The notes beneath the pieces are model-generated. The model made no database searches. It saw nothing but the letters and a program-made list of their open reading frames with translations, and had not been told where the DNA came from. Below, piece after piece: positions 1 through 64,000 of a DNA stretch of 64,000 nt (position 1 is the stretch's first letter; the number at the start of each line of letters is the position of its first letter). The stretch covers positions 672,001 through 736,000 of the forward strand of contig CAWCRS010000003.1 of assembly GCA_963798085.1 (NCBI GenBank). Reading direction: 5' to 3'. Both the position numbers and the translations under genes were made by a program. The DNA is from an uncultured Gemmatimonadales bacterium. Its GTDB lineage: Bacteria; Gemmatimonadota; Gemmatimonadetes; Longimicrobiales; RSA9.

Positions 1-2
1 CG

Positions 3-2081
3 GGGCCGTCCGTTGCTTCCATCGAGCTGAGCGCGACCCTCAAATACCTCGAAGTCCAGAGCACGCTGCAGCTGGCGGCCACGGCCCGCGACGCCGCGGG
101 CGCGGCGCTCACGGGCGTGCCCATCACGTGGACGAGCAGCGCGGCGACAGTCGCATTGGTGGACGGCAACGGCCTGGTGACGGGCAAGGCGGCGGGCGCG
201 GCGAGAATCACGGCCAGCGCGGGCGGGCAGAGCGCCAGTGTGGACCTCAACGTGCGCGATAACGCTCCATTAGCAACGACGCTTGCTGGCCGTGTGGAGC
301 GCGTCGACATCGTGCTGGAAGCGGGCAAGACGTACCACGCCACGGCCGACCTGCAGCTGGTGGCGGACCGCATGTTGCGCATCGACGGCACGTTGACCTA
401 CGACCCGGGTGTGGCCGTGAGCGTGGGTTCGCGCGACAGCGTGATCCTCAACGGCGACATCAAGCCGGCGGGCGGCTCCCTTCCCGGCCGGGCGCGCCTC
501 GCCGCGGCGGGCCTGAATGCGGGGCTGGGCCAGGACGTGGTGGTCTGGGGCCGCAACATGAACGTCGGCAGCGCCAATCGCTCGGGCACCCTCCAGGGCG
601 AGGGCAACGTCTACGTGGGTGGGCTGGCCGATCCCGCGGCACCGATGATCGAGGGCGTCGTTCACTTCCAGAACGTCCTGATCGCGGCGGGTACCGGCTC
701 CAACGGCACGGCGCAGGCGAAGGATGGGACCGCGGGCGGCAACCTCGAGATCGGGACAGCGCTGGCGCAGAACGCCGCGGCCCAGGCCTCGGGCAACGGC
801 ACCGGCCAGACGTTTAGTGCCATTGTGTTTCTGGGGGACACGCACTTCAACGGCGGAACCGGCGGCAATGGCTACGAAATCGGCTCGCACGCTGATGCCA
901 CCGTGGCCGGCAATCTCGTCACGGCGGTTGCCGGGCGGGGCGGACCGGGCGGTCATGTCAACATCCGGGTCAGCGGCGACTTTTCCATGCTCATTGCCCA
1001 TTCGGTGGAGATCGTGGGCGGATTCGGCGGCTTCGGCGGTGCAGTCGACTTCGAGTACAACACGGGGGAAGAACACCTGCTCGACGGTTCGGGCCCGAAC
1101 GGCGAAGGCGAATCCCTGATGGCGACCACGGGCGCGGGCGGGCTGGGCGGCCTCGTCCGGCTGACGGTGGGCCAAATCCTCAACCCCCAGTTCAACCCGG
1201 TGATCATCGGCGGCACCGGTGGCGGCAACGGCTCCCTGTTCGTGCAGGGTGGCAACGGCGTGAACGGTGCTAGCGGCGGCAATATCACGGCGCGAATGGG
1301 TGCGGCGGGCACGGCCGGCGATGCCAGCGCCGAGACGCTGACCGGCTCGAAGCAGTACAGCGTGGGCAATGCGGCGCACCAGGCGGCCGTCTCCACAACC
1401 AACGCGCTTTGGGGTGGTGCGGCTCCGGACAACAGCAGGCCGGGCGGGCCGGGCGGCACGGTGGACGTGCAGGAAGAAGGCGGCGGGCCACCCTACGTCG
1501 GTACCGAGATCAACCTCGATGCGACCAGCGTCGGCGGCAAAGGCTTCAACGGCTGCAACAGCAATCCGCTCACGAACGGTACGGATGGCGGGCCGGCCGG
1601 CAAGCTCAATTTCCCTGGGACGAAAGTGCCGAACATGTTCGGCTCGTACCGTGGCGGGGATGGCGGCGATGGCAATCAGCCGGGCGTGGGCGGCGCGCAG
1701 GGCCAGGACATTTCGCGCGGCACGGCGATCGGCTCGAAGGGCCAGAACGGCAAGGCGTGCCCGCAGCTGATCACGGTGAGCCAGACGTCGATCGCGTTCA
1801 CGCACCACGTCGGCATGACGGCCTGCCCGCAGCTCGCCGCCACGCTGAACATCCAGAATCTCACGGGCAGCACGGTGGCCGTGACGGTTCAGATCCTCAA
1901 CACGACTTCGCTGACGGCTTCGCCCAACAGCCTGGGCCTGGGACCGAATGGACAGCTGCCGGTGAACATCTTCTTCAACTGCAACCGCACCAGCTCGTTT
2001 ACCGGTACCGTGCGCATCAACGCGATACAGAACGGGGTGACGCAGACGATCGACATTCCCGTGACGGCCACGGTGTCGTGA
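3..2081 (+). CDS. Ig-like (Big_2) domain, glycine-rich surface/secreted protein; 5' end outside window
   Basis: Frame open from base 3 (..VASIELSATLKYLEVQSTLQLAATARDAAG..ITWTSSAATVALVDGNGLVTG, Big_2 pattern); long GxGG-rich middle; C-terminal beta-sandwich-like segment. Confidence 0.75.
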   Translation, partial: GPSVASIELSATLKYLEVQSTLQLAATARDAAGAALTGVPITWTSSAATVALVDGNGLVTGKAAGAARITASAGGQSASVDLNVRDNAPLATTLAGRVERVDIVLEAGKTYHATADLQLVADRMLRIDGTLTYDPGVAVSVGSRDSVILNGDIKPAGGSLPGRARLAAAGLNAGLGQDVVVWGRNMNVGSANRSGTLQGEGNVYVGGLADPAAPMIEGVVHFQNVLIAAGTGSNGTAQAKDGTAGGNLEIGTALAQNAAAQASGNGTGQTFSAIVFLGDTHFNGGTGGNGYEIGSHADATVAGNLVTAVAGRGGPGGHVNIRVSGDFSMLIAHSVEIVGGFGGFGGAVDFEYNTGEEHLLDGSGPNGEGESLMATTGAGGLGGLVRLTVGQILNPQFNPVIIGGTGGGNGSLFVQGGNGVNGASGGNITARMGAAGTAGDASAETLTGSKQYSVGNAAHQAAVSTTNALWGGAAPDNSRPGGPGGTVDVQEEGGGPPYVGTEINLDATSVGGKGFNGCNSNPLTNGTDGGPAGKLNFPGTKVPNMFGSYRGGDGGDGNQPGVGGAQGQDISRGTAIGSKGQNGKACPQLITVSQTSIAFTHHVGMTACPQLAATLNIQNLTGSTVAVTVQILNTTSLTASPNSLGLGPNGQLPVNIFFNCNRTSSFTGTVRINAIQNGVTQTIDIPVTATVS

Positions 2082-2121
2082 GCGCTCATGGCAGGCGACG
2101 ACTGCGTCTTCATCCGCCGGC

Positions 2122-2751
2122 TCAGTGCGGCCCGGCGTGCCAGCGCACGCCCAGTTCTGCGCGCGTGCGGTGCGCGTCGGACAGATCGACGTCGCGGTAG
2201 ATGGGAGAGCCCTCGGGTCCGACATTGCGGCGCGCATCGCCCACCGCAGCGAGCAGCGCGCCCGCCAGCCGCACCGCGATGCGCTCGCCCAGGTACAGCT
2301 GCACGCCGGCACTGGCGTCCAGGTGCGTGAACGCCGTGCCGGTCCAGCGCGTCCGGCCCGCTCCCCCGCCGGCAAACGGCATGATCCGCCCGCCGCCCGG
2401 CAAGCGGACCTCCACACCTGCCGAAAGATCGTTGTAGCCGGAAGATTCCGACCCGGCGGCGTCGCTGTAGAGCGTGAACGAGCCGGTCGCCCACGGTGCC
2501 AGCCAGGGCGTGAAAGCCCAGTCGACGCTCAGTCCGAGACCTGTGGCCGCGGGGAATCGATGCTCGTCCGTCGAAGCGATTTCCGGAATCGCTTCGGTGA
2601 ATCCCCACGCGGACGTGCGCAACCCGTCGACCCCCAGGCTCAGCCCCTTCCGCACCCGCGACCCGTCGGGCCGCTGTGCCTCCAGCCGGCCGCCAGGCAG
2701 GGAGAGCAGCAGCACGGCAACGATCATCCTTCCGCCCGCATTTCTCTTCAT
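2122..2751 (-). CDS. outer-membrane beta-barrel domain protein
   Basis: Signal peptide (MKRN..VAVLLLSL..LEAQ), alternating amphipathic strands, C-terminal ELGVRW. Confidence 0.6.
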   Translation of the reverse strand: MKRNAGGRMIVAVLLLSLPGGRLEAQRPDGSRVRKGLSLGVDGLRTSAWGFTEAIPEIASTDEHRFPAATGLGLSVDWAFTPWLAPWATGSFTLYSDAAGSESSGYNDLSAGVEVRLPGGGRIMPFAGGGAGRTRWTGTAFTHLDASAGVQLYLGERIAVRLAGALLAAVGDARRNVGPEGSPIYRDVDLSDAHRTRAELGVRWHAGPH

Positions 2752-3070
2752 TGGCACAACCTCCCGCGCGTGTGCGCCTGCCATTGCGTGCTGGCACGGG
2801 GCAGGCCGGGGCGTTCGCAAAGCCGGGCAGCAGTGTGACCGCAGAAGAATAGGCACAACGGCGACGGCGCGACGGCACCGCCGGGATCGCTGGCAGCAAT
2901 GCGGGTGCACCCGACGCGATTCGCGGGACCGCGCGAGAATGGGGAACCCGCTCAACGACTTTCCAACGGCGCGCGTCTGTCGTATCGTGCACACTGTGCG
3001 CCCGGAAGGGCACGCGTCTTTCCGGTTCATGCATGTACCGGCCAACCGGCCCACCCTCGAATTGAATCGT

Positions 3071-3720
3071 ATGAGAGGCCCAACGCGTCGAACGATCGCG
3101 CCCGCGATCCTCGCGGTCGCGGCTCTGGCCGCCTGCAGCAGCGCCACGCGCTCGCCCGCGGCCGCCTCGCCCACGCCCGTCGCCAATGCCAACATTGGCC
3201 CGGGCTCGCGCTACCCGTTCACGCCCGCCGATGTGCACTTCATGACGGGCATGATCCATCACCACGCGCAGGCGGTGCTGATGGCGGGCTGGGCGCCGAC
3301 GCACGGCGCCAGTGCGTCACTCCAGTCGCTCTGCGCCCGCATCAAGGTGGGGCAGAGCGATGAGATCCTGCTCATGCAGAACTGGCTGCGCGACCGGCAC
3401 CAGCCGGTACCCGACGGCAACCCGTCGCACGACATGATGCCGGGCATGGAGCACATGATGATGCCGGGCATGCTGACGCCGGAGCAGCTGAAGCAGCTGG
3501 ACGACGCGCGCGGCACCGAGTTCGACCGGCTGTTCCTCGAATTCATGATCATGCACCACCAGGGCGCGCTCACCATGGTGCACGAACTGTTCAGCACACC
3601 CGCGTCCGGTCAGGACGACATCATCTTCAAGTTCGCATCGGATGTGAACGCGGATCAGACCACAGAGATCGATCGGATGGGGAAGATGCTCGACGCGTTG
3701 TCGGCCGGAGGGCAGACCCC

Positions 3721-3724
<4 letters not shown>
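3071..3724 (+). CDS. DUF305 family lipoprotein
   Basis: Lipobox LAAC; DVHFMTGMIHHHAQAV and FLEFMIMHHQGA double-His ferritin-like motifs. Confidence 0.9.
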
Positions 3725-5700
<1,976 letters not shown>

Positions 5701-5812
5701 TCGAACCAGCCGCGCGGAAGTCGGTTGCGCGGCACGGCGCTAATGGTGTGTCAGGAAGGATGAGGGCGGTGGCCGACACCGCCCTCATCTGTTTCCGGAA
5801 AGCAGGGATTCC

Positions 5813-6214
5813 ATGACGGCACAGGCCGAGATTCAGCAGATCGTCCGCAGCATCAATGCCGCATGGACGGAAGGCCGACCCGATGACCTGGGCCGATTTC
5901 TGGCACCCGATGTCGTCTTCGTGATTCCGGACGCCGGGGCTCGCGCAGCGGGCCGCGACGCCTGCGTTCAGACCTACCGCGACTTCCTCGCGCAGGCCGT
6001 GCTGCACCGTTTCGTCGCCAGTGACGCGACCGTGGATGTGGCGGACGCGACGGCGGTGGCACTCTGCCCCTACGAAATCGAGTACGAGATCGGCGGCAGG
6101 CGCTGGCGGGGCGACGGACACGATCTGCTGGTGTTCACGCACACCGATGGCGGCTGGCGCGTCGTCTGGCGTACCATGCTGAGCAAGCCGGAACAGGAGA
6201 TGGGGACGGGCTGA
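5813..6214 (+). CDS. NTF2-like / DUF4440 family protein
   Basis: 133 aa; INAAWTEG..LAPDVVFV..GWRVVWR SnoaL/NTF2 pattern. Confidence 0.8.
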   Translation: MTAQAEIQQIVRSINAAWTEGRPDDLGRFLAPDVVFVIPDAGARAAGRDACVQTYRDFLAQAVLHRFVASDATVDVADATAVALCPYEIEYEIGGRRWRGDGHDLLVFTHTDGGWRVVWRTMLSKPEQEMGTG

Positions 6215-6349
6215 TCCGCCCGGCTCGGCCGTTTCACCAGGCACCGTTCCTCGCGCATGGGTTCGCGAAACGCGTAAACACGCGTTGCCTCCAGCGGATC
6301 CTTCATCCGCGTATCCTGCATGGGCGCCCTTCGTGCTGAGTGAGGGTTC

Positions 6350-7661
6350 ATGCGACGATTCAGTATCGTGCTCTTCAGCGCGCTCGCGCTCGGGTTCGTG
6401 CCCCTGCCGGCTCCCGTCGCGGCACAGGCGCCTGCGAAGTCCGTCACGGCTCTCGTGGATGCAACCGTCATCGATGAGGCCGGCAGCGCGCCGCTGGCGC
6501 ATCGCACGATCCTGATCGAAGGCGATCGCATCACTGCCATTTTTGCGACCGGATCGCGACCGCTGCCCGCGGGCGCCACGACGGTTTCGCTCACCGGCCG
6601 ATTCGTGATTCCCGGCCTCATCGACACGCACGTCCACCTGGCCACGGATCCGTCGGGCGAGGATGCGCGGCCGCGGGCGGAACGGCGGCTGCACACGGCG
6701 CTGGTCGGCGGCGTGACCACGGTCCGCGACATGGCCGGCGATACGCGCGCACTCGGATCGCTCGCGCGCGACGCACTGCTCGGCTCGATCCCGAGCCCGG
6801 ACATCTTCTACGCCGCGCTGTTCGCGGGACCCTCGTTCTTCGCGGATCCACGCACGCACAGCAGTGCGCAGGGCGCCGTGGCGGGCGAAGTGCCGTGGAT
6901 GCGCGCGGTCACCGATGCGACCGATCTGCGACAGGTGGTAGCAGAAGCGCGCGGCACGGGCGCGACCGGCATCAAGCTCTACGCCGCGCTGGACTCGGCG
7001 CTCGCCCGGCGCATAACGGAAGAAGCGCACCGGCAGAAGCTGCGGGTCTGGGCGCACGCGTCGCAGGGCGTACCTGGCAGGTCGGTCGGGGCGACGCCGC
7101 TCGGTGTGGTCCGCGCCGGCGTCGACGTCATTCTCGCACGCCGACATGCTGCGCTACGCGCTGGCGCGCGCGGCGGTCGATTCCGCGCTGGCCGCCATGC
7201 GCGCCGGACGGCCGCTGGAACTGTCGTCGCCCGAATTGAATACGGTGTTAGACGAAATCGTGCGTCGCGGCACGATGCTCGAGCCCACCCTGTTCGTCTA
7301 CGGTGATGCCCCCGAGCGCCTGGCCGTTGCCGCGGCGATCACGCGGCGGGCCCACCAGGCAGGCGTGGAGCTGACGGCCGGCACCGACTCGATCGCCGGC
7401 ACGGACGCGCTGATCCCGAACCTGCACGAGGAGCTGCAGCTGCTGGTGGAGCGCGCGGGACTCACACCCGCGGAAGCATTGCGCGCCGCCACGCGCAACG
7501 CGGCCGAAGCCATTGGCGTGCTCGATTCACGCGGCACCATCGAGGCGGGCAAGCTCGCCGATCTCGTCGTGCTGCGCGCCGACCCGCTGCGCGATATCCG
7601 CAACACCCGCCAGATCGAAATGGTCTTCAAGCACGGGAAGGCATACCGGCCAGGCGACTGA
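6350..7661 (+). CDS. secreted amidohydrolase family protein (frameshift near 7130)
   Basis: PGLIDTHVH, GVTTVRD in ORF 6350-7306; AGTD and GTIEAGKLADLVVL in ORF 7104-7661. Confidence 0.85.
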
Positions 7662-7745
7662 ATCGCCGGCGTGAATGGCAGCGAGGATGTCAACCCACCC
7701 GTGAATCTGGTGGAATCCACTCGCTGTTCGCGCGGGGCGGTGCAG

Positions 7746-8147
7746 CTAACTCGCAGGCTTCAGCACGACGTCGACATCCTGCCGATCCACGTGTCCGCAG
7801 GTATTGCAGCCTGCTTCGGTGCCGGTGATGGTCAGACTCAACTGGGTGGATTGATAGCCCGGAGCGCTGAGCTGGACCTGGTAGGTGCCGGGGCCCCCCA
7901 TGATGTGGCAGAGGGTCACCGGCGCCTGCTGGCAGGGCCCGCTGCTGCTCGCCGCACCTGTGACGGTGGCCACGAGCCCGGGAATCCCATCCGGCGCGTT
8001 GGCCGCCGTAACGGATACGGTCGCGGCTTCCGGCACGGCGCAGGGCAGGTAAATGCAATCGGCAGCATTGGAGCACGCCAGCAGCGCGCCACCGGCGGCG
8101 GCGATGCGGGCAAGCCGGGCCGCCGCATGTGGCCAACGATTGAGCAT
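7746..8147 (-). CDS. small lipoprotein with carboxypeptidase-regulatory-like beta-sandwich
   Basis: Lipobox LLAC; PGTYQVQLSAPGY motif; GGAGG RBS. Confidence 0.65.
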   Translation of the reverse strand: MLNRWPHAAARLARIAAAGGALLACSNAADCIYLPCAVPEAATVSVTAANAPDGIPGLVATVTGAASSSGPCQQAPVTLCHIMGGPGTYQVQLSAPGYQSTQLSLTITGTEAGCNTCGHVDRQDVDVVLKPAS

Positions 8148-8189
8148 CGGTCCTCCCTGGTTCAGGCAGCGGCTGACGTTGCTCGGTCC

Positions 8190-8879
8190 TCACGCACGGG
8201 TGTCGCGTTTTCCGGTTGCCGCGGCGTCCGGCTCGGCAGCCCGTGTTGCGCACGCTGCAGAATAACACGCAGCCAGCTCGGCCTCCGTCGTGACGCACAT
8301 GCCCAGATCCCGGAGCAGCCCATCGCGCAGGCCGTAGATCCAGCCGTGCACGGCAAGGGTCTGGCCGCGCGACCATGCGTCGCGGACGATGGTCGTCTGG
8401 CAAACGTGTGCGACCTGCTCGATCACGTTCAGCTCGCACAGGCGAGCATGCCGCTCCGCCTCCGTCTCGAGCGCGTTGAGCTGCGACCGGTGCTTGTCGC
8501 GCACGTCCTGGACGTGGCGCAGCCAGTTGTCGATCAGCCCGAGTTTCGTCTCGCGCAGAGCGGCCAGCACGCCGCCGCAGCCATAGTGCCCGCACACGAT
8601 GACGTGACGCACCTGCAGCACATCCACTGCGAACTGGAGTGTTGACAGGCAGTTCAGGTCGGTGTGCACCACCACGTTCGCCACATTGCGGTGGACGAAC
8701 ATCTCACCGGGCCGCAGACCCGCGATCTGGTTGGCGGGCACGCGACTGTCCGAGCAGCCGATCCACAGGAATTCCGGCGCCTGCTGGTGGGAGAGCCGCT
8801 CGAAGAACTCCGGATCCTGCCGCACCATGTCCGCGGCCCAGTCCCGGTTCTTCTCGAATATGTGCGTAAGAACTCGCAT
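8190..8879 (-). CDS. can: beta-class carbonic anhydrase
   Basis: WIGCSDSRVP, HRNVAN, VCGHYGCGG Zn-ligand motifs. Confidence 0.95.
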   Translation of the reverse strand: MRVLTHIFEKNRDWAADMVRQDPEFFERLSHQQAPEFLWIGCSDSRVPANQIAGLRPGEMFVHRNVANVVVHTDLNCLSTLQFAVDVLQVRHVIVCGHYGCGGVLAALRETKLGLIDNWLRHVQDVRDKHRSQLNALETEAERHARLCELNVIEQVAHVCQTTIVRDAWSRGQTLAVHGWIYGLRDGLLRDLGMCVTTEAELAACYSAACATRAAEPDAAATGKRDTRA

Positions 8880-8898
8880 CCATCCCCAATGCGGCGTC

Positions 8899-9052
8899 GC
8901 TGAACGCCTGCGTTGTGCGGCGGCCGGATCAGGATCACGCGCCACGCGTCGCGGGCGGATCCGGAGAGCATCATAGCCGGGACCGACCGAGGTTCGCCAG
9001 CCACGCCGGCGCGCAGTCCCGCGCCGGGCGGTGCTGTAACAGTCTGTTAGAG
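8899..9052 (-). mobile_element. attC-like recombination site
   Basis: Minus strand: CTCTAAC-5nt-GTTACAGC ... GCACAAC-6nt-GTTCAGC (R''/L''/L'/R' layout), 20 bp upstream of can ATG. Confidence 0.55.
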
Positions 9053-9214
9053 GGCCGGGCCGGGCGATCCCGGCGCCGGGGTGCGTGCTTCGTCCCGCCA
9101 CCACGCCGGCCCGCGTCCGTTCCGCTCCACCTGACCCTGCGGTCTTTCGCCTCGCCCACCGCGACCCCAGGTTAGGCGAAAACCGGCGACCGCCACCCAC
9201 ACATACGATCTACC

Positions 9215-10561
9215 GTGACCACGATCATCGGCGACCCCTCGCCTCCACCGCCAGCGGCTTCGCCCGCAGAACGGCAGAGCGATCCTGCCAACCCGGCCGC
9301 GCCACTGCCTCCGCACTCCCTGGCGCTGCGCGCACTCGAGCGCTTCGCGTTCATCGCGTTCGCGCTGTATCACCTGCCGCTGTTCGTCAACAACTATCCA
9401 TCGCTGGGCGGCGGCGGGTTCAACAATACGGGCCTCGCACCGAAGTGGGGACACGTATTCACGCCGGTCGGCATTGGGTGGCGCGCCACCTGTTCCACAT
9501 GAGCGGGCCCATGACGCAGGCGGCGGCCGGCGACAACGGCGATGTGGGCGAGGAATGGGCGAGGCTGCTGGTGGCGGTGGTGATCGGCATCATTGGTGCG
9601 CTGGTGTGGACGTTCGCGGACCGCAAGCGCCCGCGCGGCCAGTGGGTGGGCAATGCGCTGCAGCTGCTGCTCCGCTACTCGATCGCGCTGGGCCTCATCA
9701 GCTACGGCATCGCCAAGATCTACCCGCAGCAGTTCCCGCCCATCGGCCCGTTCGAGCTGGAGCAGCGCGTGGGTGATCTCACGCCCATGGCGCTGCTCTG
9801 GGAATTCATGAAGTACTCGCGGCCGTACGCGCTGTTCGGCGGCCTGATGGAACTGCTGGCGGTGGGGCTGCTGTGCTTCCGGCGCACCGCCACGCTGGGC
9901 GCGCTCGTCTGTCTCGTCGTAATGACTAACGTCGCGTTAATGAACTGGGCGTATGGCGTGCCCGTCAAATTGTATGCGACGATGCTCGTTGTGTCCGCGA
10001 TGGTGCTCGTGCTCTACGATCTGCCGCGGCTCATTGCGGTGTTCGTCACGAACCGGCCGACATCGCCCTCGCCCATGTCATCGCCATTGCAGGATCGCAT
10101 TCCGGCACCGTTCCGCTGGACGCTCAAGATCGCCGTGGTCGGCAGCGTTGTGGTGTCATTCGGTGATCGCGATGGCGCCATCGGCGGCGCGGGCGACGGC
10201 GGCGTCCCCGCTGGAGGGGACGTGGCTGACAACCGCGTTCGCATGGAACGGCGCGTCGCTCGACTCGACGAGCAGTCCCTTGCGCTGGCAGCGTGTCATT
10301 GTGCAGGGCGGCACCATGCTGGTTCGCCTGCGATCCGACGCGCTGTTTGCCTGCCGCACCACGCCTGGCGGGGAGGACGCCACCCTCACGCTCGCCTGCG
10401 CCGGCAACCGCAAGGGGACCCTGCACTGGGCGCGGAGCGGCGATCAACTCACGCTGGCGGGTACGATGGGCAGCGACAGCGTGTCGCTGTCGGCGAAGCA
10501 CATGAATCTGGACGAGTATCGGCTGCTGGGAACGAAGTTTCGTTTGATATCAGACCGTTAG
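9215..10561 (+). CDS. DoxX-like membrane protein (frameshifts near 9478 and 10160)
   Basis: YGIAKIYPQQFP..VGDLTPMALLWEFMKYS..YGVPVKL motif; pieces in three frames. Confidence 0.75.
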
Positions 10562-10574
10562 CACGAGCCGTCGC

Positions 10575-11030
10575 TCACTCCCCCATCGTCGGCAGCTGGG
10601 ATTTGCCGGCTGCATCCCGTGCGCGTTGTCGCGCATCGGCGGCGTCGAAGGTGTGCCAGAGGTTCCAGACCCAGAAGGCTACTCCAAGGCCGTACAGCGT
10701 CCCGCCCGCGCCGGTCAGATAGATGCCGGCGTTCAGGGCGTGCGGTCGCACGAGGAATCCGAGAACGAGACCGGCCAGGCCCAGGTTGGCCAGGTACAGG
10801 TGCGCCACCGCCAGACGCCGGCTCATGAGCGGATGACCGAAGAGTCTGGGCAGCAGCTGATAGCCCACGCCGAACACCAGCATGGTCAGGAACCCCACGA
10901 CATTCATGTGCGCGTGCGCCGGCAGGTAGATCACCCACGCGGGATGGATGGCCATGGCGATGCCGAGCAGGATGCCGGCCGCGAACCACAGCAGGGACGA
11001 GCGAATGAACGCCTTGATGTACGATTCCAT
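10575..11030 (-). CDS. small heme-copper-oxidase-subunit-I-like membrane protein
   Basis: 4 TM helices; AHAHMNVVGFLTMLVFGVGYQLLPR motif. Confidence 0.7.
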   Translation of the reverse strand: MESYIKAFIRSSLLWFAAGILLGIAMAIHPAWVIYLPAHAHMNVVGFLTMLVFGVGYQLLPRLFGHPLMSRRLAVAHLYLANLGLAGLVLGFLVRPHALNAGIYLTGAGGTLYGLGVAFWVWNLWHTFDAADARQRARDAAGKSQLPTMGE

Positions 11031-11167
11031 TTTGCCGGATGTGGGGTTCGCAGGACTGTTGCCCCAGTATCGCGCCTGCAATCAGCTGCGGGCAATCCCC
11101 GCTGCGGGATCACGGCTTGCTGGCTCGATCCTTCGTGGGTGCGTTCTGCACCGCGCGCGAAGATCGG

Positions 11168-12103
11168 CTAACGCGCTGTATCGCGCAATGCGAGCAGACT
11201 CAGGCGGATCGACGCTGACGTGGCCGTAGCGCACCACCCAGTGCAGGTGGGGTCCGGTCACTCGCCCGGTCGCGCCCACGCGGCCAATGACCTGCCCGGG
11301 CTGTACGGTATCGCCCACGGCCACGTCCTGGTGGCTCAGGTGGAAGTACGCCGAGACCAGCCCCTCGCCGTGATCAATGTAGATGACGTTGCCGGCCAGG
11401 AAGAAGGAAGCGACGAGGGCGACGACGCCCCGGGCCGCGGCCCGCACCGGCGCACCCACCGCACCGGCGAAGTCGGTGCCCAGGTGACGGCTCTGCACCT
11501 GGCCGTTGAACTCGCGGCCGCCGCCATAACCGCTTGTTATACGCGTGGCGCGCGGGCGCACCACGCGGCCATCGAAGAGCAGCGGTTCGTCATGCGAGTG
11601 CGCCGAGATGGCGAAGGCGCGCTCCTGCTCGCCGCGGATGCGCGCGGCGGTCGCGGAATCCGGCGGTGCGCCGAACTTCGGCGCGACGGTCAGCTTCTCG
11701 AGGTGATAGGCGCCGCGCGCGACCGTTATCGCGGCCGCCAGCGTGTCGGTGCGGCCATCGCCATGCGACAACACCAGCGGCAGGTGAACCGTGCCAGCGG
11801 CATCCACGGGCAACGCGGCCAGCGCGTTCCATGTCGCGCCGGTCGCGTGATGGAAATGGAGCGGCTCGCCCGCGAGTGTCGCGCGGATGGCGCTGATGCT
11901 GTCGCCGGGCGCTGCCGTGACGCTCACGCGGAACAGTGTGCCCTGCACGGGCTGCGGCGGCTGCAGTGTCACGGTGGGTGCAGTGTGCTGGGCGGCGGCG
12001 GTGGACGCGAGGGCGGCGGTCAGCGCGAGCGGCGATGACGGGAGCGCGTCGCGTGTGCTCGATGGCGGCTGCGGCAGGCCCTGATCGGAAGGAACTGCAT
12101 CAT
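11168..12103 (-). CDS. M23 family metallopeptidase (frameshifted near both ends)
   Basis: HLGTDF, YFHLS, TGPHLHW motifs. Confidence 0.88.
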
Positions 12104-12261
12104 CACCTGTCTGACTGCGATGGTTGTGTTGCACAGTGATAGAGCGTGGCTCGGCATGACGCAATGGCGAGTGCGCGCGAGGTCCGCGTGTCGGGTAGAA
12201 GTTCCGCGATGGGCGGCTGCCGGCTGTTCAGCGGGTGGCCTGCCTCCCGTGCCAACGAAGC

Positions 12262-12729
12262 TCAGTGCAGGCTCTTGAGCCACATCTGATGATTGAGCCA
12301 AAGCTTGACAGTGCCTGGCCTGCCGGTGCGAAATGCCTCCTCGCCGGCACGATGGATACGCGCGATAAGAGGAGGTTCGTGAGCGTCGAGGAACGACACA
12401 ATGCGTGGCATGGTCTGGATGAGGTTCTGAGCGAGAGCTTCATGCGTATGTTTGCCGACAAGCATAAGCAGGGCAACCCCTGCTCGCATCACCATGTCTC
12501 GCTCGATCGTGTTGTAGCGGATCTCTTTGTTGTGGGTAAGAGCGATCCAACCGCGACGACCAATTTCCCGCAGCCACTCTGTGTCTGGCGTGTCAGGCGC
12601 GAAATGTGTGTCGTGGCGTTCCACACGGAATCCTGCCCGCACCAGCGCGTCTGGGATGATGCGACCGAGATCTCGATCTGCAAAGAATATGCGATCAGGC
12701 TGCGGCTTCGAAGAGGATCGCCTCTTCAA
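12262..12729 (-). CDS. VapC45-like PIN-domain toxin
   Basis: FFADRDLG..PDTEWL..GWIALTHNKEIRY pattern; overlaps upstream antitoxin. Confidence 0.8.
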   Translation of the reverse strand: MKRRSSSKPQPDRIFFADRDLGRIIPDALVRAGFRVERHDTHFAPDTPDTEWLREIGRRGWIALTHNKEIRYNTIERDMVMRAGVALLMLVGKHTHEALAQNLIQTMPRIVSFLDAHEPPLIARIHRAGEEAFRTGRPGTVKLWLNHQMWLKSLH

Positions 12730-13417
12730 GCTCCGCTTCCCCGAGATTGTAATCGCGCATTACTTCTTCCGGAGACTCACCGGAATCCAGGCGCTGCGCC
12801 ACTGCCCGGGTCGAGACACCGACGCGTCTGATGATGGGGCGCCCGAATGAAATGAAGGGTGCGATGAGAATGACTTTCTGGCCAGCATTCTGCGGGAGCT
12901 TCTCCAATGGGAAGAACTCCGAAGGAAGTTTGCTGGAGTCGTACTCAATGCGCTCAAGGTACTGTTCAAGTATTGTTCGCATCGCCAGTTGTTGGGAGCG
13001 TGAGAGCTCAAGGATGTGCGTATAGCGATCCAGGAAGAGCTGCTTGGCGGAGGTCTTGAGCTGTGGATCAAGCAAGAGCCTGGTGATGCCAAGATCCTGC
13101 TCAGCGATCGCCAATGCATCGCGAATCGTGGAAAGGGTTACTTCGTGCACCAGGCGGAGCGCGCGAATGATGTGAGCCTCTACGAGATTGAAGAAGGATA
13201 GCCTCGCATCCGACGTGGCCGGCCTGTCCAATACTGGAACGAAGAAGCCGAGGTCAGCTTTTCTGCGGTAGGCCTGACCCACCGTCCAAGCTCGGAGCGT
13301 GCTTGCCGGAATCCCGGTAGCTCGAGCTGCCTCCGGGTAGGAGTACCGCGGTTCGTCGCGCGGATCGGCACCGCCGTAAAGGCTCAGGTCTACGGCACTT
13401 GTGGCGGTCTGGATGAT
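12695..13417 (-). CDS. VapB45-like HTH + DUF433 antitoxin
   Basis: Frame extends upstream of ORF call: LYGGADPRDEPRYSYPEAARATGIPASTLRAW (HTH); LSFFNLVEAH; SFGRP..GESPEEVMRDY (DUF433). Confidence 0.8.
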   Translation of the reverse strand: MIQTATSAVDLSLYGGADPRDEPRYSYPEAARATGIPASTLRAWTVGQAYRRKADLGFFVPVLDRPATSDARLSFFNLVEAHIIRALRLVHEVTLSTIRDALAIAEQDLGITRLLLDPQLKTSAKQLFLDRYTHILELSRSQQLAMRTILEQYLERIEYDSSKLPSEFFPLEKLPQNAGQKVILIAPFISFGRPIIRRVGVSTRAVAQRLDSGESPEEVMRDYNLGEAELEEAILFEAAA

Positions 13418-13456
13418 CGCTCCCTCCGCGGTGACACTGCAAATTTAGGGTGTTGC

Positions 13457-13511
13457 AGCCAACTTGCGCCAGTCTGCCTTACGTGGGGTGGCAAACAACT
13501 TGTTGTTCGGT
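13457..13511 (-). mobile_element. short attC-like site
   Basis: ACCGAAC-AACAA-GTTGTTTGCC...GGCAGACTGGC-GCAA-GTTGGCT just upstream of TA operon; imperfect pairing. Confidence 0.35.
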
Positions 13512-13799
13512 CAGGATGAGTCAGCCAAAGCGGGCTTTCCGGCATTGCGGTAGACGGCAACCCTGCCGCGCGCATCGTGGTAGGCCGCTTCACGGGCGAC
13601 ACGCGATTCGTGCCTGATCCACCCACCGTCGAACAGGCGCAGGGCTGGGCAGGTGAATTCCAGGACAAAGTGCGTAGCGGAATAGATGGGTCGCGTCCAC
13701 CGCGGGAGCCAATTCCGCGTCACGCTCGTCCTGCCTGGCGCTGTTTCTCTCGCCACTTCGTGTGGCTCACACACGGACCCGATCGATCACTTGGTTCAT

Positions 13800-14010
13800 C
13801 GAGTGAAACGCACACCTCGGGGTTACCGGATTACGGCGAGGACTCCACGTGGCTCGATCCGCGGCGGGACTACTCGGAGGACGAGCTCATGCGGATCATC
13901 GCGAACCATCCTTTGCTGCGCGCCCCCGGCGGAATGGATCTACAGCAATGCCGGCTACACGCTGCTCGGCATGATCATCCGAAGCGTCACGGACGCGCAC
14001 TGGGGAGCGC
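13800..14010 (+). pseudogene. serine hydrolase (beta-lactamase-like) fragment
   Basis: THTSGLPDY..RDYSEDEL..APG then YSNAGYTLLGMII in another frame; no SxxK N-terminus or C-terminus. Confidence 0.65.
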
Positions 14011-14199
14011 GTTGCTCCACACGGTTGCAAGGGGGTTGGCGAGCCGCCAGGAGATCCATACGATCCTCGGAGGGCGGCTTCCCGGCCGCCCGAGGCTCGG
14101 CGCGGCGAGGGCTGGCGAACGGCTGTGCCCGTCCTTCGGATGGCCGGGTCGTCGAACAAGCGAGGTGTTCCATCCACGACCCCACGGATCCCGGGATCC

Positions 14200-14996
14200 C
14201 GTGCCGCTCCGGCGGCATCGACGAATACTACCGCGTCCTCGCGCCATGGCTGGATCGGTCGCTGCAGGGGCGAGGAGATAGTGGATGGTGGCAGGAGCAG
14301 GTGCGGGATGAGCCGGGCCCGGTGCTCGAGCTCGGGTGTGGCACCGGCCGCATCACCGCGGTCCTCGCCGGAAGCGGGCGCCGGGTCATCGGGCTGGACC
14401 GATCGGGAGCGATGCTGGCAAGGGCGAGCGAGCGGTCGGCCGGGCGCGACGAGGTCCCGCCGAGCGGCATCGAGCGTCGTCGCGGTTTTCAGCTGATCCG
14501 CGGCGACATGAGGAGCCTGCCGGTGCGGAGTGCCTCGATCGGGTGTGTAGTGGCGCCGAACGATCCGCTCATCCATCTGACCGACAATGGCGATCGCCAG
14601 CGCGCGATCGACGAGGCCGGGCGCGTGCTCGCGCGCGGCGGACGGCTCCTCCTGGAGCTCCTCTGGTGGACGCCGTCGAAGGAGGCGCGTGCGCGGTCGT
14701 CGGATGGGTTGCGGCGGTCCGAGGTCGTTCTGGACGCGCGCGGCGCGACGATGACGGTCGATGAGCACTGGTCGGAGACCGGCCGCGGATTCGTGCATGC
14801 TGCCTACCGGTATCGCGTTCCGGGTGGGGATGGCGTCGAAGCATCGTTCCGGGGTCGGCGCTGGACCGAGGCGGAGCTGGGCGACCGGCTGCGCCGGGCC
14901 GGTCTGCGGCGGGTCCGCGCATGGGGTGGTTTTGACGGCCGGCCGTTCGAGCCGGATACCGGGGAAGCACTTCTGGTCGAGGCCGCGCGGGATTGA
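14200..14996 (+). CDS. class I SAM-dependent methyltransferase (start uncertain)
   Basis: GPVLELGCGTGR motif I, GLDRSGAML, GDMRSLP. Confidence 0.85.
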
Positions 14997-15072
14997 GTCG
15001 CGCCGACCTGCGACGCTGCGCGATCGAGCTTCAGGATGGGAGGCGCCACATGGCCGGACTCGCGAAGGAGCC

Positions 15073-16200
15073 ATGCGTTCCGTGCACGGGCGACACGCCG
15101 CGTGTCGACCGGGAGCCGACCGGGTGCGGATCGCGCTGATCTCGTCCTGGCCGGGCGACCCGGCGGCGGGCGGCGGTACGGCGATGGCCGTGCGGGGGCT
15201 CGCGCGCGGCCTGGCGCAGCTCGGCCACGACGTCGAGCCGTTTCCGGGCGCCGACGAAGGTCGCAAGAGCCTTATCTCCCGCGTCGTCTTCAACTGGCGG
15301 ATCCGCGAGCGCGACTTCCGCGCGTTCGAACTCGTGATCGGCGTGGACCTGGACGGCTTCGCGCTCCGCATCGACCGACCGTACATCGTGATGCTGAAGG
15401 GCGTCGCCGCCGACGAGGCTGCCCACGAGCGAGGACCGGCCGTCCTGGAGCGGCGGCTCGCGGCCGCGTTCGAACTGGCGAACGTCCGACGCGCGGATCG
15501 CGTCGTGGTTCCGAGCCGGTATGCGGCGGGCATCGCCACCGACCGATACCGCATCGCGCCAGAGCGCGTCGCCGTGGTGCCCGAGCCGGTGATGCGGTTG
15601 GCGGCCCCGGCCGCGGCGTCACGCGCGCGGCCCACGATCCTCGCCGTCGGCCACCAGTATCGTCGCAAGCGGACCGCCGACCTGCTGCGTGCGATCCCGC
15701 TCCTGCCGCCGCATCTCGCCGACGCGCGCGTGCGCGTCGTCGGCGACGGTCCCGAGCTGCCGCGTCTTCGCAGGCTCGCGAGCAGGCTCGGCATCGCCGA
15801 TCGCGTCGACTTTCTCGGGCGCATCGATGACCAGGCGCTCGCGCGCGAGTATGCCGGTGCCGACTGCTTCTGCCACCCGAGCGTTCAGGAGGCGTTCGGC
15901 ATCGCCGTCGTCGAGGCCATGGCGGCGGGACTGCCGGTGGTCGCCGGGCGCGCGGCGGCACTCCCCGAGATCGTGCGGGATGGCGTCACCGGCCTGCTCG
16001 TCGCGCCGCGCGATCCTTCAGCGATCGCCGCCGCGCTCGCGCAGCTGCTGGACGACGGCGAGCTGCGCGCATCCCTGGGCGCGGCGGGACGTCTTCGCGC
16101 CGCGCTCTGGAGTCCGGTCGCGCACGCGCGCCAGGTGCTGGATGTGAGCGGCGTGCGGGTGGAACCGTTGCCGGCGGCGGGTGCGCCTCAGCCGGGCTGA
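15073..16200 (+). CDS. glycosyltransferase family 4
   Basis: EAFGIAVVEAMAAGLPVV (EX7E), VGDGPE; AAGGAG RBS. Confidence 0.92.
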   Translation: MRSVHGRHAACRPGADRVRIALISSWPGDPAAGGGTAMAVRGLARGLAQLGHDVEPFPGADEGRKSLISRVVFNWRIRERDFRAFELVIGVDLDGFALRIDRPYIVMLKGVAADEAAHERGPAVLERRLAAAFELANVRRADRVVVPSRYAAGIATDRYRIAPERVAVVPEPVMRLAAPAAASRARPTILAVGHQYRRKRTADLLRAIPLLPPHLADARVRVVGDGPELPRLRRLASRLGIADRVDFLGRIDDQALAREYAGADCFCHPSVQEAFGIAVVEAMAAGLPVVAGRAAALPEIVRDGVTGLLVAPRDPSAIAAALAQLLDDGELRASLGAAGRLRAALWSPVAHARQVLDVSGVRVEPLPAAGAPQPG

Positions 16201-16432
16201 AACGGCGGATGGGCGCTCGAACCGGCGCTCCGCCGCGAGTCGTCACGAGCAGCGTGTCGCCGCGACCGTGTGTCAGGGCGATGCTGCCGATGGATCGAAG
16301 GCTGAGACTACTGTCCACCGATCCAAAGCCGCCAGCCGGCGTCAAGGTGAGGCGATGCAGACCAACCGGGTCGCTTCCACGACAACCCGCCGCAATCATC
16401 GCCAACGCCAGTCCGCAAAAAGTGAGTTTCAT
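16200..16432 (-). pseudogene. truncated lipoprotein cassette gene
   Basis: MKLTFCGLALAMIAAGC lipobox, ATG 22 bp after an attC R'; runs into the 3' end of the convergent GT4 gene after about 78 codons. Confidence 0.5.
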
Positions 16433-16453
16433 TTCGCGCGATTGAGGTCAGTG

Positions 16454-16598
16454 GCAGATCGTTTCTTCTGTTCACGACGCGCCGGAGGCGACAGCAAGGG
16501 CGGCGCAAGCATGTCCGCGCCCTTCGTCGCGTGGCCCGATCAACAGCCTGCCGGGCCGGCGGCCGACAGACCGCCGAGCGTGAAATGGCGTGCTAAAT
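16454..16598 (-). mobile_element. degenerate attC site
   Basis: Shares TTCACGACGCGCCG..GGCGCA.GC.TGTCC with the site at 23705; TTCACG/CGTGAA arms; cores mutated (GCAGATC, GCTAAAT on + strand). Confidence 0.6.
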
Positions 16599-16605
16599 GC
16601 CGTGG

Positions 16606-17005
16606 TGGTTCGGCAGAGGCTGATCCTATTGCACATCGTTCGGGGGTGATGGTTTACAGTCGCCATGGTAACGTGAGCCTTCCCTTTGACGGGAGGCTCC
16701 ATGCTCTGGAGGACGCAGACCATCATGGACGAACGTGCTCGCTTTGCGATCGAGGCCTCGCACTCGACGCACCCGTTTGCGGAGACCTGCCGCGGTTTCG
16801 GGATCAGCCGGCCCACCGGCTACAAGTGGCTCCGAGCGCTATCGTGACGGGCAATTCGCCGGGCTCGCCGAATCGCTCGCACCGGCCCACAATGCCCTCA
16901 CGCGACGCCACAGCCCGTCGTGCAGCGTATGCTTGCGCTGCGCCAAATGGAGTGCGGTACCCGCAAGATCCAGCGCTTGCAGGGTGTTCGACACCGTGGC
17001 CTGCC
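16606..17005 (+). mobile_element. IS481-like element, 5' remnant
   Basis: Near-copy of 19151-19555 including left end and MDERARFAIEA.. N-terminus, decayed and truncated. Confidence 0.85.
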
Positions 17006-17056
17006 ACTGCTCAGGACAACGGCTGGGATCGGCCACTGTCTCGGGTCTACAGTGAT

Positions 17057-18139
17057 TCATGTCTTGGCCTTTTGCTGTCGCCGGACGGGCGGCCTGGAAG
17101 TGACCGCTCGGAATTCGTTGGCGTCGGCAAGTTTCTCGACCAAGTGCCTTATCCAGGCCTCCTTGTACCCGTACGCATCCGCGAAGGCGTCGTACACGCA
17201 GAATTGCTCGATTGTTTTTTCCTTCTGCTTGCTGTTCGTTGGCGGCCTGACGTTGTAATGCCTCCACGCTCGTGTGTGTGTATCCTGCGTGAAGACATAT
17301 GGCAACTCGGCGGCAACGCGCTTCACGACCTCGCTCGGTTTGAGTAGGTCGGCAAATGCGACGGGAACGCGGCGCTCCTTGATGAGCGCGGCCACCTTCG
17401 CGAGCTGGGCCATTTCCTCAGGCTTCGTGGGATCGTACGGGACGAACTCGATCGACAAGTCAGAGGCACTCTCACGATTGGCGAGCTTCGGTACCAAGAA
17501 CACACTCAACGTGTACTTGGGGCTTGCAAGAACCTCTGGCGGCAGGCCGGCTCGGTAGGTCCGGACAAACTCGAGGAGATCGCGGGCGGCGGATTTCTCG
17601 AGGCTTCTTACCGCCGCGGCTTGGGATTCCGGACGTAGGGCTGAGAATTGAAGGGATACTGCTAGGGAAGCCGTGAGCGCGTGGTTCGGGGTAAACTCGT
17701 GGACCAAAAGATCCTCGAAGTTCATCAGCAGGGCTTGGCATTCGCCGTAGAGCGCCGGATCAAGCTCCGGGTGATCGCGGTGCTCAATGCGGTTCCTGAT
17801 CTTGATGAAGAACTCGAAGTTGCTCCGCTCCGGCGGGTTCTTGTCGCCCCAGTACTGCCGGAGACACTCCCCGAGTTCCCAATGCTTTGGTTCGCCGTCG
17901 ACCCGTGTGTAACGGAGACCCTTACCGGAGCCACCTTGCACGTACCAAGGCTTGATCCCGCGTGCGTAGAAGATCGCGTGGAAAAGCGCCGTGGTGGCCA
18001 TCACCATCAGGACTGCATACGTGCGAGTACGAAAGCCGCCGCCTGGCCGGTTGTAGTTCTCAACAGCGCACAGAGCACTCGCGCGCGCCTTCTGGAGATG
18101 TTGACGTGCAAGCCGGGGAATGCGCTTTCTTGACATCAC
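17057..18139 (-). CDS. DUF3644 domain protein with HEPN-type RxxxxH motif
   Basis: KARASALCAVENYNRP..FRTRTY N-terminus; IRNRIEH; CQALLMNFE. Confidence 0.75.
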   Translation of the reverse strand: MMSRKRIPRLARQHLQKARASALCAVENYNRPGGGFRTRTYAVLMVMATTALFHAIFYARGIKPWYVQGGSGKGLRYTRVDGEPKHWELGECLRQYWGDKNPPERSNFEFFIKIRNRIEHRDHPELDPALYGECQALLMNFEDLLVHEFTPNHALTASLAVSLQFSALRPESQAAAVRSLEKSAARDLLEFVRTYRAGLPPEVLASPKYTLSVFLVPKLANRESASDLSIEFVPYDPTKPEEMAQLAKVAALIKERRVPVAFADLLKPSEVVKRVAAELPYVFTQDTHTRAWRHYNVRPPTNSKQKEKTIEQFCVYDAFADAYGYKEAWIRHLVEKLADANEFRAVTSRPPVRRQQKAKT

Positions 18140-18193
18140 GCTTCTATCCTACACCGGATCTGTTTGCTGACTGTAACTGTTGCCCGCTTGCGC

Positions 18194-18300
18194 CTTTTAT
18201 GGATTGTGTGCTGTCAAGCCCTACGGTTCCGAGCGACACAACCCCCCCTCGGACGGGACAGCCCACATGCTGGCTGAGGCCGTGGCCTCGCCGGTCCTTG
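18194..18300 (-). mobile_element. orphan right end of an IS110-family element
   Basis: About 50 bp similar to 26109-26155 (GTGTCGCT..GGGCTTGACAGCA.ACA.TCCATA.AAG on minus strand). Confidence 0.7.
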
Positions 18301-18304
18301 CGGC

Positions 18305-18943
18305 TTACGGCTCAGAATGCCGACCCGTGGCCAAGTCGATTGATTCAACGATCAGAAGAGCGCGATTGACGATTCGGCGATATCCTTCGTCGAGCATTGC
18401 CAGTACGCTCGCGTGGCTCTCTGCGCTGATCGCAGAATCGAAGGTCTTCTCAAACAGCAGCATCAATAGATCGACCTCCGAGTTGTAGAAGTCAAGCTGA
18501 TCCCTAAGCCAATGCAGCATCTGTTGCAGCTCCAAAGAGAGGATGACGAACCCGACTGTTTGGCTTCCCAAGAATGGAGCCGTGTAGCGAACCAAGTGGA
18601 GAGGCCTGCTCGGACGGCCTTGGGCGTGGCTCAGGGCGTTGAGATCTGGCGCTGACATGCCTGCGAGTCGGCGCATCCCGAGAATGCCGTCAACATCGTC
18701 CTCCGGACCCGCCGTCACCCTAGCGATTCCTGCTCGAATTCGCTCAAGCAGTCGATCGTCCAAGAGGGCGCGGCGGTAAGCGACGGTCAGAGCCAGAATG
18801 GCAAAAGTATCGCGAAGCTGTCCAAGCTCTGCGAACAACGCCGTCTTGAGCTTCTTGCGTTGACGGGGACGATCAATGACCTCGGCAAGGGGGCCAGAGA
18901 ACAGGCCCAATGCCCAGCCTAAGATCAAAGTCAGGACGGGCAT
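18305..18943 (-). CDS. hypothetical cassette protein with N-terminal TM helix
   Basis: 212 aa ORF downstream of attC R' at 19013; hydrophobic N-terminus then helical domain. Confidence 0.65.
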   Translation of the reverse strand: MPVLTLILGWALGLFSGPLAEVIDRPRQRKKLKTALFAELGQLRDTFAILALTVAYRRALLDDRLLERIRAGIARVTAGPEDDVDGILGMRRLAGMSAPDLNALSHAQGRPSRPLHLVRYTAPFLGSQTVGFVILSLELQQMLHWLRDQLDFYNSEVDLLMLLFEKTFDSAISAESHASVLAMLDEGYRRIVNRALLIVESIDLATGRHSEP

Positions 18944-19006
18944 TGGGTCAGCATAGTCCCAGGTGTATGTCAGCCATCTTCACGAACAAGTCCCTCGCAC
19001 GATTCC

Positions 19007-19142
19007 AGATAACGTCTCAGAGTTTCATGTCGGGCCGGAGCCGCTTGCGGCACCAGCCCGTTCACGCCATTCAAGAGCTACCCGCCTCGGCCGTTGCGCG
19101 GCGGGGTCGCGCCAGCGATTCCGCATGAACCTGTTGTTAGGC
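19007..19142 (-). mobile_element. attC site
   Basis: Minus: GCCTAAC-AACAG-GTTCATG ... CATGAAAC-TCTGAGAC-GTTATCT. Confidence 0.8.
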
Positions 19143-19150
19143 GCCGTCCG

Positions 19151-20488
19151 GGGTTCGGTCGAGGCTGATCCTTTACACATCGTTCGGGGGCGATGGTTTA
19201 CAGTCGCCTTGGTAACGTGAGCCTTCCTTTTTTGACGGGAGGCTCCATGCCGTGAAGGACGCAAACCATCATGGACGAACGTGCTCGCTTTGCGATCGAG
19301 GCCTCGCATTCCACGCACCCGTTTGCGGAGACCTGCCGCCGGTTCGGGATCAGCCGGCCCAGCGGCTACAAATGGCTCCAACGCTATCGTGACGAGCAAT
19401 TCGCCGGGCTCGCCGATCGCTCGCACCGGCCGACGAGCTGCCCTCACGCCACGCCACAGCCCGTCGTGCAGCGCATCCTTGCGCTGCGGGACCAGATGGA
19501 GTGCGGTGCCCGCAAGATCCAGCGCTTGCTGCGCGACAAGTTCGACACCGTGCCTTGCATCGATACCATTCACGACATCCTCTGCCGGCACCAGCGCGTC
19601 ACGCCGCGCAGGCCTTCCCGCCGACGTACCCATCCCGGGCCACCATTCACGTCCATGGCCCATGCCAACAATGTCTGGACCGCCGACTTCAAGGGTGAAT
19701 TCAAGACGGGCGATGGCCGCTCCTGCTTCCCGCTCACGATCCAGGACGGCTACTCCCGCTTCCTGCTCGAGTGTCGTGCCTTCACCCGCCTCGATCTCAA
19801 AGCACGGCACGGCGATTCGATCACCTCTTCCACACCTGTGGACTGCCGAATCGCATCCGTACCGACAATGGCCATCCCTTCGCATCCCGTGCCCTTGCAC
19901 GCCTCTCCCAGCTCTCCGTTGACTGGATCAAGCTGGGCATTCTCCCCGAGACCATCGAACCCGGCAAACCCTATCAGAACGGCCGGCATGAACGCATGCA
20001 TCGCACGCTTGGCGAGCGCACCGCCACCCCACCCGCTCCAACGCTTCGTGCGCAGCAGCGCCGCTTCAACGAATTCCGCACCTTCCACAATACCGTGCGT
20101 CCACATGAAAGCCTGGGCCAGGAGACCCCCGCTTCCTTCTATACGCCGTCCGCGCGTCGGCTCGCACGCACCCCTTCACCGCTGGTCTATCCCCGGCACT
20201 TCGAACAACGCCTGGTCAGTCAGCTCGGCTCCATCCGCTGGAAGAAGCGCTTCATCCATGTGAGCCGCCTGCTCGCGCACGAATACGTCGCGCTCGAACC
20301 GATCGCCGTCTCCGTCTGGTCCGTCTATTTCGGTCCCATTCACCTGGGTTGGCTTGACGAAACAACGATTTCCGTATCATGGACGCACGACGACTGCAGC
20401 AACGACAACGCTGACCATCAACCCCCGAACGTTCTGTAAACGATCACCCCCACTGCTCAGTTGCAAAGGATCGGCCACGCCTACTGCA
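19151..20488 (+). mobile_element. IS481-family insertion sequence, transposase about 19247-20440 (frameshifted)
   Basis: HTH (CRRFGISRPSGYKWL), WTADFKG, IRTDNG, QNGRHERMH DDE motifs; repeated terminal boxes GGCTGATCCTTTACA / TGCAAAGGATCGGCC, GATGGTTTACA / TGTAAACGATC. Confidence 0.9.
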
Positions 20489-20489
20489 A

Positions 20490-21477
20490 CTACGACTTCC
20501 GGCGGCCGGCAATCACAGCGGTGAGGGCTAGGATGACGACGCCCACGAGAATCGCGAGAAATGCGATTGTGTTGCCAGTCAGTTTGCCTTGAGCGAAAGA
20601 CACGCCGCCATACATTATCGGGCCTGCAGCAATGATGATACCGATCATCATCAGCACTTTGCGCTCAAACAACAGCTCGACCTTCTCAAGAACGCTCTGA
20701 CGGCCTGCCTCGATTTTCTCAGAAAGCACCTTGGTCTCGTGCTCGATCGTCTTCGCAAGGCTCTGTGTGCGTTCTTGGAACTCGTCCTTCATTATTCGCA
20801 CGTCAGATACAACCTCGAATTTACCATGCAAGTTGGTCAGTTCCGTACCAATGTGATCGAACGGGTAGCCCGCCTCGCGTAGTTGCTTCTTTGGATCGAG
20901 CTGCCCGAAGCTCGAGGCAACCAGCTTACGCTTCGGAATGTCCGCAGGTATGCGGCGGCCGGAGCGGACAACGCCCTCCGAATCTTGGTATCGGTGGCTC
21001 GGGTGGGAACCATAAGGGAAATCAGGTCGCTCTTCGCCCTCAAGGACGAGGATGGTCAATTTGAAGATCGGTTCCCCATACTGAATGATGAGATCCTTGA
21101 CAGAACCGTTTCGAAGGCCCCAATTCAGCGAACCCCGGAACCCGGCATCGATCTTCGTCGCAACTTGCGAGATTCCCTCTCGCATTATCGTGGTTGTGGG
21201 CGTAATGAAGCCCATCAACATGCGGTTGGGCAGCACCTTGTGAACTGCTTCGGCCGTGAAGTCAATAGCCTCTAGGCTAGAAATGACCACGCTTTCGCCG
21301 GGCAGACCTTGAGGAACATACCCTCCTCGAGTTCGGCCTCCTCCCCCGTTGAGTGAAAGAGGACCTCTTTCCCGAGTCGAAGTTCGATGCCATTGGGGTT
21401 GAGAAGCTCCTCGCTCGCGTTCTGGAGAACGGAACCAAGAAGTCTCTTTACATTCGGTCAGCGAGCAGCTTGGCCAT
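20490..21477 (-). CDS. Dcd/dUTPase-fold domain + coiled coil + two C-terminal TM helices (two apparent frameshifts in first 60 codons)
   Basis: Reconstructed MAKLLADR.VKRLLGSVLQNASEELLNPNGIELRLG..PGESVVISSLE..KIDAGFRG..YQDSEG; two hydrophobic helices at C-terminus. Confidence 0.75.
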
Positions 21478-21530
21478 AACACGCCTCGTCGGTCCTTAGA
21501 GTCTATAATGTAATGCGCGAAGACCATGGC

Positions 21531-21676
21531 GGCCAACGTCCCGCGGTTTACGACGCCGCGAGAGCCCGGCGACAGCCGGGCGAAGCGCTGTCCGACGCCT
21601 CCCCGTGCTACCCCTTTCCCGTGCCTGCGGCGGCCAGCGGCTGCAGGCCGCGCAGCGTAAACCCAGCGTGTTATGC
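21531..21676 (-). mobile_element. attC site
   Basis: Minus: GCATAAC-ACGCT-GGGTTTACG ... CGTAAACCGC-GGGAC-GTTGGCC. Confidence 0.85.
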
Positions 21677-21752
21677 GCCGTTCGATCCGCCATGTTGCGG
21701 GCGGCCCGGCTCTAGCAGCACAAGTCCACCGGCACAACGGAGCTCTGGGGCC

Positions 21753-22892
21753 TTAGAGTATTTTCGCCCGGTATGGAAACCTCACGCTGAACGTTGTCAT
21801 ATACATTCCGCGGTACCCCGCATCAGGCTCCTCATGTTGTTCCACGGTTATCTCTGTTCCCAGGTGTTCCTTCGCAACCAGTTGGCTCAGATACAGACCA
21901 TATCCTGCGCCTTCCTCGACGGCCTGAAGCGCAGCCTCACCACGGAAGAATGGTCTGAAGACCTTACGGATTTCGTCCTTCAGAATCTTCGGCCCGAGCG
22001 AGGAGACCTCCAGTACGATCCCGTCACGTTCATCTTGGACGAAAATCTCAATTGTAGAGCCAACTGGGGCGTACTTCACGGCATTGTCGATAAGGGTGTG
22101 CGGGATTACGGACGACGCCTGCGGGTTTGCGACGACGTTGGCATAGCTCGATCCAGCTACAGTCACCCTGAGGTTCTTGGCGTCGAACCACGACTGATAG
22201 ATACGGACATACTTGATCACAGCGCCATGCAGGCGGAACGCAACGCACTCCGATGCGATGGTGAGCCATTCCGGGCGTAGCAGAAATTTCGCCACATTGA
22301 GCTTTTCTCCAAGGAACCGAGCTGCTTCATAGATCGCGCGTTCGGCCCGCGATGCACGGCCTAGTTTATCCTCGAACGTCCCGCCAGGGTGCAGTTCCTC
22401 GATGATCACATTGATGTTCTGACTGATCTGCGCATTGATCTGCTTGTAGTCATGTACGAACGCAAGGCCACGTTGTATGTCTTCCTTCAGGGACTTGAGA
22501 TAGTCAACCCGAAATTGGTCCACGTCGAGAATGTCTTCCCGTTCTTCGGTAAACCTAATCTCCCTTTCTTCTTTTCGGCGACTGAGAAGGGCGCGGTAGT
22601 AGTCAAGTGCCGCCTGGAATTCCTTGTTCGGAACAGGGACCACTTGACGCCGGCGACTTTTGCGTGCCGGTGTCGCGTAAAGCCAATCCTCAAGGACCAC
22701 GCCCGCGACCAGCAATTTGCTATCGACTCGTTGGTAGTTGAAGCCGTACTTGCAAAGCTGCGCGCCCTCCTTACTCTCGTGCTCACAAGGCCGATCCATG
22801 CAACGGAGGCATCGCGACGGCCACGGGCGGAGGCTGCCATCGCCGTAATGGCCATTGTAGAGGTGCGGGAATGGGAAGAAAAGGGTATCCAT
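21753..22892 (-). CDS. soluble sensor histidine kinase with Cys-rich N-terminus
   Basis: FVHDYKQIN H-box, LIDNAVKY N-box, GAGYGLY G2 box; CLRC..PC..LC N-terminus; no TM. Confidence 0.85.
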   Translation of the reverse strand: MDTLFFPFPHLYNGHYGDGSLRPWPSRCLRCMDRPCEHESKEGAQLCKYGFNYQRVDSKLLVAGVVLEDWLYATPARKSRRRQVVPVPNKEFQAALDYYRALLSRRKEEREIRFTEEREDILDVDQFRVDYLKSLKEDIQRGLAFVHDYKQINAQISQNINVIIEELHPGGTFEDKLGRASRAERAIYEAARFLGEKLNVAKFLLRPEWLTIASECVAFRLHGAVIKYVRIYQSWFDAKNLRVTVAGSSYANVVANPQASSVIPHTLIDNAVKYAPVGSTIEIFVQDERDGIVLEVSSLGPKILKDEIRKVFRPFFRGEAALQAVEEGAGYGLYLSQLVAKEHLGTEITVEQHEEPDAGYRGMYMTTFSVRFPYRAKIL

Positions 22893-23540
22893 CAGTGCAC
22901 CAATAGCTGCAGGACCGCTATGCCAGCCTGCGCGACTTGCAGTATGAGGCCAACTGTCTGCCGTTCCTCTCGGGCGTCACGAAGATAGCTGGCCAGTGAG
23001 TCTGTGTCGCGAAGTAGAATGGCTCTTTTGGCCACCTCCTGGAGCTGCCTTGGCTCGATGTCGGCGGAATGGGATAGCGAACCGATCCGGTCTAGGTAGA
23101 AGGCAAGCGAAAACCGTCGTTGTAGCAAGTCATCAATGGTTCGTTTGAATTCAACGTAATCCGCGCGCTTATCAAGTGTCGCGTCCGCAAGATCGAAGAA
23201 TTCCTTGTATTTCAGGGGCCAATCAGCGTTTGAATACGCGACGATGACTTGGGCCGGCGCGACCTTCTTCAAATGCCGAAGGACCCCGAGGCCTGCGTCT
23301 TTGGAGATGGCTGTACCCACGCCGTGGATGTCAAGCAGGATAACATTCGAAGTAGCCAGCCTCGAGTTTCGGCAAGTCAGTGACGTCTTGCCATTGTTCG
23401 ATGGTATAGCCATCGCGTTGGAATAGCTGGAGATAGAAGAACTCCGCGTCGTCGAGGACGAGCAAGCGAGCTCGCTTCGCAATTTCCTCGCTCGAAACAT
23501 GAGGCCAAGGCTTGGGACGGCGCTTGAATGGCCAACGCAT
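22892..23540 (-). CDS. receiver-domain response regulator without recognisable DNA-binding output (frameshift near 23346)
   Basis: RLLVLDD..VILLDIHGVG..IVAYS..LDK; TGATG coupling to kinase. Confidence 0.8.
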
Positions 23541-23704
23541 GGTTCCCGAACTCGTTCAAGGGGGACGCCAACTAGCCCGGTCTTGGGATGTTTAGACTCT
23601 CCAAGCGCAGTGTCAAGGACGACAAGTCGAGGCGGCCGTCGTTACGGGTCTATGCACGCCGGTGTTTTCACGTCGAGACACGATGCCGGTTGGCATCGCA
23701 TTGC

Positions 23705-23845
23705 GCATAACGTTCATTGATTCACGACGCGCCGAGAGCCGAGCGAAGCCCGGCGCAGGCGTGTCCAACGCCTTTCCCAATCTACACCTATCCCAGCCCG
23801 GGTTGGCACAGCCGAAGGCTGCGCCGGGTGAATCTGGTGTTAGCG
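23705..23845 (-). mobile_element. attC site
   Basis: Minus: CGCTAAC-ACCA-GATTCAC ... GTGAATC-AATGAAC-GTTATGC. Confidence 0.85.
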
Positions 23846-23942
23846 GCCGTGCGTCCGTGCCTGAATACACGTGGTTCTGTGGCGAAGCGGGCATCACCAC
23901 GCACCCGCCTTGGCGGGCCGACCGGTTGTCTCCTCTCAGCAG

Positions 23943-24957
23943 CTAATTGCAGGGCCATACACCCCCGCGTAGCACAACGCCTGCTTCCCGAAGGTAGCTG
24001 TTGCGGCTCGTGGACCATCGCCGGTCAATGCCACTCCTGTCGAGCAATTCGCCGTGCAGGTTCGATACGAATCGGTCAAGCAGGATCGTCAGATACATTA
24101 GGAGGTGAGCAACCGCGCGTGGCGCGGTTGCGAGGGCGCCCGCCGAGACAGGAACGGCCGATTCGAATCTATCGATTACGTCGTTAATCTCTAGAACCCT
24201 GTCAGTGTCCAGCGTACCAGATTCGCCCAAGCCGCCCAGACCGCCTGACCGCATCATAGCCGAACCCCGGACGATAGTTTATGGCATTGCGTATGGCGCT
24301 CGGCCATTCGCGACCGAGGATGTCGCCTGACCGCTTGATTGCGCGAAATGCGCGTTCCTCACCGGCTGAGCCGGTTCCGCTTGGGTACTTCTGAAGCCAC
24401 TCAGTACAGATATCAAACCACGCCCTCCAGACGTTGTCGTGGAGCCTGCCGTGCGCCTTTCGCAAGGAGATCTCTCTCGCGGTAGCGCCGACGCTCGTCC
24501 CGCAGTTGACCCGGTAGGTACCTGACCCGGCCTTCCGCCCAGCGGCTCCGGCTGCCGCCAGGACTCGGCTAACGTCCGCGTCTACGAACCACGCAGTCCT
24601 ACCGATAAGACGCGTCGCGGCGAGCACCAAGAAGAAGGCCCAATAGTACCAAGTGATCACAAGCCACGCCGGACTCCAAGTACCACCGCTACTCTGCGCG
24701 CGCCAAAGGAACACTTGGTGCTCAGCTGCGTGGTCAAGCAGGTACTCCGCATTCCCGATGAGAGCCGAGCCGAACTCCATCGCTGGCACAACGAGCGTGT
24801 ACCCTTTGCTCGATGATGCGCTAACGGTAAAGTATCCCGCTTGCGTCCACGAGCCAAGCGTGTTGGGTCGCCCGAACGTGTGCGAAACGCCGATCGGGAT
24901 TGCATCCAGCGCGAGCGACCTTGCCTCTTGCCAGACGTTGCCCTTGGGGAAGCTCAA
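23943..24957 (-). CDS. hypothetical protein, HEPN-like (frameshift near 24225), partner of DGQHR protein
   Basis: WLVITWYYWAFF helix, GRLH, IRNAINY (RNxxxY); TTGA overlap with upstream gene. Confidence 0.6.
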
Positions 24958-25972
24958 AGCATTGCCTCGGAGATCGGAGTCCCTTTGCGGAGAGCGGCGT
25001 GAAACAGTGCAACTATTCCGCGCTTGGTGAGGGTGGCGCGTCCGGTGATTCCAGAACTGAGGTCAAGGCGTGCAAGTGGTCGGACTACCATTTGTATATC
25101 GGCCTGCTTGGCACTGCCGCGTTGATTTATCGCGGTCCGGACAACTTCATCGAGCACTTCAAACATGGCCTCAAAGAACGCCGCCTTTGTGAGATTGCGC
25201 TTATCGATGAGTTCGGCGTCGAAAGCATTGAGATAGTTCAAGATGAGTTTGAACCGCATGTCAGGGTCAACATCCAAAAGAACACCACTGTCAAGGATCT
25301 GCGACAACGCGCGATTGAACGTAACGCGCGAGATCTTTCCGCTGAGCGATCTCGCTGCACTCAGGCGGCCCGCAAGGGGGGATCGGGGATGCTTCTGGAG
25401 CTTGTCGAAGTACTCCCGGAGGATCTGTTCCTTCGCGCTTTCGATTTCTGCGACTTGCTTGATATCGAGAAGCAAGGCGGCCGGTACTCCACGCTGAGTC
25501 GTGTTAATATCGATGAAGAGTTTTGCCTCCTCAGTGCGCGAGAGACCGTCGTATATGGCTACTGGAACGCGATGACGAACCGAGCACTTTTGATAACCCC
25601 AGAGCCTGTGCTGACCATTGATTACGAGAAAGGCTCCCTGCACTCTTGCAAAGGATAAGGACTTGGTCCGGCGGGCGTACGAGAACTCGGCCACATTTGG
25701 GCGGATAGGACGATGTTGCTCGGAATCGATCCAGAACCCGCTGCCAGGTAGGCGGCGATGTCATTTGCGCGCGTCTCGTTCAACGCTCTCTGAAATCCAG
25801 TTGCGGGATCGTCATCACGACGGGAAACGAAGCAACTTGGAAAAAGATCATCCACGGGGATCGTGGCAAAATAAAAGCGGTGGCGATTCTGTGTCATGAG
25901 CAGCGCTGGATACGAGATCGGCCTTCGCACACGCCGGCTCGCTGCTTTGGCAGTAGGTTTCTTGGATGACAT
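24954..25972 (-). CDS. DGQHR/DndB-like (ParB-fold) protein (frameshift near 25695)
   Basis: GFQRALNETRANDIAAYL, IPSNIVL, INGQHRLWG, EEAKLFIDINTTQRGV. Confidence 0.88.
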
Positions 25973-26108
25973 GGCAACGTGCCTTATCCTTGGGAATTAC
26001 TGATGGTGACGCCCCGGTCTCAGGACGGCTGTCACAGCACCTGGCAATCGGAGCGCCGTAATCTGAGGCCACCTGGGCACTAATGCAAGCTACAAGGACC
26101 AATGGCCG

Positions 26109-27547
26109 CTTCTATGGACTGTCTGCTGTCAAGCCCCACGCTTCAAGCGACACGATTCCGTTCAGTGCTGTTCACACTGTTCCAGCGAACGGCTCGACGT
26201 CGGCGGCTTCGTGAGTTTGTGCGGCAGGCTGCGCCGTCACGCCCTTCTATCCGTGCCGGCCGCAAGGGAGCCGGTCACCCTCTACTGCATGCGCGCGATC
26301 CACTCGTGCGCCCTGGAAGCCGCTGTCGGGATGGGCTCCATTTAACGTACGGTTTCCTCATGGGAGAACCACCCGCCATAACGAGCTCCACCTCTCGACG
26401 TCGTCTGTCAAACAGCGGTGCTTGCTTCCGATCAGGCCGTACGCAGCTTCGCGCCTTCCGGTACCACGCCCGCATCCGCATAGCGCCAGAGCGCAATCAG
26501 CAGCTTGCGCGCCAGTGCCACAATGCCGATCCGCCGCATGCGTTTCCCGCCATGACCGAAGCGCGCTTCGTACCAGCGGCTCAGCTGACTTCGCGGCTGG
26601 AAGCGCAGCCAGCACCAGGCAATCTCGATCGCCATCGCCCGGACCTGCCGGTTCCCCGCCTTGGTGATCCCCAGCTCGTGGTCCATCTCGCCGCTCTTGT
26701 GCGGCGTACCCACCAGTCCCGCCAGCGCTCCCACCTGACGTCGATTGCGGAACTGTCGCCAACTGAAGAATTCCATGCTGAAGGTCCAGGCACTGTTCAA
26801 GCCGATCGCTTTCAATGATCCCAGGCGACGCACCATTGTGTACGCGGGCTCACTCGACGTGCGGAGCAGTCGCCGCCGCTCCGCTTCCACTCGCCGGATC
26901 TGCTGCTTCACCAGCAACACTCGCTCCCACTCCCGCTCCAGCCGTGCCCGCAGGGCCGCAGGGAGCTTCGTCCGGTTCCAGAGCCGCGCACGGCTCAAGC
27001 GTGCGAGAAAGTCCGTGACCAGCTCGAGCCGCAACCCCTGACTGGCCAGCAGTCCCTTTCGGTTCGTCAGCCGCGTCTGCTCGTGCTTCAGCGTTTCCAG
27101 CTCCCGGTGCAGCTGCCGCCGGTCTTCCTCTTCCACACTCGGAACCTGCACCACGCTCCAGGTGCGCACCTCTCCGCCACAGTACTCCACCAGCATGCGC
27201 AGCAGCTTCGTCAGATCCACACGGTCCGTCTTCACTCGCCGCCGCCCTGTCCGCACCTCGAAGCTCGTCGCATCCACCACCAGACTTCTCACTCCGTTCG
27301 CCTCCATAAACCGGTGCAGCCAGAATCCCTCACGTCCCGCTTCGTAGCAGCACACCACCTTCGCATCGCTCTTCAGACTGAAGCGCCGCTTCGCACGTGC
27401 CACTTCCTCCAGAAGCGCTTCTCTGTCCCGTGCCTCGATCACTCGCTCGCGTACCGGTTGCGCCGGCGCCGTCTTGAACCCCAGATTCCACTTCGACTGG
27501 CCGATCTCGATCGCCATGTAGCTGCTGGCCGGCTTGGAACCACGCAC
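26109..27547 (-). mobile_element. IS110-family element: recombinase 26432-27547 plus 3' non-coding end; left end apparently deleted
   Basis: AIEIG, CYEAG, KTDRVD RuvC-like residues; HKSG..GITKAGN Tnp domain; right end TTGACA..CCATAGAAG. Confidence 0.9.
26170..26430 (-). ncRNA. candidate bridge/seek RNA in IS110 3' non-coding end
   Basis: About 320 bp non-coding end with hairpins; contains ATAGAAG (26244-26250) identical to the element terminus (26109-26115); boundaries approximate. Confidence 0.55.
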
Positions 27548-27551
27548 CCGC

Positions 27552-28466
27552 TCATTCGCTCACTTGGAAGTAATCGGAGTCGAGCCGCTTGAGCTCGTAC
27601 GCTTGAACGCGGGCAACGCCAATGTCATGATCGATCATGAGCCCTGCCAGCGCCTGACCATCGACTAGTACAATCTTGCTGTCGATGTTGGCCGCGTACT
27701 GCGTGGCATCTGCCGTGAACGATGAACTGGTGATAAAAATCCCCTTTCGAGCGCGAACACCCTGCAGTGCGCCCGCGAACTTCTGGATTTCAGGTCGACC
27801 TACCGTCCCTTCCCAGCGCTTTGCCTGAACGTAAATAGTGTCCAGACCGAGGCGATCCTCCTTGATGATTCCGTCGATGCCGCCGTCGCCGCCACGGCCG
27901 ACCGCCCGACCCGCGTCAGCTCTTGACCCGCCATAACCCATGGCAACGAGAAGCTCGACGACGAGGTTCTCAAAGAACGACGGCGGACAGATTCGAACTC
28001 GCTCGAGGAGGTCGGTCACAAGCTTGGTTCGAATCTGCTCGTAACCGTATTCGATGTGTTCCTCCGGAGTGAGGTCGTCAATTGGTGGCTTCGGGCGCGT
28101 AGGCTTGGCCGGCCCATCGCCGCGTCCTGCGCGGTAGCCAACGTATTCCGGGAACTGCTCAAGGGTCTTCATGCTGATGCGGCCAGGCGTACTGGCGAGA
28201 ACCTCACGGCCTCGCGCAGTGATCCGATAAACCGCTCGACGAGGTGATTCGATCAGGCCAGCCGCTTTGAGATGCGATTTTGCCCACGCGACCTTGTTGA
28301 CGAAGATGGTCTGCTTGCCACTGGGCAGGAGTTGAGCGCGCTCATCTGATGTCAGGGCGAATTGCTGGGCCAGCGCCTCGAGTGTTTCATCGTTGGGATG
28401 TTCCCGACCGTCCGCCATGTGCTCCAGCAGCGGCCGCATCAGCGTTTGAAAGTCAGGAATCGGCAT
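27552..28466 (-). CDS. mrr: Mrr type IV restriction endonuclease
   Basis: MPIPDFQTLMRPLL Mrr_N; FFENLVVELL..GDGGIDG..YVQAKRW..ITSSSF. Confidence 0.95.
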   Translation of the reverse strand: MPIPDFQTLMRPLLEHMADGREHPNDETLEALAQQFALTSDERAQLLPSGKQTIFVNKVAWAKSHLKAAGLIESPRRAVYRITARGREVLASTPGRISMKTLEQFPEYVGYRAGRGDGPAKPTRPKPPIDDLTPEEHIEYGYEQIRTKLVTDLLERVRICPPSFFENLVVELLVAMGYGGSRADAGRAVGRGGDGGIDGIIKEDRLGLDTIYVQAKRWEGTVGRPEIQKFAGALQGVRARKGIFITSSSFTADATQYAANIDSKIVLVDGQALAGLMIDHDIGVARVQAYELKRLDSDYFQVSE

Positions 28467-28490
28467 TGTGATCAGGGGTTGAGCTTGTGC

Positions 28491-28608
28491 GCGTAACGAT
28501 ACAGCCTCGGGCGTGCGCGGGCCAGTTGCGCCTACACCAAAACTCTGAACGTCGTCAACCGGAGAACACACCGCCGATCGTGCCCGCCCTCGCCCAACAG
28601 CATTGAAC
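28491..28608 (-). mobile_element. degenerate attC-like (or attI-side) site at head of array
   Basis: GTTACGC core 25 bp upstream of mrr ATG; GGGCG..GCGGGC / GCCCGC..CGCCC arms; R'' degenerate. Confidence 0.4.
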
Positions 28609-28994
28609 CCTGTCTCACGTAGCTCGTCGCCAACATGCCACCGAACCGCCCATGCCTTCAACTTCTCAGTAACGCACACGCACAATGGATATTGACCGCC
28701 CTGGCCCGCCCAATTCCCTTCCCCGGCCCGTTCCGCCGTTGCCCGGCAGTAACCCTCCCATCACCCCCGGCCGGCTCGGCGGACAAGACGGCACGACCTG
28801 CCGCGGACCCGCACCGGCGCGCCCGCCGAAACGGCGAAGTCAATCCTCGGCACGACTCTGCCCACTGGAACGCGCTCGCCCGCTCACAATGGCTCGGACC
28901 GCGCTTCGTCGTCTGAAACCGTGACAGCCCGCATTTGCGAATACCGCACTGACCGCCTCCAAGCCGAGTCCGCCGCGCGCAATGAGCAGAACGC

Positions 28995-30701
28995 TCAAAC
29001 GACAGAGAGAGCACGCGCGCGGCGCTCGACGCGGTCGAGTAAAGCCAGCTCGGCCGCAATGGCCTCTGCGCCTTCGCTCCACAGTTCGCGCGCTCGATCG
29101 AGCGCGAGGGTAGCGGCGTCCAGGGTCGAGCGCAGTGCCTCGCGCACCTCACCCGCGAGGCGGCGACGGCTCTCCAGCACGCGATCATCGAAATCGTTGC
29201 GGATGCGGGTGGCATTCACTTCGATCAGGCGCTGCAGCAGTTGCGGCATGCTGCGCTGCAGGGAGCGGCGCAGGGAGGCGGTGCCACGCAGGCGGTCGCG
29301 CAGTGCGGTCATGCGCAGCGGCGCGGAGCCGGGCTCGAGCTCGGTGAAATAGTAGCGTGGGGCCGTGCGCAGTGCGGCATCCGCATCGAGCGGCGGTGAC
29401 AGGGCGTCTGCTTGCACGGCGCCACTGGCCGCGAGCCGCTGGATGAACGGGTTGGCGCAGGCGACGAGGCGATCGGCCAGCTCCGCGTACAGGGCCTCGA
29501 CTGCCGGGGCTTCTTCCACGAACCAGGTCTCCACCGAGCGGCGGGCAATGGCGCGGGCCTCCATAACGCTCTGTTTGCGCAGCTGCGGTCCGGCGGCCCG
29601 GTCGAACCAGTGCTGGAATGCCTGCTGCGCGGCGGGTACGGCGTGTTGCAGGAAGGCGTTGCGGCGGCGGTCCAGCTGTGCGCTGACGCGCTCGTGTTCG
29701 GCCGCGAAGCGGTGGGTCAGGTGCAACAGGTCCTGTTCCGCGTCGCGCACGATCTGCTGCAGCATCTCCAGACGCTGCTGCGAGGCGGCGACCGGCTGTA
29801 CCAGCGCGGCGCGTCGAGCGCCGATCGCAGCCAGCACCTGGCCGGCGAGTCGTCGCACACCCTGCGTTGCCGCGCGGCGCACGAGTGCGCTGCCGGCTGC
29901 GTCGCGCAGCGACGTGAGCTGCTGCACCAGCCGGTCCCAGTCGCGGGGCGGACCGCGCTGCTGCAAGCGCTCGCGGGCACTGACGTGCAGCACGGGGCCG
30001 GGGCGGCGGCCCAGCCGTCGCTCGAGTTCGCGAACAGCGAAGTTCGCAGCGACCTCGCGCTCCTCGCTCTCGTGGCGGTCCGCCTTGTTGAGCACCAGGA
30101 TCAACTGGTCGACGCGCTGTGCCACCTCCTCGATGAGATCCAGTTCCTCACCGGAGAGCGGTGGGTCCGTGCCGATGACAATGAGCGCCACATCGATATG
30201 CGGCAGGAACGCGCGTGTGGTGCGGGTGTTGATCGGGATGACGGAGCCGAGGCCGGGCGTGTCCACCAGGCAGAGGCCGTTCTCGAGAATGGGCGAGGGC
30301 AGCTCGACGAGCACCCTGTCGACCGCCTTGCGGTTGCCGGGGTTGCGCTCTTCCGCGACGAAATCGGCGATGGCGTTCAGCTCGATCTGCGCCGGTGGGC
30401 CGTCGGCATACTGCACCATTGCGCGCGGCTGTGGGCCCCACGCCAGAATCGTGGTCGCGGTGGTGACGGGGGTGATGCCGGTGGGCAGCACGTCCGTGCC
30501 GGCGAGTGCGTTCAGCAGTGTGGACTTGCCGCGCTTGAACTGACCGATGCAGGCGACATGGAAGCGGCCGGCAAGGACGCGCTCTTCCAGTTGTGCGATG
30601 TCGCGGCTGACGCGATCGAGTCCGAGCTGGCTGGCGAGGCTGGCGAGTTCTGCGAGGCGAGCGTCGCGCACGGTGCTGGCGCTGGCAGTGTCGCCTGGCA
30701 T
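28995..30701 (-). CDS. bacterial dynamin-like GTPase
   Basis: GQFKRGKST P-loop, LPTGITPVT, DTPG, NKAD; long helical C-terminus. Confidence 0.9.
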   Translation of the reverse strand: MPGDTASASTVRDARLAELASLASQLGLDRVSRDIAQLEERVLAGRFHVACIGQFKRGKSTLLNALAGTDVLPTGITPVTTATTILAWGPQPRAMVQYADGPPAQIELNAIADFVAEERNPGNRKAVDRVLVELPSPILENGLCLVDTPGLGSVIPINTRTTRAFLPHIDVALIVIGTDPPLSGEELDLIEEVAQRVDQLILVLNKADRHESEEREVAANFAVRELERRLGRRPGPVLHVSARERLQQRGPPRDWDRLVQQLTSLRDAAGSALVRRAATQGVRRLAGQVLAAIGARRAALVQPVAASQQRLEMLQQIVRDAEQDLLHLTHRFAAEHERVSAQLDRRRNAFLQHAVPAAQQAFQHWFDRAAGPQLRKQSVMEARAIARRSVETWFVEEAPAVEALYAELADRLVACANPFIQRLAASGAVQADALSPPLDADAALRTAPRYYFTELEPGSAPLRMTALRDRLRGTASLRRSLQRSMPQLLQRLIEVNATRIRNDFDDRVLESRRRLAGEVREALRSTLDAATLALDRARELWSEGAEAIAAELALLDRVERRARALSVV

Positions 30702-30705
30702 CCGT

Positions 30706-31110
30706 TCACTCGTCCGTGGGAGTGACCTCGAGGTATGCGGCGGCGCGCTGCACGCGCATGAGCCGGTCGGCCAGATCCTCGACCGCGGGCTCGAGCAGCG
30801 CCGCGGCCTCGGGATGGACCTGGCCCCAGCCGCGCAGGGCGCGCGGCCCGCAATCGAGCACGGTGGCCCACCAGCTGGAGGCCCAGGCCTGCAGCCGGCG
30901 CCGCGGATCGGGTGGATCGGTCTGCACCGAGATGCCCAGCCGATCCGCCAGCGCGCGCGTTTCCGCGGAGAGCGCGCGCAGCTGCGCGGCCAGTGCGGCG
31001 GCTTCATAACCGCGTGTTTGGAATTCGTCGGCCATCCGCTCGGCCTCGCGGACGAGACCCGCGAAGCACACGCGCAGGTGACGGTTCTGGCCCTCGGTCA
31101 GCGGGATCAT
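30706..31110 (-). CDS. small helical protein, probable dynamin partner
   Basis: 134 aa, ATGA-coupled to DUF190 gene; PRALRGWG motif. Confidence 0.65.
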   Translation of the reverse strand: MIPLTEGQNRHLRVCFAGLVREAERMADEFQTRGYEAAALAAQLRALSAETRALADRLGISVQTDPPDPRRRLQAWASSWWATVLDCGPRALRGWGQVHPEAAALLEPAVEDLADRLMRVQRAAAYLEVTPTDE

Positions 31111-31526
31111 GCGGGTTCGGGCGGACTCTCCGATTCCGCGGACTCGAGGCCCTCGATGCGGTGCTGCCAGCGCTCATCCTCGGGCACGTCGTGCGGCCGG
31201 TAGAGGATGACGTGGGCGCGCTCGAGCGTGACCAGGCCGCCATCGATCATGGTGTCGAGATCGGGCAGGACCCGGGTGATCTCATCCTCACGCGCCACGA
31301 CCTCCACGATGATGGGCAGGTCGAGCGAGAGGCGGAGGATGCGGTCCGTGTGCATGCGCGCGTGCGCGCCGAAACCGGCGATACCGCGCAGCACGGTGGC
31401 GCCGGGAAAGCCGCGCTTGCGCAGCAGCTCGACCAGCGCTTCGTACAGCGGCCTGCCGTGATAACGGTCGCGTTCGCCAATGAAGATGCGCATCAGCGTG
31501 CGCTCGCCCTTGAACGTGTGTGTCAT
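31107..31526 (-). CDS. DUF190 (PII-like) protein
   Basis: MRIFIGERD..GATVLRGIAGFG..LSLDLPIIVE. Confidence 0.92.
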   Translation of the reverse strand: MTHTFKGERTLMRIFIGERDRYHGRPLYEALVELLRKRGFPGATVLRGIAGFGAHARMHTDRILRLSLDLPIIVEVVAREDEITRVLPDLDTMIDGGLVTLERAHVILYRPHDVPEDERWQHRIEGLESAESESPPEPA

Positions 31527-31528
31527 GG

Positions 31529-31909
31529 CTATCCTCTCAGCGCCAGGACCGAGGCGGCGATGCGAAAACCCAGCAGTGTTCCATACAGACTGATCAGCAC
31601 GCTGCCGCCCATGTACAGCAGTGCACGGGAGAACTGCCCGCCCTGCAGCAGGCGGATCGATTCGTAGCTGAAGGTGCTGAAGGTGGTGTAGGCGCCGCAG
31701 AAGCCGATCGCCAGGAATCCCCGCCATTCCGGCCTCGCCGCGAGCGATTCCAGCAGCTGTATGAGAAACGCCAGCAGGATGGAGCCGGTGATGTTGATGA
31801 TGAGCGTGCCCCACGGGAAACCGGAACCGAGTCGTTGCTGCGCCCAGCCGCCCAGTCCGTACCTCGCCACGGCTCCGAGCGCGCCGCCCAACGCGATGGC
31901 AAAGAGCAT
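31529..31909 (-). CDS. crcB: fluoride efflux channel Fluc/CrcB
   Basis: GGALGAVARY, FPWGTLIIN, GFCGAYTTFSTF. Confidence 0.97.
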   Translation of the reverse strand: MLFAIALGGALGAVARYGLGGWAQQRLGSGFPWGTLIINITGSILLAFLIQLLESLAARPEWRGFLAIGFCGAYTTFSTFSYESIRLLQGGQFSRALLYMGGSVLISLYGTLLGFRIAASVLALRG

Positions 31910-31926
31910 TTCCTCCCACTCCGGAT

Positions 31927-31963
31927 GAAGAAAACCTCCCCGGGCGAGCGTGCCCGCGGGAGG
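31927..31963 (-). terminator. riboswitch-controlled intrinsic terminator
   Basis: CCTCCCGCGGGC-loop-GCCCGGGGAGG followed by TTTTCTTC; overlaps aptamer 3' end. Confidence 0.75.
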
Positions 31964-32013
31964 AGTCATCAGCGGCCTGCAGCGGCCACGGTTCAGGCGA
32001 ACTCCATCGCCAT
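31959..32013 (-). ncRNA. fluoride (crcB) riboswitch
   Basis: GGCGATGGAGTTCGCC-TGAACCG..GCTGATGACTCCT consensus directly upstream of crcB. Confidence 0.95.
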
Positions 32014-32098
32014 TTCCTTGTGTCAGGATAGCCGCGCAGCGGCGCGCCGACAAGTGGGTCGGTGCGACGCGTCGTGGCGCCAGCGAGGTGGCGGCGCT

Positions 32099-34594
32099 TC
32101 AGCGCGGCGCGTCGCCACGGATCATGCGCAGCCCGAAGATCGTGGCTACCTGACTGCCCTGCTTCGCCTCGAAGCGCACGGTCACCTTCGACTTGCCCTG
32201 CAGCAGCGCGGCCGGGATGGGGATCTCCACATCGTAGAAGCGACGCGGCTCGCTCCGGCTAACCGTCTGTTGTGAGACCGCCTGTCCGTCCACCATGACC
32301 GTGAAGTTCGCGGGCAGGCCACGCCGGTCGTCGCTGTAGTACGTGAGCAGCAGCACCATGGGGTGCGCGGGCTCGACCGGGATGTCGTAGGAGAACCAGC
32401 TGCTGCCGTGGCGGCCGGGACGACCCAGCATGCGCTGCGGCTGGGCGCCCTCGCCGGCCTGGTAGTTGAACTGCCGCTCGAACACGGTTTCCCCCGGCTG
32501 CAGCCAGGCGACGGTGGCCGCCTCCAGCCTGCGCAGCCGCTCCGCCTCCGCGGCGTATCCCGCGCGCTCCTTCTCCCATTCCTCGGGCGTGAAGAAGTCC
32601 CAGTACAGCGCATAGGTCCGGCGAGGCAGCTGATGGAAGGGCACCATGTCGATGTCGTGCAGCTTGCCATCCGCATCCGCTTCGCGGCCCACACCCATCG
32701 CTGCGGAAGCGCACGGGCGAGTCGCCCACGCGCTTCAGCCAGTCGGCGACCGGCCGGTCCGCGGCGACCAGCACGGGGACCTTGTCGGGTTGCGACTCGG
32801 AGTCATCGCCGGAGCGCCGACGCGGCGGCTCGGGGCCAATGTCGCCGGCCAGCACGAGCGGTCCCCACATCACGCGCGGCCCGGCGAGGATTGTCGGGCA
32901 CGGGCTCGAGGCGGAGCGACTTCGGCAGTGTCAGCTCTACGGTGTCGCCTGTCTTCCACGTGCGCTTCACCTCGACAAACGTGCTCACGGGGTACGGCCA
33001 GTCGTACAGCCGGCTGCCCGGTATGCGCGGCGGCGAGGGTGCGTTGGAGGAAGAGGTGTCAATGGTTTCGCCGTTCACCCGGAGGGCGAAGCCGTCGCCT
33101 GCCCAATACGGCCGGCGCAGCGCCAGCGTGAACGCGCGCGGCTGCTTCAGCGCTAACGTGAGTTTAGCGCTCTCGCCTTCGGGAAAATCCGTGTCCATGG
33201 TGAGGCGCACACCGGCGGCGGCCCAGTCGGCGGTGGACGGCGCGTAGAGATTCACCCACAGCCGGTCGCCATCCTCGTGGTAGATGCCGTAGCCGTGCAG
33301 TGCGTGGTTCTCCATGCCGGTGCCGACGCAGCAGGTGAAGTCGCGCAGCGGATCCTGGTACTCGTGCTGCACGCCGCGGCCGACCGGCACCATGTAGCAG
33401 ACGCGGCCGTCCTGCGGATCGATGGATGCCAGCACGTGGTTGAACAGCGCGCGCTCGTGGAAATCGGCAATGTGCGCATCGGGCTGCAGCGAGAACAGCG
33501 TGCGCGTGAGCTTGAGCATGTTGTAGACGTTGCAGGACTCGCAGGTGCGGCCATCCACGCCATCGTTCAACTTGTCGGGCGGCGTGAAGTACTCGTCGGT
33601 GCCGTGGCCGCCCGAGGCGAAGCTGTGATGCTGCACCACCGCATCCCAGAAGAAGCTCGCGGCAATGAGATCGGCGGCGTTGCCGGTATCGAGGTAGCGC
33701 GCGGCCGAGCCGACCAGCTTGGGGATCTGCGTGTTGCCGTGCTTGCCGCCCAGATCATCCTGATGGTGCTGCAGCGGCTCGATGAAGGCGAGGTGCTCGA
33801 ACTTGTACGAGAGGTCGAGCCAGCGCGCGTCGCCGGTGTCCACGTGCAGACCCACTAACACCTCGTTCATGCCGCCATGCTCGGTGTTGAGCATGTGCTG
33901 GATCTGCGCGTCATCGAGCGGCGCCAGGATGCCGGCCGCCCATTCCGCGAACTTCACCTCGACCGCGAGCGCGCTGCGGTTGCCCGTGTAGCGGTAGGCA
34001 TCGCGCAGCCCGGCGAACGTCTTGTGCAGCGTGTACCAGGGCGACCAGTCGCCGTTGAGGTCGAACGCGGCCGAGCGGATCTCGCCCTTCTGCAGCATGC
34101 CGAACGTGCGCCGTCCGTTCTCCAGCGCGCTGAGATAGCCATCGCCGTGCTTGTCCTGCACTTCCTTCAGCTGCGACACGATGTAGTCCGCGCGCTGCCT
34201 TGAAGCGCGCATCGCCGGTGGCCGGCGTACATCAGGCTGACGGCGGAGAGGTAGTGCCCGGCAATGTGACCCGTGAGGTTGCGCCCGTCGCCATCCCAGC
34301 CGGCATAGGGCTCGGCCTTCGGCTCGGCAGGCCCGCGCGCTTGCGGTAGTACGCGAGCATGCGGTCGGGCTCGAGCTCGAGCAGGTAGCGGGCATCGAGC
34401 TGCTGCGCGTGGGCGAGCGGACCCCCCGTGAGGCGGACGGCCTCCATGGGCAACGGCCGGGCCTTGATAACAGCGGTGTTTGCGGGCGCCCGCGGCGAAC
34501 CCGCTGCTTCGGCCAGCAGCGGATGGCCCAGCAGCAGCGGGGCCGCGCCGGTTCCCAGACCCACCTTGAGCGCCGTGCGCCGGGACATTGTCAT
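32099..34594 (-). CDS. Tat-exported GH127/GH146-like glycoside hydrolase (several frameshifts)
   Basis: MSRRTALK Tat signal; GHIAGHYLSA, EHGGMNE, HGNTQIPK, CESCNVYNMLKL, FTCCVGTGMEN. Confidence 0.9.
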
Positions 34595-34828
34595 GGGCGT
34601 CCTCCTCCATCGTGGTGTGCTGCAGCGGGCTGATCGTCGTGCGCCGGCACCTGAATGGCAAGGCTCCAGCGCGGCCGGTAACGGGTCGAACCTCAAGGTT
34701 GACGGCGCCCCTCGCCGGTGCAGTCCAGCAAGGGTGGCAATGTATCGGTGATGTAACAAGTATGTCGCCGAAAGACGATGGAACAGTAAATTAGGGCGCC
34801 GAATCAAGCAGTCGAAGGGAGGCGGCCC

Positions 34829-35632
34829 ATGTTCTCGGCCCACCATTCTCAGTGCGCGAAGGGCGGCAGCGCCGTTGCTGGTTTGCGCGGGTCTTGCGGC
34901 CCACGGCGTGATTGCGGCGCAGGTCCCGGCAGAATCCCACGCGAAGGTCCCCGCGCTGCGGGTCATCGATGGACGGCTGGAGAGTGCGCTGCGGCTGCTG
35001 GTAGCGGGATCGCCCCGTGCAGCCGGCGTGCTCGAGTCACTGGCTGCGAGCGGGCTACCCGTAGCGATCGGCACACCGGCGGAGCTGGCGGCCCTCCCGG
35101 ATGCGGAAGGTGGTCCGGCGCCTGAGGAGCGGCGCGCGCTGCTTGCCGAGCCTGGTGCGAAGGGCATGCAGGATGAGCCGCCGATTGCGTGGGTGGTGTT
35201 CCGCGTGGCGCCGCCCCCGTCGGCCGCAGGCGGCAAGAAGGGTGGGGAGGACGTCGTGGAGCGCGTCTGGCTGGCAGTCGAGGTGGACAGCATTGAGCGC
35301 TGGATACGCGCCACCGGCTGGTCCGACGCGGAAGACCGGATCCAGGCGGATCTGCTGGCGACACTGGCGCACGAGTTTGTCGCGCATGTGGGCAGCATTG
35401 CGGGAACGCGCGACGTCTTTCCGACTTCTGCGATGACCCGCCGCCGTCGCCGGACGGCGGCCCGCGCGTCTCAGGTCCGCTTGCCTGTTCCATTCGCGTC
35501 GAGAACCAGGTACGCCGGGAATTGAATCAGGGCCTGAACCTGACGGGGTCCCGCCGCCTGCCTGAACGGCGCAGCTACGCTCTGGACGTCATGAACTTCG
35601 CCCGGGCATACATTCACCGCCGAGCGCGCTGA
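34829..35632 (+). CDS. putative secreted zincin-like protein (frameshifted)
   Basis: Signal-like N-terminus; LAHEFVAH; ENQVRREL in shifted frame. Confidence 0.5.
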
Positions 35633-35669
35633 GGGCGCGGCGGCTGGCGCGGAGGACTGCAGTCTTGAT

Positions 35670-35755
35670 GGAACGGATTGAATGGAATTACGGATTGCAG
35701 GGAACTACGAACTGAACGGAATCACGGTATTGAACGGAATCACGGATTGAACCGA
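35670..35755 (+). repeat. short degenerate direct repeats
   Basis: TGAACGGAATCACGG x2 plus degenerate GAACGGATTG / GGAATTACGGATTG. Confidence 0.6.
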
Positions 35756-35894
35756 TCCGGGATCGAAAGGATTGGCGACCGTTCGGCGCGATGGCGGCGG
35801 ACGGTTTTTTCTTGCGGCATTGCGACGCGGGAAACGACAAGCATTCTCCGCAGCCCCCGATGTTCTGATTGCGAGTCTCTGCGAACTCCGGGCA

Positions 35895-36509
35895 TCAGAA
35901 GTCGTTCTGGTAGCTGAGTACTACGAAGCGGCCGTCGCGTTCGAGGATGGCGCCGAACAGGTGGAGTGTGACCGGTTTTTCGCGGTCACGTCCGAGTGTG
36001 ACGACGCAGCCCGTCCAGAGACGATTCTCGCCCTCGGTGCTCGGCTGCGCATCACAGCGGTAGCCGCGGAAGTCGAGTCTGCGGCCACCGAACTCGCGCA
36101 GTGCGCGGAACACGCCTTTGCGGTTTCGCTCCTGCCACTGGAACCACGCGAGAGCGGGCGGCAGCTCGTAGGGCGGCTGGGCGGTTGGCGCTGTCGGATA
36201 GTAGAGCCAGGCGAATTCGGCGCGGTTCAGTGACAGCTTTTCGAAAGCCATTGTGTCATTCGCCGCGAGCGCGTCCATGACCCGGTGCACGAGGGCGTCG
36301 CGGCTGGCAGCGCCGCCGCTCAGGGACGCTGGCTCAGTCAGGTCCGCGCGGAATCTTGCCAGCATTACGGGCATGGGAAAGACGCTGTCGACCACGCCGG
36401 CCGAGGCCGTGCTGGATTGTGCCGCGGCTCCGGGCGTGCCGGATCCGCAGGCGCCGGTGGCCAGGAAGAGTGGCGCCAGCAGGAGCAGTCGCTTCATGGT
36501 GCCGGTCAT
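35895..36509 (-). CDS. hypothetical lipoprotein
   Basis: MKRLLLLAPLFLATGAC lipobox; EFAWLYYP, LFGAILERDGRF. Confidence 0.7.
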   Translation of the reverse strand: MTGTMKRLLLLAPLFLATGACGSGTPGAAAQSSTASAGVVDSVFPMPVMLARFRADLTEPASLSGGAASRDALVHRVMDALAANDTMAFEKLSLNRAEFAWLYYPTAPTAQPPYELPPALAWFQWQERNRKGVFRALREFGGRRLDFRGYRCDAQPSTEGENRLWTGCVVTLGRDREKPVTLHLFGAILERDGRFVVLSYQNDF

Positions 36510-36595
36510 GCGGGTCGCGTTAGTGCCGTGTTAGTCTGCTGCAGCGGCCGGGGGTGATCGACACCCCGGCCGCCGATTCTGTTCTGCGACAGTTG

Positions 36596-38294
36596 TCAGT
36601 TACGCTGGAAGTTGGTCCAGCCCGCAATCCACGACGTGGCCCCTGCCGGGTCCAGTGCGCCCTGGTAGGCGGTGGCCGGCATGGCGGCGCCGAAGAAGTT
36701 CTGGGTGCGTGCCGACAGCGGCGTTCCCGCGAACGAGGACAGTCCGCCCGTTGCGGCGGGCGATGTCGCGGCCAGCCCGATATTGATGTTGGCCGTGGTA
36801 ACGGCGGTCGCACCTGTGGGCAGTGCGCCGGTGAAAAGGGCCGCCAGCGTTGCCTCGGTGACCTTCCACGCGGCCGCATTGTCCTTGACGAGCGAGCCGA
36901 AGTTGGCGCCGACCGCCTCGAAGTTGCTGCCGTTTTCGGCGAGGATCACGTTGCGGAAGTAGAGCGAGTCCACATTGAGCAGCGCCTTGCTTTCCGGGTC
37001 GCGGATGCTGATGCCGACGCCGGGCCAGCGGCCGATGATCCCGTTGACGAAGTTGCCGCCCGAGCCGCGGCGCACCACGGCGCCGTTGCCGTCTGTGGCG
37101 GTGAACACGCCCGGGCCCGGTCCGATAACCGTGAAGTTAGCCCAGACCGGGCATGGAGTAGGGCGTGTTGGCGAAGGTGCAGCCCGCCTTGTCGATCTCG
37201 CAGCCGTCCCCCTCGAAGCCGCGCGGATCGCTGGAGACGGTGCCGGTGCCGGCGCGCGGCTGGATGACGGAGGTCTGCAGCGCGATCAGGTACTGACCGC
37301 GGCCCTGGTAGCCCTCGGTCCAGTCGTAATGGTCGTCGCCCGATTCGAAGGAGACCATGTGGCGCATGTCGTAGGCGCCGCCGAACGATTCGAAGGCGTC
37401 ATCGAGGCCGGCCATGGACTGCACGTAATCGTAGGTAGTTCCACGGCCGACGGCGTAGCTGGAAATGCTGTTCAGCTCCTGGCCGCCGCCGTTGGAGACG
37501 TCATAGCCGGCGAATTCGACGCGTACGTACGAGAGCGAGCCGGAGCTGTCGTTGAAGTCATTGCCGCCGGCGTAGTTCTCGGCCGCGCCGACCGGGCCTT
37601 CCGTGAAGATCGGGTTAGCCGTGCGGTTGATCAGACCGTTGCCGACGATGATGATGCCGCCCCAGTCGCCGGGCTTGCGGTTGGGATTCGAGCGCGCCGA
37701 AGTGAACACGATGGGTGCGGCCGCGGTCCCGTTGGCAATGATCCTGGAGCCGCGCAGGATCCAGAGCGAACTGCCCGGAACCAGCGTGTCACCCACGATC
37801 TTCGTGCCCGCCTGAATCGTGAGCGTCGCGTTGTTGCTGACCTTGACGTAGCCGCTCAGCGTGTAGACGGTGTCCGCGTAGAACGTCCGGTTGAGCGTGA
37901 TGCCGGTAACGACCGCAACCTTGGGGCCCTCGGCGGGAGTGGTCACGGTCGCGGCCGTGCTCGCATTGCTCGTCTCACTGCCTTTCACCGAGTGCACCTT
38001 GTAGCTGTAAAGCGTGTTCGCCTTGAGCCCGTTGTCCAGGTAAACCGTCGACGTGAGACCGGACTGCACGGAAGCGAAGGCGCCGCTGCCTTCCGCGCGT
38101 TCGACCATGTAGCTGTCGGCGCCGGAGACCTGCGACCACGTCACTGTCACGGCCGTGGGTGAGGTCGCGATGGCGGCCACTCCGGTGGGCGGGGTCACGG
38201 TTGCGGGTGCGGTGCTGTCGCTCTTGCAGGCCGCCAGCGCGGCGGTCAGGCACGCCGTGGACAGCAGCAGGAGTTTGCGGTAGCGGGTTTGCAT
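36596..38294 (-). CDS. lipoprotein with FN3 and beta-helix domains (frameshift near 37137)
   Basis: LAAC lipobox; FN3 (VTWSQVSGADSY..YSYKV); PIVFTS, GDWGG, SGSLSYVRVEFAG, DDAFESFGG. Confidence 0.85.
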
Positions 38295-38632
38295 GTGTGT
38301 CGTTCTCCGATTGCGTGGGGAGGTCTCCATGTCCGGAGCCCGCAGCATATCGTGAACGTGTACGCGCGCGACGACGCGGTGGTAACGATGCAGTCACACG
38401 GTCACGGAAGCCGCATTCTGCATGCGTGGGGGAGCGGCACACACTCGCCCTGCGCATGCGCGTGTGTACCACATGTGACACGAGTGGTGGTTCGCACGCG
38501 GCGCCCATACGGTCGCACAAGGAAGAGTCAGACGGCAGGAACGCGTGCACCCTGGCGGGCGCGCGCAAACACCGCGCCGGCAGTCGTGCTCCGTCCAGAC
38601 ACATGCATACCTACACCCGCGGGCCGGCGCGA

Positions 38633-38672
38633 AGGTGCGCCAGTGCAGGTGCGCCAGTGCAGGTGCGCCAGT
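38633..38672 (+). repeat. 14-bp tandem repeat, about 3 copies
   Basis: AGGTGCGCCAGTGC x2 + AGGTGCGCCAGT. Confidence 0.9.
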
Positions 38673-38700
38673 CCTGTTCGGAACCGGATGCGACTGCGGT

Positions 38701-41502
38701 CTACTGCAGGTTCCAGCTGAAGCCGAGGCTGAAGACGCGACCGGTCCTGTACCTGTACCGGATCACATTGCCCTGTTTGTTCTCGTGCGCGGCATTGAGC
38801 AGGTTCTTCGCATCCAGCTTGCCGCTGAGTCCGCCGCGCACCGGAAAGCGCAGGGCGAAGTCCAGCAATTGACGCGGCTGCTCATAGGTATCGACGGTTA
38901 CGGGCGTCACGGCCGCCGAAGTAATACGCTTGCCGACGACATTGTAGAGCAGTGTGGCGCTGGTCGAGCCGGCGCCACCGGCCCAGGAGACACCCGCATT
39001 CACGACGTAGGGCGCCTGACCCACCATGGGCCGTTTGTCATTCGTCAGAGCGGACAGGTTGCTGTTGCTGGTGTTGATGCGGCTCTTCATGACGGTGACG
39101 TTGCTGAAGACCGCCACCGGGCGCAGAGACTCGGTCAGGAAAGCCAGTGTCTTCCGCAGTTCCAGCTCGACACCGTAGTTGAAGGCGGCCTCGGCGTTGA
39201 TGTAGCTCAGCTGCGAAACCCCCGACGTGGCGACGTCGATGGGCTCGATGGGTTTGTCGAAGTGCTTGGCGAACACGCCAATGCTCAGCACTTCGTCCAG
39301 GTTCGGATAGAACTCCCAGCGGGCGTCGTAGTTCTGCACGCGTGTGCGCACCAGGCTGGAGTCGCCGAACACTTCGCGGTCACCCAGCATGTCGCGGTAG
39401 CTGATGGGCGCCAGCTCGCGGTACTCGGGGCGCGACAGCGTCTGTGAGACCGACAGGCGCAGCGTATTCCTCTCGCCAATGCCGGCATTGAGCGCGAGCG
39501 AGGGCAGCACATCGGTGTTGGTACGCTTGATGTTGATCACTGCGCGGCTGACGGGCTCCGCATTCATGTCGAGGTTCCAGCGTTCCACGCGCGCGCCGCC
39601 GATGAGCCGCAGCTTCGAGCCGAGTGGTATCTCGGTCATGGCGTAGCCGGCGGACACGCGGTCCGTCGCGTTGTAGGTGCCGCCCGCGGAGTTGGGCTCG
39701 AGCGTGATGTGCGCTTCGGAGCCGGTCGTGTACGAGCCATAGAACAGCTGATCGGGCGTCGCCATGCGCTGCGTGGCGCTCAGGCCCAGGGCGCGCAGGT
39801 TGTACGACGACGTCTCCGCATCGCGGTTGGTGCGGCGGTAGGCACCGCCCAGCTGGAAGTGCACTTCCCGGTCGGCCGGCCCGAAGGACAGGCGCCATGC
39901 GGCACTGCCCTCGAGCACGTCCTCGGTGAGATCGCTGGAGGTGCGCTTGGCCGCCTCGGGGATGAAGCCCAGCCAGGAAAGCGGCAGTCGCTCACCCGTG
40001 GGGGCGAACTCGTAACCGTACGCCAGGTCGGAGCGATCCGGCTCCACGCGCGAGACGCCGGAAGAGGTGATCGACCAGTCGACGCGGTTGTGCTCGTTGA
40101 GTTGATGCTCGGCGCGCAGCTGGTTGGAGCGGACGCTGCGTTCGACATAGCGCAGCGACGTGCGACGCACACTGTCCACCTGACCCTGGAATTCCTCGAG
40201 CGTGCCCCAGTCCTGATGCGCCTCGTTGTCCGCGCTGCGGTCGTAGGTGTTGTGCAGCTCGATCCTGGTGGTGCGGCCCAGGTAGGTGCTCAGGTTGAGC
40301 AGCCCACCCCACAACACGCTGTTAAGGCCGGTGGAGCCGATGAAGGTATTGTACGGTTTGGGCGTGCCGGACGCATCGGCGGGAACCGCCCTCGCCGTGA
40401 TCTCGCCTTCATGGATTTCCTGGCTGCGCGCGTAGGTCAGCGAGCCGACATACCCCAGCCGGTGACCGAACACCGGGTCTTCCCCGCCGAAGGAGAGGCC
40501 ACCGGACACGTTGGGCGAGCCACTCGCCTGGTTGAATGTCCAGTCGCGTGGCAGTGCGCGGATCAGGCCGTTGACATCGGACTGCGTGAGATTCGAGAAG
40601 TCCGTGATACTGGTGAGCTGCACCGGCAGCTTGCGCTCGCTTGCAGCCAGGCCGAGCCATTCGCGGCCCATGGTGACCGGTATGGGGATATCCTGGCCGA
40701 CCGCTCGATTGTTGGCGCCTCCCGTGAGCGTGAACTGGAACATGCGCTGCGCGGGGAACGAGCGTGTGCGCAGGTTCACCTGTGCGCCACTGAAGTCGCC
40801 GGGTTGATCGGGGGTGAACGTCTTGGAGGTCGTGATCGCTTCGAGCAGGTTGGACGGGAACAGGTCGAGCGGCACTTCCTTCTTTTCCGGATCCGGGCTG
40901 GGCACGCGGGCGCCGTTGAGCGAGGTCGTTGTGTAACGCTCACCGAGTCCGCGCACGAACACCGATTTGCCGTCGCGTACGGTAACACCGCTCACGCGCT
41001 GCACGGCTTCGGCCGCATCGCTGTCGGGACTCTTCGCGATCTGCTCTGACGTGGTCGCGCTGGTCACGCCAATGGCGGTGCGCTGCGCATTGAGCGCAGC
41101 ACTCACGGTGCCGCGCTCGCGCGTGGCCGACACGGTAATCGCATCAATGGCGAGGGCGGCAGTGGCCAGTGAGACATCCTGAACGGCCGCGTCGCTCGTG
41201 CCTACCTGAATGCCCTCCACGGTCTTGGCGCCGTAGCCAATGAACGTGACCGTGATCGCGTGCGTGCCCGCGGGAACGTCGGAAAGGGTGTAACGGCCGT
41301 CCACGCGGGACAGCGTTCCAATGCCTGTGCCAACCACCTGGATCTGCGCACCGGAAACCGGCCGGCCGGTTGCCGCATCAACGATCCGTCCGACAATGCG
41401 ACCGGCCATGCGTTGCTCCGAGCCGACCTCATTCTGCGAAGCCGCAGCATGCACGGGACCCATGAGTGCGCCCAGAAGGAGCGCACAACCGAGTTTTCTC
41501 AT
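38701..41502 (-). CDS. TonB-dependent receptor
   Basis: Carboxypeptidase-like N-domain, plug (VFVRGLGERY..VPLDLFP), barrel, SRPEYRELAP. Confidence 0.93.
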   Translation of the reverse strand: MRKLGCALLLGALMGPVHAAASQNEVGSEQRMAGRIVGRIVDAATGRPVSGAQIQVVGTGIGTLSRVDGRYTLSDVPAGTHAITVTFIGYGAKTVEGIQVGTSDAAVQDVSLATAALAIDAITVSATRERGTVSAALNAQRTAIGVTSATTSEQIAKSPDSDAAEAVQRVSGVTVRDGKSVFVRGLGERYTTTSLNGARVPSPDPEKKEVPLDLFPSNLLEAITTSKTFTPDQPGDFSGAQVNLRTRSFPAQRMFQFTLTGGANNRAVGQDIPIPVTMGREWLGLAASERKLPVQLTSITDFSNLTQSDVNGLIRALPRDWTFNQASGSPNVSGGLSFGGEDPVFGHRLGYVGSLTYARSQEIHEGEITARAVPADASGTPKPYNTFIGSTGLNSVLWGGLLNLSTYLGRTTRIELHNTYDRSADNEAHQDWGTLEEFQGQVDSVRRTSLRYVERSVRSNQLRAEHQLNEHNRVDWSITSSGVSRVEPDRSDLAYGYEFAPTGERLPLSWLGFIPEAAKRTSSDLTEDVLEGSAAWRLSFGPADREVHFQLGGAYRRTNRDAETSSYNLRALGLSATQRMATPDQLFYGSYTTGSEAHITLEPNSAGGTYNATDRVSAGYAMTEIPLGSKLRLIGGARVERWNLDMNAEPVSRAVINIKRTNTDVLPSLALNAGIGERNTLRLSVSQTLSRPEYRELAPISYRDMLGDREVFGDSSLVRTRVQNYDARWEFYPNLDEVLSIGVFAKHFDKPIEPIDVATSGVSQLSYINAEAAFNYGVELELRKTLAFLTESLRPVAVFSNVTVMKSRINTSNSNLSALTNDKRPMVGQAPYVVNAGVSWAGGAGSTSATLLYNVVGKRITSAAVTPVTVDTYEQPRQLLDFALRFPVRGGLSGKLDAKNLLNAAHENKQGNVIRYRYRTGRVFSLGFSWNLQ

Positions 41503-41621
41503 CCGCCAATCCTCATCTGAGGAAACGCGCTCTGGTGCGTGGCCGCCGCCAGCGGGGCTGCCACGGTCGGGAAGGTAGATTGAAAGGTAGACTGGCGGAT
41601 ACGTTGAACCGGCAACGACTC

Positions 41622-41650
41622 AGTCAACGTTTTGTAAAGGCCGTGTTACC
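41622..41650 (-). promoter_or_regulatory. OmpR/PhoB-type 11-bp-periodic boxes
   Basis: GGTAACA-N4-CTTTACA-N4-GTTGACT upstream of TBDR. Confidence 0.45.
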
Positions 41651-41722
41651 AGGGAGGGCGGCTCACGCTGCGATCGGGCGCTGTTACACAGGCCGGATGG
41701 CTGGTGGGGCGGGGGCGTCCGC

Positions 41723-43996
41723 TCAGAGACTGACCTGCAGGCGATCCCCGTTGAAGGTGACGCGCCGGATGGCGGTCTCACCGGCCAGGCGGACTTCAAT
41801 GCGGCGACTCGCCGGCGGACGCATGTGCGACCCATCCGCAAGACGGAGTGTCAGTGTACGGTCCGCGTCGCGCCACTCCATGAGCATGCGCATGCCGCCG
41901 TCCTTCTGATAATCGAGCGTCAGGCCATCGTCTTCGTACACGCTGGCCTGTCCATCCTGACCAGGATGAACCATGAGGGTGAGCGGTTCGTCGACGGGCT
42001 CGCTCGTGTACTGGCGCACGGGACCGAGCGGCAGGATGGCGCCGGCGCGCACGAAGAGCGGCGTCGTCTGCAGATCGACAGGGCGCACGACTTCGCGGCC
42101 GCCTGCGAGGCGTTCGCTGGTCCAGAAGTCGTACCACTCGCCTGCGGGCAGCCAGACGGTGCGCCGGGTGACGCCTTTCTCGAGTACCGGCGCGACGAGC
42201 AGGTCACGGCCCCAGAGGTACTCGTCGGCGCGGGCCGCGGCGGCAGGGTCGTCGGGGTAGTGCAGCCAGAGCGCGCGCATGACGGGCATTCCCGTGTCGT
42301 GCGTCTCGCGCGCGGCCGTGTAGAGATACGGCAGCAGGCGGTAGCGCAGCTCGAGGTATTTGCGGCAGATGGGCTCGACCTGCGCGTTGTGCAATTCTTC
42401 GGGCGGCGGATTGCCGGCGCCGCCCGTGTAGTTCGCGATCTCGTCGTGACCCAGCTCGCCGGTGTTCCAGCCCCATGGCAGACGCAGGTGCCAGGTGCGA
42501 CCGTGCGCGCGGAACAGCGTGCAGAAGGCGCCGAACTGGAACCAGCGCACGTGCAGCTCGCCGGTGTACTCGGGCGTGGGCACGAAACCGCCGATGTCGG
42601 TGCCCCACCATGGAATGCCGCTCAACCCCGTGTTAATGGCGACCGCCACGTGCGTGCGCAGCGTTTCCCACGTCGAGTAGACATCGCCTGACCACAGGAA
42701 TGCCGCGTACCTGGCCATGCCCGCATACCCGTTACGGTGCAGCGCGAAGGGTCGCTGGCCCGGGCGTAACAGTTGTGTTCCATCCCAGTACATGCGGATG
42801 CGAGCGAGGCGGGATGCAGCGTCGAGGCCATCGCCCTGATCGGGCCACCAGCCATCGATGCCCTGCTGGAACACCTTGCGATGGATGGGCCAGTAGCAGC
42901 CGACGCGCTGCTCGTCGGGCCAGTTCTGTCCCGAGCCGGTGGTGGCTGGTGGATCGGGGCAGGGGTCGCCGACAGAGCCGATGAGGCGACGGCCTTCCAG
43001 CACGACGTGCAGCACGACGTGGTAGTGCAGCGCGTGCAGCTGGTCGAGCATGGCCTGCGGGTCGGGGAACACCTTCGGGTTCCAGTCAAACTCGCCGTTA
43101 CGCGTGTTCCAGCCCGACGGCGTGAAGCCGGTCCCGAGGTAGATCAGCGAATCACAGGGCAGCCGCTTTTCGCGGAAGGTGCGCGCCACCCACAGCACTT
43201 CCCCGGGTCCGGAGAGTGTGCGGTGCGACTGGTGGTAGCCGAACGACCATAGCGGCGGCAATTCGGGCCGGCCGGTCAGGCGAGCCCACTCGCCCATGAT
43301 GGCGACCGGGTCCTGTGCTTCGACAATGAAGATGTCGAGCGGCAGCGCGGCGCCCGGGGGCGGTGTGAAGCGCGCGGGTGCGCTGCTGAGATCGAAGCTG
43401 CCCAGCGGCTGGTGCACATAGAGCGCCCAGCCGTCCGTGCTGACCAGCCACTGGATGGGGACGCGGCCACCGTGCGTGCGCAGCTGATAACCGCCCTGTC
43501 CGCTGCGCATGCTGTAGCTCGCGCCCCTGCGATCGAACTGCGGTCCGCCCTCGCCCATGCCGAGGATGGGGCCGCGGCCGGGATCGAACGTGATTTCGCC
43601 GGTGGCTTCGTCAATGCGCAGCTCCTGCACCATGCGCCCGTCCGGCCGCGCGATGCGCAGTCTGAGCGGCGCTTCCGCGAGCGCCACGCGGAACGCGCCC
43701 ACGCTAACCGGACTGTTATCGGACGGGGCCACGCGTGTCGCCGGCGGGGGAACGGCTCCGACGAGCGCGCCATCGTCCGGGATGGCACTGGCGGATGGGA
43801 CAGCGGCCTGCACGCGGATGCGCAGGGTTGCGGGACTGACGGCGACCGCGGCGATCTCCACCGCCTGCCCGGCGATACGCAGCGCGGAGCTGCGCCAGCG
43901 CGCGGCAGGGCCGAGCAGGGCGAGCGCGGTGGACGAACCCAGCTGTCTTACGGCCTCGCGGCGCGAAATCGGGCTGCCTGCCTCGAAGTCTGTCAT
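41723..43996 (-). CDS. GH31 glycoside hydrolase, Tat signal
   Basis: SRREAV; LPPLWSFGYHQS, WWPDQG, WSGD, WGTDIGGF, LRYRLLPYLY. Confidence 0.93.
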   Translation of the reverse strand: MTDFEAGSPISRREAVRQLGSSTALALLGPAARWRSSALRIAGQAVEIAAVAVSPATLRIRVQAAVPSASAIPDDGALVGAVPPPATRVAPSDNSPVSVGAFRVALAEAPLRLRIARPDGRMVQELRIDEATGEITFDPGRGPILGMGEGGPQFDRRGASYSMRSGQGGYQLRTHGGRVPIQWLVSTDGWALYVHQPLGSFDLSSAPARFTPPPGAALPLDIFIVEAQDPVAIMGEWARLTGRPELPPLWSFGYHQSHRTLSGPGEVLWVARTFREKRLPCDSLIYLGTGFTPSGWNTRNGEFDWNPKVFPDPQAMLDQLHALHYHVVLHVVLEGRRLIGSVGDPCPDPPATTGSGQNWPDEQRVGCYWPIHRKVFQQGIDGWWPDQGDGLDAASRLARIRMYWDGTQLLRPGQRPFALHRNGYAGMARYAAFLWSGDVYSTWETLRTHVAVAINTGLSGIPWWGTDIGGFVPTPEYTGELHVRWFQFGAFCTLFRAHGRTWHLRLPWGWNTGELGHDEIANYTGGAGNPPPEELHNAQVEPICRKYLELRYRLLPYLYTAARETHDTGMPVMRALWLHYPDDPAAAARADEYLWGRDLLVAPVLEKGVTRRTVWLPAGEWYDFWTSERLAGGREVVRPVDLQTTPLFVRAGAILPLGPVRQYTSEPVDEPLTLMVHPGQDGQASVYEDDGLTLDYQKDGGMRMLMEWRDADRTLTLRLADGSHMRPPASRRIEVRLAGETAIRRVTFNGDRLQVSL

Positions 43997-44083
43997 CCCG
44001 CCGCGCTCCGCTCTCCGGTGTGAGACTGCGATGGTCGGACCGGAGAGTACGCGGCGGCGGTGATGCCTCGCCAGCGGCGCCGG

Positions 44084-46724
44084 TCAGCGAGCGGGCAGCG
44101 TGAAGGAAAAGAATGTTGCCCCGGCCGGGGCCGGAATCGAGCCACAGGGCGCCGCCGTGAGCGCGCACGATCTGGCGGGCCCGTGCCAGGCCGGTGACCG
44201 GCTGATCTGCCTCGCCGGTGAGCGGGTCGAAGATGGCGGCCTGCTCGTCGAGCGGGATCGGCTGGCCGTTGTCGACCACGGAGAACTGCACGGCGCTGCG
44301 CACTTCATCGGCGTACACGGTGACGCGGCCTTCGCGACCAGCGAGGCGGGCGGCGTTAGCGAGCAGTGTTGCGAACACCGCGGTTATGCGCTCCCGATCG
44401 ACGAGGACAGCGGGTGCGTCGTCGTCCACTTCCGTATCCACGTGCGGGTGCGGGCCCGGCCTCGCGGTGAAAGCCTGCAGCGCGTCCTGAACCAGCTGCG
44501 CGGGTGAGAGCGGCTTCAATGTGAGTGCGGTGCGTCCTTCCTCCAGTGCCGTGAAGTCCAGCAGCTCATCGGCCAGGCGGCGCACGCGGGCGAGGTCAAT
44601 GCTGGCGGCCGCGAGGCGGGCGCGGTCTTCACGGCTGCATTCGGGGGCGAGCGACTGGTCCAGCCGGTCCAGGTTGGAGGCCAGGCTGGCGAGCGGCGCG
44701 CGCAGCTCGCGGGAAGCGCGCGTCACGAACTCGGTCCTGAGCCGATCCATGTCCTCGCGCTGGCGCGCGCGGCGGGTTTCTTCCTCGAGCCGTTCGCGTT
44801 CGATGGTGGCGGCGATCTGGCGCGCGAAGACATCGAGCAGGTGCAGCTGCTCGGGATCGCGCAGGCGAGCCCCACTGGCCGGTTTCACGGCGAGCACGCC
44901 CACGGCGCCGCGCGCCGCCACCAGGGGCACGTGCAGGGCGGCGGCGCTGGGCAGGGTGTCGGTGCCGGCGCCGGCCGGCTTGCGGTGGTCGAAGGCCCAC
45001 CGGGCGACGGCTAACTCATGGTTATCGAGTGACGGCCGGCCTGCCGCGGCGGCCACGTCCAGCCGGCCCTGCGCGTCCGGCAGCAGCACGGCTGCGTCGC
45101 TGCCGAACACGGCGGCAATGTGGCGCACGCCGGTCTGCAGGGCGCGATCCAGCTCGGGCGTCTGGCCCAGGTCGCGGCTCATCTCGTAGAGTGCGGCTGT
45201 CCGCTGTTCGCGGTGCCGCGCGCTCTGCGAGCGCAGCTTGAGTCGCGCCGTGAGGCTGGAGATGACGAGCGCCACGGCCAGCATCACGAGGAAGGTGATC
45301 ACGTACTGCGTGTCGGAAACGGCGAAGGTGAGGTGCGGTGGCACGAAGAAGAAGTCGAACGCGGCGACGCTCAGGATGGAGGCCAGAATGGATGGCCGGC
45401 GGCCCAGGCGTGCCGCCACCATGGTGATGGCGAGCAGGAATACCATCACGATGTTAACGAGTTCGAACCAGGGCCGCATCGCGCTGCCGATGAGGGTGCA
45501 GGCGACGACCGCGAGCATGGCCCACAGGTAACCGCTGCGCGCGTCCTCGACGGGTGCAGCCACGCGTCGCGGCACGGCCTCCTCGCCCGGCTCGCCGCTG
45601 ATCACGTACACATCGACGTCGCCGCTGGCGCGCACCACGTTGTCGAGCAGCGAGCCGAGGAGTCGGTCGCGGATGCGCGTGTGCGCGGGCTTGCCCACGA
45701 CCAGCTTGGTGACGTTGTGCGTGCGCGCGTAACTCAACAGCTCGGTGGCCGTGTCGGTGCCGCTGACACTCACCGTGTGGCCGCCCAGCTGTTCGGCCAG
45801 GCGCAGTGTTTCCCAGACGCGGGAGCGGTCCGCCTCGGACCAGCTGGTGTACGCCGGTGTTTCCACGAATGCGGCGATCCATTCGGCGCCGAGCCGTTCC
45901 GCCATGCGCTTGGTGGCGCGCACCAGCCGTTGTGAGCTGGGCGCCGCGCCCACGGCGACGAGCACCCGTTCGCGCACCGGCCAGGTTTCGGCGACACCTG
46001 TGGCGCGGCGATACACCTGCATCTGGGCGTCGACGCGTTCCGCGAGGTGTCGCAGCGCGAGCTGGCGGAGTGCGATGAGGTTTCCCTTGCGGAAGAAGGA
46101 CTGCGCCGCTCTCGTCGCCTGCTCCGGCACATAGACCTTGCCCTCGCGCAGGCGCTGCAGCAGTTCCCCGGGTGGCAGATCCACGAGTTCGATCTCGTCC
46201 GCCTGCTCGAGCACGGCGTCAGGAACGGTTTCGCGCACGCGCACGTGTGTGATGCGGGCGACGACATCGTTCAGGCTCTCGAGGTGCTGCACGTTCATCG
46301 CCGCGTACACGTCGATGCCGGCATCGAGCAGTTCCTCGACATCCTGCCAGCGTTTGACGTGGCGCGAGCCGGGTGCGTTCGTGTGCGCCAGCTCATCGAC
46401 AAGGATGAGTGCGGGGTGGCGTGCGAGTGCGCCGTCGAGGTCGAATTCCGTGAGCGTGACGCCGCCGTGCGCAATGCTGCGGCGAGGCAGTACTTCGAGG
46501 CCGTCGAGCAGCGCTTCGGTCTCGGCGCGGCCGTGCGTTTCGATGACGCCGACCACGACATCGGTGGCGGCGCGCTGCTGCAGATGCGCGGCTTCGAGCA
46601 TGGCGTAGGTCTTGCCCACGCCTGCCGCCGCCCCCAGGAAGACCTTGAGGCGGCCGCGCTTTCGTTCGGCTTCGACCTTCACCTGCGCGAGCAGGGCGTC
46701 TGGATCGGGGCGTGCGTTCTCCAC
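44084..46724 (-). CDS. kdpD: full-length KdpD sensor with degenerate kinase core (frameshift near 44105)
   Basis: GAAAGVGKTYAML, VDELAHTN, Usp domain, 4 TM DUF4118, GAF; H-box reads ASRELRAPL. Confidence 0.92.
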
Positions 46725-46777
46725 GCTAACCGTTCGTCAGAAGTCGGCGTCCCCTGTGCAACCGTGCGCGCTCTGCA

Positions 46778-47383
46778 TCATTGCGACGGCCCGCCCCTGG
46801 CCCCGCCCGCGCGGGCCAGAGAATCGAGCGCGAGGTTCAGGCGCAGCACGTTTACGCGCGGCTCACCCAGAAAGCCGAACGTGCGGCCCTGCACATGACG
46901 ATGCACGAGCGCATTCACCGAATCAACAGACAGGCTGCGCGCCATGGCCACGCGGTGCGCCTGGTAGAGCGCCGCCGCGGGCGAGATATCGGGATCGAGA
47001 CCGCTGCTCGACGCAGTGACGAGGTCGACGGGCACCGGTCCGGTCACCGTGGGGTCCGCTGCATGCAGCTCGTTCACGCGCGCAGCAACAGCCTTTGCCA
47101 GGTCCTCACTGGTCGGCCCGTAGTTCGAGCCCGAGGAACTCGCGGCATTGTACGGCTGCGGCCCGGTTGCAGACAGACGGCTCCAGAACCACTCGGGCCC
47201 ACTGAAGCGCTGGCCAATGAGCGCGGAGCCGACCACGACGTTGTCGCGGCTGATCAGACTGCCATTGGCCTGACGCGGGAACACCAGCTGGGCGAAGCCG
47301 GTCATGACCAGCGGGTAGAGGATCCCGGTGAGCAGCGTGAAGGCCGCCAGCATGATAACCGCAGGTTTGAGTTGTTCGCGCAT
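46778..47383 (-). CDS. kdpC: K+-transporting ATPase subunit C
   Basis: GSALIGQ, SSGSNYGP, SGLDPDIS, VNVLRLN. Confidence 0.97.
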   Translation of the reverse strand: MREQLKPAVIMLAAFTLLTGILYPLVMTGFAQLVFPRQANGSLISRDNVVVGSALIGQRFSGPEWFWSRLSATGPQPYNAASSSGSNYGPTSEDLAKAVAARVNELHAADPTVTGPVPVDLVTASSSGLDPDISPAAALYQAHRVAMARSLSVDSVNALVHRHVQGRTFGFLGEPRVNVLRLNLALDSLARAGGARGGPSQ

Positions 47384-47399
47384 GGTTGTTTCCTCCGCG

Positions 47400-49472
47400 T
47401 CACACGAGGCGCAATGTGACGAGCAGCATGTCCACGATCTTGATGCCGATGAAGGGCGCGATCAGACCGCCCACGCCGTAGACCAGCAGATTGTCCCGCA
47501 GCAGCCTCGCCGCCGCCTTTGCCCGGTACTTCACGCCCTTGAGCGCCAGCGGGATCAGGGCAACGATGATCAGCGCGTTGAAGATGACGGCGGAGAGGAT
47601 GGCGCTCTCGGGTGTGGCCAGGTGCATGATGTTGAGCGCATTGAGCTCCGGGTAAGTCGCCACGAACGCAGCGGGAAGAATCGCGAAATACTTGGCCACG
47701 TCGTTGGCGATGCTGAACGTGGTCAGCGAGCCGCGGGTCATGAGCAGCTGTTTGCCGATCTCGACGATCTCGAGCAGCTTCGTGGGGTTGGAGTCGAGGT
47801 CGACCATGTTCGCGGCCTCGCGGGCGGCCTGCGTGCCCGCGTTCATGGCGACCGCGACATCCGCCTGCGCCAGTGCCGGCGCGTCGTTCGTGCCATCGCC
47901 GGTCATGGCGACGAGGTGACCCCCTTCCTGGTGCTTCCTGATAAGCTTGAGTTTGTCCTCCGGCGTGGCTTCGGCAAGGAAGTCGTCGACGCCGGCCTCC
48001 GCGGCAATCGCCGCCGCAGTAAGCGGGTTGTCGCCCGTGATCATGACCGTGCGGATGCCCATGGCGCGCAGGTCACCGAAGCGCTCGCGGATGCCGCCCT
48101 TCACAATGTCCTTGAGGTTGATGGCGCCGAGGACGCGCTCGTTCTCGGAGACGACGAGCGGCGTGCCGCCGCTGCGCGCAATGCGCTCGACGGACTGCAC
48201 GACATCCGGCGGCATGGTGCCACCCAGAGTGGTGACGTGGGCGGTGATCGCGTCAGGCGCGCCCTTGCGCAGCACCCGTCCGTCGAGGTTGGCGCCGCTC
48301 ATGCGCAGCTGCGCGGAGAAGGGAACGAACTGCGCGTGCAGCTGGTGCACGTCGCGCTGGCGCAGATTGAACTGCTGCTTTGCCAGCACGACAATGCTGC
48401 GTCCCTCGGGCGTTTCATCGGCGAGCGAGGCGAGCTGCGCCGCATCGCCCAGGCGGCTGGCCTCGATGCCCGCGGCCGGCACGAACTCGACGGCCTGGCG
48501 GTTGCCCAGCGTGATGGTGCCGGTCTTGTCGAGCAGCAGCACATCGACATCACCGGCGGCCTCGACCGCGCGCCCCGATGTGGCAATGACGTTCGCCTGG
48601 ATCATGCGATCCATTCCGGCAATGCCGATGGCGGAGAGCAGCGCGCCAATGGTGGTCGGGATGAGGCAGACGAGCAGTGCGGTCACCACGGTGATGCTGA
48701 TGGGGCTACCGTGGCCCGCCTGGGCAACACTGAGGAGCGAGAAGGGCACCAGCGTCGCGCAGGCGAGCAGGAAGATGATGGTGAACGCGGCGAGCAGAAT
48801 GTCGAGCGCGATCTCGTTGGGCGTTTTCTGGCGCGCGGCGCCCTCGACCAGCCCGATCATGCGATCGAGGAACGACTGTCCCGGTTCGGCGGTCACGCGG
48901 ACCACGAGCCAGTCCGACAGCACGCGCGTGCCGCCGGTCACGCCGCTGCGGTCCCCGCCCGCCTCCCGGATGACGGGCGCGCTTTCGCCGGTGATCGCGC
49001 TCTCATCGACGGAGGCGACGCCCTGGATCACCTCGCCATCGGCGGGGATCACATCGCCGGCGACGCACAGCACCACCTCGTCTCGTTTCAGTGACGATGC
49101 CGCGACCAGTTCGTATAACTCGCGGTTATCGGGGTCGAGCAGCTGCCTGGCCTTTGTCTCGGTGCGCGTGCGCCGCAGCGCGTCGGCCTGCGCCTTGCCT
49201 CGACCCTCCGCCATCGCTTCCGCGAAGTTGGCGAACAGCACCGTGAACCACAGCCAGATGGACACGGCGATGATGAAGCCGGCCGGTGCCTCGCCGTGTC
49301 CGCGCAGCGCCTGCAATCCGAGGCCGGTGGTGAGGGCGGCGCCCACCAGCACCACGAACATCACCGGATTCCGGATCTGATGTCGCGGGCTCAGCTTGAG
49401 GAAGGCGTCGCCGAGCGCGCGACGGGCGATCCGCGGATCGAACAGGGAGCGACGTTCAATGCGTTCAGACAT
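47400..49472 (-). CDS. kdpB: K+-transporting ATPase subunit B
   Basis: [19 protein letters not shown]. Confidence 0.98.
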
Positions 49473-49486
49473 GATCAGGTCCGGGT

Positions 49487-51229
49487 TCAGTGAAGCATCT
49501 GGAGGTGCTCGACAATGGGACCGAGCGCGAGCGCCGGCAGGAACGTGAGCGCACCTACGATGAGCACGACGCCGACCAGCAGCGCCACGAACAGCGGCGT
49601 GTGCGTGGGCAGCGTGCCGGCACCCGCCGGCACCGTCTTCTTGCGCGCGAGCGAGCCCGCAATGGCGAGCACGGGGATCATGAGCCAGAAGCGAGCGATC
49701 AGCATGGCGATGCCGCCGATGGTGTCCACCAGCGGAACGGCCGCGTTGTAGCCGGCGAACGCGCTGCCATTGTTGTTGCCCATGGAGCTGTACGCGTACA
49801 GGATCTCGCTGAATCCGTGCGCGCCGGTGTTGTGCAGCGAGGCCGCGCCCGCGGGTGCGGCCGCCGTAATGGCCGTGGCGAGCAGCACGACCGCGGGCGG
49901 GATGAGGATGCAGAGCGCGGCCATCTTCATCTCGAACGGCTCGATCTTCTTGCCCAGGTACTCCGGTGTGCGACCCACCATGAGGCCGGACACGAAGACC
50001 GCGACAATGGCGAACATGAGCATGCCGTAGAGGCCCGAGCCCACGCCGCCGTACACGACCTCACCCAGCTGCATCAGCACCATGGGCACCAGCCCTCCCA
50101 GCGGCGTATACGAGTCGTGCATGGAGTTGACGGAACCGTTGGAGGCGGCGGTCGTCGTGGTCGCCCATAACGCGGAGTTAGTGATGCCGAAACGGACCTC
50201 CTTGCCTTCCATGTTGCCGCCGGACTGGAGCTGACTGACGGTCTGGTCGGCGCCCAGCGCGCTGAGCCGCGGATTGCCGTGCTGCTCGGCCCGGAAACAG
50301 AGCGCGAGAAAGCCGACGAGGATGATGGTCATGGCGGCGAGGAGGGCCCAGCCCTGGCGCGTGTCGCCGACCATGCGACCGAACGTGTAGCACACTGCGC
50401 CCGAGATCACGAGAATGCTGAGCAGCTCGAAGAAGTTGGAGATGGGCGTGGGGTTCTCCAGCGGGTGCGACGAGTTCACGTTGAAGAAGCCGCCGCCGTT
50501 CGTGCCCAGCTGCTTGATCGCGACCTGCGAAGCCGCGGGTCCGAGCGCGATGGTCTGCGCGCTGATCGCCTTGCCCGCCGCGTCCGCGGCGGGCTGCACG
50601 AGCTGCGCGCTGACGGAACCGTGCAGCGTCTGCACGACGCCCTGCGAGATGAGGATGACCGCGAGTACAATGGAGAGCGGCAGCAGGATGTAGAGTGTGC
50701 TGCGTGTCAGGTCCACCCAGAAGTTGCCGATCGTCTTTTCCTCGCGGCGGGAGAAGCCGCGGAACAGCGCCACCATGACGGCGAGGCCGGCCGCGGCGGA
50801 GACGAAGTTCTGGACCGTGAGCCCGGCCATCTGTACGAAATGGCTGAGCGTGGTTTCGCCGCCATAGGCCTGCCAGTTGGTGTTCGTCGCGAAGCTGGCG
50901 GCCGTGTTGAAGGCGAGGTGCGACGTGACCGCGGTGAAGCCCTGCGGATCGAGCGGCAGCACGCCCTGCAGCCGCTGCAGCGCGTAGACGACGAGCAGGC
51001 TGAGCATGCTGAAGAGCATCACGGCGATGGCGTACGTCTGCCAGCTCATCTCGGCGTCTTCGCGCACGCCACTGATGCGGTAGAAGAACCGCTCGATGGG
51101 GTCGAGTGCCGGCGTCAGCCAGGTGCGCCGGCCCTCGTAGACCCGGACCATGTAGATGCCCAGCGGCTTCGCCAGTGCCAGCAGCACGAGCAGGTAGAAG
51201 CCGAGCTGGAGAAATGCGTTCGTGGTCAT
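49487..51229 (-). CDS. kdpA: K+-transporting ATPase subunit A
   Basis: [25 protein letters not shown]. Confidence 0.98.
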
Positions 51230-51318
51230 GACAGTCGCTCCGGGTAGAGGAGGGCGACGAAGAGGTAGACGAGGAGCGCGGCAGCGATGATGATGCCCAG
51301 AACGTAGATCGCGGTCAT
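51226..51318 (-). CDS. kdpF: K+-transporting ATPase subunit F (30 aa)
   Basis: [34 protein letters not shown] overlap with kdpA. Confidence 0.9.
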   Translation of the reverse strand: MTAIYVLGIIIAAALLVYLFVALLYPERLS

Positions 51319-51391
51319 TGTGGTTCCTTCCGTTGCTCGAGAGCGCGGAGAGATCTCACGCGGAGGCGCGGAGGCACGGAGAACAGCGGAG

Positions 51392-51475
51392 TCACAGGCG
51401 CTCGATCAGTTTGATGAAGCCGAGGGACGCTGCGAAGAACAGCAGTGTCAGCGCAATGTAGAGTACGTCGGCCAT
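51392..51475 (-). CDS. 27-aa single-TM peptide upstream of kdpF
   Basis: MADVLYIALTLLFFAASLGFIKLIERL with GGGAG RBS. Confidence 0.7.
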   Translation of the reverse strand: MADVLYIALTLLFFAASLGFIKLIERL

Positions 51476-51508
51476 GGGAACGCTCCCGGTAGTGGATCAG
51501 GGTTCGCA

Positions 51509-52582
51509 TCAGAGTGTGATCGCAAGGGATGACAGCAGAAAGCCGTCGCGGCGGCCGGGTCCGTTGTGACCGGGCCAGACGCGCGCGTCCGAGCCGAACA
51601 GGCGGGCCTCCACGCGCAGCAGCACGTTAGACGACGGGCTGTGGTCCAGGTTCACGGAGCCGCCGCTGGTCACGAAGCCATTGGCGCCGCCGGTGCTGAC
51701 CACGACCTGGTCGGGATCATGGAAGTATTCTGCGCGCAGTCCCGCGGCCCAGGTCGGGCTCAGCGTGACGTGGCCGAGCAGCGCGGCCCCATACCACTGC
51801 GCGTTGCCCCCGGACGGTCGCTCCTGTGTGCCGAAATCGAAGACGCCGGCGACGGAGACGTGGTCGGACGCCGTGATCTGGGCATAGGTGTCCTGGAAAT
51901 AGCGGAGCTGGCGCGGCGGCAATGTGCTGCCTTCCGCGTCTGCCGCTTCGTTGCCGATGTAGTTGCTGTAGTTGAGCAGCAGCTTCGGTGATGCCTGGTA
52001 CGTCAGCTGCACGCCCACGGACTTGGCGTTATTCGTCTCGTGGATGTTCTGCCAGCCGTTGAGCACCAGCACCGCGGCGGTCAGCTTCGTGGATGCCTGC
52101 ACGGTCAGGCGGGCGCCGGTCTCGAAGAACGGCGAATAGTCCGCCATGAGCGAGCGGCTGACGGTCCAGTCCGAAGCCGAGACGGTCGACTCGAAGCCAA
52201 TGTGGGAAGGCAGCACACCTGCGTCGAGCCACGTCTTCGAGCCGAGCGCAATGCCGCCCCACGCCTCGAGAATGTGCTGCAGCAGCTGCGGCTCGGCGGC
52301 GTAGTTCGCCTGCACGTAGGTACCCGTTGCCAGCGTCACATTGGCACGGGCGCGCTCGCCCGTGTAGCGCGCCCGCAGAAGCGCGAGGTTCACATTGAAC
52401 TCGTTGTGGCGCAGCGGCTGCGTGGTGAACGCGCGATTGCGATCGAGCGGCCGGTTGAAATCGAACGCATAGTAGAAATCGACGAAGCCATCGAGCCTCG
52501 TTGCGGGCTGCGGCGTCTGCGCCGTTGCGCCGGCCGGCACCAGCAGCGCCAGCCAGCCCAGCCCCCGTCCCGGCCTCGACAT
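51509..52582 (-). CDS. putative outer-membrane porin (beta-barrel) in kdp operon
   Basis: Signal peptide; GFVDFYYAFDFN, SHIGFE, SPFFETG, LNGWQN, RAEYFHD. Confidence 0.85.
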   Translation of the reverse strand: MSRPGRGLGWLALLVPAGATAQTPQPATRLDGFVDFYYAFDFNRPLDRNRAFTTQPLRHNEFNVNLALLRARYTGERARANVTLATGTYVQANYAAEPQLLQHILEAWGGIALGSKTWLDAGVLPSHIGFESTVSASDWTVSRSLMADYSPFFETGARLTVQASTKLTAAVLVLNGWQNIHETNNAKSVGVQLTYQASPKLLLNYSNYIGNEAADAEGSTLPPRQLRYFQDTYAQITASDHVSVAGVFDFGTQERPSGGNAQWYGAALLGHVTLSPTWAAGLRAEYFHDPDQVVVSTGGANGFVTSGGSVNLDHSPSSNVLLRVEARLFGSDARVWPGHNGPGRRDGFLLSSLAITL

Positions 52583-52670
52583 CGTTTCCTCCCGACATGG
52601 GTGATCCAGCAGGACGCCACGAATCTGAGCTCTGCGCCGTCATGCGGGCACAAACGCGCGGGGCCCTCCG

Positions 52671-52688
52671 ATTAAGGAGTTGTTAAGA
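52671..52688 (-). promoter_or_regulatory. candidate KdpE binding site
   Basis: TCTTAAC-N4-CCTTAAT direct repeat (11-bp period) upstream of porin-kdp operon. Confidence 0.5.
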
Positions 52689-54247
52689 GATGGCGGGCAA
52701 TGGGGGAAGGTCCTCGACATGCAGGGCGGGAAGTCTCAGTTCGAAGCAGCTGCCGCCACCCGGGCGCGGCTGGCAGGTGACATCGCCGCCCTGTGCACGC
52801 GCCAGGCTGCGGGCAATGGCGAGGCCGAGGCCGGCGCCGCCCGTGTCGGGTGTGACGCTGAAGTGCGCGAAGGGCTCGAACACGCGTTCGGTCAGATCGG
52901 CGGGAACGCCGGGCCCGCGGTCCAGTACGCTGATGAGGAGGGCCTCCGCCTGCTGTTCGACGCGCACTTCGACCTGCGATCCCGGCGCTGAGAACTTGAG
53001 TCCGTTCTCGAGCAGATTCACGAGGGCGCGCAGCGTCTGCACGAAGTCGAAGCGGGCGAAGACGGGCTCCGCGGGCAGTTGCGTGGTGATGTCAGCGACC
53101 CGCGGGTGGCCGGCGAGTCGTTCGAGTGCAGCGCCCAGCAGATCGTCCACCGCGTTCAGCTCGGCGTGCACAGGCAGTGCGCCGGCATTGAGGCGGGAGA
53201 GGTCGAGCAGGTCCGTGACCATGCGGTTGAGCCGGTCGGCTTCCAGTTCAATGGTGGCGGCGCGCTCATCGCCCTGGCGGCGGATCTCGTGGGCCAGTGC
53301 CTTGATGGTGGTGAGGGGCGTACGCAAGTCGTGGGACACCGCGGCAATGAGTGCTTCCTTGAGGCGGTCGGCTTCGCCCAGCGCGGCGGCGCGTTCTGCC
53401 TCGCGCTCGAGGCGCAACCGCTCCACGCCGAGCGCGCCGTAGTAGCCCAGGGCTTCGATAACACGACGTTGCGTGTCGTCTGCACGCAGGTTGCTGCTGT
53501 CGGCCAGGCGCAGCACGCCCACCGTGCGGGTCCGCACCTGCAGGGGCATCAGGATGCTGCGGGCGTCGGGCTGGTCGAATGGCGAATCGCTGTGTTCGCC
53601 GGGCCGCACCACATGCATGGTGCCGTCCGCGTGCTGCACGGCCGCGCGTCCCTGCTCCGCCACCCAGGTCAGCAGCTCACCTGCGTGCAGTGTCGCCGGC
53701 GACGTGACGGGCGTCGTCGCCTGCCCCACAATGCGGAAACTGCGCGCGGCCGCATCGTACTCGTAGATCTCGCAACACTGGATATCGAGCATGGTGCGCA
53801 GCACGCGGGCCACCGCGCTGACGGCGTCCTCGGCGCGGGCGGCATTCAGTGTTTCCGCGCCCAGTGTGGCCAGCCGGTCGATCTCCTCCGCCCGGCGGCC
53901 GGCCAGAACGGTTTCGCGCTGCGCGCGGTGCAGCAGCTGCGCGGCGAGCAGTGTGGCAATCAGGAAGGCCGCCAGAACCAGCCAGTCGAGCGGCCGGGCG
54001 AGGACTAACGTGTAGTAAGGCGGCAGCAGGAAGAAGTTGAAACAGAAGAAGCACAGTACGGCCAGTGCGGCGCCGCCTCGGCGGCCGGTGCGCGCGCTGC
54101 CCGCGAGCACAACGAGCAGGTAGGCGAGCGCGAAGTTCGCCTTGTCGAGTGTGTCGCGCAGCAGCACGAGGGCGAGCGTGACCACGGCCACGACGCCGAT
54201 CCAGGGCAGCACGCCGCGCAGGCCGCCCTGTGCGCGGGCGGCGGCAT
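52683..54247 (-). CDS. short KdpD-like histidine kinase (DUF4118-GAF-HisKA-HATPase); ATG 54247 with early frameshift or GTG 54212
   Basis: FNFFLLPPYYTL; AVSHDLRTPL; NLLENGLKF; DRGPG; GAGLGLAI. Confidence 0.88.
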
Positions 54248-54942
54248 CAGTCGAGCGCGCGAAACCGGTAGCCAACGCCAGGCTCGGTGAGGATGAGTCG
54301 AGGCCGCACGGGATCCTGTTCGATCTTGCGGCGCAGATTGGCGACGTGCACGCGCAGGTACGCCTGGGCATCGCCCGCGGGCTGGCGCCAGACTTCGCGG
54401 AAGATCTGCTGGTGCGTGAGCGTGCGGCCCGCGTGGCGCAGGAAGGTGCGCAGCAGATCCCACTCGGTGGGTGTCAGGTGGATTTCCTCGCCGTCGCGCG
54501 TGAGTGTGCGCCGGCCGGAGTCGATGCGCAGTCCGTCAATGCCGATTTCGTCGCGCGCAGGCGAGGCGCCCAGTTGTGCGCGGCGCAGTTGCGCACGCAC
54601 CCGGGCGCGCAGCTCGGGAGGACTGAACGGCTTGGTGACGTAGTCGTCGGCGCCGGCATCGAGCAGCTCGATCTTTTCGCGCTCGGAATGACGGGCGGAG
54701 AGCACGATGATGGGTGCGCCGGACCACTTGCGCACTTCGCGGCAGACGCTGGCGCCGGGCGCATCGGGCAGGCCGAGGTCGAGTATGATCAGCGCGGGTC
54801 CTTCGGCGGCGGCGAGGTCGATGCCGGCGCGGGCCGAGTCGGCCTCGAGCACGTGCAGCCCTTCCTCTTCCAGCACGTGGCGCACGACGCGGCGGATCTG
54901 CGGCTCGTCATCAATGACGAGGACCCTGCCGGTTTCCGTCAT
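54247..54942 (-). CDS. kdpE: KdpE response regulator
   Basis: VLVIDDEPQIRR, LDLGLPD, DYVTKPF, YLRVHVANLRRKIE..TEPGVGYR. Confidence 0.93.
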   Translation of the reverse strand: MTETGRVLVIDDEPQIRRVVRHVLEEEGLHVLEADSARAGIDLAAAEGPALIILDLGLPDAPGASVCREVRKWSGAPIIVLSARHSEREKIELLDAGADDYVTKPFSPPELRARVRAQLRRAQLGASPARDEIGIDGLRIDSGRRTLTRDGEEIHLTPTEWDLLRTFLRHAGRTLTHQQIFREVWRQPAGDAQAYLRVHVANLRRKIEQDPVRPRLILTEPGVGYRFRALD

Positions 54943-55288
54943 GGTCGAACTCCGCTCGGATGAAGCCTGCGCGGGAGATGTTAGCCGGTTCGGGGGTTGC
55001 CGCCAGTCAGGCGGTGGCTCGGCGCGCCGAATCGTGATCTTGCGGCCCCCCTCCACCCGATACATATGTTGAGGAGTCCGGACTGAGTTCCGGCGTCATG
55101 CCCGTGAGGAAGCCCGCCTCCCGGCGTACGGACTGTGCGCAAACTGCGCCCGGTCCGTTTCTTTCCGCGCGACATCGTTCATCCCGAAGTCGGGCTGAGG
55201 CCTGTCCATGGCGGCTTCCCGGTCGAAATGCGTCCGGGATCGCTGGTAGTGGCGGCGCGGTTCCTTCACCGGTGTGGAGGATGGTCCT

Positions 55289-58200
55289 ATGAGTGGCAGG
55301 TGGCGGACGGGGAGCCGCTTCCGGCGGGTCGCGGCGATTTCGCTGGCGGCACTGTCGGTGGTGGTGGCGACGGCACTGTCCGCGATCTCGTGCGCGCAAT
55401 CGGTAACGGACGAGCGCGGCGGACCGGGCCTGCGCATTGTTCCGGATTCAGTCGACCTTTTCCTCGGCGATAATGTTCAGTTAAGCGTTCTCGGGTCCAC
55501 GCAATCCGCAGTCTGGTCGAGCAACAACGCACAGGTCGCCACCGTCGTCGGCAGTACCGGTTACGTGACTGCGGTGGGACCGGGCACCGCGGGCATTACC
55601 GCTGTGGCCGGCTCCGCGTCGGCAACAGCCAGAGTGCGAGTCGATCTGCGGCCAGCGATCGGTTTCTCCAGCCCGGGCGTGGATTTCACCGTCGTGCGCG
55701 GACAGGCGGACCCTCCGCCGCAGACGGTTCACATTGGCAACACGGGTGGCGCCACACTCAGCGCGCTCTCGATTACGGGGATCCAGTACGGCGAGGGGCA
55801 GCCGAGCGGCTGGCTGCAGGCGACACTGACCAGCGCCAATCTGCCCAGCGACCTCGTGCTCACAGCCAGGTCAGCGGGGCTGGATGCCGGCACGTACACG
55901 GCTTCGGTGCGGGTCCAGGCGGGCGCGGCATCCAACTCGCCGCAGAACATCGGCGTCAGGCTAACGATCACCCCCGCGGCCACGATCGAGCTGAGCACGA
56001 CCGACGTGAACTTCTCGGCCGTCGTGAACGGGCCGGATCCCTCGCCACAACAAGTGACGGTGAGCAATGGCACGACAGCAACGACGCTCGACGGGCTGGA
56101 CCGCAGTATTACCTACGGCGCGGGCCAGCCCGCAGGCTGGCTGACGGCGACACTGAGCGGTGCACAGGCTCCGTCGATCCTGCGGCTGCAAGCCGCAGTC
56201 GCGGGGCTTCCGGCCGGCACGTATGCAGCCACCGTGACGCTGCATACGAATCAGGCGGGTGTGGCTGCGCGTTCACTGACCGTTGGTTTGACGGTTTCCA
56301 GCGTGCGAGTCGCCAGCACCGCGATTGCTCCCAAGAGCGTAACGCTCGACCTGGGCGGCACGTTCCAGTTCACGGCGACGGCCCGGGATGGCGCAGGTAA
56401 CACGCTGTCAGGCAGGCAAACGACGTGGACAGCGCGGGATCCGGCCATCGCGCGGGTCGACAGCGGTGGCCTGGTGCGGGCCGTGGCGGCAGGTGTGACG
56501 TTCATCGTGGCCGATGTCGAGGGAGTGCGGGACAGCGCCGAGGTCACGGTGTCCGCCCCGGCACTCACGGTAGCGCCCGCACAGGTCCAGCTTTCGGCGC
56601 AGATGGGCAGTAATCCGCAGCCCGTGACTGCCACGATCGCGAGTGCGGGCAACAGTGTGATCCAGGGATTGCGAGTGGCGGCCATCGCGTATGGTGGCGC
56701 GGCGCAGGGCTGGCTGCTGCCAACGCTCAATGCAGCGACCACGCCGGCGCTGCTCCATCTGTCCGCGAATGTGGCCCAGCTCGCGGCCGGCACGTACACG
56801 GCCTCGCTGACGATCGCCTCGGACCAGCCCGGCGTCACACCGGCCACGCTGAGCGTCAGCCTCGTGCTCACGTCACAGTCCAGCCCACCGCACATTCACG
56901 TGACGAGTGCAGCGCTCGTGTTCAGCGGTGCAGCGGGAGGCACGGATCCTCAGCCACAATCGATCGGGATCAGCAATAGTGGCGGCGGCGCGCTGACGGG
57001 TCTCAGCGTCGACTATGCCGGCAGCAAGCCAGCGTGGCTCGATGCGTCGCTCAGCAGCAGTAATGCGCCGGCGAATCTCACCGTGCAGACGCATGTTACC
57101 GGGTTGGCCGCGGGAAGCTACACGGCCGGCGTGCTCATCTCTTCAGCGCTGGCCGACAATTCGCCGGTGCAGGTGGCGGTGACACTGAACGTGACTGCGG
57201 CAGCGACCACGACACTCTCGGTCACGGGGGGCGGCGCGGGTAACGGCAGTGTTGGTTCGGCGCCGGGCGGCATCAGCTGCACGATCACGGCGGGCGCGGC
57301 GGGCGCGAGTGGCTGCAGCGCAGCCTTCCCCACGGGCACGTCGGTGACCCTGACCGCCACACCCGCAACAGGATTCGACTTCGTCGGCTGGAATGGCGGG
57401 TGCGCGGGGCCGGCGGCCGCATGCGTGGTCACGATGAACAGCAATCAGTCAGTGAGCGCGACGTTCGAGTCGTCGAGCGCGACGTCGTTCCCGGTCACGA
57501 TCGGTGCCAACAGCAGCGATGGCGCAGGCGAGGTCTATAGCACGTCTGGCTCCGGCTTCATCGACTGCTTCTTCCGCGACGGCGGGGGCGCGGGCACGGG
57601 CAACTGCACGGGCGATTTTCCGCGCGGTGACACGGTGGTGCTCACGGTGTATCGCGTGCCCGGATTCGTCGGGAGTCCTGATGACGAGTTCCTGGGCTGG
57701 GGCGGTGATTGCGCGGGAGCGGGCGCGGCGTCGGACTGCAGGCTCGTGATGGATCGCAGCCACAACGTGACGGCGAGATTTCGCGCGGTGTACGGCATCC
57801 ACGTGAAGCGGCCGACGACGCAGCTTGCCGGGCTCACATCCGAGGCGGGCCGGATCGTCTCCGATCCAGCGGGGATCGATTGCACGTTCGTGGAGGACTT
57901 TCTGCACCTTCAGACCAGTGGTACCTGCGACCTGGCAGTGTACAGCCATACGCCCGTCCGGCTCACCATGATCGGCGCGGACACGACAGCGTATGTCGGG
58001 TTGTTCCGCGGCCCAGGCTGCCAGACCGTGGCGAACCCGTGCTCCTTCGTCAGCACGGATGTCGATTTCTATCCGATCTTCGCGCTGACCGACATCACTC
58101 TCTGGCCCGGTGTGACGGTGGGCACGGGCCATGTCACGTCGACGCCCGCGGGTGTGGATTGTATCGTGCCCGGCTTGTGCACATCGCCGCCCTTCAAGCG

Positions 58201-58951
58201 CGGCACGAGCGTGACGCTGATGGCGCAGCCGGACGCGAGCTCATTGTTCATCAGCTGGACCGGCGACTGCACGGGCACGGCGCTGACGTGCACCATGGTG
58301 ATGGACGCGCCCAAGACCGTGAGTGCGAACTTCGGTCCACTCACGCCGCTGATTCATCTTTCCAGCCCATCACTCACGTTCGAGGCGAGGCCGGGCACGG
58401 TGACGGCAGCGCAGATCGTGAACATCACGAACGCGGGCATCGACACGGTGCGCGGTCTCACGGTGACAGTGCCGTCCTGGATCACGGCTTCGCTGAACAG
58501 CACGAAAACGCCGGCCACGCTCACCCTCACCGCCAATGCCGCGGGTCTGCCCAACGGCACGCAGAACGGCACAGTCAGCGTGTCCTCGAGCAACGCGAGC
58601 AATTCGCCGCAGCCGATCCTGGTCCGCTTCGACATCGGCTATTCGTTCTCGCAGGACATTCTCCCGGCACTGGGCGCCACCACATTCAGCGGGTATCCGG
58701 GCGTGGCGGTGGTCGCGTGTGCGAGCTGCCACCGCTCGCCGCCGGTCAATGGTGCGCATTCCGACTTCACCAGTTATGCGGGTGTGCTGACGCAGGTCAG
58801 TCCGGGTGACCCGAACAGCAGCCCGCTGGTCCAGCGGATGGTGCTGCCGGCCGGGTCGGCGGGCGCGATGTCGCCGAGCGGGCAGCGCCATCCCCAGGGC
58901 ATCATCGACATGATCAGGGACTGGATCCTGCAGGGTGCACGGGCCAACTGA
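55289..58951 (+). CDS. large lipoprotein: Big_2, BACON-like and InlB-B-like repeats plus C-terminal c-type cytochrome domain
   Basis: AISC lipobox; repeated GWL.A.LS..AP..L..AGL.AGTY units; F.GW.G.C repeats; CASCH..PGDPNSSPLVQRM..MSP..IRDWILQGA. Confidence 0.8.
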   Translation: MSGRWRTGSRFRRVAAISLAALSVVVATALSAISCAQSVTDERGGPGLRIVPDSVDLFLGDNVQLSVLGSTQSAVWSSNNAQVATVVGSTGYVTAVGPGTAGITAVAGSASATARVRVDLRPAIGFSSPGVDFTVVRGQADPPPQTVHIGNTGGATLSALSITGIQYGEGQPSGWLQATLTSANLPSDLVLTARSAGLDAGTYTASVRVQAGAASNSPQNIGVRLTITPAATIELSTTDVNFSAVVNGPDPSPQQVTVSNGTTATTLDGLDRSITYGAGQPAGWLTATLSGAQAPSILRLQAAVAGLPAGTYAATVTLHTNQAGVAARSLTVGLTVSSVRVASTAIAPKSVTLDLGGTFQFTATARDGAGNTLSGRQTTWTARDPAIARVDSGGLVRAVAAGVTFIVADVEGVRDSAEVTVSAPALTVAPAQVQLSAQMGSNPQPVTATIASAGNSVIQGLRVAAIAYGGAAQGWLLPTLNAATTPALLHLSANVAQLAAGTYTASLTIASDQPGVTPATLSVSLVLTSQSSPPHIHVTSAALVFSGAAGGTDPQPQSIGISNSGGGALTGLSVDYAGSKPAWLDASLSSSNAPANLTVQTHVTGLAAGSYTAGVLISSALADNSPVQVAVTLNVTAAATTTLSVTGGGAGNGSVGSAPGGISCTITAGAAGASGCSAAFPTGTSVTLTATPATGFDFVGWNGGCAGPAAACVVTMNSNQSVSATFESSSATSFPVTIGANSSDGAGEVYSTSGSGFIDCFFRDGGGAGTGNCTGDFPRGDTVVLTVYRVPGFVGSPDDEFLGWGGDCAGAGAASDCRLVMDRSHNVTARFRAVYGIHVKRPTTQLAGLTSEAGRIVSDPAGIDCTFVEDFLHLQTSGTCDLAVYSHTPVRLTMIGADTTAYVGLFRGPGCQTVANPCSFVSTDVDFYPIFALTDITLWPGVTVGTGHVTSTPAGVDCIVPGLCTSPPFKRGTSVTLMAQPDASSLFISWTGDCTGTALTCTMVMDAPKTVSANFGPLTPLIHLSSPSLTFEARPGTVTAAQIVNITNAGIDTVRGLTVTVPSWITASLNSTKTPATLTLTANAAGLPNGTQNGTVSVSSSNASNSPQPILVRFDIGYSFSQDILPALGATTFSGYPGVAVVACASCHRSPPVNGAHSDFTSYAGVLTQVSPGDPNSSPLVQRMVLPAGSAGAMSPSGQRHPQGIIDMIRDWILQGARAN

Positions 58952-59017
58952 TGGCTGTACTAACTAACTGTCAGGAATACGCGGTGGCGGCGGGGCGCGA
59001 ATCGTGAGGCGTGCACG

Positions 59018-59707
59018 TCAGCGGCGCAGGAAGATCTCGTCGGCCACGGCCTGGCGGCTGGTGCGATCGGCAATGGACGCTCCGGGATCGAAGACATCGT
59101 GTTTGACAGCCGGGATCGCGGTTCCGGCTGGTGCGGGCGCTTCCGCGGGCGTTGCGGATGCGGCGTCGGCATTGGCGGACGGGACGTCGCCCAGCAGCAG
59201 GTTCTGATCAATGAGACCGGCCAGCTCCTGCATGCGGTCTTCCAGATCCTTGAGTACGGCGCCGGCATAACCGAGCTGTTGTGCCGCAATGTCCTGGAAC
59301 TGCAGTGCACCGATGGCGTGGTGCAGCTCATCGCGGATCTGGCTGGGAATGGCGCCGGCCTCGGCATCCTTCTGTTCGAGCCGGTCGACGTGCCGCAGTG
59401 CGCGGTCGAGTGCATTGAGGATGTTGTTCGCCGCGGTCTCGGTGACGGAGGTGACTTCGGCCAGTTTCGAGTGAGTGCTCTGGATGCGATCCCCGGTAGC
59501 ATGCTCGATCATGGTGCGGCTGCGGTGCAGCGCCTGGTGCATGTTGAGGATTTCGGAGTATGCGCGCTGCAGGACCTTGAGCGAGCCGCCGGCGGTGCTG
59601 GCTTCGTCCGACGCAGCGCCGCCCAGTTCCCGCGCGATTTCGTCGGCCAGTCGCAGGCTGACAGCCGAATCGAGCAGCTTGTCCTCGGGCACATTGCGCT
59701 GGCTCAT
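59018..59707 (-). CDS. CheZ-like phosphatase
   Basis: TETAANNIL, ALQFQDIAAQQL (DxxxQ), C-terminal QAVADEIF; adjacent to cheY. Confidence 0.75.
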   Translation of the reverse strand: MSQRNVPEDKLLDSAVSLRLADEIARELGGAASDEASTAGGSLKVLQRAYSEILNMHQALHRSRTMIEHATGDRIQSTHSKLAEVTSVTETAANNILNALDRALRHVDRLEQKDAEAGAIPSQIRDELHHAIGALQFQDIAAQQLGYAGAVLKDLEDRMQELAGLIDQNLLLGDVPSANADAASATPAEAPAPAGTAIPAVKHDVFDPGASIADRTSRQAVADEIFLRR

Positions 59708-59712
59708 GGGGC

Positions 59713-60075
59713 TCAGTTGCCGAAGACCTGGTCCATCTTCTCCTTCAGCACTTCAGGCGTGAAGGGCTTGACCACGTAGTTGTTGACGCCCGCCTGTGCC
59801 GCCTGGAGAATGTCTTCACGCACACTGCGCGTGGTGACCATGATGATCTTGACCGCCGCCGCGTCGGGCCGCGCGCGCAGCGCGCGCACGAGGTCGAGAC
59901 CGCTCATGTTGGGCATGTTCCAGTCCGCCAGCACGCAGGTGACGGACGGGTCGAAGCGTTCCAGGGCTTCCGTGCCGTCGGAGGCTTCGACGTAATCATC
60001 GTACCCCAGGCGTTGCAGGGTGTTGATGATGATGCGCCGCATGGTTGCGGAGTCATCGACGACGAGCACACGCAT
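59713..60075 (-). CDS. cheY: chemotaxis response regulator CheY
   Basis: VLVVDDSATMRRI, DWNMPNMSG, MVTT, YVVKPFT. Confidence 0.92.
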   Translation of the reverse strand: MRVLVVDDSATMRRIIINTLQRLGYDDYVEASDGTEALERFDPSVTCVLADWNMPNMSGLDLVRALRARPDAAAVKIIMVTTRSVREDILQAAQAGVNNYVVKPFTPEVLKEKMDQVFGN

Positions 60076-60098
60076 GACTGGCCTGTCTGCCCTGAGGG

Positions 60099-60410
60099 TC
60101 AGAGATCGCCGCGCTCCACGATCCGACGCATCACTTCATCGGCGACAGTGCTGCTATCGTGTGCGCGTTCCTGGATGCGACGACGCAGTTCGAGCAGCTG
60201 CTCGCCGGGGAGTGTGCCGCTGGGCACGTCGCTGCCTTCGCTGCCAGCCGCGCGGGCGCGGGCTTCGTCGGAGATTTCGACGCGGTCATCGACTTCGCCG
60301 CGAACCGCATCAGCGGCTGTGTTATCGGCGCGCGCGTCACTGCGCACGGGCCGGGCCGGTGTCAGCGGCCGGGGCTCGACTGGATCGGGACGAAGGTTCT
60401 TGATGTCCAT
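60099..60410 (-). CDS. flgM: anti-sigma-28 factor FlgM-like
   Basis: DRVEISDEAR, LRRRIQ..VADEV; flagellar context; sigma-28 promoter. Confidence 0.7.
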   Translation of the reverse strand: MDIKNLRPDPVEPRPLTPARPVRSDARADNTAADAVRGEVDDRVEISDEARARAAGSEGSDVPSGTLPGEQLLELRRRIQERAHDSSTVADEVMRRIVERGDL

Positions 60411-60429
60411 GGCTCCTCCTCGGACTCCA

Positions 60430-60456
60430 TCTTCGGCGGCTGTATCCGAATCTGTA
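60430..60456 (-). promoter_or_regulatory. sigma-28 (FliA) promoter
   Basis: TACAGATT-N11-GCCGAAGA vs consensus TAAAGTTT-N11-GCCGATAA, upstream of flgM. Confidence 0.65.
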
Positions 60457-60457
60457 G

Positions 60458-60820
60458 TTACAGGCTGAAATCGACGCGGGCGCCGGTGGGCGTGGCTCCC
60501 GCGTACGACTTGATGGCCGCGCGATTCCCATCGACCTGCTTCGCCGCGGCCAGACTCCGGGCGTGCAGTGCCTCCATGCGGGCGCGCAACCGAACATCGG
60601 CTTCCAGACAGGACTCGATCTGGCGCCGTACTTCGACCGCTTCTTCGGCCGATACTTCGTCTTCGTCCTGCAATGTCATGATGGCCGCGGCGAGGCGGTC
60701 GCGCTCGTCGGCCAGCGATTCGAAGCCTGACTCATCGCCCGCCTCGACGGCGGCCAGCTGGGCCGCGATCAGTGTGGCGTAGCGGCCGTACGCATCGGCA
60801 ATGCGTCGCGGCGCGCGCAT
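60458..60820 (-). CDS. FliT/FlgN-like flagellar chaperone
   Basis: 120-aa helical protein coupled downstream of fliS; ..KSYA..VDFSL tail. Confidence 0.6.
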   Translation of the reverse strand: MRAPRRIADAYGRYATLIAAQLAAVEAGDESGFESLADERDRLAAAIMTLQDEDEVSAEEAVEVRRQIESCLEADVRLRARMEALHARSLAAAKQVDGNRAAIKSYAGATPTGARVDFSL

Positions 60821-61221
60821 CAGATGGCGCCTTCTGCGATGGGTGCGCTGGTAGAGCTGGCGGCGCGCTGCCAGGACTCGTGCAGTGAAGCGACGAGTGC
60901 AGTGACGCGTTCCAGCTGCGGGACATCAGGCTTGCGCGCCACGGCGCCGATCTCGCCGAGGAAATACGCGTACAGTGCCGCCAGGCGAGAGGACAGCTCG
61001 CCACCCGCCTGGAAGTCGAGTGAGGACAGCAGCTCGGCGACAATATCGCTCGCCCTGGCCAGACTGTTCAGGCGGCCCTCAATGTCGTTGGCGCGGATCT
61101 GTTCCGCAGCCTGACGCAGCGAGACCAGCAGGTGCTCGTAGAGGAGCACGACCAGCTGCTGCGGATTGCTGCTCATCACGCGGGACTGCCGGTATGCTGC
61201 GACGCCGGTCGGGTTCTTCAT
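60820..61221 (-). CDS. fliS: flagellar export chaperone FliS
   Basis: AYRQSRVMSSNPQQLVVLLYE, ELLSSLD..GGELSSRLAALY. Confidence 0.93.
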   Translation of the reverse strand: MKNPTGVAAYRQSRVMSSNPQQLVVLLYEHLLVSLRQAAEQIRANDIEGRLNSLARASDIVAELLSSLDFQAGGELSSRLAALYAYFLGEIGAVARKPDVPQLERVTALVASLHESWQRAASSTSAPIAEGAI

Positions 61222-61232
61222 GGCTCGCCTCC

Positions 61233-64000
61233 TCAGGATTTCTTGGAGGCGGTGAACTGCGCCAGCTGGGTGGTCAGCCATGCGGACTGCGACTGCGCGC
61301 GCGCAATCGCCTGCTCCATGGCCGTGAACTGCGCGATCAGCGCGGTGCGGTGGCGGTCGAGCCGTGCATTGATCGTATCAATGCGGCTCTGCATGCCGGA
61401 CACGGAACCGCTGATGCGATCGGTAACCGCCTTGATGGACGTGGCGCTGGTGCCGAGCAGGTCAGCGGTGATGTCGGACACGCGCGCGGCCATGCCGCGG
61501 CTGAAGCTGACGGTCCCCACCGCACCTGTGCCCGTGCCCGTGTAGCTGACCAGCAACCCGTCGATGGGTGTGCCGGTGGCGCCGGTGAGCACGCGGCCGG
61601 AGCCGCTGGCGGCGAAGCCGCCGATGGTGCCGGCGACATCGGTACCCACGTACGTGCCGGCGCTCAGACCCAGTGAAGCGGAGCCATCGGCGCCGCCCGC
61701 GGCGAAAGAGATCTCGAAGCCTGCGGCGGCGCCCGCATTGGCGTCCACGAGCTGCAGCTGGCCACCGTTGTCGAGCGCTGTAATGGGCGCCGTGCCGCGG
61801 CCCTGCTGCGTGGTGCCGAAGGCGCCGAAGTCGAGTGAGCCGCCGCCCGCGTTGTCGGAAGTGACGGAGAGCGTGAAACTGCTCGAGCCCGGCGTCTTCG
61901 CGGTGGCGGTCAGTTTGCCGTTGACCCACTGCACGTCGACAGCGCTGCCCAGCGCGCTCTGCACGGCATTGCGCAGCTCGCCCAGGGTACCGCCCGCGCT
62001 CACGCTCAGCGAGGTGAGGAAGCTGCTGCCATCCGTGCGGTTGCCGGCAATCGTGATGACATCGCCGGCGGTGACGGCGGGGCTGGTGCCGCCCGCAACG
62101 GTCAGCGCGCTCCAGGCCGTGTTGTCATCGGCTGCCACGGTGCCGGCGGGGTTACTGAACAGCGCGTTACCGGCGGCCACTGTGTGGGCCAGCGGCTTTG
62201 CGAACTCGGCTGTCAGCGCATCCACGATCTGGGACAGCGTCATGCCGTTGGACAGCGCCACACTGTACGTGCGGTTGCTGCTCAGGTCGCGCACGCTGAG
62301 GGTATCGGCGCTGCCGTCGTCCACGTAGGTGCCCGCGAAGCCGGCGCCGGTGACATCGGCCGCAGCCGGCGGCTGCGTGATGTTGACGGTCCAGGTGCCC
62401 GAGCTGGTGGCCTTCGAGGCATCGACGTACGTCAGATCGGCGACGCTGCTGGTGCCGTACAGGCCGAACAGCCGCGAGACCGCGTCGCCGCCGTTCTGCA
62501 GGGCACTGCGCAGCTTGTTGCTGTCCAGCGTGTAGCGCCCGGTCTTGTCGATCTCGATGCCGATGTCGGCCAGGCGGGAGTAGCCGCCGATCACGGTGGT
62601 GTCGAGGGACGAAGCCAGCGCGCCGCGCAGGGACTGGCGCATGCTGCGCAGGGTGGAGTCGTTGTACAGGGGCGCCGCCGTGCCGCCGGTGGGCGGAGGC
62701 GTCAGCTGCGCATCGACGAAGCTGGCCAGGCTGTTGTAGGCATCGACCAGCCCCTGCACGGCGGTAACGGCCGCATCGATGTCGCGCGAGACCGTGACCG
62801 TCGCAACCGTATTGGGGTCCGCCGCCGCCAGGTTCAGCGTCAGGCCGGGCACCGAGTTCGTGATCGTGTTGCTGCTGCTGGTGAGGTACGAGCCGTCGAT
62901 CTCCAGCTCGGCATCAGCCGCGGCGTTGATGACGCGCGAGCGTCCCGCCTGCGTGACGCCGAAGGCGCCGAAGTCGAGGGTACCGCCGTTTTCATTGTGG
63001 GCGACAATGTTCAGTCCCAGCCGGCTCTCGCCGCCGCTGTCGTCGCTCACCACCAACTCGCCGTTAGCGGAGATGGAGGCGGTGGCCGTGCGCGTGCCCA
63101 GCTTGAAGCCGTCGACCGCGCTGTTGAGCCGGCCGACCAGGGTCTGCAGCGTGTCGCCCGCGCCAATGGTGACGTCGAAAGAGAACGTCGAGCCATCGGC
63201 GCGCGTGCCGCTGATGGTCAGCGAATCGCCGGCCTGCACCACGGCGGCCGCGCCCTGCGACCAGAGACTGGTGAGCAGTGTACCCGCCGAGGCCGGCGTG
63301 GCACCCGCATCACCCAGCGCCGCACTGGCGATCTGCTGCGTGACGGCGCTGCGCCCGCCCTCGAGCACACCCAGCGACTGCAGAATGCTGTTGGCGTCGG
63401 TGAAGGAAGTGGCGCCGTGGATTTCCAGGCGCTGCTTCGAGCCGTCGGCAATGACCTGGGCGCTCACGCCCCGGCCGGCCGCGGCTGCGGCGGTATTGAT
63501 GGCGCTCGCCACATCGGTCAGCGACATGCTGGCCAGGTCGAGCGTCACGTTGACGCCGCCCATGGTGACGCTTCCCGAAGCGGGCGGACTCGTGAAACCC
63601 AGCAGTGTGGCGACGGCCGTGGCCGAGTCCGCGAACGCATCGCTCTTCGCGCCGTTGGTGGTCGCCGTCTTGATGGCAGTGGTGTTATCGAGCAGCCCCA
63701 TGGACTGCAGCACGGCGCTGGCGCCATCCACCAGGTCGATGCCGGCCGCGCCCGTCTTCGTGCTGGAGAGCACCAGGCGGTTGGCGGCACTGCCTGTGGT
63801 CAGCACGGATGCGGTGACACCGGTCGCGCCGCCCACATTGGCGTCATTGAAGCGCTTGACGATCGTGTCCAGGCTGTCCGTGGCGAGGATCTCGATGCGC
63901 TTGCCGTTGATGCGGAATTCGCCGGACAGTCCGAGTGCGCTGCTGCGGGTACTGAAAACGTCGCCACTCAGGGTTTCCGCGGAAGCGAGTCCCAGCACGC
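61233..64000 (-). CDS. fliD: flagellar filament cap FliD, unusually long; 5' end outside window
   Basis: DAELEIDG..SSSNTITNSVPGLTLNL, LVDAYNSL, LADIGIEIDKTG, LIAQFTAMEQAI; precedes fliS. Confidence 0.9.
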   Translation of the reverse strand, partial: VLGLASAETLSGDVFSTRSSALGLSGEFRINGKRIEILATDSLDTIVKRFNDANVGGATGVTASVLTTGSAANRLVLSSTKTGAAGIDLVDGASAVLQSMGLLDNTTAIKTATTNGAKSDAFADSATAVATLLGFTSPPASGSVTMGGVNVTLDLASMSLTDVASAINTAAAAAGRGVSAQVIADGSKQRLEIHGATSFTDANSILQSLGVLEGGRSAVTQQIASAALGDAGATPASAGTLLTSLWSQGAAAVVQAGDSLTISGTRADGSTFSFDVTIGAGDTLQTLVGRLNSAVDGFKLGTRTATASISANGELVVSDDSGGESRLGLNIVAHNENGGTLDFGAFGVTQAGRSRVINAAADAELEIDGSYLTSSSNTITNSVPGLTLNLAAADPNTVATVTVSRDIDAAVTAVQGLVDAYNSLASFVDAQLTPPPTGGTAAPLYNDSTLRSMRQSLRGALASSLDTTVIGGYSRLADIGIEIDKTGRYTLDSNKLRSALQNGGDAVSRLFGLYGTSSVADLTYVDASKATSSGTWTVNITQPPAAADVTGAGFAGTYVDDGSADTLSVRDLSSNRTYSVALSNGMTLSQIVDALTAEFAKPLAHTVAAGNALFSNPAGTVAADDNTAWSALTVAGGTSPAVTAGDVITIAGNRTDGSSFLTSLSVSAGGTLGELRNAVQSALGSAVDVQWVNGKLTATAKTPGSSSFTLSVTSDNAGGGSLDFGAFGTTQQGRGTAPITALDNGGQLQLVDANAGAAAGFEISFAAGGADGSASLGLSAGTYVGTDVAGTIGGFAASGSGRVLTGATGTPIDGLLVSYTGTGTGAVGTVSFSRGMAARVSDITADLLGTSATSIKAVTDRISGSVSGMQSRIDTINARLDRHRTALIAQFTAMEQAIARAQSQSAWLTTQLAQFTASKKS

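Follow-up and report, generated by a model that had tools for sequence, protein, structure and literature searches.

Cassettes of sedentary chromosomal integrons and CALINs are established carriers of defence genes. Parts of the study by Darracq et al. (2024; 10.1101/2024.07.02.601686) describe cassettes from both that encode compact defence systems, and Mrr-type nuclease domains are found there among integron cassettes. On the side of the recombinase, sections of Cury et al. (2016; PMC4889954) judge recombinases that lie near attC sites and lack the IntI-specific region not to be integron integrases. One end of attC is also a known target of insertion sequences of the IS1111 type, as portions of a further article state (PMC11187229).

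The window analyzed here is a stretch of 64,000 nucleotides from the chromosome of a soil bacterium.

Its region from ~16.45 to 28.78 kb is very likely a decayed integron-type cassette array, with at least six cassettes on the minus strand and an attI-like leader still in place. The array is known in kind, as a CALIN with defence cassettes; the unusual part is the integrase link of its attC family.

Results

A covariance model (R1) was built solely from 31 sites outside the window. Four plus-strand sites in the window matched it, at 16455–16598 (111.2 bits, E = 6.9e-33), 19006–19142 (87.5 bits, E = 2.1e-25), 21530–21676 (40.6 bits, E = 1.2e-10) and 23704–23845 (65.5 bits, E = 1.7e-18), and the next match reached 16.3 bits. 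The last three are the related imperfect palindromes with AAC...GTT cores described in the earlier note; all are intact, with lengths of 137–147 bp. Compensatory changes are seen in the L box of 19006–19142, relative to the consensus, and as a pair change in that of 21530–21676. The terminal site, previously listed as degenerate at 16454, is indeed mutated in both cores: in the alignment, AAC has lost 2 bases and GTT has become GCT. A second degenerate site had been placed at 28491, where R1 found none even at E ≤ 10; the Mrr cassette has its 5′ leader there.

The family numbers 62 sites in the genome at E ≤ 1e-5, 58 of them beyond the window in arrays on four contig ends. The sites all face one way, in arrays of dozens with ~1 kb between neighbors (median spacer 1044 bp; spacer GC 0.62 versus 0.673 for the genome), with invariant AAC/GTT cores and conserved R and L boxes. 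Only two single scattered copies were found in the genome, both weak (22.8 and 23.5 bits). Pairing was observed in 94.0% of cells versus 27.9%–44.7% in six slid-partner controls, and 7 of 30 pairs had changed on both sides. Extrahelical bases of the classical attC type gave no clean assignment to one strand, and Rfam contained 0 families matching the repeat. In the large array of the genome, the longest open reading frame (ORF) lies on the expected strand in 24 of 42 cases; by our own tally, ORFs nearly filling a cassette run 11 to 3 in the expected direction.

The ends of the cassettes follow a rule of their own. Genome-wide, the facing ends of neighboring sites are complementary over the four core-adjacent bases in 33 of 49 pairs, compared with 8 of 55 within one site and 363 of 2925 among other pairs; the six-base version of the test gives 29/49, 4/55 and 169/2925, respectively. 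The first cassette of the large array on contig C1 obeys the same rule at 11 of 12 bases (by eye). Complementary ends had been claimed for individual cassettes of the window with mixed success. Those of the RR/HK cassette, put at 9/9, do match across the core and 6/6 adjacent bases, but the extended stretch agrees at just 7/9. The end GGCCGCTAAC assigned to the DGQHR cassette is not there, its sole exact match lying at the cassette's own start (23839–23848), on the reverse strand. For the Dcd cassette, a reported 8/10 reduces to 4/6 adjacent bases (2/4), which is chance level, as unrelated pairs average 2.37 of 4. Judged from their sequences, the repeats are genuine attC sites of the integron type: the 62-site family, the covariation and the cassette-boundary signature all support the integron-type reading.

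The array opens with a conserved non-coding leader (28534–28777, minus strand) whose end coincides with the first cassette junction, where one core T of GTT is missing. The leader is 81.6% identical over 250 bp to C1:474964–475212, the head of the large array, and in both copies the similarity stops at the junction. It is called attI-like from its position only. Comparison with attI regions beside the short recombinase described below revealed no similarity (scores within those of shuffles), no sigma-70-like promoter was seen in the leader, and it was found in none of 5 relatives examined. The leader had been missed in the earlier reading, as had the IS110/IS1111-type insertions in attC cores.

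From the leader to the terminal attC, the array comprises at least six cassettes, all genes being on the minus strand. The first encodes an intact Mrr-type type IV restriction endonuclease (27552–28466; Pfam Mrr_N 8.2e-32, Mrr_cat 4.2e-36) that matches PADLOC mREase_IV (6.1e-86) over profile positions 1–315 of 317. Its stop codon abuts an IS110-type element, and the cassette's own attC body is gone. The second (23943–25972) is a two-gene cassette, of which an intact pair exists in another genome (G022). It contains a DGQHR (DndB/DpdB-like) protein with one frameshift (24954–25972; TIGR03187, 61.3 + 51.5 bits on two pieces) and a rare partner of ~340 residues, also with one frameshift (23943–24957), whose two pieces align to homologues of 339 residues. 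In the third, the intact PDC-M43 cassette (21753–23500; PADLOC PDC-M43A 2.1e-13, PDC-M43B 2.2e-13), a 202-residue protein (22892–23500) is paired with a histidine-kinase-type ATPase (21753–22892; HATPase_c 1.8e-13), and the profile matches span only part of each protein. The fourth (20490–21527) joins a Dcd-like domain to a C-terminal membrane protein and is read in three frames, with two frameshifts near the 5′ end. Its matches to PF22769 (18.5 bits) and TIGR02274 (30 bits) are sub-threshold; it has 602 homologues, and among the 120 listed nearly all measure 326–355 residues and most carry PF22769. The fifth, orf212 (18305–18943), is an intact, uncharacterized protein with a hydrophobic-looking N terminus (by eye) that matched nothing in Pfam, PADLOC or NCBIfam; the nearest Atlas clusters are hypothetical proteins of 210–213 residues (score 0.97). 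The last cassette encodes an intact DUF3644 protein (17057–18139; PF12358 8.5e-44; PADLOC PDC-S19, PDLC04950, 3.8e-117).

PDC systems in PADLOC are predictions from defence-island context. The defence-like cargo proposed in the earlier note is borne out by the PADLOC matches to mREase_IV, PDC-S19 and PDC-M43A/B, and most of the cargo looks anti-phage-like by sequence. The remaining cassettes are candidate new defence systems, as that note proposed.

Insertion sequences occupy several boundaries. An IS110/IS1111-type element (26106–27551, minus strand; NF033542 161.1 bits, cut-off 140; Transposase_20) is inserted at an attC core, its transposase (26432–27547) being followed by ~325 bp of non-coding DNA downstream. 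The attC that closes the Mrr cassette is represented by a stub (26097–26105, plus strand): just the bases preceding the AAC core remain, 8/9 as expected from the other end of the DGQHR cassette (by eye), and the element begins at the next base. A second copy (C2:393011–394341, 96.8% identity) also lies behind an attC left-core stub. At 18185–18240 (plus strand), a left-core stub with an ~50-bp left-end remnant of an IS110-type element marks the lost boundary between orf212 and DUF3644; positions 18194–18229 are 86% identical to 26109–26144, and blastn also matches the C2 copy. IS110-type ends thus abut left-core stubs at three places, in two copies (one on C2) and the remnant. The earlier reading missed this sixth cassette boundary (~18.19 kb) and also the tie of the attC family to an atypical integrase. 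An IS481-family element (19163–20449, plus strand) runs antisense to the cassettes and has 28-bp terminal inverted repeats; its transposase is frame-broken, with HTH_32, LZ_Tnp_IS481 and rve_3 (Pfam) across two overlapping ORFs. A partial IS481-family copy consisting of the left end (16619–17000, plus strand) lies 20 bp from the terminal attC, its repeats being 93%–97% identical to 19173–19529 (blastn, 89% over 410 bp).

A group of insertion sequences termed IS1111-attC was reportedly described by Tetu and Holmes in 2008 and by Post and Hall in 2009, as cited in PMC11187229. The element found here resembles this group in its IS110-family DEDD transposase, the long stretch of non-coding DNA that follows the transposase gene, and insertion at one attC end in a fixed orientation. 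It differs in that the element is new and comes from a phylum new to the group, and in that the rest of the attC is lost beside both insertions, so that the other junction is unreadable.

GC content is 0.54–0.64 across 17–29 kb, compared with 0.65–0.73 on the flanks. As previously noted, the genes between the sites are co-oriented on the minus strand, save the IS481 transposase, and the window is free of tyrosine recombinases (none by Pfam in 18 scanned ORFs; tblastn with 9 recombinases, best E = 0.006). With no integrase inside it, the array falls under the working definition of a CALIN. Orthologues of the flanking genes were found in none of the relatives searched, and therefore no empty site can be demonstrated. 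Damage extends to the mutated terminal attC, the leader junction and four frame-broken genes, which may reflect real decay or assembly error. From the intact bounding sites, excision could in principle occur only for the PDC-M43 cassette and for the unit of Dcd and IS481.

The genome encodes a canonical IntI on another contig (C1:447485–448429; 409.9 bits, cut-off 265), full-length and with the signature insertion. The attC sites downstream of it are of a different family, a repeat of another sequence present in 7 copies, and no match to the model of the window family occurs within 27 kb. Directly upstream of arrays of the window family, at four loci in three genera (G000:C12, G010:C30, G010:C35 and G013:C2), is instead an IntI-like recombinase that is missing the insertion specific to IntI. 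At each of the four the short recombinase points the same way as the array, its stop is followed after 111–1554 bp by a non-attC|GTT junction, and no Y2 transposase is near. The contig G010:C35 has 38 sites of the family. Genome G010 as a whole has 56 and no IntI over the cut-off, its best match (127.3 bits) being a short recombinase. On G010:C22, two copies of the short recombinase are parts of IS91-type elements, with a Y2 transposase after each, and none of six distant homologues examined had an array downstream. Among 301 sampled genomes of the phylum, unpublished G020 and G202 included, 125 have a canonical IntI over the cut-off. From these sequences, we think that the insertion-less recombinase is a likelier partner of the window array than the canonical IntI, because it heads an array of the same attC family in the genome. 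At the four array loci the attC family sits behind this unusual IntI-like recombinase, which is without the domain thought essential.

Discussion

The anatomy of the array suggests that site-specific recombination of a folded attC with the leader junction brought the cassettes in one at a time. The crossover would fall in the G|TT core, so that each cassette bears one half of two neighboring sites. The recombinase would have acted in trans and now could act only in trans. Partial immobilization probably followed: two attC sites would have taken up IS110/IS1111-type elements at their cores and lost their remainder, IS481 copies would have settled beside two others, and core mutations would have arisen in the leader junction and in the terminal attC. 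We infer, rather than observe, the order of events, the action in trans and the acting recombinase. Simple insertions alone cannot yield the gene order seen today.

A rival reading is a mosaic origin, in which IS-mediated or homologous recombination imported the block of ~19.16–27.55 kb, from the IS110-type element to IS481, out of another array. The Mrr stop abutting an IS with no attC body and the misfit of the Dcd ends are consistent with such an import, as are the presence, in or near other arrays, of a second copy of each IS type and the identity (by eye) of the six outer core-adjacent bases of 19006–19142 to the first six of the Mrr cassette. A six-base match, however, arises in ~6% of unrelated pairs, and the core-adjacent motif recurs in the large array. 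The genome has no donor copy of the cassettes anywhere else: a tblastn search with 13 window proteins returned nothing but IS transposases, weak paralogues of the histidine kinase and the C1 copy of the leader. Limited credence is given to an import of this kind. Far less probable, to the point of being barely credible, is that the repeats are ordinary intergenic palindromes (REP/MITE-like) in a defence island, with neither cassettes nor site-specific recombination. The region does form a low-GC island that contains IS elements, as this would have it. REP/MITE copies, however, hold both of their own ends, whereas here complementarity joins the facing ends of neighbors; nor would such repeats account for dozens of unidirectional sites, ~1 kb apart and with invariant cores, in arrays that begin beside tyrosine recombinases.

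The recombinase itself is open to another interpretation. The array may be just a CALIN on which the canonical IntI of C1 acts in trans, the insertion-less recombinases being unrelated passengers, for example integrases of array-end elements. We give this limited credence. A full-length IntI is present and its kind is common in the phylum, two short recombinase copies belong to IS91-type elements, the six distant homologues examined have no array downstream, and recombinases of this type were excluded in the sections of Cury et al. (2016; PMC4889954) cited above. Against this, the IntI of the genome adjoins a different attC family, G010 maintains its family sites without any IntI over the cut-off, and co-orientation, a nearby junction and the lack of a Y2 transposase in the vicinity characterize the four array loci.

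Taken as a decayed integron-type array, the locus shares much with the CALINs and sedentary chromosomal integrons described in parts of Cury et al. (2016; PMC4889954): attC sites clustered <4 kb apart with no integrase near, RYYYAAC and GTTRRRY cores, paired R and L boxes, chimeric boundary sites, site homogeneity within a lineage, and a large array elsewhere in the genome. Unlike in those systems, the sites are long (137–148 bp), with a three-branched center and end complementarity to ~9 bases, an attI-like leader is retained though the integrase is gone, and the family is tied to a recombinase without the IntI-specific region. Analogous to the "inverted integrase" integrons of, for example, Treponema, mentioned in the same study (PMC4889954), the family-linked recombinase lies upstream of the cassettes and co-oriented with them; the integrases of those integrons have the IntI-specific region, which is absent here. 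The portions of Darracq et al. (2024; 10.1101/2024.07.02.601686) considered center on Vibrio and complete genomes, whereas this array is from the Gemmatimonadota; PDC, dCTP, histidine kinase and DUF3644 each occur 0 times in its main text, and the supplements may list such cassettes. In its cargo, the array resembles PADLOC PDC-S19, PDC-M43 and type IV Mrr restriction, with profile matches of 3.8e-117, ~2e-13 and 6.1e-86, respectively.

Structure of the attC Sites

The window corresponds to C3:672001–736000 of the genome. The region at ~17–29 kb of the window is set apart by its composition (GC 0.54–0.64 versus 0.65–0.73 on both flanks), and its likely genes all lie on the minus strand, except for one insertion sequence (IS) transposase. 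Between the window genes stand imperfect palindromes of 137–147 bp, at 19006, 21530, and 23704, with a fourth at 16455. A whole-genome BLAST search with these four sites gave 55 merged intervals, and those outside the window all fell in arrays near contig ends (C2 380–444 kb, C12 1.7–7.3 kb, C3 1095–1100 kb, and C1 476–482 kb). In an alignment of 31 of the non-window sites (A1), the AAC and GTT cores were invariant, with an inner box pair and a GC-rich centre.

RNAalifold, run with RNA and with DNA parameters, recovered the hairpin only partly, and for this reason the structure was set manually and then tested. Single-sequence DNA folds gave R and L stems that enclose a three-branched centre. 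In the hand-set structure of 30 pairs, 94.0% of cells were paired, versus 27.9%–44.7% in six slid controls, and seven pairs showed double-sided changes. Upon shuffling, the observed value was reached at most once in 500 on four of five measures and 12 times in 500 on the fifth. Pairing across the 31 sites was 98.4% for the R helix and 91.6% for the L helix, and the L-box changes of the window sites were compensatory. Both cores are intact in three of the four window sites and in 55 of the 62 sites of the genome. The repeats have the anatomy of attC sites: of the inverse cores, one closes with AAC and the other opens with GTT, and the inner L boxes pair. Bulges occur at a single L-box position and at two bases beside the R box; since these fall in different strand halves, they do not fit the classical extrahelical pattern.

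A covariance model built from A1 (R1) found four strong sites in the window. The related palindromes described in the earlier note at 19007, 21531, and 23705 scored 87.5, 40.6, and 65.5 bits, respectively, and the site that it had called degenerate at 16454 scored highest, with 111.2 bits. The second supposedly degenerate site, at 28491, gave no R1 match and was not confirmed; nor was there a match at 26100 or at 18140–18305. The next match in the window (16.3 bits, E = 0.005, 46029–46157 on the minus strand) has no proper cores and is probably due to chance. A search of the genome for intI and for more copies of the family, proposed earlier, proved productive: besides an IntI on C1, R1 gave 65 matches at E ≤ 0.01, comprising 58 in four arrays, the four of the window, one partial overlap, and two weak single matches. 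An Rfam scan of 15–30 kb of the window gave no match; Rfam is not known to contain an attC family.

Cassette Ends

The integron crossover falls inside the core, and therefore the two ends of one site need not match, whereas neighbouring sites do match at the ends that face each other. Ends were compared for 62 sites, of which 55 retain both cores and yield 49 readable neighbouring pairs, with perfect complementarity next to the core as the score. Over four bases, 33 of 49 neighbouring pairs were complementary, as against 8/55 within one site and 363/2925 among all other pairs; over six bases, the corresponding values were 29/49, 4/55, and 169/2925. The palindromes might have been repeats of the REP or MITE type, and this identity is excluded by the complementarity of facing ends, since neighbouring-pair and within-site values differ in this manner. 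Cassette ends are complementary genome-wide, as the rule of chimeric sites has it.

One of the two complete cassettes of the window is perfect in this respect. The kinase (RR/HK) cassette, whose ends had been described as complementary, matches at 6/6 bases next to the core. In the other, the Dcd cassette, the match is imperfect, 4/6 rather than the 8/10 claimed before. The motif previously quoted for the distal end of the DGQHR cassette is not there: only a 9-base stub (26097–26105) is left up to an IS insertion, matching by eye at 8/9 bases.

Insertion Sequences in the Array

This insertion is an IS110-family element at 26106–27551 (NF033542, 161.1 bits versus a cut-off of 140). Its left end follows directly after the attC stub and its right end touches the stop codon of Mrr, which leaves nothing of the body of Mrr's attC. 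A second IS110-type copy, 96.8% identical, at C2:393011, likewise follows an attC left-core stub, and a ~50-bp remnant of the same IS end follows a third stub (18185–18240), from which it follows that orf212 and the DUF3644 gene were once separate cassettes. An IS left end thereby meets an attC left-core stub at three places, twice in a copy of the element and once in the remnant. The element at 26106–27551 extends ~325 bp beyond its transposase gene downstream and ~35 bp upstream. This layout, with a long non-coding stretch behind the transposase gene, is that of IS1111 elements, some of which insert at a single end of attC sites (PMC11187229). In its IS110-family DEDD transposase, long downstream non-coding region, and insertion at one attC end, the element matches the IS1111-attC group. 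An IS481-family element (19163–20449), whose inverted ends measure 28 bp, and a partial copy of it (16619–17000) each lie 20 bp from an attC.

Cargo Genes

The check with PADLOC, which had been recommended, returned Mrr as a type IV restriction protein (mREase_IV, 6.1e-86), the DUF3644 protein as PDC-S19 (3.8e-117), and a 202-aa protein and the kinase as PDC-M43A and PDC-M43B (~2e-13 each); all four genes are intact, and the PDC-M43 A and B genes are adjacent, with a one-base overlap (22892). By profile match and adjacency of partner genes, these would be the PADLOC systems PDC-S19, PDC-M43, and mREase_IV. The orf212 gene is also intact, and its product is similar only to unnamed clusters.

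The remaining cargo is frame-broken, and its pieces were searched separately rather than as joined reading frames. The DGQHR protein, whose two pieces score 61.3 and 51.5 bits on TIGR03187, carries one frameshift, as does its partner, of which the two pieces (orf251 and orf104) align as one gene to 339-aa homologues. Two frameshifts lie near the 5′ end of the Dcd-like gene. No homopolymer run of at least four bases was found in the four overlap zones at these frame breaks. The Dcd-like protein is not a dCTP deaminase by curated cut-off (30 bits versus 92.8 for TIGR02274; 18.5 versus 27 for PF22769), and only the C-terminal half of the fold is seen; a 61-aa N-terminal piece in another frame had no Pfam match. 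Among 120 listed of its 602 homologues, nearly all are 326–355 aa long and most carry PF22769; one of those listed bears the source name uncharacterised membrane protein.

Only eight homologues of the DGQHR partner were found, and single-protein scans with it over metagenome_contigs and genome_contigs gave no relative. The phylum-wide genome search located an intact DGQHR-partner pair in another genome (G022), with stop and start overlapping. This operon of DGQHR and the 339-aa partner (G022:C3, 7058–9600 of locus L029) sits in a 2-kb low-GC islet with no attC of the window's family nearby. Two small genes follow it, which we take, from sequence, to be of the DUF4160/DUF2442 type. Elsewhere in the genome under study, the window's cargo has no paralogues; the only matches were weak, generic ones to histidine kinases. 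Candidate defence systems offered for testing are the DGQHR protein together with its rare 340-aa partner, the family of the Dcd-like membrane protein, orf212, PDC-M43, and PDC-S19.

Array Head and Genomic Setting

Ahead of Mrr lies a leader (28777 to 28534, minus strand), attI-like by position only, that is 81.6% identical over 250 bp to C1:474964–475212. In the window and on C1 alike, the similarity ends at the junction preceding the cassette start. On C1, the first cassette begins with bases that match, by eye, the outer attC end at 11 of 12 positions, which indicates that the leader junction on C1 has been used for insertion. At the window junction, the GTT is one T short. The leader shows no similarity to recombinase-side attI regions; neither a sigma-70-like promoter nor a terminator was found in it, and no copy is present in the five relatives searched.

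The earlier statement that the window lacks a tyrosine recombinase was confirmed, with neither a recombinase nor a remnant in the whole 64 kb, nor in C1 466–476.5 kb. No integron integrase lies within 4 kb of the array, and its sites are spaced 2.0–2.4 kb apart (n = 4, detected with the lineage-specific R1 trained outside the window rather than with IntegronFinder's attC model), that is, at least two attC sites at most 4 kb apart. Both are features of a CALIN, a cluster of attC sites without a nearby integrase.

The leader on C1 opens a large array of the same attC family, which runs from C1:474964 to the contig end and over C2:363336–445978, with 5 sites on C1 and 44 on C2; no recombinase adjoins it. 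From contig orientations and a site cut at the C3 end, we infer that C1 is joined to C2 and C12 to the end of C3. The spacers of the large array have a median length of 1044 bp and a GC content of 0.62 (0.673 for the genome). In 24 of 42 spacers, the longest ORF is oriented like the window's genes, and among ORFs nearly filling the spacer we counted 11 in that orientation versus 3 in the opposite one.

The dynamin-like flank of the window array had no match among 20 relatives (the unpublished G020 being among the genomes searched), and the glycosyltransferase flank gave paralog-level matches only (33%–49%), so no empty site could be demonstrated in relatives. Elsewhere in the window (12262–13282, minus strand), the genes of a PIN_10 protein (4.9e-16) and a DUF433 protein (8.8e-10) overlap within a distinct patch of low GC (0.60–0.61) and look like a toxin-antitoxin pair.

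Canonical IntI and Candidate Integrases of the Site Family

R1 matches occurred in 6 of 30 relatives, all of one family, the unpublished G015 among them. Integrons as such are ordinary in the phylum: of 301 genomes sampled, the unpublished G020 and G202 among them, 125 had a canonical IntI above cut-off, and a review lists integrons for Gemmatimonadota (PMC8618304). The window's family could have been served by a classical IntI, and the genome has one above cut-off (C1:447485–448429; TIGR02249, 409.9 bits versus 265). This sole IntI is followed by seven copies of a different attC-like repeat, with no R1 match within 27 kb. A complete integron, with an intI carrying the IntI-specific region that adjoins an attI and the window's array, is not present. 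The locus around the C1 gene (C1:447332–462000) looks like an integron in its own right; the second attC-like family is represented there by seven copies of a 50-nt right end, and several segments of 300 bp or more occur as exact duplicates.

A different recombinase stands at the head of an array of the window's family. P0001 (382 aa, C12:7885–9030) is an IntI-like tyrosine recombinase without the IntI-specific insertion, and 354 bp past its stop codon a non-attC|GTT junction is followed by such an array. The I2 region, as this insertion is called, is held to let integron integrases read folded single-stranded attC. On TIGR02249, P0001 reached 219.7 bits (cut-off 265), its match being split in two with profile positions 180–234 left out. 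It lies below the cut-off and lacks the ~35-residue IntI-specific region, and is not an integron integrase by these measures; it is also under the XerA, XerC, and XerD cut-offs. Its best solved relative is IntI4 (2a3v, 2.8e-40). At this locus (C12:7531–9030), the open frame extends upstream to 998 aa (990 aa in the homologue on G010:C30); the added part, potentially coding, is proline-rich.

The 31- and 10-residue insertions of the C1 IntI are both absent from eight aligned short recombinases (P0001 and seven homologues), and the corresponding motif distance is 60–71 residues, the short form, in 80 of 80 further homologue loci. At three loci in two other genomes (G010:C30, G010:C35, and G013:C2), a homologue precedes an array of the window's attC family and is read in the same direction. 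G010:C35 has 38 R1 matches on the contig, and the G010 genome, 98% complete, has 56 sites yet no IntI above cut-off. Array calls at homologue loci were made only for those inspected by repeat finding; six more distant homologues inspected had no such array. A quick tree of 36 sequences was computed under LG+G4, with SH-aLRT as its sole support measure and this genome's own proteins as the only Xer references. In it, canonical IntI formed one group (support 100) with the short recombinases outside it, and the two together split from the genome's Xer-like proteins (support 99).

On G010:C22 (158616–163695), a unit of short tyrosine recombinase and IS91-type Y2 transposase is duplicated in tandem beside a single attC; both recombinase copies were dropped as array heads because the Y2 transposase follows each. 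No IS91-type Y2 transposase was found near the four array heads, or anywhere in the genome under study. In a metagenome-assembled genome labelled Bacillota (L033, 10001–16475), six attC-like sites, ~125–150 bp long and 800–950 bp apart, come after a short IntI-like recombinase; they belong to another family, and their ends follow the cassette rule by eye.

We tentatively propose that the attC family, including the orphan array of the window, was captured and shuffled by this IntI-like sister group without I2 and not by a classical IntI, a reading to which we give slightly less than even weight. Cassette capture would then be independent of I2, and the 250-bp leader of the two integrase-less arrays would be an attI acting wholly in trans.

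Comparison with Known Integrons

The window array is a decayed, integrase-less array of the integron type with defence-like cargo and, as such, of a known kind; the earlier observation was largely right and its integron-type interpretation holds. CALINs and their definition have been described (PMC4889954), and a preprint reports defence systems within integron and CALIN cassettes (bioRxiv 10.1101/2024.07.02.601686). A defence-carrying CALIN in a little-studied soil phylum is a further example of that published idea.

The unusual feature lies outside the window: the apparent integrase of the site family is without the defining IntI region. If the short recombinases are working integrases, integron censuses undercount, and the origin of single-strand recombination becomes directly testable with a natural protein. 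In the account of Escudero et al., gain of the I2 helix was the step to single-strand recombination (PMC7790495), and Smyshlyaev et al. call the insertion "not fully conserved" in an integron-like subgroup (PMC8138268). Our literature search found no paper on large arrays headed by insertion-less recombinases, which is not proof of absence; such recombinases are excluded by design in published surveys. In Cury et al., 50 recombinases without the IntI-specific region were near attC sites, 21 of these in genomes without IntI on the same replicon, and 4 of the 21 were intermediate between IntI and Xer and had fewer than three sites beside them; the verdict was that recombinases without this region are not IntI (PMC4889954). 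In the site family of the window, arrays with dozens of cassettes stand immediately after a recombinase without the region that is seen as the defining innovation of integron integrases.

Follow-up and report, generated by a model that had tools for sequence, protein, structure and literature searches.

We find that an integron gene cassette from an uncultured Gemmatimonadales bacterium encodes a receiver protein and a soluble histidine kinase that probably form a minimal defensive phosphorelay. The module is a real two-gene pair, widespread but rare. It is likely to have a role in defense. The specific reading that we favor, at somewhat less than even confidence, is that the pair acts as a minimal switch against phages or other mobile elements, with the kinase phosphorylating the receiver and the receiver acting at the membrane. 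Given a defensive role, the receiver is fairly likely to be a membrane effector. There is indirect support for the proposal in the initial annotation that the receiver is itself the effector, and for a putative role in defense. What we observe directly is the cassette structure, the strict pairing of the two genes, the catalytic residues of both proteins, and a genomic hotspot that the pair has in common with defense genes.

The cassette lies in the window, that is, the whole 64,000-nucleotide stretch of DNA that was analyzed. Its features are as follows.

21537 to 23710, reverse strand: whole integron gene cassette (2,174 bp; GC content 0.57, versus 0.66 for the window)
23705 to 23845, reverse strand: attC belonging to the upstream cassette; the kinase-receiver cassette starts at the core site formed by the R' end of this attC, GTTATGC (23711 to 23705)
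22892 to 23540, reverse strand: receiver gene (215 aa in relatives), frameshifted here at 23346 to 23347; a short basic and aromatic N terminus, a REC domain, and a four-helix tail with a hydrophobic last helix
21753 to 22892, reverse strand: soluble histidine kinase (379 aa) with a HATPase_c match; an N-terminal domain (residues ~1 to 85), a long helix (89 to 125), a DHp domain (129 to 205, with His147), and a catalytic ATPase domain (217 to 372)
22752 to 22811, reverse strand: Cys cluster of the kinase, C28-x2-C31-x4-C36-x10-C47
21531 to 21676, reverse strand: attC of the kinase-receiver cassette itself (146 bp), with its inverse core site at 21676 to 21670

The ends of the cassette pair with each other over 9 bp (GTTATGCGC at 21670 to 21678 and GCGCATAAC at 23703 to 23711). 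These complementary ends are the integron core and inverse-core sites, and the attC hairpin lies 3' of the cassette genes. Both attCs (21531 to 21676 and 23705 to 23845) have arm-pairing scores of 8 to 9, while none of 250 random control windows scored 8 or more. Four attCs occur in the window (at 16458, 19006, 21531, and 23705), and their family numbers 65 copies in the 12-contig genome. The attC that closes the cassette is of the host's integron family. The 9-bp pairing, the core sites, and the 65-copy attC family support the initial annotation, which had described a self-contained mobile cassette with complementary ends. The cassette that it placed at 21677 to 23711 is real, but that interval omitted the cassette's own attC, and the unit spans 21537 to 23710. 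We identified no third gene between its ends, in agreement with the earlier claim that it holds no target gene.

An intact integron integrase (IntI), scoring above the family cut-off, is encoded on contig C1 at 447,485; none was found inside the window. A large chromosomal integron array, with 45 attCs of the genome total of 65, spans ~380,000 to 445,000 of contig C2, and contig C12 has an integrase-like match in two pieces. The cassette may have a promoter of its own. A scan for sigma-70 promoters and terminators returned no sites; the 170-bp leader of the cassette contains a perfect TTGACA (23611 to 23616, reverse strand) with no passing −10 box.

The cassette is enclosed by a low-GC island (~16.5 to 28.7 kb), and neighboring genes in the window match PDC-S19 (390 bits), Mrr, DGQHR, and a dCTP-deaminase-like family. 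The upstream cassette (24202 to 25972, reverse strand) contains a DGQHR/DndB-like gene in two frames, followed by a gene for a 251-aa protein of no family. The downstream cassette (~20490 to 21528, reverse strand) encodes a dCTP-deaminase-like protein with weak DCD and TIGR02274 matches and apparent membrane helices at its C terminus; this cassette is a possible nucleotide-depletion defense. Between the attCs at 19006 and 16458, a further cassette (17057 to 18943, reverse strand) carries a gene for a 212-aa protein of no family and the DUF3644/PDC-S19 gene. Insertion elements interrupt the array: one is IS481-like and has a second, partial copy, and another is IS110-like (19271 to 20439, 16629 to 17055, and 26432 to 27547); the IS481 gene in the window is frameshifted. 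Integrons are known carriers of streamlined defense systems and cassettes (10.1101/2024.07.02.601686).

The initial annotation missed a frameshift in the receiver gene, which is not one intact open reading frame here. One extra base in the run at 23346 to 23347 (+1) places residues 1 to 66 (from 23540 downward) in a different frame from the remainder. The two halves have 64 and 57% identity to a single intact 215-aa homologue, and they share one frame in 43 of the 46 homologous loci where both halves were seen. Because this assembly switches frame at 7 of 48 tested conserved loci (8 events in 18,016 codons), and its sole rpoC is also split by a frameshift (contig C5, 433,985), the frameshift in the receiver is probably an assembly or sequencing error. 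Broken genes in this assembly should thus be read with caution. It is doubtful, for this copy alone and separately from the function of the family, that the frameshift is real and the cassette a decaying pseudogene. Such decay would be consistent with the lack of an integrase for the array in the window, with the IS481 and IS110 insertions and other frameshifted genes in it, and with disrupted or partial copies elsewhere (L026; remnants L027, L031, and L033). Against this, beyond the frame switches and the split rpoC, the receiver halves here keep every catalytic residue and contain no further stop. The receiver stop and the kinase start share one base (TGATG at 22892), which supports the translational coupling reported previously.

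Intact receivers keep the acidic pocket, phospho-Asp, Ser/Thr, and Lys expected of a receiver domain: D30, D70, and K124 are invariant, and D31 and S103 are present in at least 90% (n = 37). The model of an intact receiver (pLDDT 94) consists of a REC domain and four helices, and the REC fold matches known structures (VIA Z ~15, rmsd 2.2, 115 aligned). The tail, which had been called short and helical, is indeed helical but not short, being a four-helix region of ~70 residues, spanning 144 to 215, with a largely uncharged last helix. It is weakly conserved (top-residue frequency 0.39 versus 0.72); its most conserved columns are hydrophobic, and it has no invariant polar residue. The last helix contains at most one charged residue in 29 of 37 sequences, while the N terminus of the receiver is basic and aromatic in 32 of 37. 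Hydropathy typical of a membrane helix is reached by the C-terminal helix in some members only. We found no enzyme family and no recognizable DNA-binding part (Trans_reg_C or GerE) on the receiver; its tail ends in this hydrophobic helix, a putative membrane effector.

The wider receiver family comprises, at 50% identity, at least 646 clusters with E ≤ 1e-10, including 106 with E ≤ 1e-30. Genome searches for it, scoring up to seven candidates per genome, detected it in none of the 381 genomes searched for one phylum and in 2 of the 381 searched for another. We compared terminal helices among 100 of the best 150 receivers, all full length with a standard tail. A hydrophobic C-terminal helix occurs in 2 of the 22 receivers that have an N-terminal hydrophobic helix, versus 63 of the 78 that do not (rho −0.52). 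The helix state changes nine times on a weakly resolved tree and only two independent pairs lie on strong branches, so this trade-off is not significant once relatedness is counted. Since the two helices are nearly mutually exclusive, the comparison hints at a membrane site of action for the receiver, with one membrane-targeting helix perhaps needed at either end of the protein. Alternatively, the C-terminal helix might just pack against the rest of the tail, out of reach of the membrane, which would argue against a membrane effector.

A single search recovered 218 kinase homologues at E ≤ 0.001, of which 92 full-length sequences were aligned. Eight residues are invariant in all 92 (H147, D148, N270, G300, F315, G328, G330, and G332), with His147 in the motif FVHDY; we take these to represent the H, N, G1, F, and G2 boxes. 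None of the 92 homologues has a membrane helix, consistent with the earlier description of a kinase lacking transmembrane segments. The kinase model (pLDDT 93) comprises a small N-terminal domain (β-hairpin/helix), a long helix, the DHp domain, and the catalytic domain, and only the DHp and catalytic domains match solved structures (Z 21, rmsd 1.9, 151 aligned). Results of fold searches with the kinase and receiver models were filled by kinase and REC cores. Among the 25 families listed for the 92 members, none is a TPR family and none is a Pfam match to the Cys-containing N-terminal domain. An ESM Atlas query with the receiver tail and the kinase N-terminal domain gave no usable match. We likewise found no longer proteins in which the receiver or this domain is fused to other parts, which is weak evidence.

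The four cysteines of the N-terminal domain are kept in 92, 92, 91, and 92 of the 92 homologues. The CxxC-x4-C-x9-C cluster described initially is therefore present and conserved, except that its last spacing is x10 rather than x9. The proposal that the kinase senses metal or redox state has fared less well: it finds support only in the conserved cysteines, which some related kinases lack. L132, a more distant relative whose genes are laid out in the same way, lacks the cluster, and only one of the two true PDC-M43 kinases examined contains a Cys cluster; thus, the cysteines may be structural. A structural metal site and a redox sensor are equally likely explanations for the cluster. We consider it unlikely that the pair is an accessory metal- or redox-sensing module with no part in defense. 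Such a module would bind Zn or Fe-S through the cluster, and its receiver would relay the signal to a host protein in a motility, c-di-GMP, or proteolysis circuit, in the manner of CheY- or DivK-type single-domain regulators. Near-invariant cysteines and a canonical REC fold with canonical residues speak for this alternative. Its standing is lowered by the related kinases that lack the cysteines and by a comparison of the N-terminal domain with PocR (hhalign, four sequences only), which gave a probability of 0.4% and left the N terminus without an alignment. Distribution and gene context, presented below, bear on it as well.

The family set comprises 59 of 121 loci (L009-L033 and L050-L083), some of them redundant (L025/L075/L076 and L015/L062). 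The other 62 are weak matches to ordinary kinases, of which 31 served as controls, with L035 left out as a near-copy of L034. The initial annotation had proposed a search for a conserved gene pair and its contexts. Such a pair exists: the receiver is directly upstream of the kinase in all 50 family loci in which the kinase N terminus is present, and we found no kinase with an intact N terminus that lacks an upstream receiver. All-against-all comparison of 2,050 flanking ORFs revealed no recurring partner gene except nrdB in Pseudomonas. Homologous pairs also do not always sit in ordinary regulatory operons with a third output gene. None of 46 family loci has a DNA-binding response regulator close by among its nearest genes, versus 13 of 31 controls (p = 1e-6).

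Defense or toxin-antitoxin genes are among the nearest neighbors in 8 of 46 family loci versus 2 of 31 control loci, which is not significant (p = 0.30) and to that extent suits a sensing module outside defense. Counting mobile-element genes as well, the figures are 12 of 46 versus 3 of 31 (p = 0.09). These tallies were made by hand (E ≤ 1e-8) at loci with scannable neighbors, and many of the family contigs are short. The neighbors of some copies are DISARM/RM, Abi_alpha, TIR, Vsr-methylase, Mrr, or HerA genes. The pair might be only a sensing module that relies on an effector gene outside it, such as a variable defense gene nearby, and would then make up a partial or satellite system. There is a precedent in Ambrosia, which is described as joining a kinase and a receiver to RM-like genes (10.1101/2025.09.30.679545). 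We regard this as improbable, as no neighbor recurs beside the pair, which is alone inside its cassette here and the sole cargo between fixed flanks in a Pseudomonas locus (L012). Three of the 49 other loci have attC-like sites 3' of the kinase, which also counts against it; the cassette form therefore recurs, yet is not the rule.

The pair appears patchy and foreign in its distribution, as judged from the genomes and records compared. The 25 genome loci of the family cover at least eight phyla (by record title), which are unlikely to have one host target in common, and the receiver was found in none of 60 relatives of the host. Both observations weigh against a host-wired sensing module. GC content of the pair is lower than that of its flanks in all six loci measured (e.g., 0.37 versus 0.63 in Pseudomonas). 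Intact copies occur in cultured environmental strains of the Pseudomonas group and in Uliginosibacterium. We found no relatives of the pair on viral contigs, and no plasmid with the kinase or close receivers, although one plasmid carries PDC-M43. Phage records yielded no DNA match and one weak partial receiver match.

The strongest evidence for a putative defensive role comes from a genomic slot after nrdB in Pseudomonas. In L012, from Pseudomonas benzopyrenica BaP3, this slot is at L012:9259-11144, and the pair is inserted there between nrdB and a conserved gene for a 348-aa protein with no Pfam family. The same downstream gene is present in 12 of 20 post-nrdB regions from relatives. One of these 12 regions is empty, and 11 have other cargo that differs in sequence start and family. 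Six of the 11 cargoes match defense or candidate defense families: PDC-S33 (427 bits), PDC-S08 (462 bits), dGTPase (243 bits), AIPR/AbiU, putAbiC, and PDC-S59 (63 bits, weak). The remaining five comprise one ORC-CDC6-like ATPase, one Bro-N protein, and three without a match. Among the other eight post-nrdB regions, three have CBASS, GmrSD_N, or PDC-S59. That the pair swaps with defense genes at this slot counts against a sensing role outside defense. Within the slot relatives (L168-L179), the cargoes of L168, L174, and L175 and the second genes of L170, L176, and L179 match no family; these are candidate defense genes, and the slot is a source of more such candidates.

We propose that the kinase would be switched on during infection by a cue, probably either a phage protein or a disturbed state of the host, acting on the small N-terminal domain that holds the Cys cluster. 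His147 would then hand a phosphate to Asp70 of the receiver, as predicted from the residues of both proteins and from their coupling. The phosphorylated receiver may oligomerize or expose its terminal helix and thus damage or depolarize the membrane, so that the infected cell would be arrested. A stronger form of this model, which is tentative, holds that the pair represents the smallest phosphorelay immune system. A phosphorylated bare receiver would itself damage the membrane, the helix being C-terminal here and N-terminal in PDC-M43 within one superfamily, and the Cys domain would be a new infection sensor.

The logic could also be inverted, in a defense or addiction module. Either the kinase would be harmful, through cross-phosphorylation of host regulators or by burning ATP, with a membrane-tethered receiver as phosphate sink or antitoxin; or the unphosphorylated receiver would be toxic and the kinase would restrain it until infection stops the kinase. 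In antitoxin-toxin operons, the antitoxin gene comes first and the two genes are translationally coupled. The receiver gene is likewise first and coupled, and no kinase with an intact N terminus was found without it; yet receiver-then-kinase is also the usual order in two-component operons. That PDC-M43A has no tail implies that the tail is not required as an effector domain. On the other hand, the tail extends ~90 residues past the catalytic Lys in most members, for which a mere sink has no obvious need, and in the kinase core we noticed no unusual conserved feature suggestive of an effector. The stand-alone receiver proposed as a phosphate buffer in Detocs (10.1101/2023.01.24.525353) offers a parallel. 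On balance, we regard inverted logic as rather unlikely and retain the membrane-acting receiver as our working model.

Burroughs and Aravind reportedly treated kinase-receiver conflict systems in 2020. We found no description of this kinase-receiver pair in the literature searched, and an earlier bioinformatic mention is possible. The closest catalogued relative is PDC-M43, a PADLOC-DB 2.0 candidate (A, receiver; B, kinase). The initial annotation had missed this link, as well as the one to Detocs. Like the pair here, PDC-M43 consists of two genes, a receiver followed by an overlapping soluble kinase (~350 aa), with no DNA-binding output. The two receivers fall into one unusual clade to which ordinary regulators show no match. 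Our receiver matches the PDC-M43A model with E values from 2e-13 (window fragment) to 4e-19 (relatives), far better than Pfam Response_reg. The PDC-M43A model detected 1 of 301 genomes of the host phylum (the receiver here), 2 of 400 in another class, and 0 of 14 controls; PDC-M43B at 1e-25 detected 0 of 400 genomes, in a search with no positive control.

True PDC-M43 loci, namely L133 (Shewanella plasmid NC_017577) and L191, score 259 to 292 bits (A) and 396 to 438 bits (B) over their full length. The pair here reaches 49 to 67 bits, over the REC domain alone, and 48 bits, over the ATPase domain alone, so that the scores of the true loci are four to nine times as high. PDC-M43A of the two members seen carries a membrane-type helix at its N terminus and ends with the REC domain, without a tail, whereas the receiver here continues into a tail of four helices that is hydrophobic at its end. 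Neither the N-terminal nor the DHp part of PDC-M43B aligns with its counterpart in our kinase family. Because its scores are far lower and its receiver architecture differs, we consider the pair to be, on present comparisons, an uncatalogued sister family of PDC-M43, not a member. The true PDC-M43 pair of L191 (L191:1315-2966), whose kinase contains CxxC-x3-C-x9-C, directly follows what is presumably a ribonucleotide reductase gene. PDC systems are described as candidates that lie within BREX, DISARM, or type I RM loci, and PDC-M43 is absent by name from the main text of that report (Payne et al., 10.1101/2024.01.29.577857).

Ordinary two-component systems (OmpR/PhoB and NarL; CheY, Spo0F, and DivK) share with the pair the REC fold, the DHp-CA core, and all catalytic residues. 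The pair differs from them in having no Trans_reg_C or GerE domain, no membrane sensor, no adjacent regulated genes, and a patchy, mobile distribution. Ambrosia is reported as a defense system in which a histidine kinase and a receiver are coupled to RM-like genes; its five genes include a winged-HTH receiver and RM-like enzymes, which the pair lacks (10.1101/2025.09.30.679545).

Detocs (DtcA, DtcB, and DtcC) is a validated defensive two-component system in which, as described by its discoverers, phosphotransfer from His to Asp switches on a receiver that bears a killing effector in place of a DNA-binding domain; in some cases this effector is a membrane domain (Rousset et al., 10.1101/2023.01.24.525353). 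According to that account, it consists of three genes: its kinase contains TPRs, a separate receiver serves as buffer, and the effector is mostly a PNP nucleosidase. In contrast, the pair here has two genes, no buffer receiver, a small Cys domain in place of TPRs, and no enzymatic domain on its receiver. Detocs turned two-component signaling into immunity, yet with three genes and a recognizable effector. If our reading is correct, then a two-gene version without an enzymatic effector shows how little immunity requires, explains a large receiver family currently annotated as ordinary regulators, and offers a mechanism for the candidate PDC-M43. The module would then be a defensive two-component variant, akin to PDC-M43 and resembling a stripped-down Detocs in its action.

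Follow-up and report, generated by a model that had tools for sequence, protein, structure and literature searches.

For insertion sequences (ISs) of the IS1111 type that reside in the attC sites of integrons, the works cited are reportedly those of Tetu and Holmes from 2008 and of Post and Hall from 2009. RNA-guided targeting of attC has already been published for the seekRNA of ISKpn4/ISPst6 (Siddiquee et al. 2024, PMC11187229). There, the attC-targeting elements (ISKpn4, ISPst6, ISPa25 and ISPa21) combine a DEDD-type recombinase, a guide RNA encoded 3' of its gene and an attC target; the guide segment complementary to the top strand lies 5' of the one complementary to the bottom strand, and the termini carry subterminal inverted repeats with asymmetric extensions, the repeats of the IS1111 group measuring 11-13 bp and the extensions 7 (or 6) bp on the left and 3 bp on the right. 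The same source describes ISEc11 of the IS1111 family, in which the 3' non-coding region is essential, no target duplication arises, and circle formation creates a promoter by bringing a right-end -35 box up to a left-end -10 box; its target is linear and non-attC (PMC11187229). In IS621 (Durrant et al. 2024, PMC11208160), a two-loop bridge RNA has one loop for the target and one for the donor circle junction, each reading both strands around a shared core dinucleotide. Finally, PMC3001079 places both the described IS1111-attC elements and the group IIC-attC introns, which are RNA-guided mobile elements that home to the attC sites of cassette arrays, near the attC 5' end and antisense to the cassettes, the introns being retroelements with a reverse transcriptase.

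We consider it likely that the window (the whole stretch of 64,000 nucleotides that was analysed) carries a decayed, RNA-guided IS of the IS1111 type (IS110 family) from a lineage that homes to integron attC sites at their R' end. This reading is carried by the anatomy of the element, by the covariation of guides with flanks in its relatives, by the attC family and by the junction with a cassette start, all of which are read directly from the DNA. By its sequence, the element appears to share with the IS1111-attC elements the recombinase type, the 3' position of the RNA, the order of the guide segments, the asymmetric ends and the attC target. With ISEc11 it would share the junction promoter, the essential 3' non-coding region and the lack of target duplication, and with IS621 the division of labor between two loops. 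It would differ from IS621, which has its RNA in the left end and its guides in reverse order, and from ISEc11 also in its recombinase lineage.

That it is a plain member of the described subgroup (ISPa21, ISPst6, ISKpn4 and ISPa25), with nothing to distinguish it, is unlikely in our view. The logic is indeed common to both, down to the 3' non-coding RNA, the short subterminal inverted repeats, the attC target and an ISEc11-like junction promoter (PMC11187229). However, its recombinase is very distant from theirs, a tblastn search against 72,556 plasmids returning nothing above 48% identity, and the classical IS1111 members IS4321 and IS5075 align at just 30% over 76 residues (E ~1e-2). Moreover, it occupies the 3' (R') end of attC and lies in sense orientation, as opposed to the 5' end and antisense, which sets it apart from the IS1111-attC elements described in PMC3001079; and, unlike them, the window copy has no left end. 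The general principle is thus known, and the window element appears from sequence to represent a distant lineage that acts at the other end of attC, in sense orientation.

The IS-derived segment, its recombinase gene and its ends

The features of the segment and its surroundings are as follows.

26109..27562, minus strand: IS-derived segment, read as a 5'-truncated IS1111-type element (left limit approximate, 27559-27565)
26432..27547, minus strand: recombinase (transposase) ORF, with possible starts at GTG 27547 or ATG 27517
26109..26133, minus strand: right end, with a -35-like TTGACA, a short inverted-repeat arm CCATAG and a terminal AAG; shared AG at 26110-26109
27552..28685, minus strand: Mrr-type restriction endonuclease gene (Pfam Mrr_N and Mrr_cat), directly upstream
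18194..18239, minus strand: solo right-end relic of a related copy (TTGACAGCACACAATCCATAAAAG), then AGGCGCAAGC; 85% identical to the window right end

The recombinase, whose native start and about 8 N-terminal residues are gone, matches the NCBIfam model NF033542 over residues 11-358 with 161 bits (cut-off 140) and Pfam PF02371 with E = 7.7e-14; PF01548, which is listed for close relatives, was not reported for it at E <= 0.001. Every residue invariant among 15 aligned relatives is kept, including E4, E59, D98 and D101, which by their position would form the DEDD catalytic tetrad, and S275 and G276, the probable C-terminal SG motif. The family model, together with this conserved tetrad and motif, places the protein, on present criteria of sequence, in the IS110 family. 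Its relatives P0002, P0003 and P0004 are 72-79% identical and 380-384 aa long. The relatives' consensus GLTPTPxQSG, as opposed to the GLVGTPHKSG of the window protein, fits the IS1111 motif GL-P----S(T)G, and the window recombinase falls outside the IS1111 group as defined by that motif, a length of 330-350 aa and full-length relatedness to IS1111. The longer non-coding region downstream of the gene, which also characterizes that group, is present: 323 nt separate the stop codon (26432) from the right end (26109), and relatives have 290-780 nt of non-coding DNA on the 3' side and 110-140 nt on the 5' side. The element probably works like an IS1111-type one, and membership in the classical IS1111 clade would go beyond the evidence. 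A PDB sequence search with the recombinase gave no detectable similarity to any solved chain, and a DNA search of 73 genomes of the same family gave weak partial matches only, which play no part in the analysis. In a quick protein tree, with at least nine mis-extracted rows and long branches, the window protein took no firm place, L065, L069 and L082 being nearest by path.

On the minus strand the right end reads CTTGACAGCAGACAGTCCATAGAAG (26133-26109), followed by CGGCCATTGG (26108-26099), and it coincides with the limit of homology between the window IS and a second genomic copy on contig C2. Its architecture, TTGACA-N12-CATAG(A/G)AG, is common to the relatives and occurs in three copies in the genome. 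Multi-copy genomes delimit the ends of relatives as AGATNCTATG on the left and TTGACA-N12-CATAGRAG on the right, with an inverted repeat CTATG(NN)G / C(NN)CATAG of about 5-8 bp, shorter than the 11-13 bp of the IS1111-attC elements, and with extensions (T)AGATN on the left and AAG on the right. The left arm of the window copy is deleted: a search of the window and the genome for the motif AGATNCTATG found nothing above chance, and both the left end and the body of the attC that was hit are missing. The window copy therefore cannot move as a unit; it is a relic, which may still supply protein and RNA in trans. An intact left end is expected to read AGATNCTATGG... in closer relatives. On the upstream side, N-terminal coding homology to the closer relatives P0002 and P0003 (MRKAATRRV...) fades at about codon -13 to -15, and the stop codon of the Mrr gene (27554-27552) abuts the IS-derived coding sequence, 4 nt before the GTG of the recombinase ORF. 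A promoter scan of 26050-27700 returned no promoter-like site.

The C2 copy is not a clean insertion either: its left end, short of the first ~22 nt, comes after an intact R' (GTTAGCTGAAAC) plus a further 18 bases. A reading of its left side as a clean GTT|AG junction was dropped because the attC consensus places AGCTGAAAC inside the attC.

The attC family and the cassette junction

A profile search with nhmmer recovered an attC family of 64 copies in the genome, four of them in the window, all on the minus strand.

16442-16606, 18998-19149, 21517-21696 and 23693-23858, minus strand: window attC copies (nhmmer)
23693..23858, minus strand: attC belonging to the cassette whose start adjoins the IS right end (nhmmer E = 1e-18 in the window, 1e-16 in the genome), with R'' GGCCGCTAAC at 23848-23839 and the R' GTT at 23711-23709
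26096..26108, minus strand: first bases of the downstream cassette, which together with the AG at 26110-26109 read AGCGGCCATTGGT

The copies have the hallmarks of integron attC sites, namely an imperfect inverted repeat with R'' ..YTAAC and R' GTTRRRY, a common orientation and complementarity of the cassette start to R''; on C2 they are co-oriented and spaced 1-3 kb apart. The R' context in the genome is (G/C/A)ACGTTA(G/T), and R' starts with GTTAG in 29/62 aligned copies. The window has no integron integrase gene; a full-length one lies on C1 of the genome (TIGR02249, 410 bits). Both sites on which the first-pass annotation had drawn (near 19007 and 23705) are genuine members of this family. 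The single-sequence fold of the candidate attC at 23690-23855 (z = -0.97) was considered as evidence against it and rejected, since the folds of the genome's bona fide attCs stand out no better and the site is recovered by the profile search. The region 16.4-28.7 kb of the window is a cassette cluster without an integrase, carrying defence-type genes; its annotation, with that of the IS relic, is the practical result for the window.

The first-pass annotation had proposed that the right end is joined to the cassette start predicted from that cassette's own R'' (23839-23848, reading GTTAGCGGCC on the plus strand). This is borne out: AGCGGCCATTGGT and the R'' side of the following attC (23693-23858) are complementary at 10/13 positions, and among 61 R'' sides this attC is the sole one to reach 10 against the window IS flank. 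As a yardstick, the 13 nt after GTT of each cassette along the main array on C2 were compared with its own R'' side in reverse complement; consecutive pairs have a mean of 9.6/13 (n=43), as against 5.5 for non-consecutive ones (n=1849), 1.3% of which reach 10. The window junction is beyond chance: true cassette starts of this genome typically score like its 10/13, other pairs seldom. Of the accompanying proposal of insertion at GTT^AG, the right flank is borne out as a cassette start; the window lacks the left end and the body of the attC, and with them the left junction and its GTT. Further, the downstream flank of the window IS is 8/10 identical to an R' extension type of the array, and that of the solo relic 9/10; over the three genomic right ends the scores are 8, 9 and 9 of 10 (null P = 0.08 for at least 8 and 0.011 for at least 9).

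The predicted bridge/seek RNA and its guides

In the 3' non-coding region, at about 26392-26234 on the minus strand, we predict a two-loop bridge/seek RNA with the following parts.

26329..26392, minus strand: target-binding module (consensus folds with compensatory changes, guide-to-flank statistics)
26392-26383 with 26338-26329, minus strand: lower stem of the target module
26382-26371, minus strand: right-target-guide strand GUUAUGGCGGGU
26370-26351, minus strand: upper hairpin of the target module
26350-26338, minus strand: left-target-guide strand GUACGUU-AA-AUGG
26234..26297, minus strand: donor-binding module (covarying hairpin pairs; closing stem CGCGC/GCGUG)
26290-26280, minus strand: right-donor-guide strand AUGCAGUAGAG
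26279-26253, minus strand: hairpin of the donor module
26252-26243, minus strand: left-donor guide GGAUAGAAGG

Over this region the relatives align as two internal-loop modules whose stems covary, with compensatory changes at 13/19 predicted pairs in an alignment of 15 sequences and at 12/13 pairs in one of 47. The two loops carry strands complementary to target and donor, as in bridge/seek RNAs, and each of the four guide segments changes in step with the flanks or ends of its own element among relatives that are 47-61% identical. First, the right-target guide has an exact match of at least 7 nt to the reverse complement of the right flank in 30/47 unique RNA/flank pairs (null mean 0.9, maximum 6, 2000 permutations), the match being shorter than 7 nt in the other 17/47. 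Second, the left-target guide matches the left flank over a mean of 3.17 nt, against 0.84 under the null (maximum 1.6, 5000 permutations; n=35). Third, the A/G position has matching bases in the left-donor guide and the right end of 52/52 relatives. Fourth, the variable N' of the right-donor guide CAG-N'-AU complements N of the left end AGAT-N-CTAT in most elements (10/10 for G, 6/8 for A, 2/2 for T and a majority for C). Four relatives (L026, L027, L034 and L036) fit poorly by eye. The core dinucleotide of the window element is AG; that of IS621 is CT.

This alignment of homologues is the check for covariation between RNA loops and target or donor that the first-pass annotation had proposed. 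The sequence features it had named (the right end, ATAGAAG at 26250-26244, ACGTTA at 26348-26343 and CGTTAT at 26383-26378) all lie where it placed them. ATAGAAG, taken by it as donor-guide-like, corresponds to the left-donor guide. ACGTTA, taken as target-guide-like, is part of the left-target guide and varies with the left flank among relatives; it is thus not invariant, as a guide reading needs. CGTTAT had likewise been matched as a target guide to the ACGTTA left of R', and this match fails, the motif sitting instead in the right-target-guide loop strand.

In the window element itself, the left-target and left-donor guides fit and the right-target guide fits partly. Against the observed flanks the latter scores 7/10 in the window, 5/10 at the solo relic and 6/10 or 3/10, depending on register, in the C2 copy; it also has a G where relatives carry a C that pairs with the core G. 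Base 26342 of the RNA core is A in the window copy, a private change, and G in the C2 copy and in two short metagenome contigs of related copies, which were used solely for this base. Among the sequencing runs listed, no RNA run contains the stretch, and three metagenome runs, the source of these contigs, contain small shares of it.

The conserved 3' region might instead be protein-binding DNA (subterminal sites) or a 3' UTR, with the guide matches as by-products, which we regard as very improbable. Such a view would accord with the Rfam search, in which nothing matched the window at the gathering threshold and nothing the non-coding region at E <= 10 besides WT1-AS_2 (E = 3.8, taken as chance), and with the unremarkable single-sequence fold of the window RNA, which is no better than that of shuffles (z = -1.07). 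However, the stems keep their pairing through changes on both sides, and the variable loop strands covary with host flanking DNA that differs between elements, which protein-binding sites inside the element would not do. Furthermore, co-purifying RNAs from the same position were found experimentally for IS1111 members (PMC11187229). The predicted RNA is presumably made and bound by the recombinase. A search of the genome with the RNA alignment (nhmmer) returned the two known copies and a weak match at C7:627077 (E = 0.007).

Probable homing to R' and a proposed course of events

The left-target guide of the window element (GUACGUU+AG/AA) equals the R' context (N)ACGTTAG of the 64-copy attC family, and the right-target strand pairs 10/10, two G-T pairs included, with the ATCTGCCATA type of R' extension. 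Among the relatives, L082 (60% identity) is located at GTT|AG of an attC-like hairpin. It is quite unlikely, we think, that the element merely recognizes a short ACGTT-AG word anywhere, its place at a cassette boundary being a by-product of the abundance of that word in a 64-copy repeat. In keeping with that idea, the left-target guide is no longer than 5-7 nt, the fit of the right-target guide to the observed flanks is poor, L034 and L027 lie outside recognizable attC hairpins despite similar guides, and the predicted full-target pattern, at up to 3 mismatches, is not enriched in the genome (42 matches vs 29 in the reversed control). Against it stand the site of L082, the 10/10 pairing with an R' extension type, and the right ends, all three of which abut R'-extension-like sequence in the genome, the one in the window abutting its cognate cassette start. 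The covarying stems, the guides, the R'-extension-type flanks and L082 together support the earlier proposal of an RNA-programmed IS110-type element aimed at the cassette junction.

The chemistry of strand exchange and the order of events that we posit for such homing are drawn from analogy with IS621 and ISEc11. Excised as a circle, the element would have its right end (...CCATAGA-AG) joined with its left end (AG-ATNCTATG...), creating a promoter from the TTGACA of the former and the TAGAT of the latter, and the 3' non-coding region would yield an RNA with two internal loops. In the donor loop, which would hold the circle junction, GGAUAGAAGG would pair with the right end (bottom strand) and CAG-N-AU with the left end (top strand). 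The target loop would hold the R' region of an attC, GUACGUU+AG pairing with the bottom strand of ...ACGTT-AG and the strand preceding the upper hairpin with the top strand just after it. The DEDD-type recombinase would then exchange strands at the shared AG, so that the element comes to lie after GTT, at a distance of two bases from the integrase crossover, oriented like the cassettes. In the window, insertion probably took place at R' of the attC behind the Mrr gene; the targeted attC, the left end of the IS and the first codons would have been lost afterwards in a deletion, which left an intact-looking recombinase ORF, the RNA gene with its core G changed to A, and the right end.

A bolder extension, possible in our view though doubtful, is that the clade invented attC homing independently, inserting in sense 2 bases 3' of the integrase crossover. 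Its left end AGAT... would rebuild a consensus R' (GTT|AGAT = GTTRRRY), so that the attC stays recombinogenic and the IS with the downstream gene becomes a cassette movable by the integrase; the loss of the targeted attC along with the IS left end in all three copies of this genome might then reflect an interplay of integrase and IS that purges or immobilizes the invader.

Integrons gather and reshuffle adaptive genes, a traffic that attC-homing elements can block, reshape or ride on. To the one IS1111 lineage for which RNA-guided attC homing has been shown, the present element would add a distant one with the opposite end of attC as its target, next to the integrase cut site and in cassette orientation. 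Its roughly 50 relatives are in effect a reprogramming series made by nature, where each of the four guide segments can be compared with its DNA partner, a resource for the guide rules of IS1111-type bridge recombinases. In the genome itself, an unoccupied attC at C12:5747-5926 matches both guides of the window element (7/7, and 8 Watson-Crick and 2 G-T pairs of 10). Its target sequence is GTACGTT-AT-CTGCCATA; further variants of attC R' are the AG-CGGCCAT and AG-CTGAAAC types.

The recombinase gene and the limits of the element

The recombinase encoded by the window copy scores 161 bits (cut-off 140) on the NCBIfam model "IS110 family RNA-guided transposase", also matches Pfam PF02371, and retains every residue invariant among 15 members of its clade. 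The gene is followed on its 3' side by 323 nt of non-coding DNA, which closes with CTTGACAGCAGACAGTCCATAGAAG at 26133-26109 (minus strand). Within the host genome of 12 contigs, a second copy on contig C2 is 97% identical to window positions 27435 through 26110, and a solo right end persists in the window.

Recombinase gene and related right end in the window
27547 (GTG; ATG also at 27517) to 26432, minus strand, recombinase ORF from the ORF reading of the window
18194-18239, relic of a related right end, 45 nt

A further IS110-family recombinase gene (150 bits) lies at the start of contig C2 (C2:145-1299) and is unrelated to the copies studied here.

Two scans yielded 103 loci (23 from genomes, 80 from metagenomes), whose proteins are 32-64% identical to the query (47-61% for full-length matches). 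Using same-genome multiple copies (L028-L030 and L040-L042) to set the element limits, we placed the left end of these relatives at (T)AGATNCTATG, approximately 110-140 nt 5' of the conserved LALELS start region, and the right end at TTGACA-N12-CATAG(A/G)AG. The left end is short and the right end long, with short subterminal inverted repeats (CTATG/CATAG) and asymmetric extensions, and the architecture is therefore IS1111-like. The right end contains a -35 box and the left end a TAGAT; joining of the two in a circle junction would create a promoter, and a circle-junction promoter is described for ISEc11 (PMC11187229). The AG at the tip of both ends (GA-AG ... AG-AT) fits a shared core dinucleotide.

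The attC family and the junction with the cassette

The search for predicted targets led to a repeat of about 150 bp left of the C2 copy, and a profile made from it and run over the host genome recovered 64 attC copies. Most of these are co-oriented, 1-3 kb apart, on C2:361863-444196, others are at the ends of contigs C1, C3 and C12, and four are in the window. They open with ..(C/A)TAAC and close with (G/C/A)ACGTTA(G/T).., R' opening with GTTAG in 29 of the 62 aligned copies. A cassette rule holds across the array, in that the 13 nt 3' of GTT pair, on average, at 9.6 of 13 positions with the R'' side of the following attC (43 consecutive pairs), as against 5.5 over 1849 other pairs, 1.3% of which reach 10. 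The integron integrase cuts between the G and TT of R'. A full gene for this enzyme (TIGR02249, 410 bits) is present at C1:447485-448429, 28 kb from the nearest attC, and none was found within the window, whose attC cluster therefore lacks an integrase.

attC sites in the window (profile search)
16442-16606, minus strand, attC
18998-19149, minus strand, attC
21517-21696, minus strand, attC
23693-23858, minus strand, attC

The bases that follow the right end of the window copy, AG-CGGCCATTGGT, pair at 10 of 13 positions with the R'' side of the 23693-23858 attC, the only one among 61 R'' sides to reach 10 for this flank. The right end therefore directly joins the genuine start of that cassette, as the first-pass annotation had proposed. 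All three right-end flanks in the genome resemble R' extensions (window 8/10, C2 9/10, relic 9/10), while random genomic 10-mers starting with AG score at least 8 in 8% and at least 9 in 1.1% of cases. The insertion point of a relative with 60% identity (L082) is GTT|AG in an attC-like hairpin, GGCTAAC ... CTACTGCAGG ... CCTGCAGTAG ... GTT.

In its wider setting, the chromosomal cassette array comprises about 60 attC sites over four contig ends (C2:361863-444196; C12:1734-7318; C1:476289-482494; C3:1095701-1100688). Integrase-like matches adjoin the C12 sites as two pieces (C12:7972-8781; 120 and 101 bits) that share the strand of the cassettes. The four co-oriented attC sites of the window fall within 16442-28685, a stretch with no integrase whose cassettes carry defense-type genes and whose GC3 of about 0.6-0.7 is lower than that of the flanking genes (about 0.8).

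Defense-type cassette genes in the window
Mrr endonuclease
18139-17057, DUF3644 protein
22892-21753, HATPase_c protein
25972-25622 and 25694-24954, DndB-like gene, seemingly split into two overlapping ORFs

An IS481-like transposase gene (HTH_32, LZ_Tnp_IS481) is represented twice by its 5' part, at 16607-16980 and 19152-19529, the copies being 93-97% identical; the former directly borders the attC at 16442-16606 on its 5' side, and the R'' of this attC is probably disrupted by it.

A predicted structured RNA and its candidate guides

The 3' regions of the relatives align as two modules. RNAalifold predicted 19 pairs from 15 sequences, with compensatory changes in 13, and 13 pairs from 47 sequences, with compensatory changes in 12. 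No Rfam family was matched by the candidate RNA in the window and non-coding region, and the single-sequence fold of the window RNA is unremarkable (z = -1.07); the predicted structure accordingly rests on covariation.

Predicted modules of the window RNA
26392-26383 with 26338-26329, minus strand, module 1 lower stem, enclosing an internal loop
26370-26351, minus strand, module 1 upper hairpin
26279-26253, minus strand, module 2 hairpin, flanked by invariant ACGGAUAG(A/G)AGG and by CAG-N-AU

Guides were assessed in the 59 of 103 loci where both RNA-anchoring motifs are present. The right-target guide, the loop strand that immediately precedes the upper hairpin on its 5' side, is reverse-complementary to the DNA 3' of the right end. 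An exact match of at least 7 nt was seen in 30 of the 47 unique RNA/flank pairs, the other 17 staying below this length; re-pairing RNAs with the flanks of other elements (2000 permutations) gave a mean count of 0.9 and a maximum of 6. The left-target guide, immediately 5' of AGAUGG, is the same as the DNA preceding the left end, the mean match being 3.17 nt versus a null of 0.84 (maximum 1.6, 5000 permutations), and reaches at least 4 nt in 15 of 35 relatives. As for the donor guides, AUAG(A/G)A for the left is concordant with the right end in 52/52 elements, and on the right the variable base of CAG-N'-AU is the complement of that of the left end AGAT-N-CTAT in 10/10 elements with G, 6/8 with A, 2/2 with T and the majority with C. 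Covariation of RNA loops with target and donor, which the first-pass annotation named as a check, is present in these relatives. The segment complementary to the top strand lies 5' of that complementary to the bottom strand, the same order as is reported for IS1111-type seekRNAs (PMC11187229).

In the host genome, the left-target guide of the C2 copy, GUACGUU followed by AG, reproduces the attC R' context. The right-target strand of the window RNA, GUUAUGGCGGGU, has a G in place of the C of relatives that pairs with the core G. Elsewhere in this RNA, the core position at 26342 is A, where the C2 copy, two metagenome contigs and all relatives aligned have G. Right-target pairing to the occupied flanks amounts to 7/10 for the window, 5/10 for the relic and 6/10 or 3/10, by register, for C2. 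The best fit of both target guides, better than any occupied site, is the unoccupied attC C12:5747-5926 (GTACGTT-AT-CTGCCATA), with 7/7 for the left guide and 8 Watson-Crick plus 2 G-T pairs of 10 for the right.

CGTTAT (26383-26378), earlier taken for a target-guide motif, opens the right-target strand at its 5' end; CGU is conserved there among relatives, and the motif cannot serve as a left-target guide. The first-pass observation as such is confirmed, and its main proposal, of an RNA-programmed element aimed at the attC cassette junction, is supported by the guide-flank tests, the cassette-rule junction and the L082 insertion.

Two side observations pertain to the guides. The empty attC at 21517-21696 has the R' region GACGTTGGCCGCCATGG, in which the stretch CCGCCAT is exactly complementary, over 7 nt, to the right-target strand of the IS RNA. 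In the relatives L037 and L038 about 220 additional bases, a long palindrome among them, separate the stop codon from the RNA modules; the two differ by one guide base (A/G), matching a T/C difference in their right flanks.

Affinities and decay of the copies

RNA guidance of IS110/IS1111 elements is already published (PMC11208160; PMC11187229), and according to the latter the seekRNAs of ISKpn4 and ISPst6 match their attC target. As stated in PMC3001079, the described IS1111-attC elements are inserted close to the 5' end of attC and run antisense to the cassettes, whereas the present copy sits at R' in sense orientation. The best plasmid match of the recombinase has 48% identity, and the classical members IS4321/IS5075 align at 30% over just 76 residues (E about 1e-2); judged by these comparisons, it is remote from the classical plasmid-borne IS1111 members, and an origin separate from the IS1111-attC elements is likely. 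Homing to the R' end of attC in sense orientation was not found described in the accessible portions of the literature on IS1111/attC or bridge RNA, which is no proof of its being unpublished. The element represents a new lineage, and a new position within attC, of the already known RNA-guided attC homing.

The window copy is itself a relic. In motif searches of window and genome and in the profile search, neither a left end nor an attC to the left of it was found. Its closer relatives (P0002-P0004; 72-79% identity, 380-384 aa) start with MRKAATRRV.... In the window this frame is stopped by a TGA at codon -14 and can be recognized from about codon -13 onwards, not before, which puts the break near 27559-27565, within the last codons of the Mrr gene; the stop of that gene (27554-27552) is 4 nt from the recombinase GTG at 27547. 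A deletion appears to have taken the attC together with the first codons and about 90 nt of left end. The C2 copy keeps its native start and 5' UTR hairpin; it lacks the segment for approximately the first 30 residues and, at its left end, the first ~22 nt. An intact R' (GTTAGCTGAAAC) and 18 more bases precede this left end. From their sequences, none of the three copies would be able to move as a unit. The relic at 18194-18239 is a second, older insertion at a cassette boundary, whose attC and remaining IS are gone.

Some minor features may be added. The relic lies between two cassette genes and is followed by AGGCGCAAGC, an R'-extension type found twice in the main array. The right junction of the C2 copy reads CCATAGAAAGCCG, with one A more than the window copy, and the RNA core is AA in the window copy versus AG in C2. 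Outside the cassette cluster, a fluoride riboswitch (RF01734, 44.7 bits) at 31953-32020 (minus strand) lies upstream of a DUF190 gene at 31919-31107.
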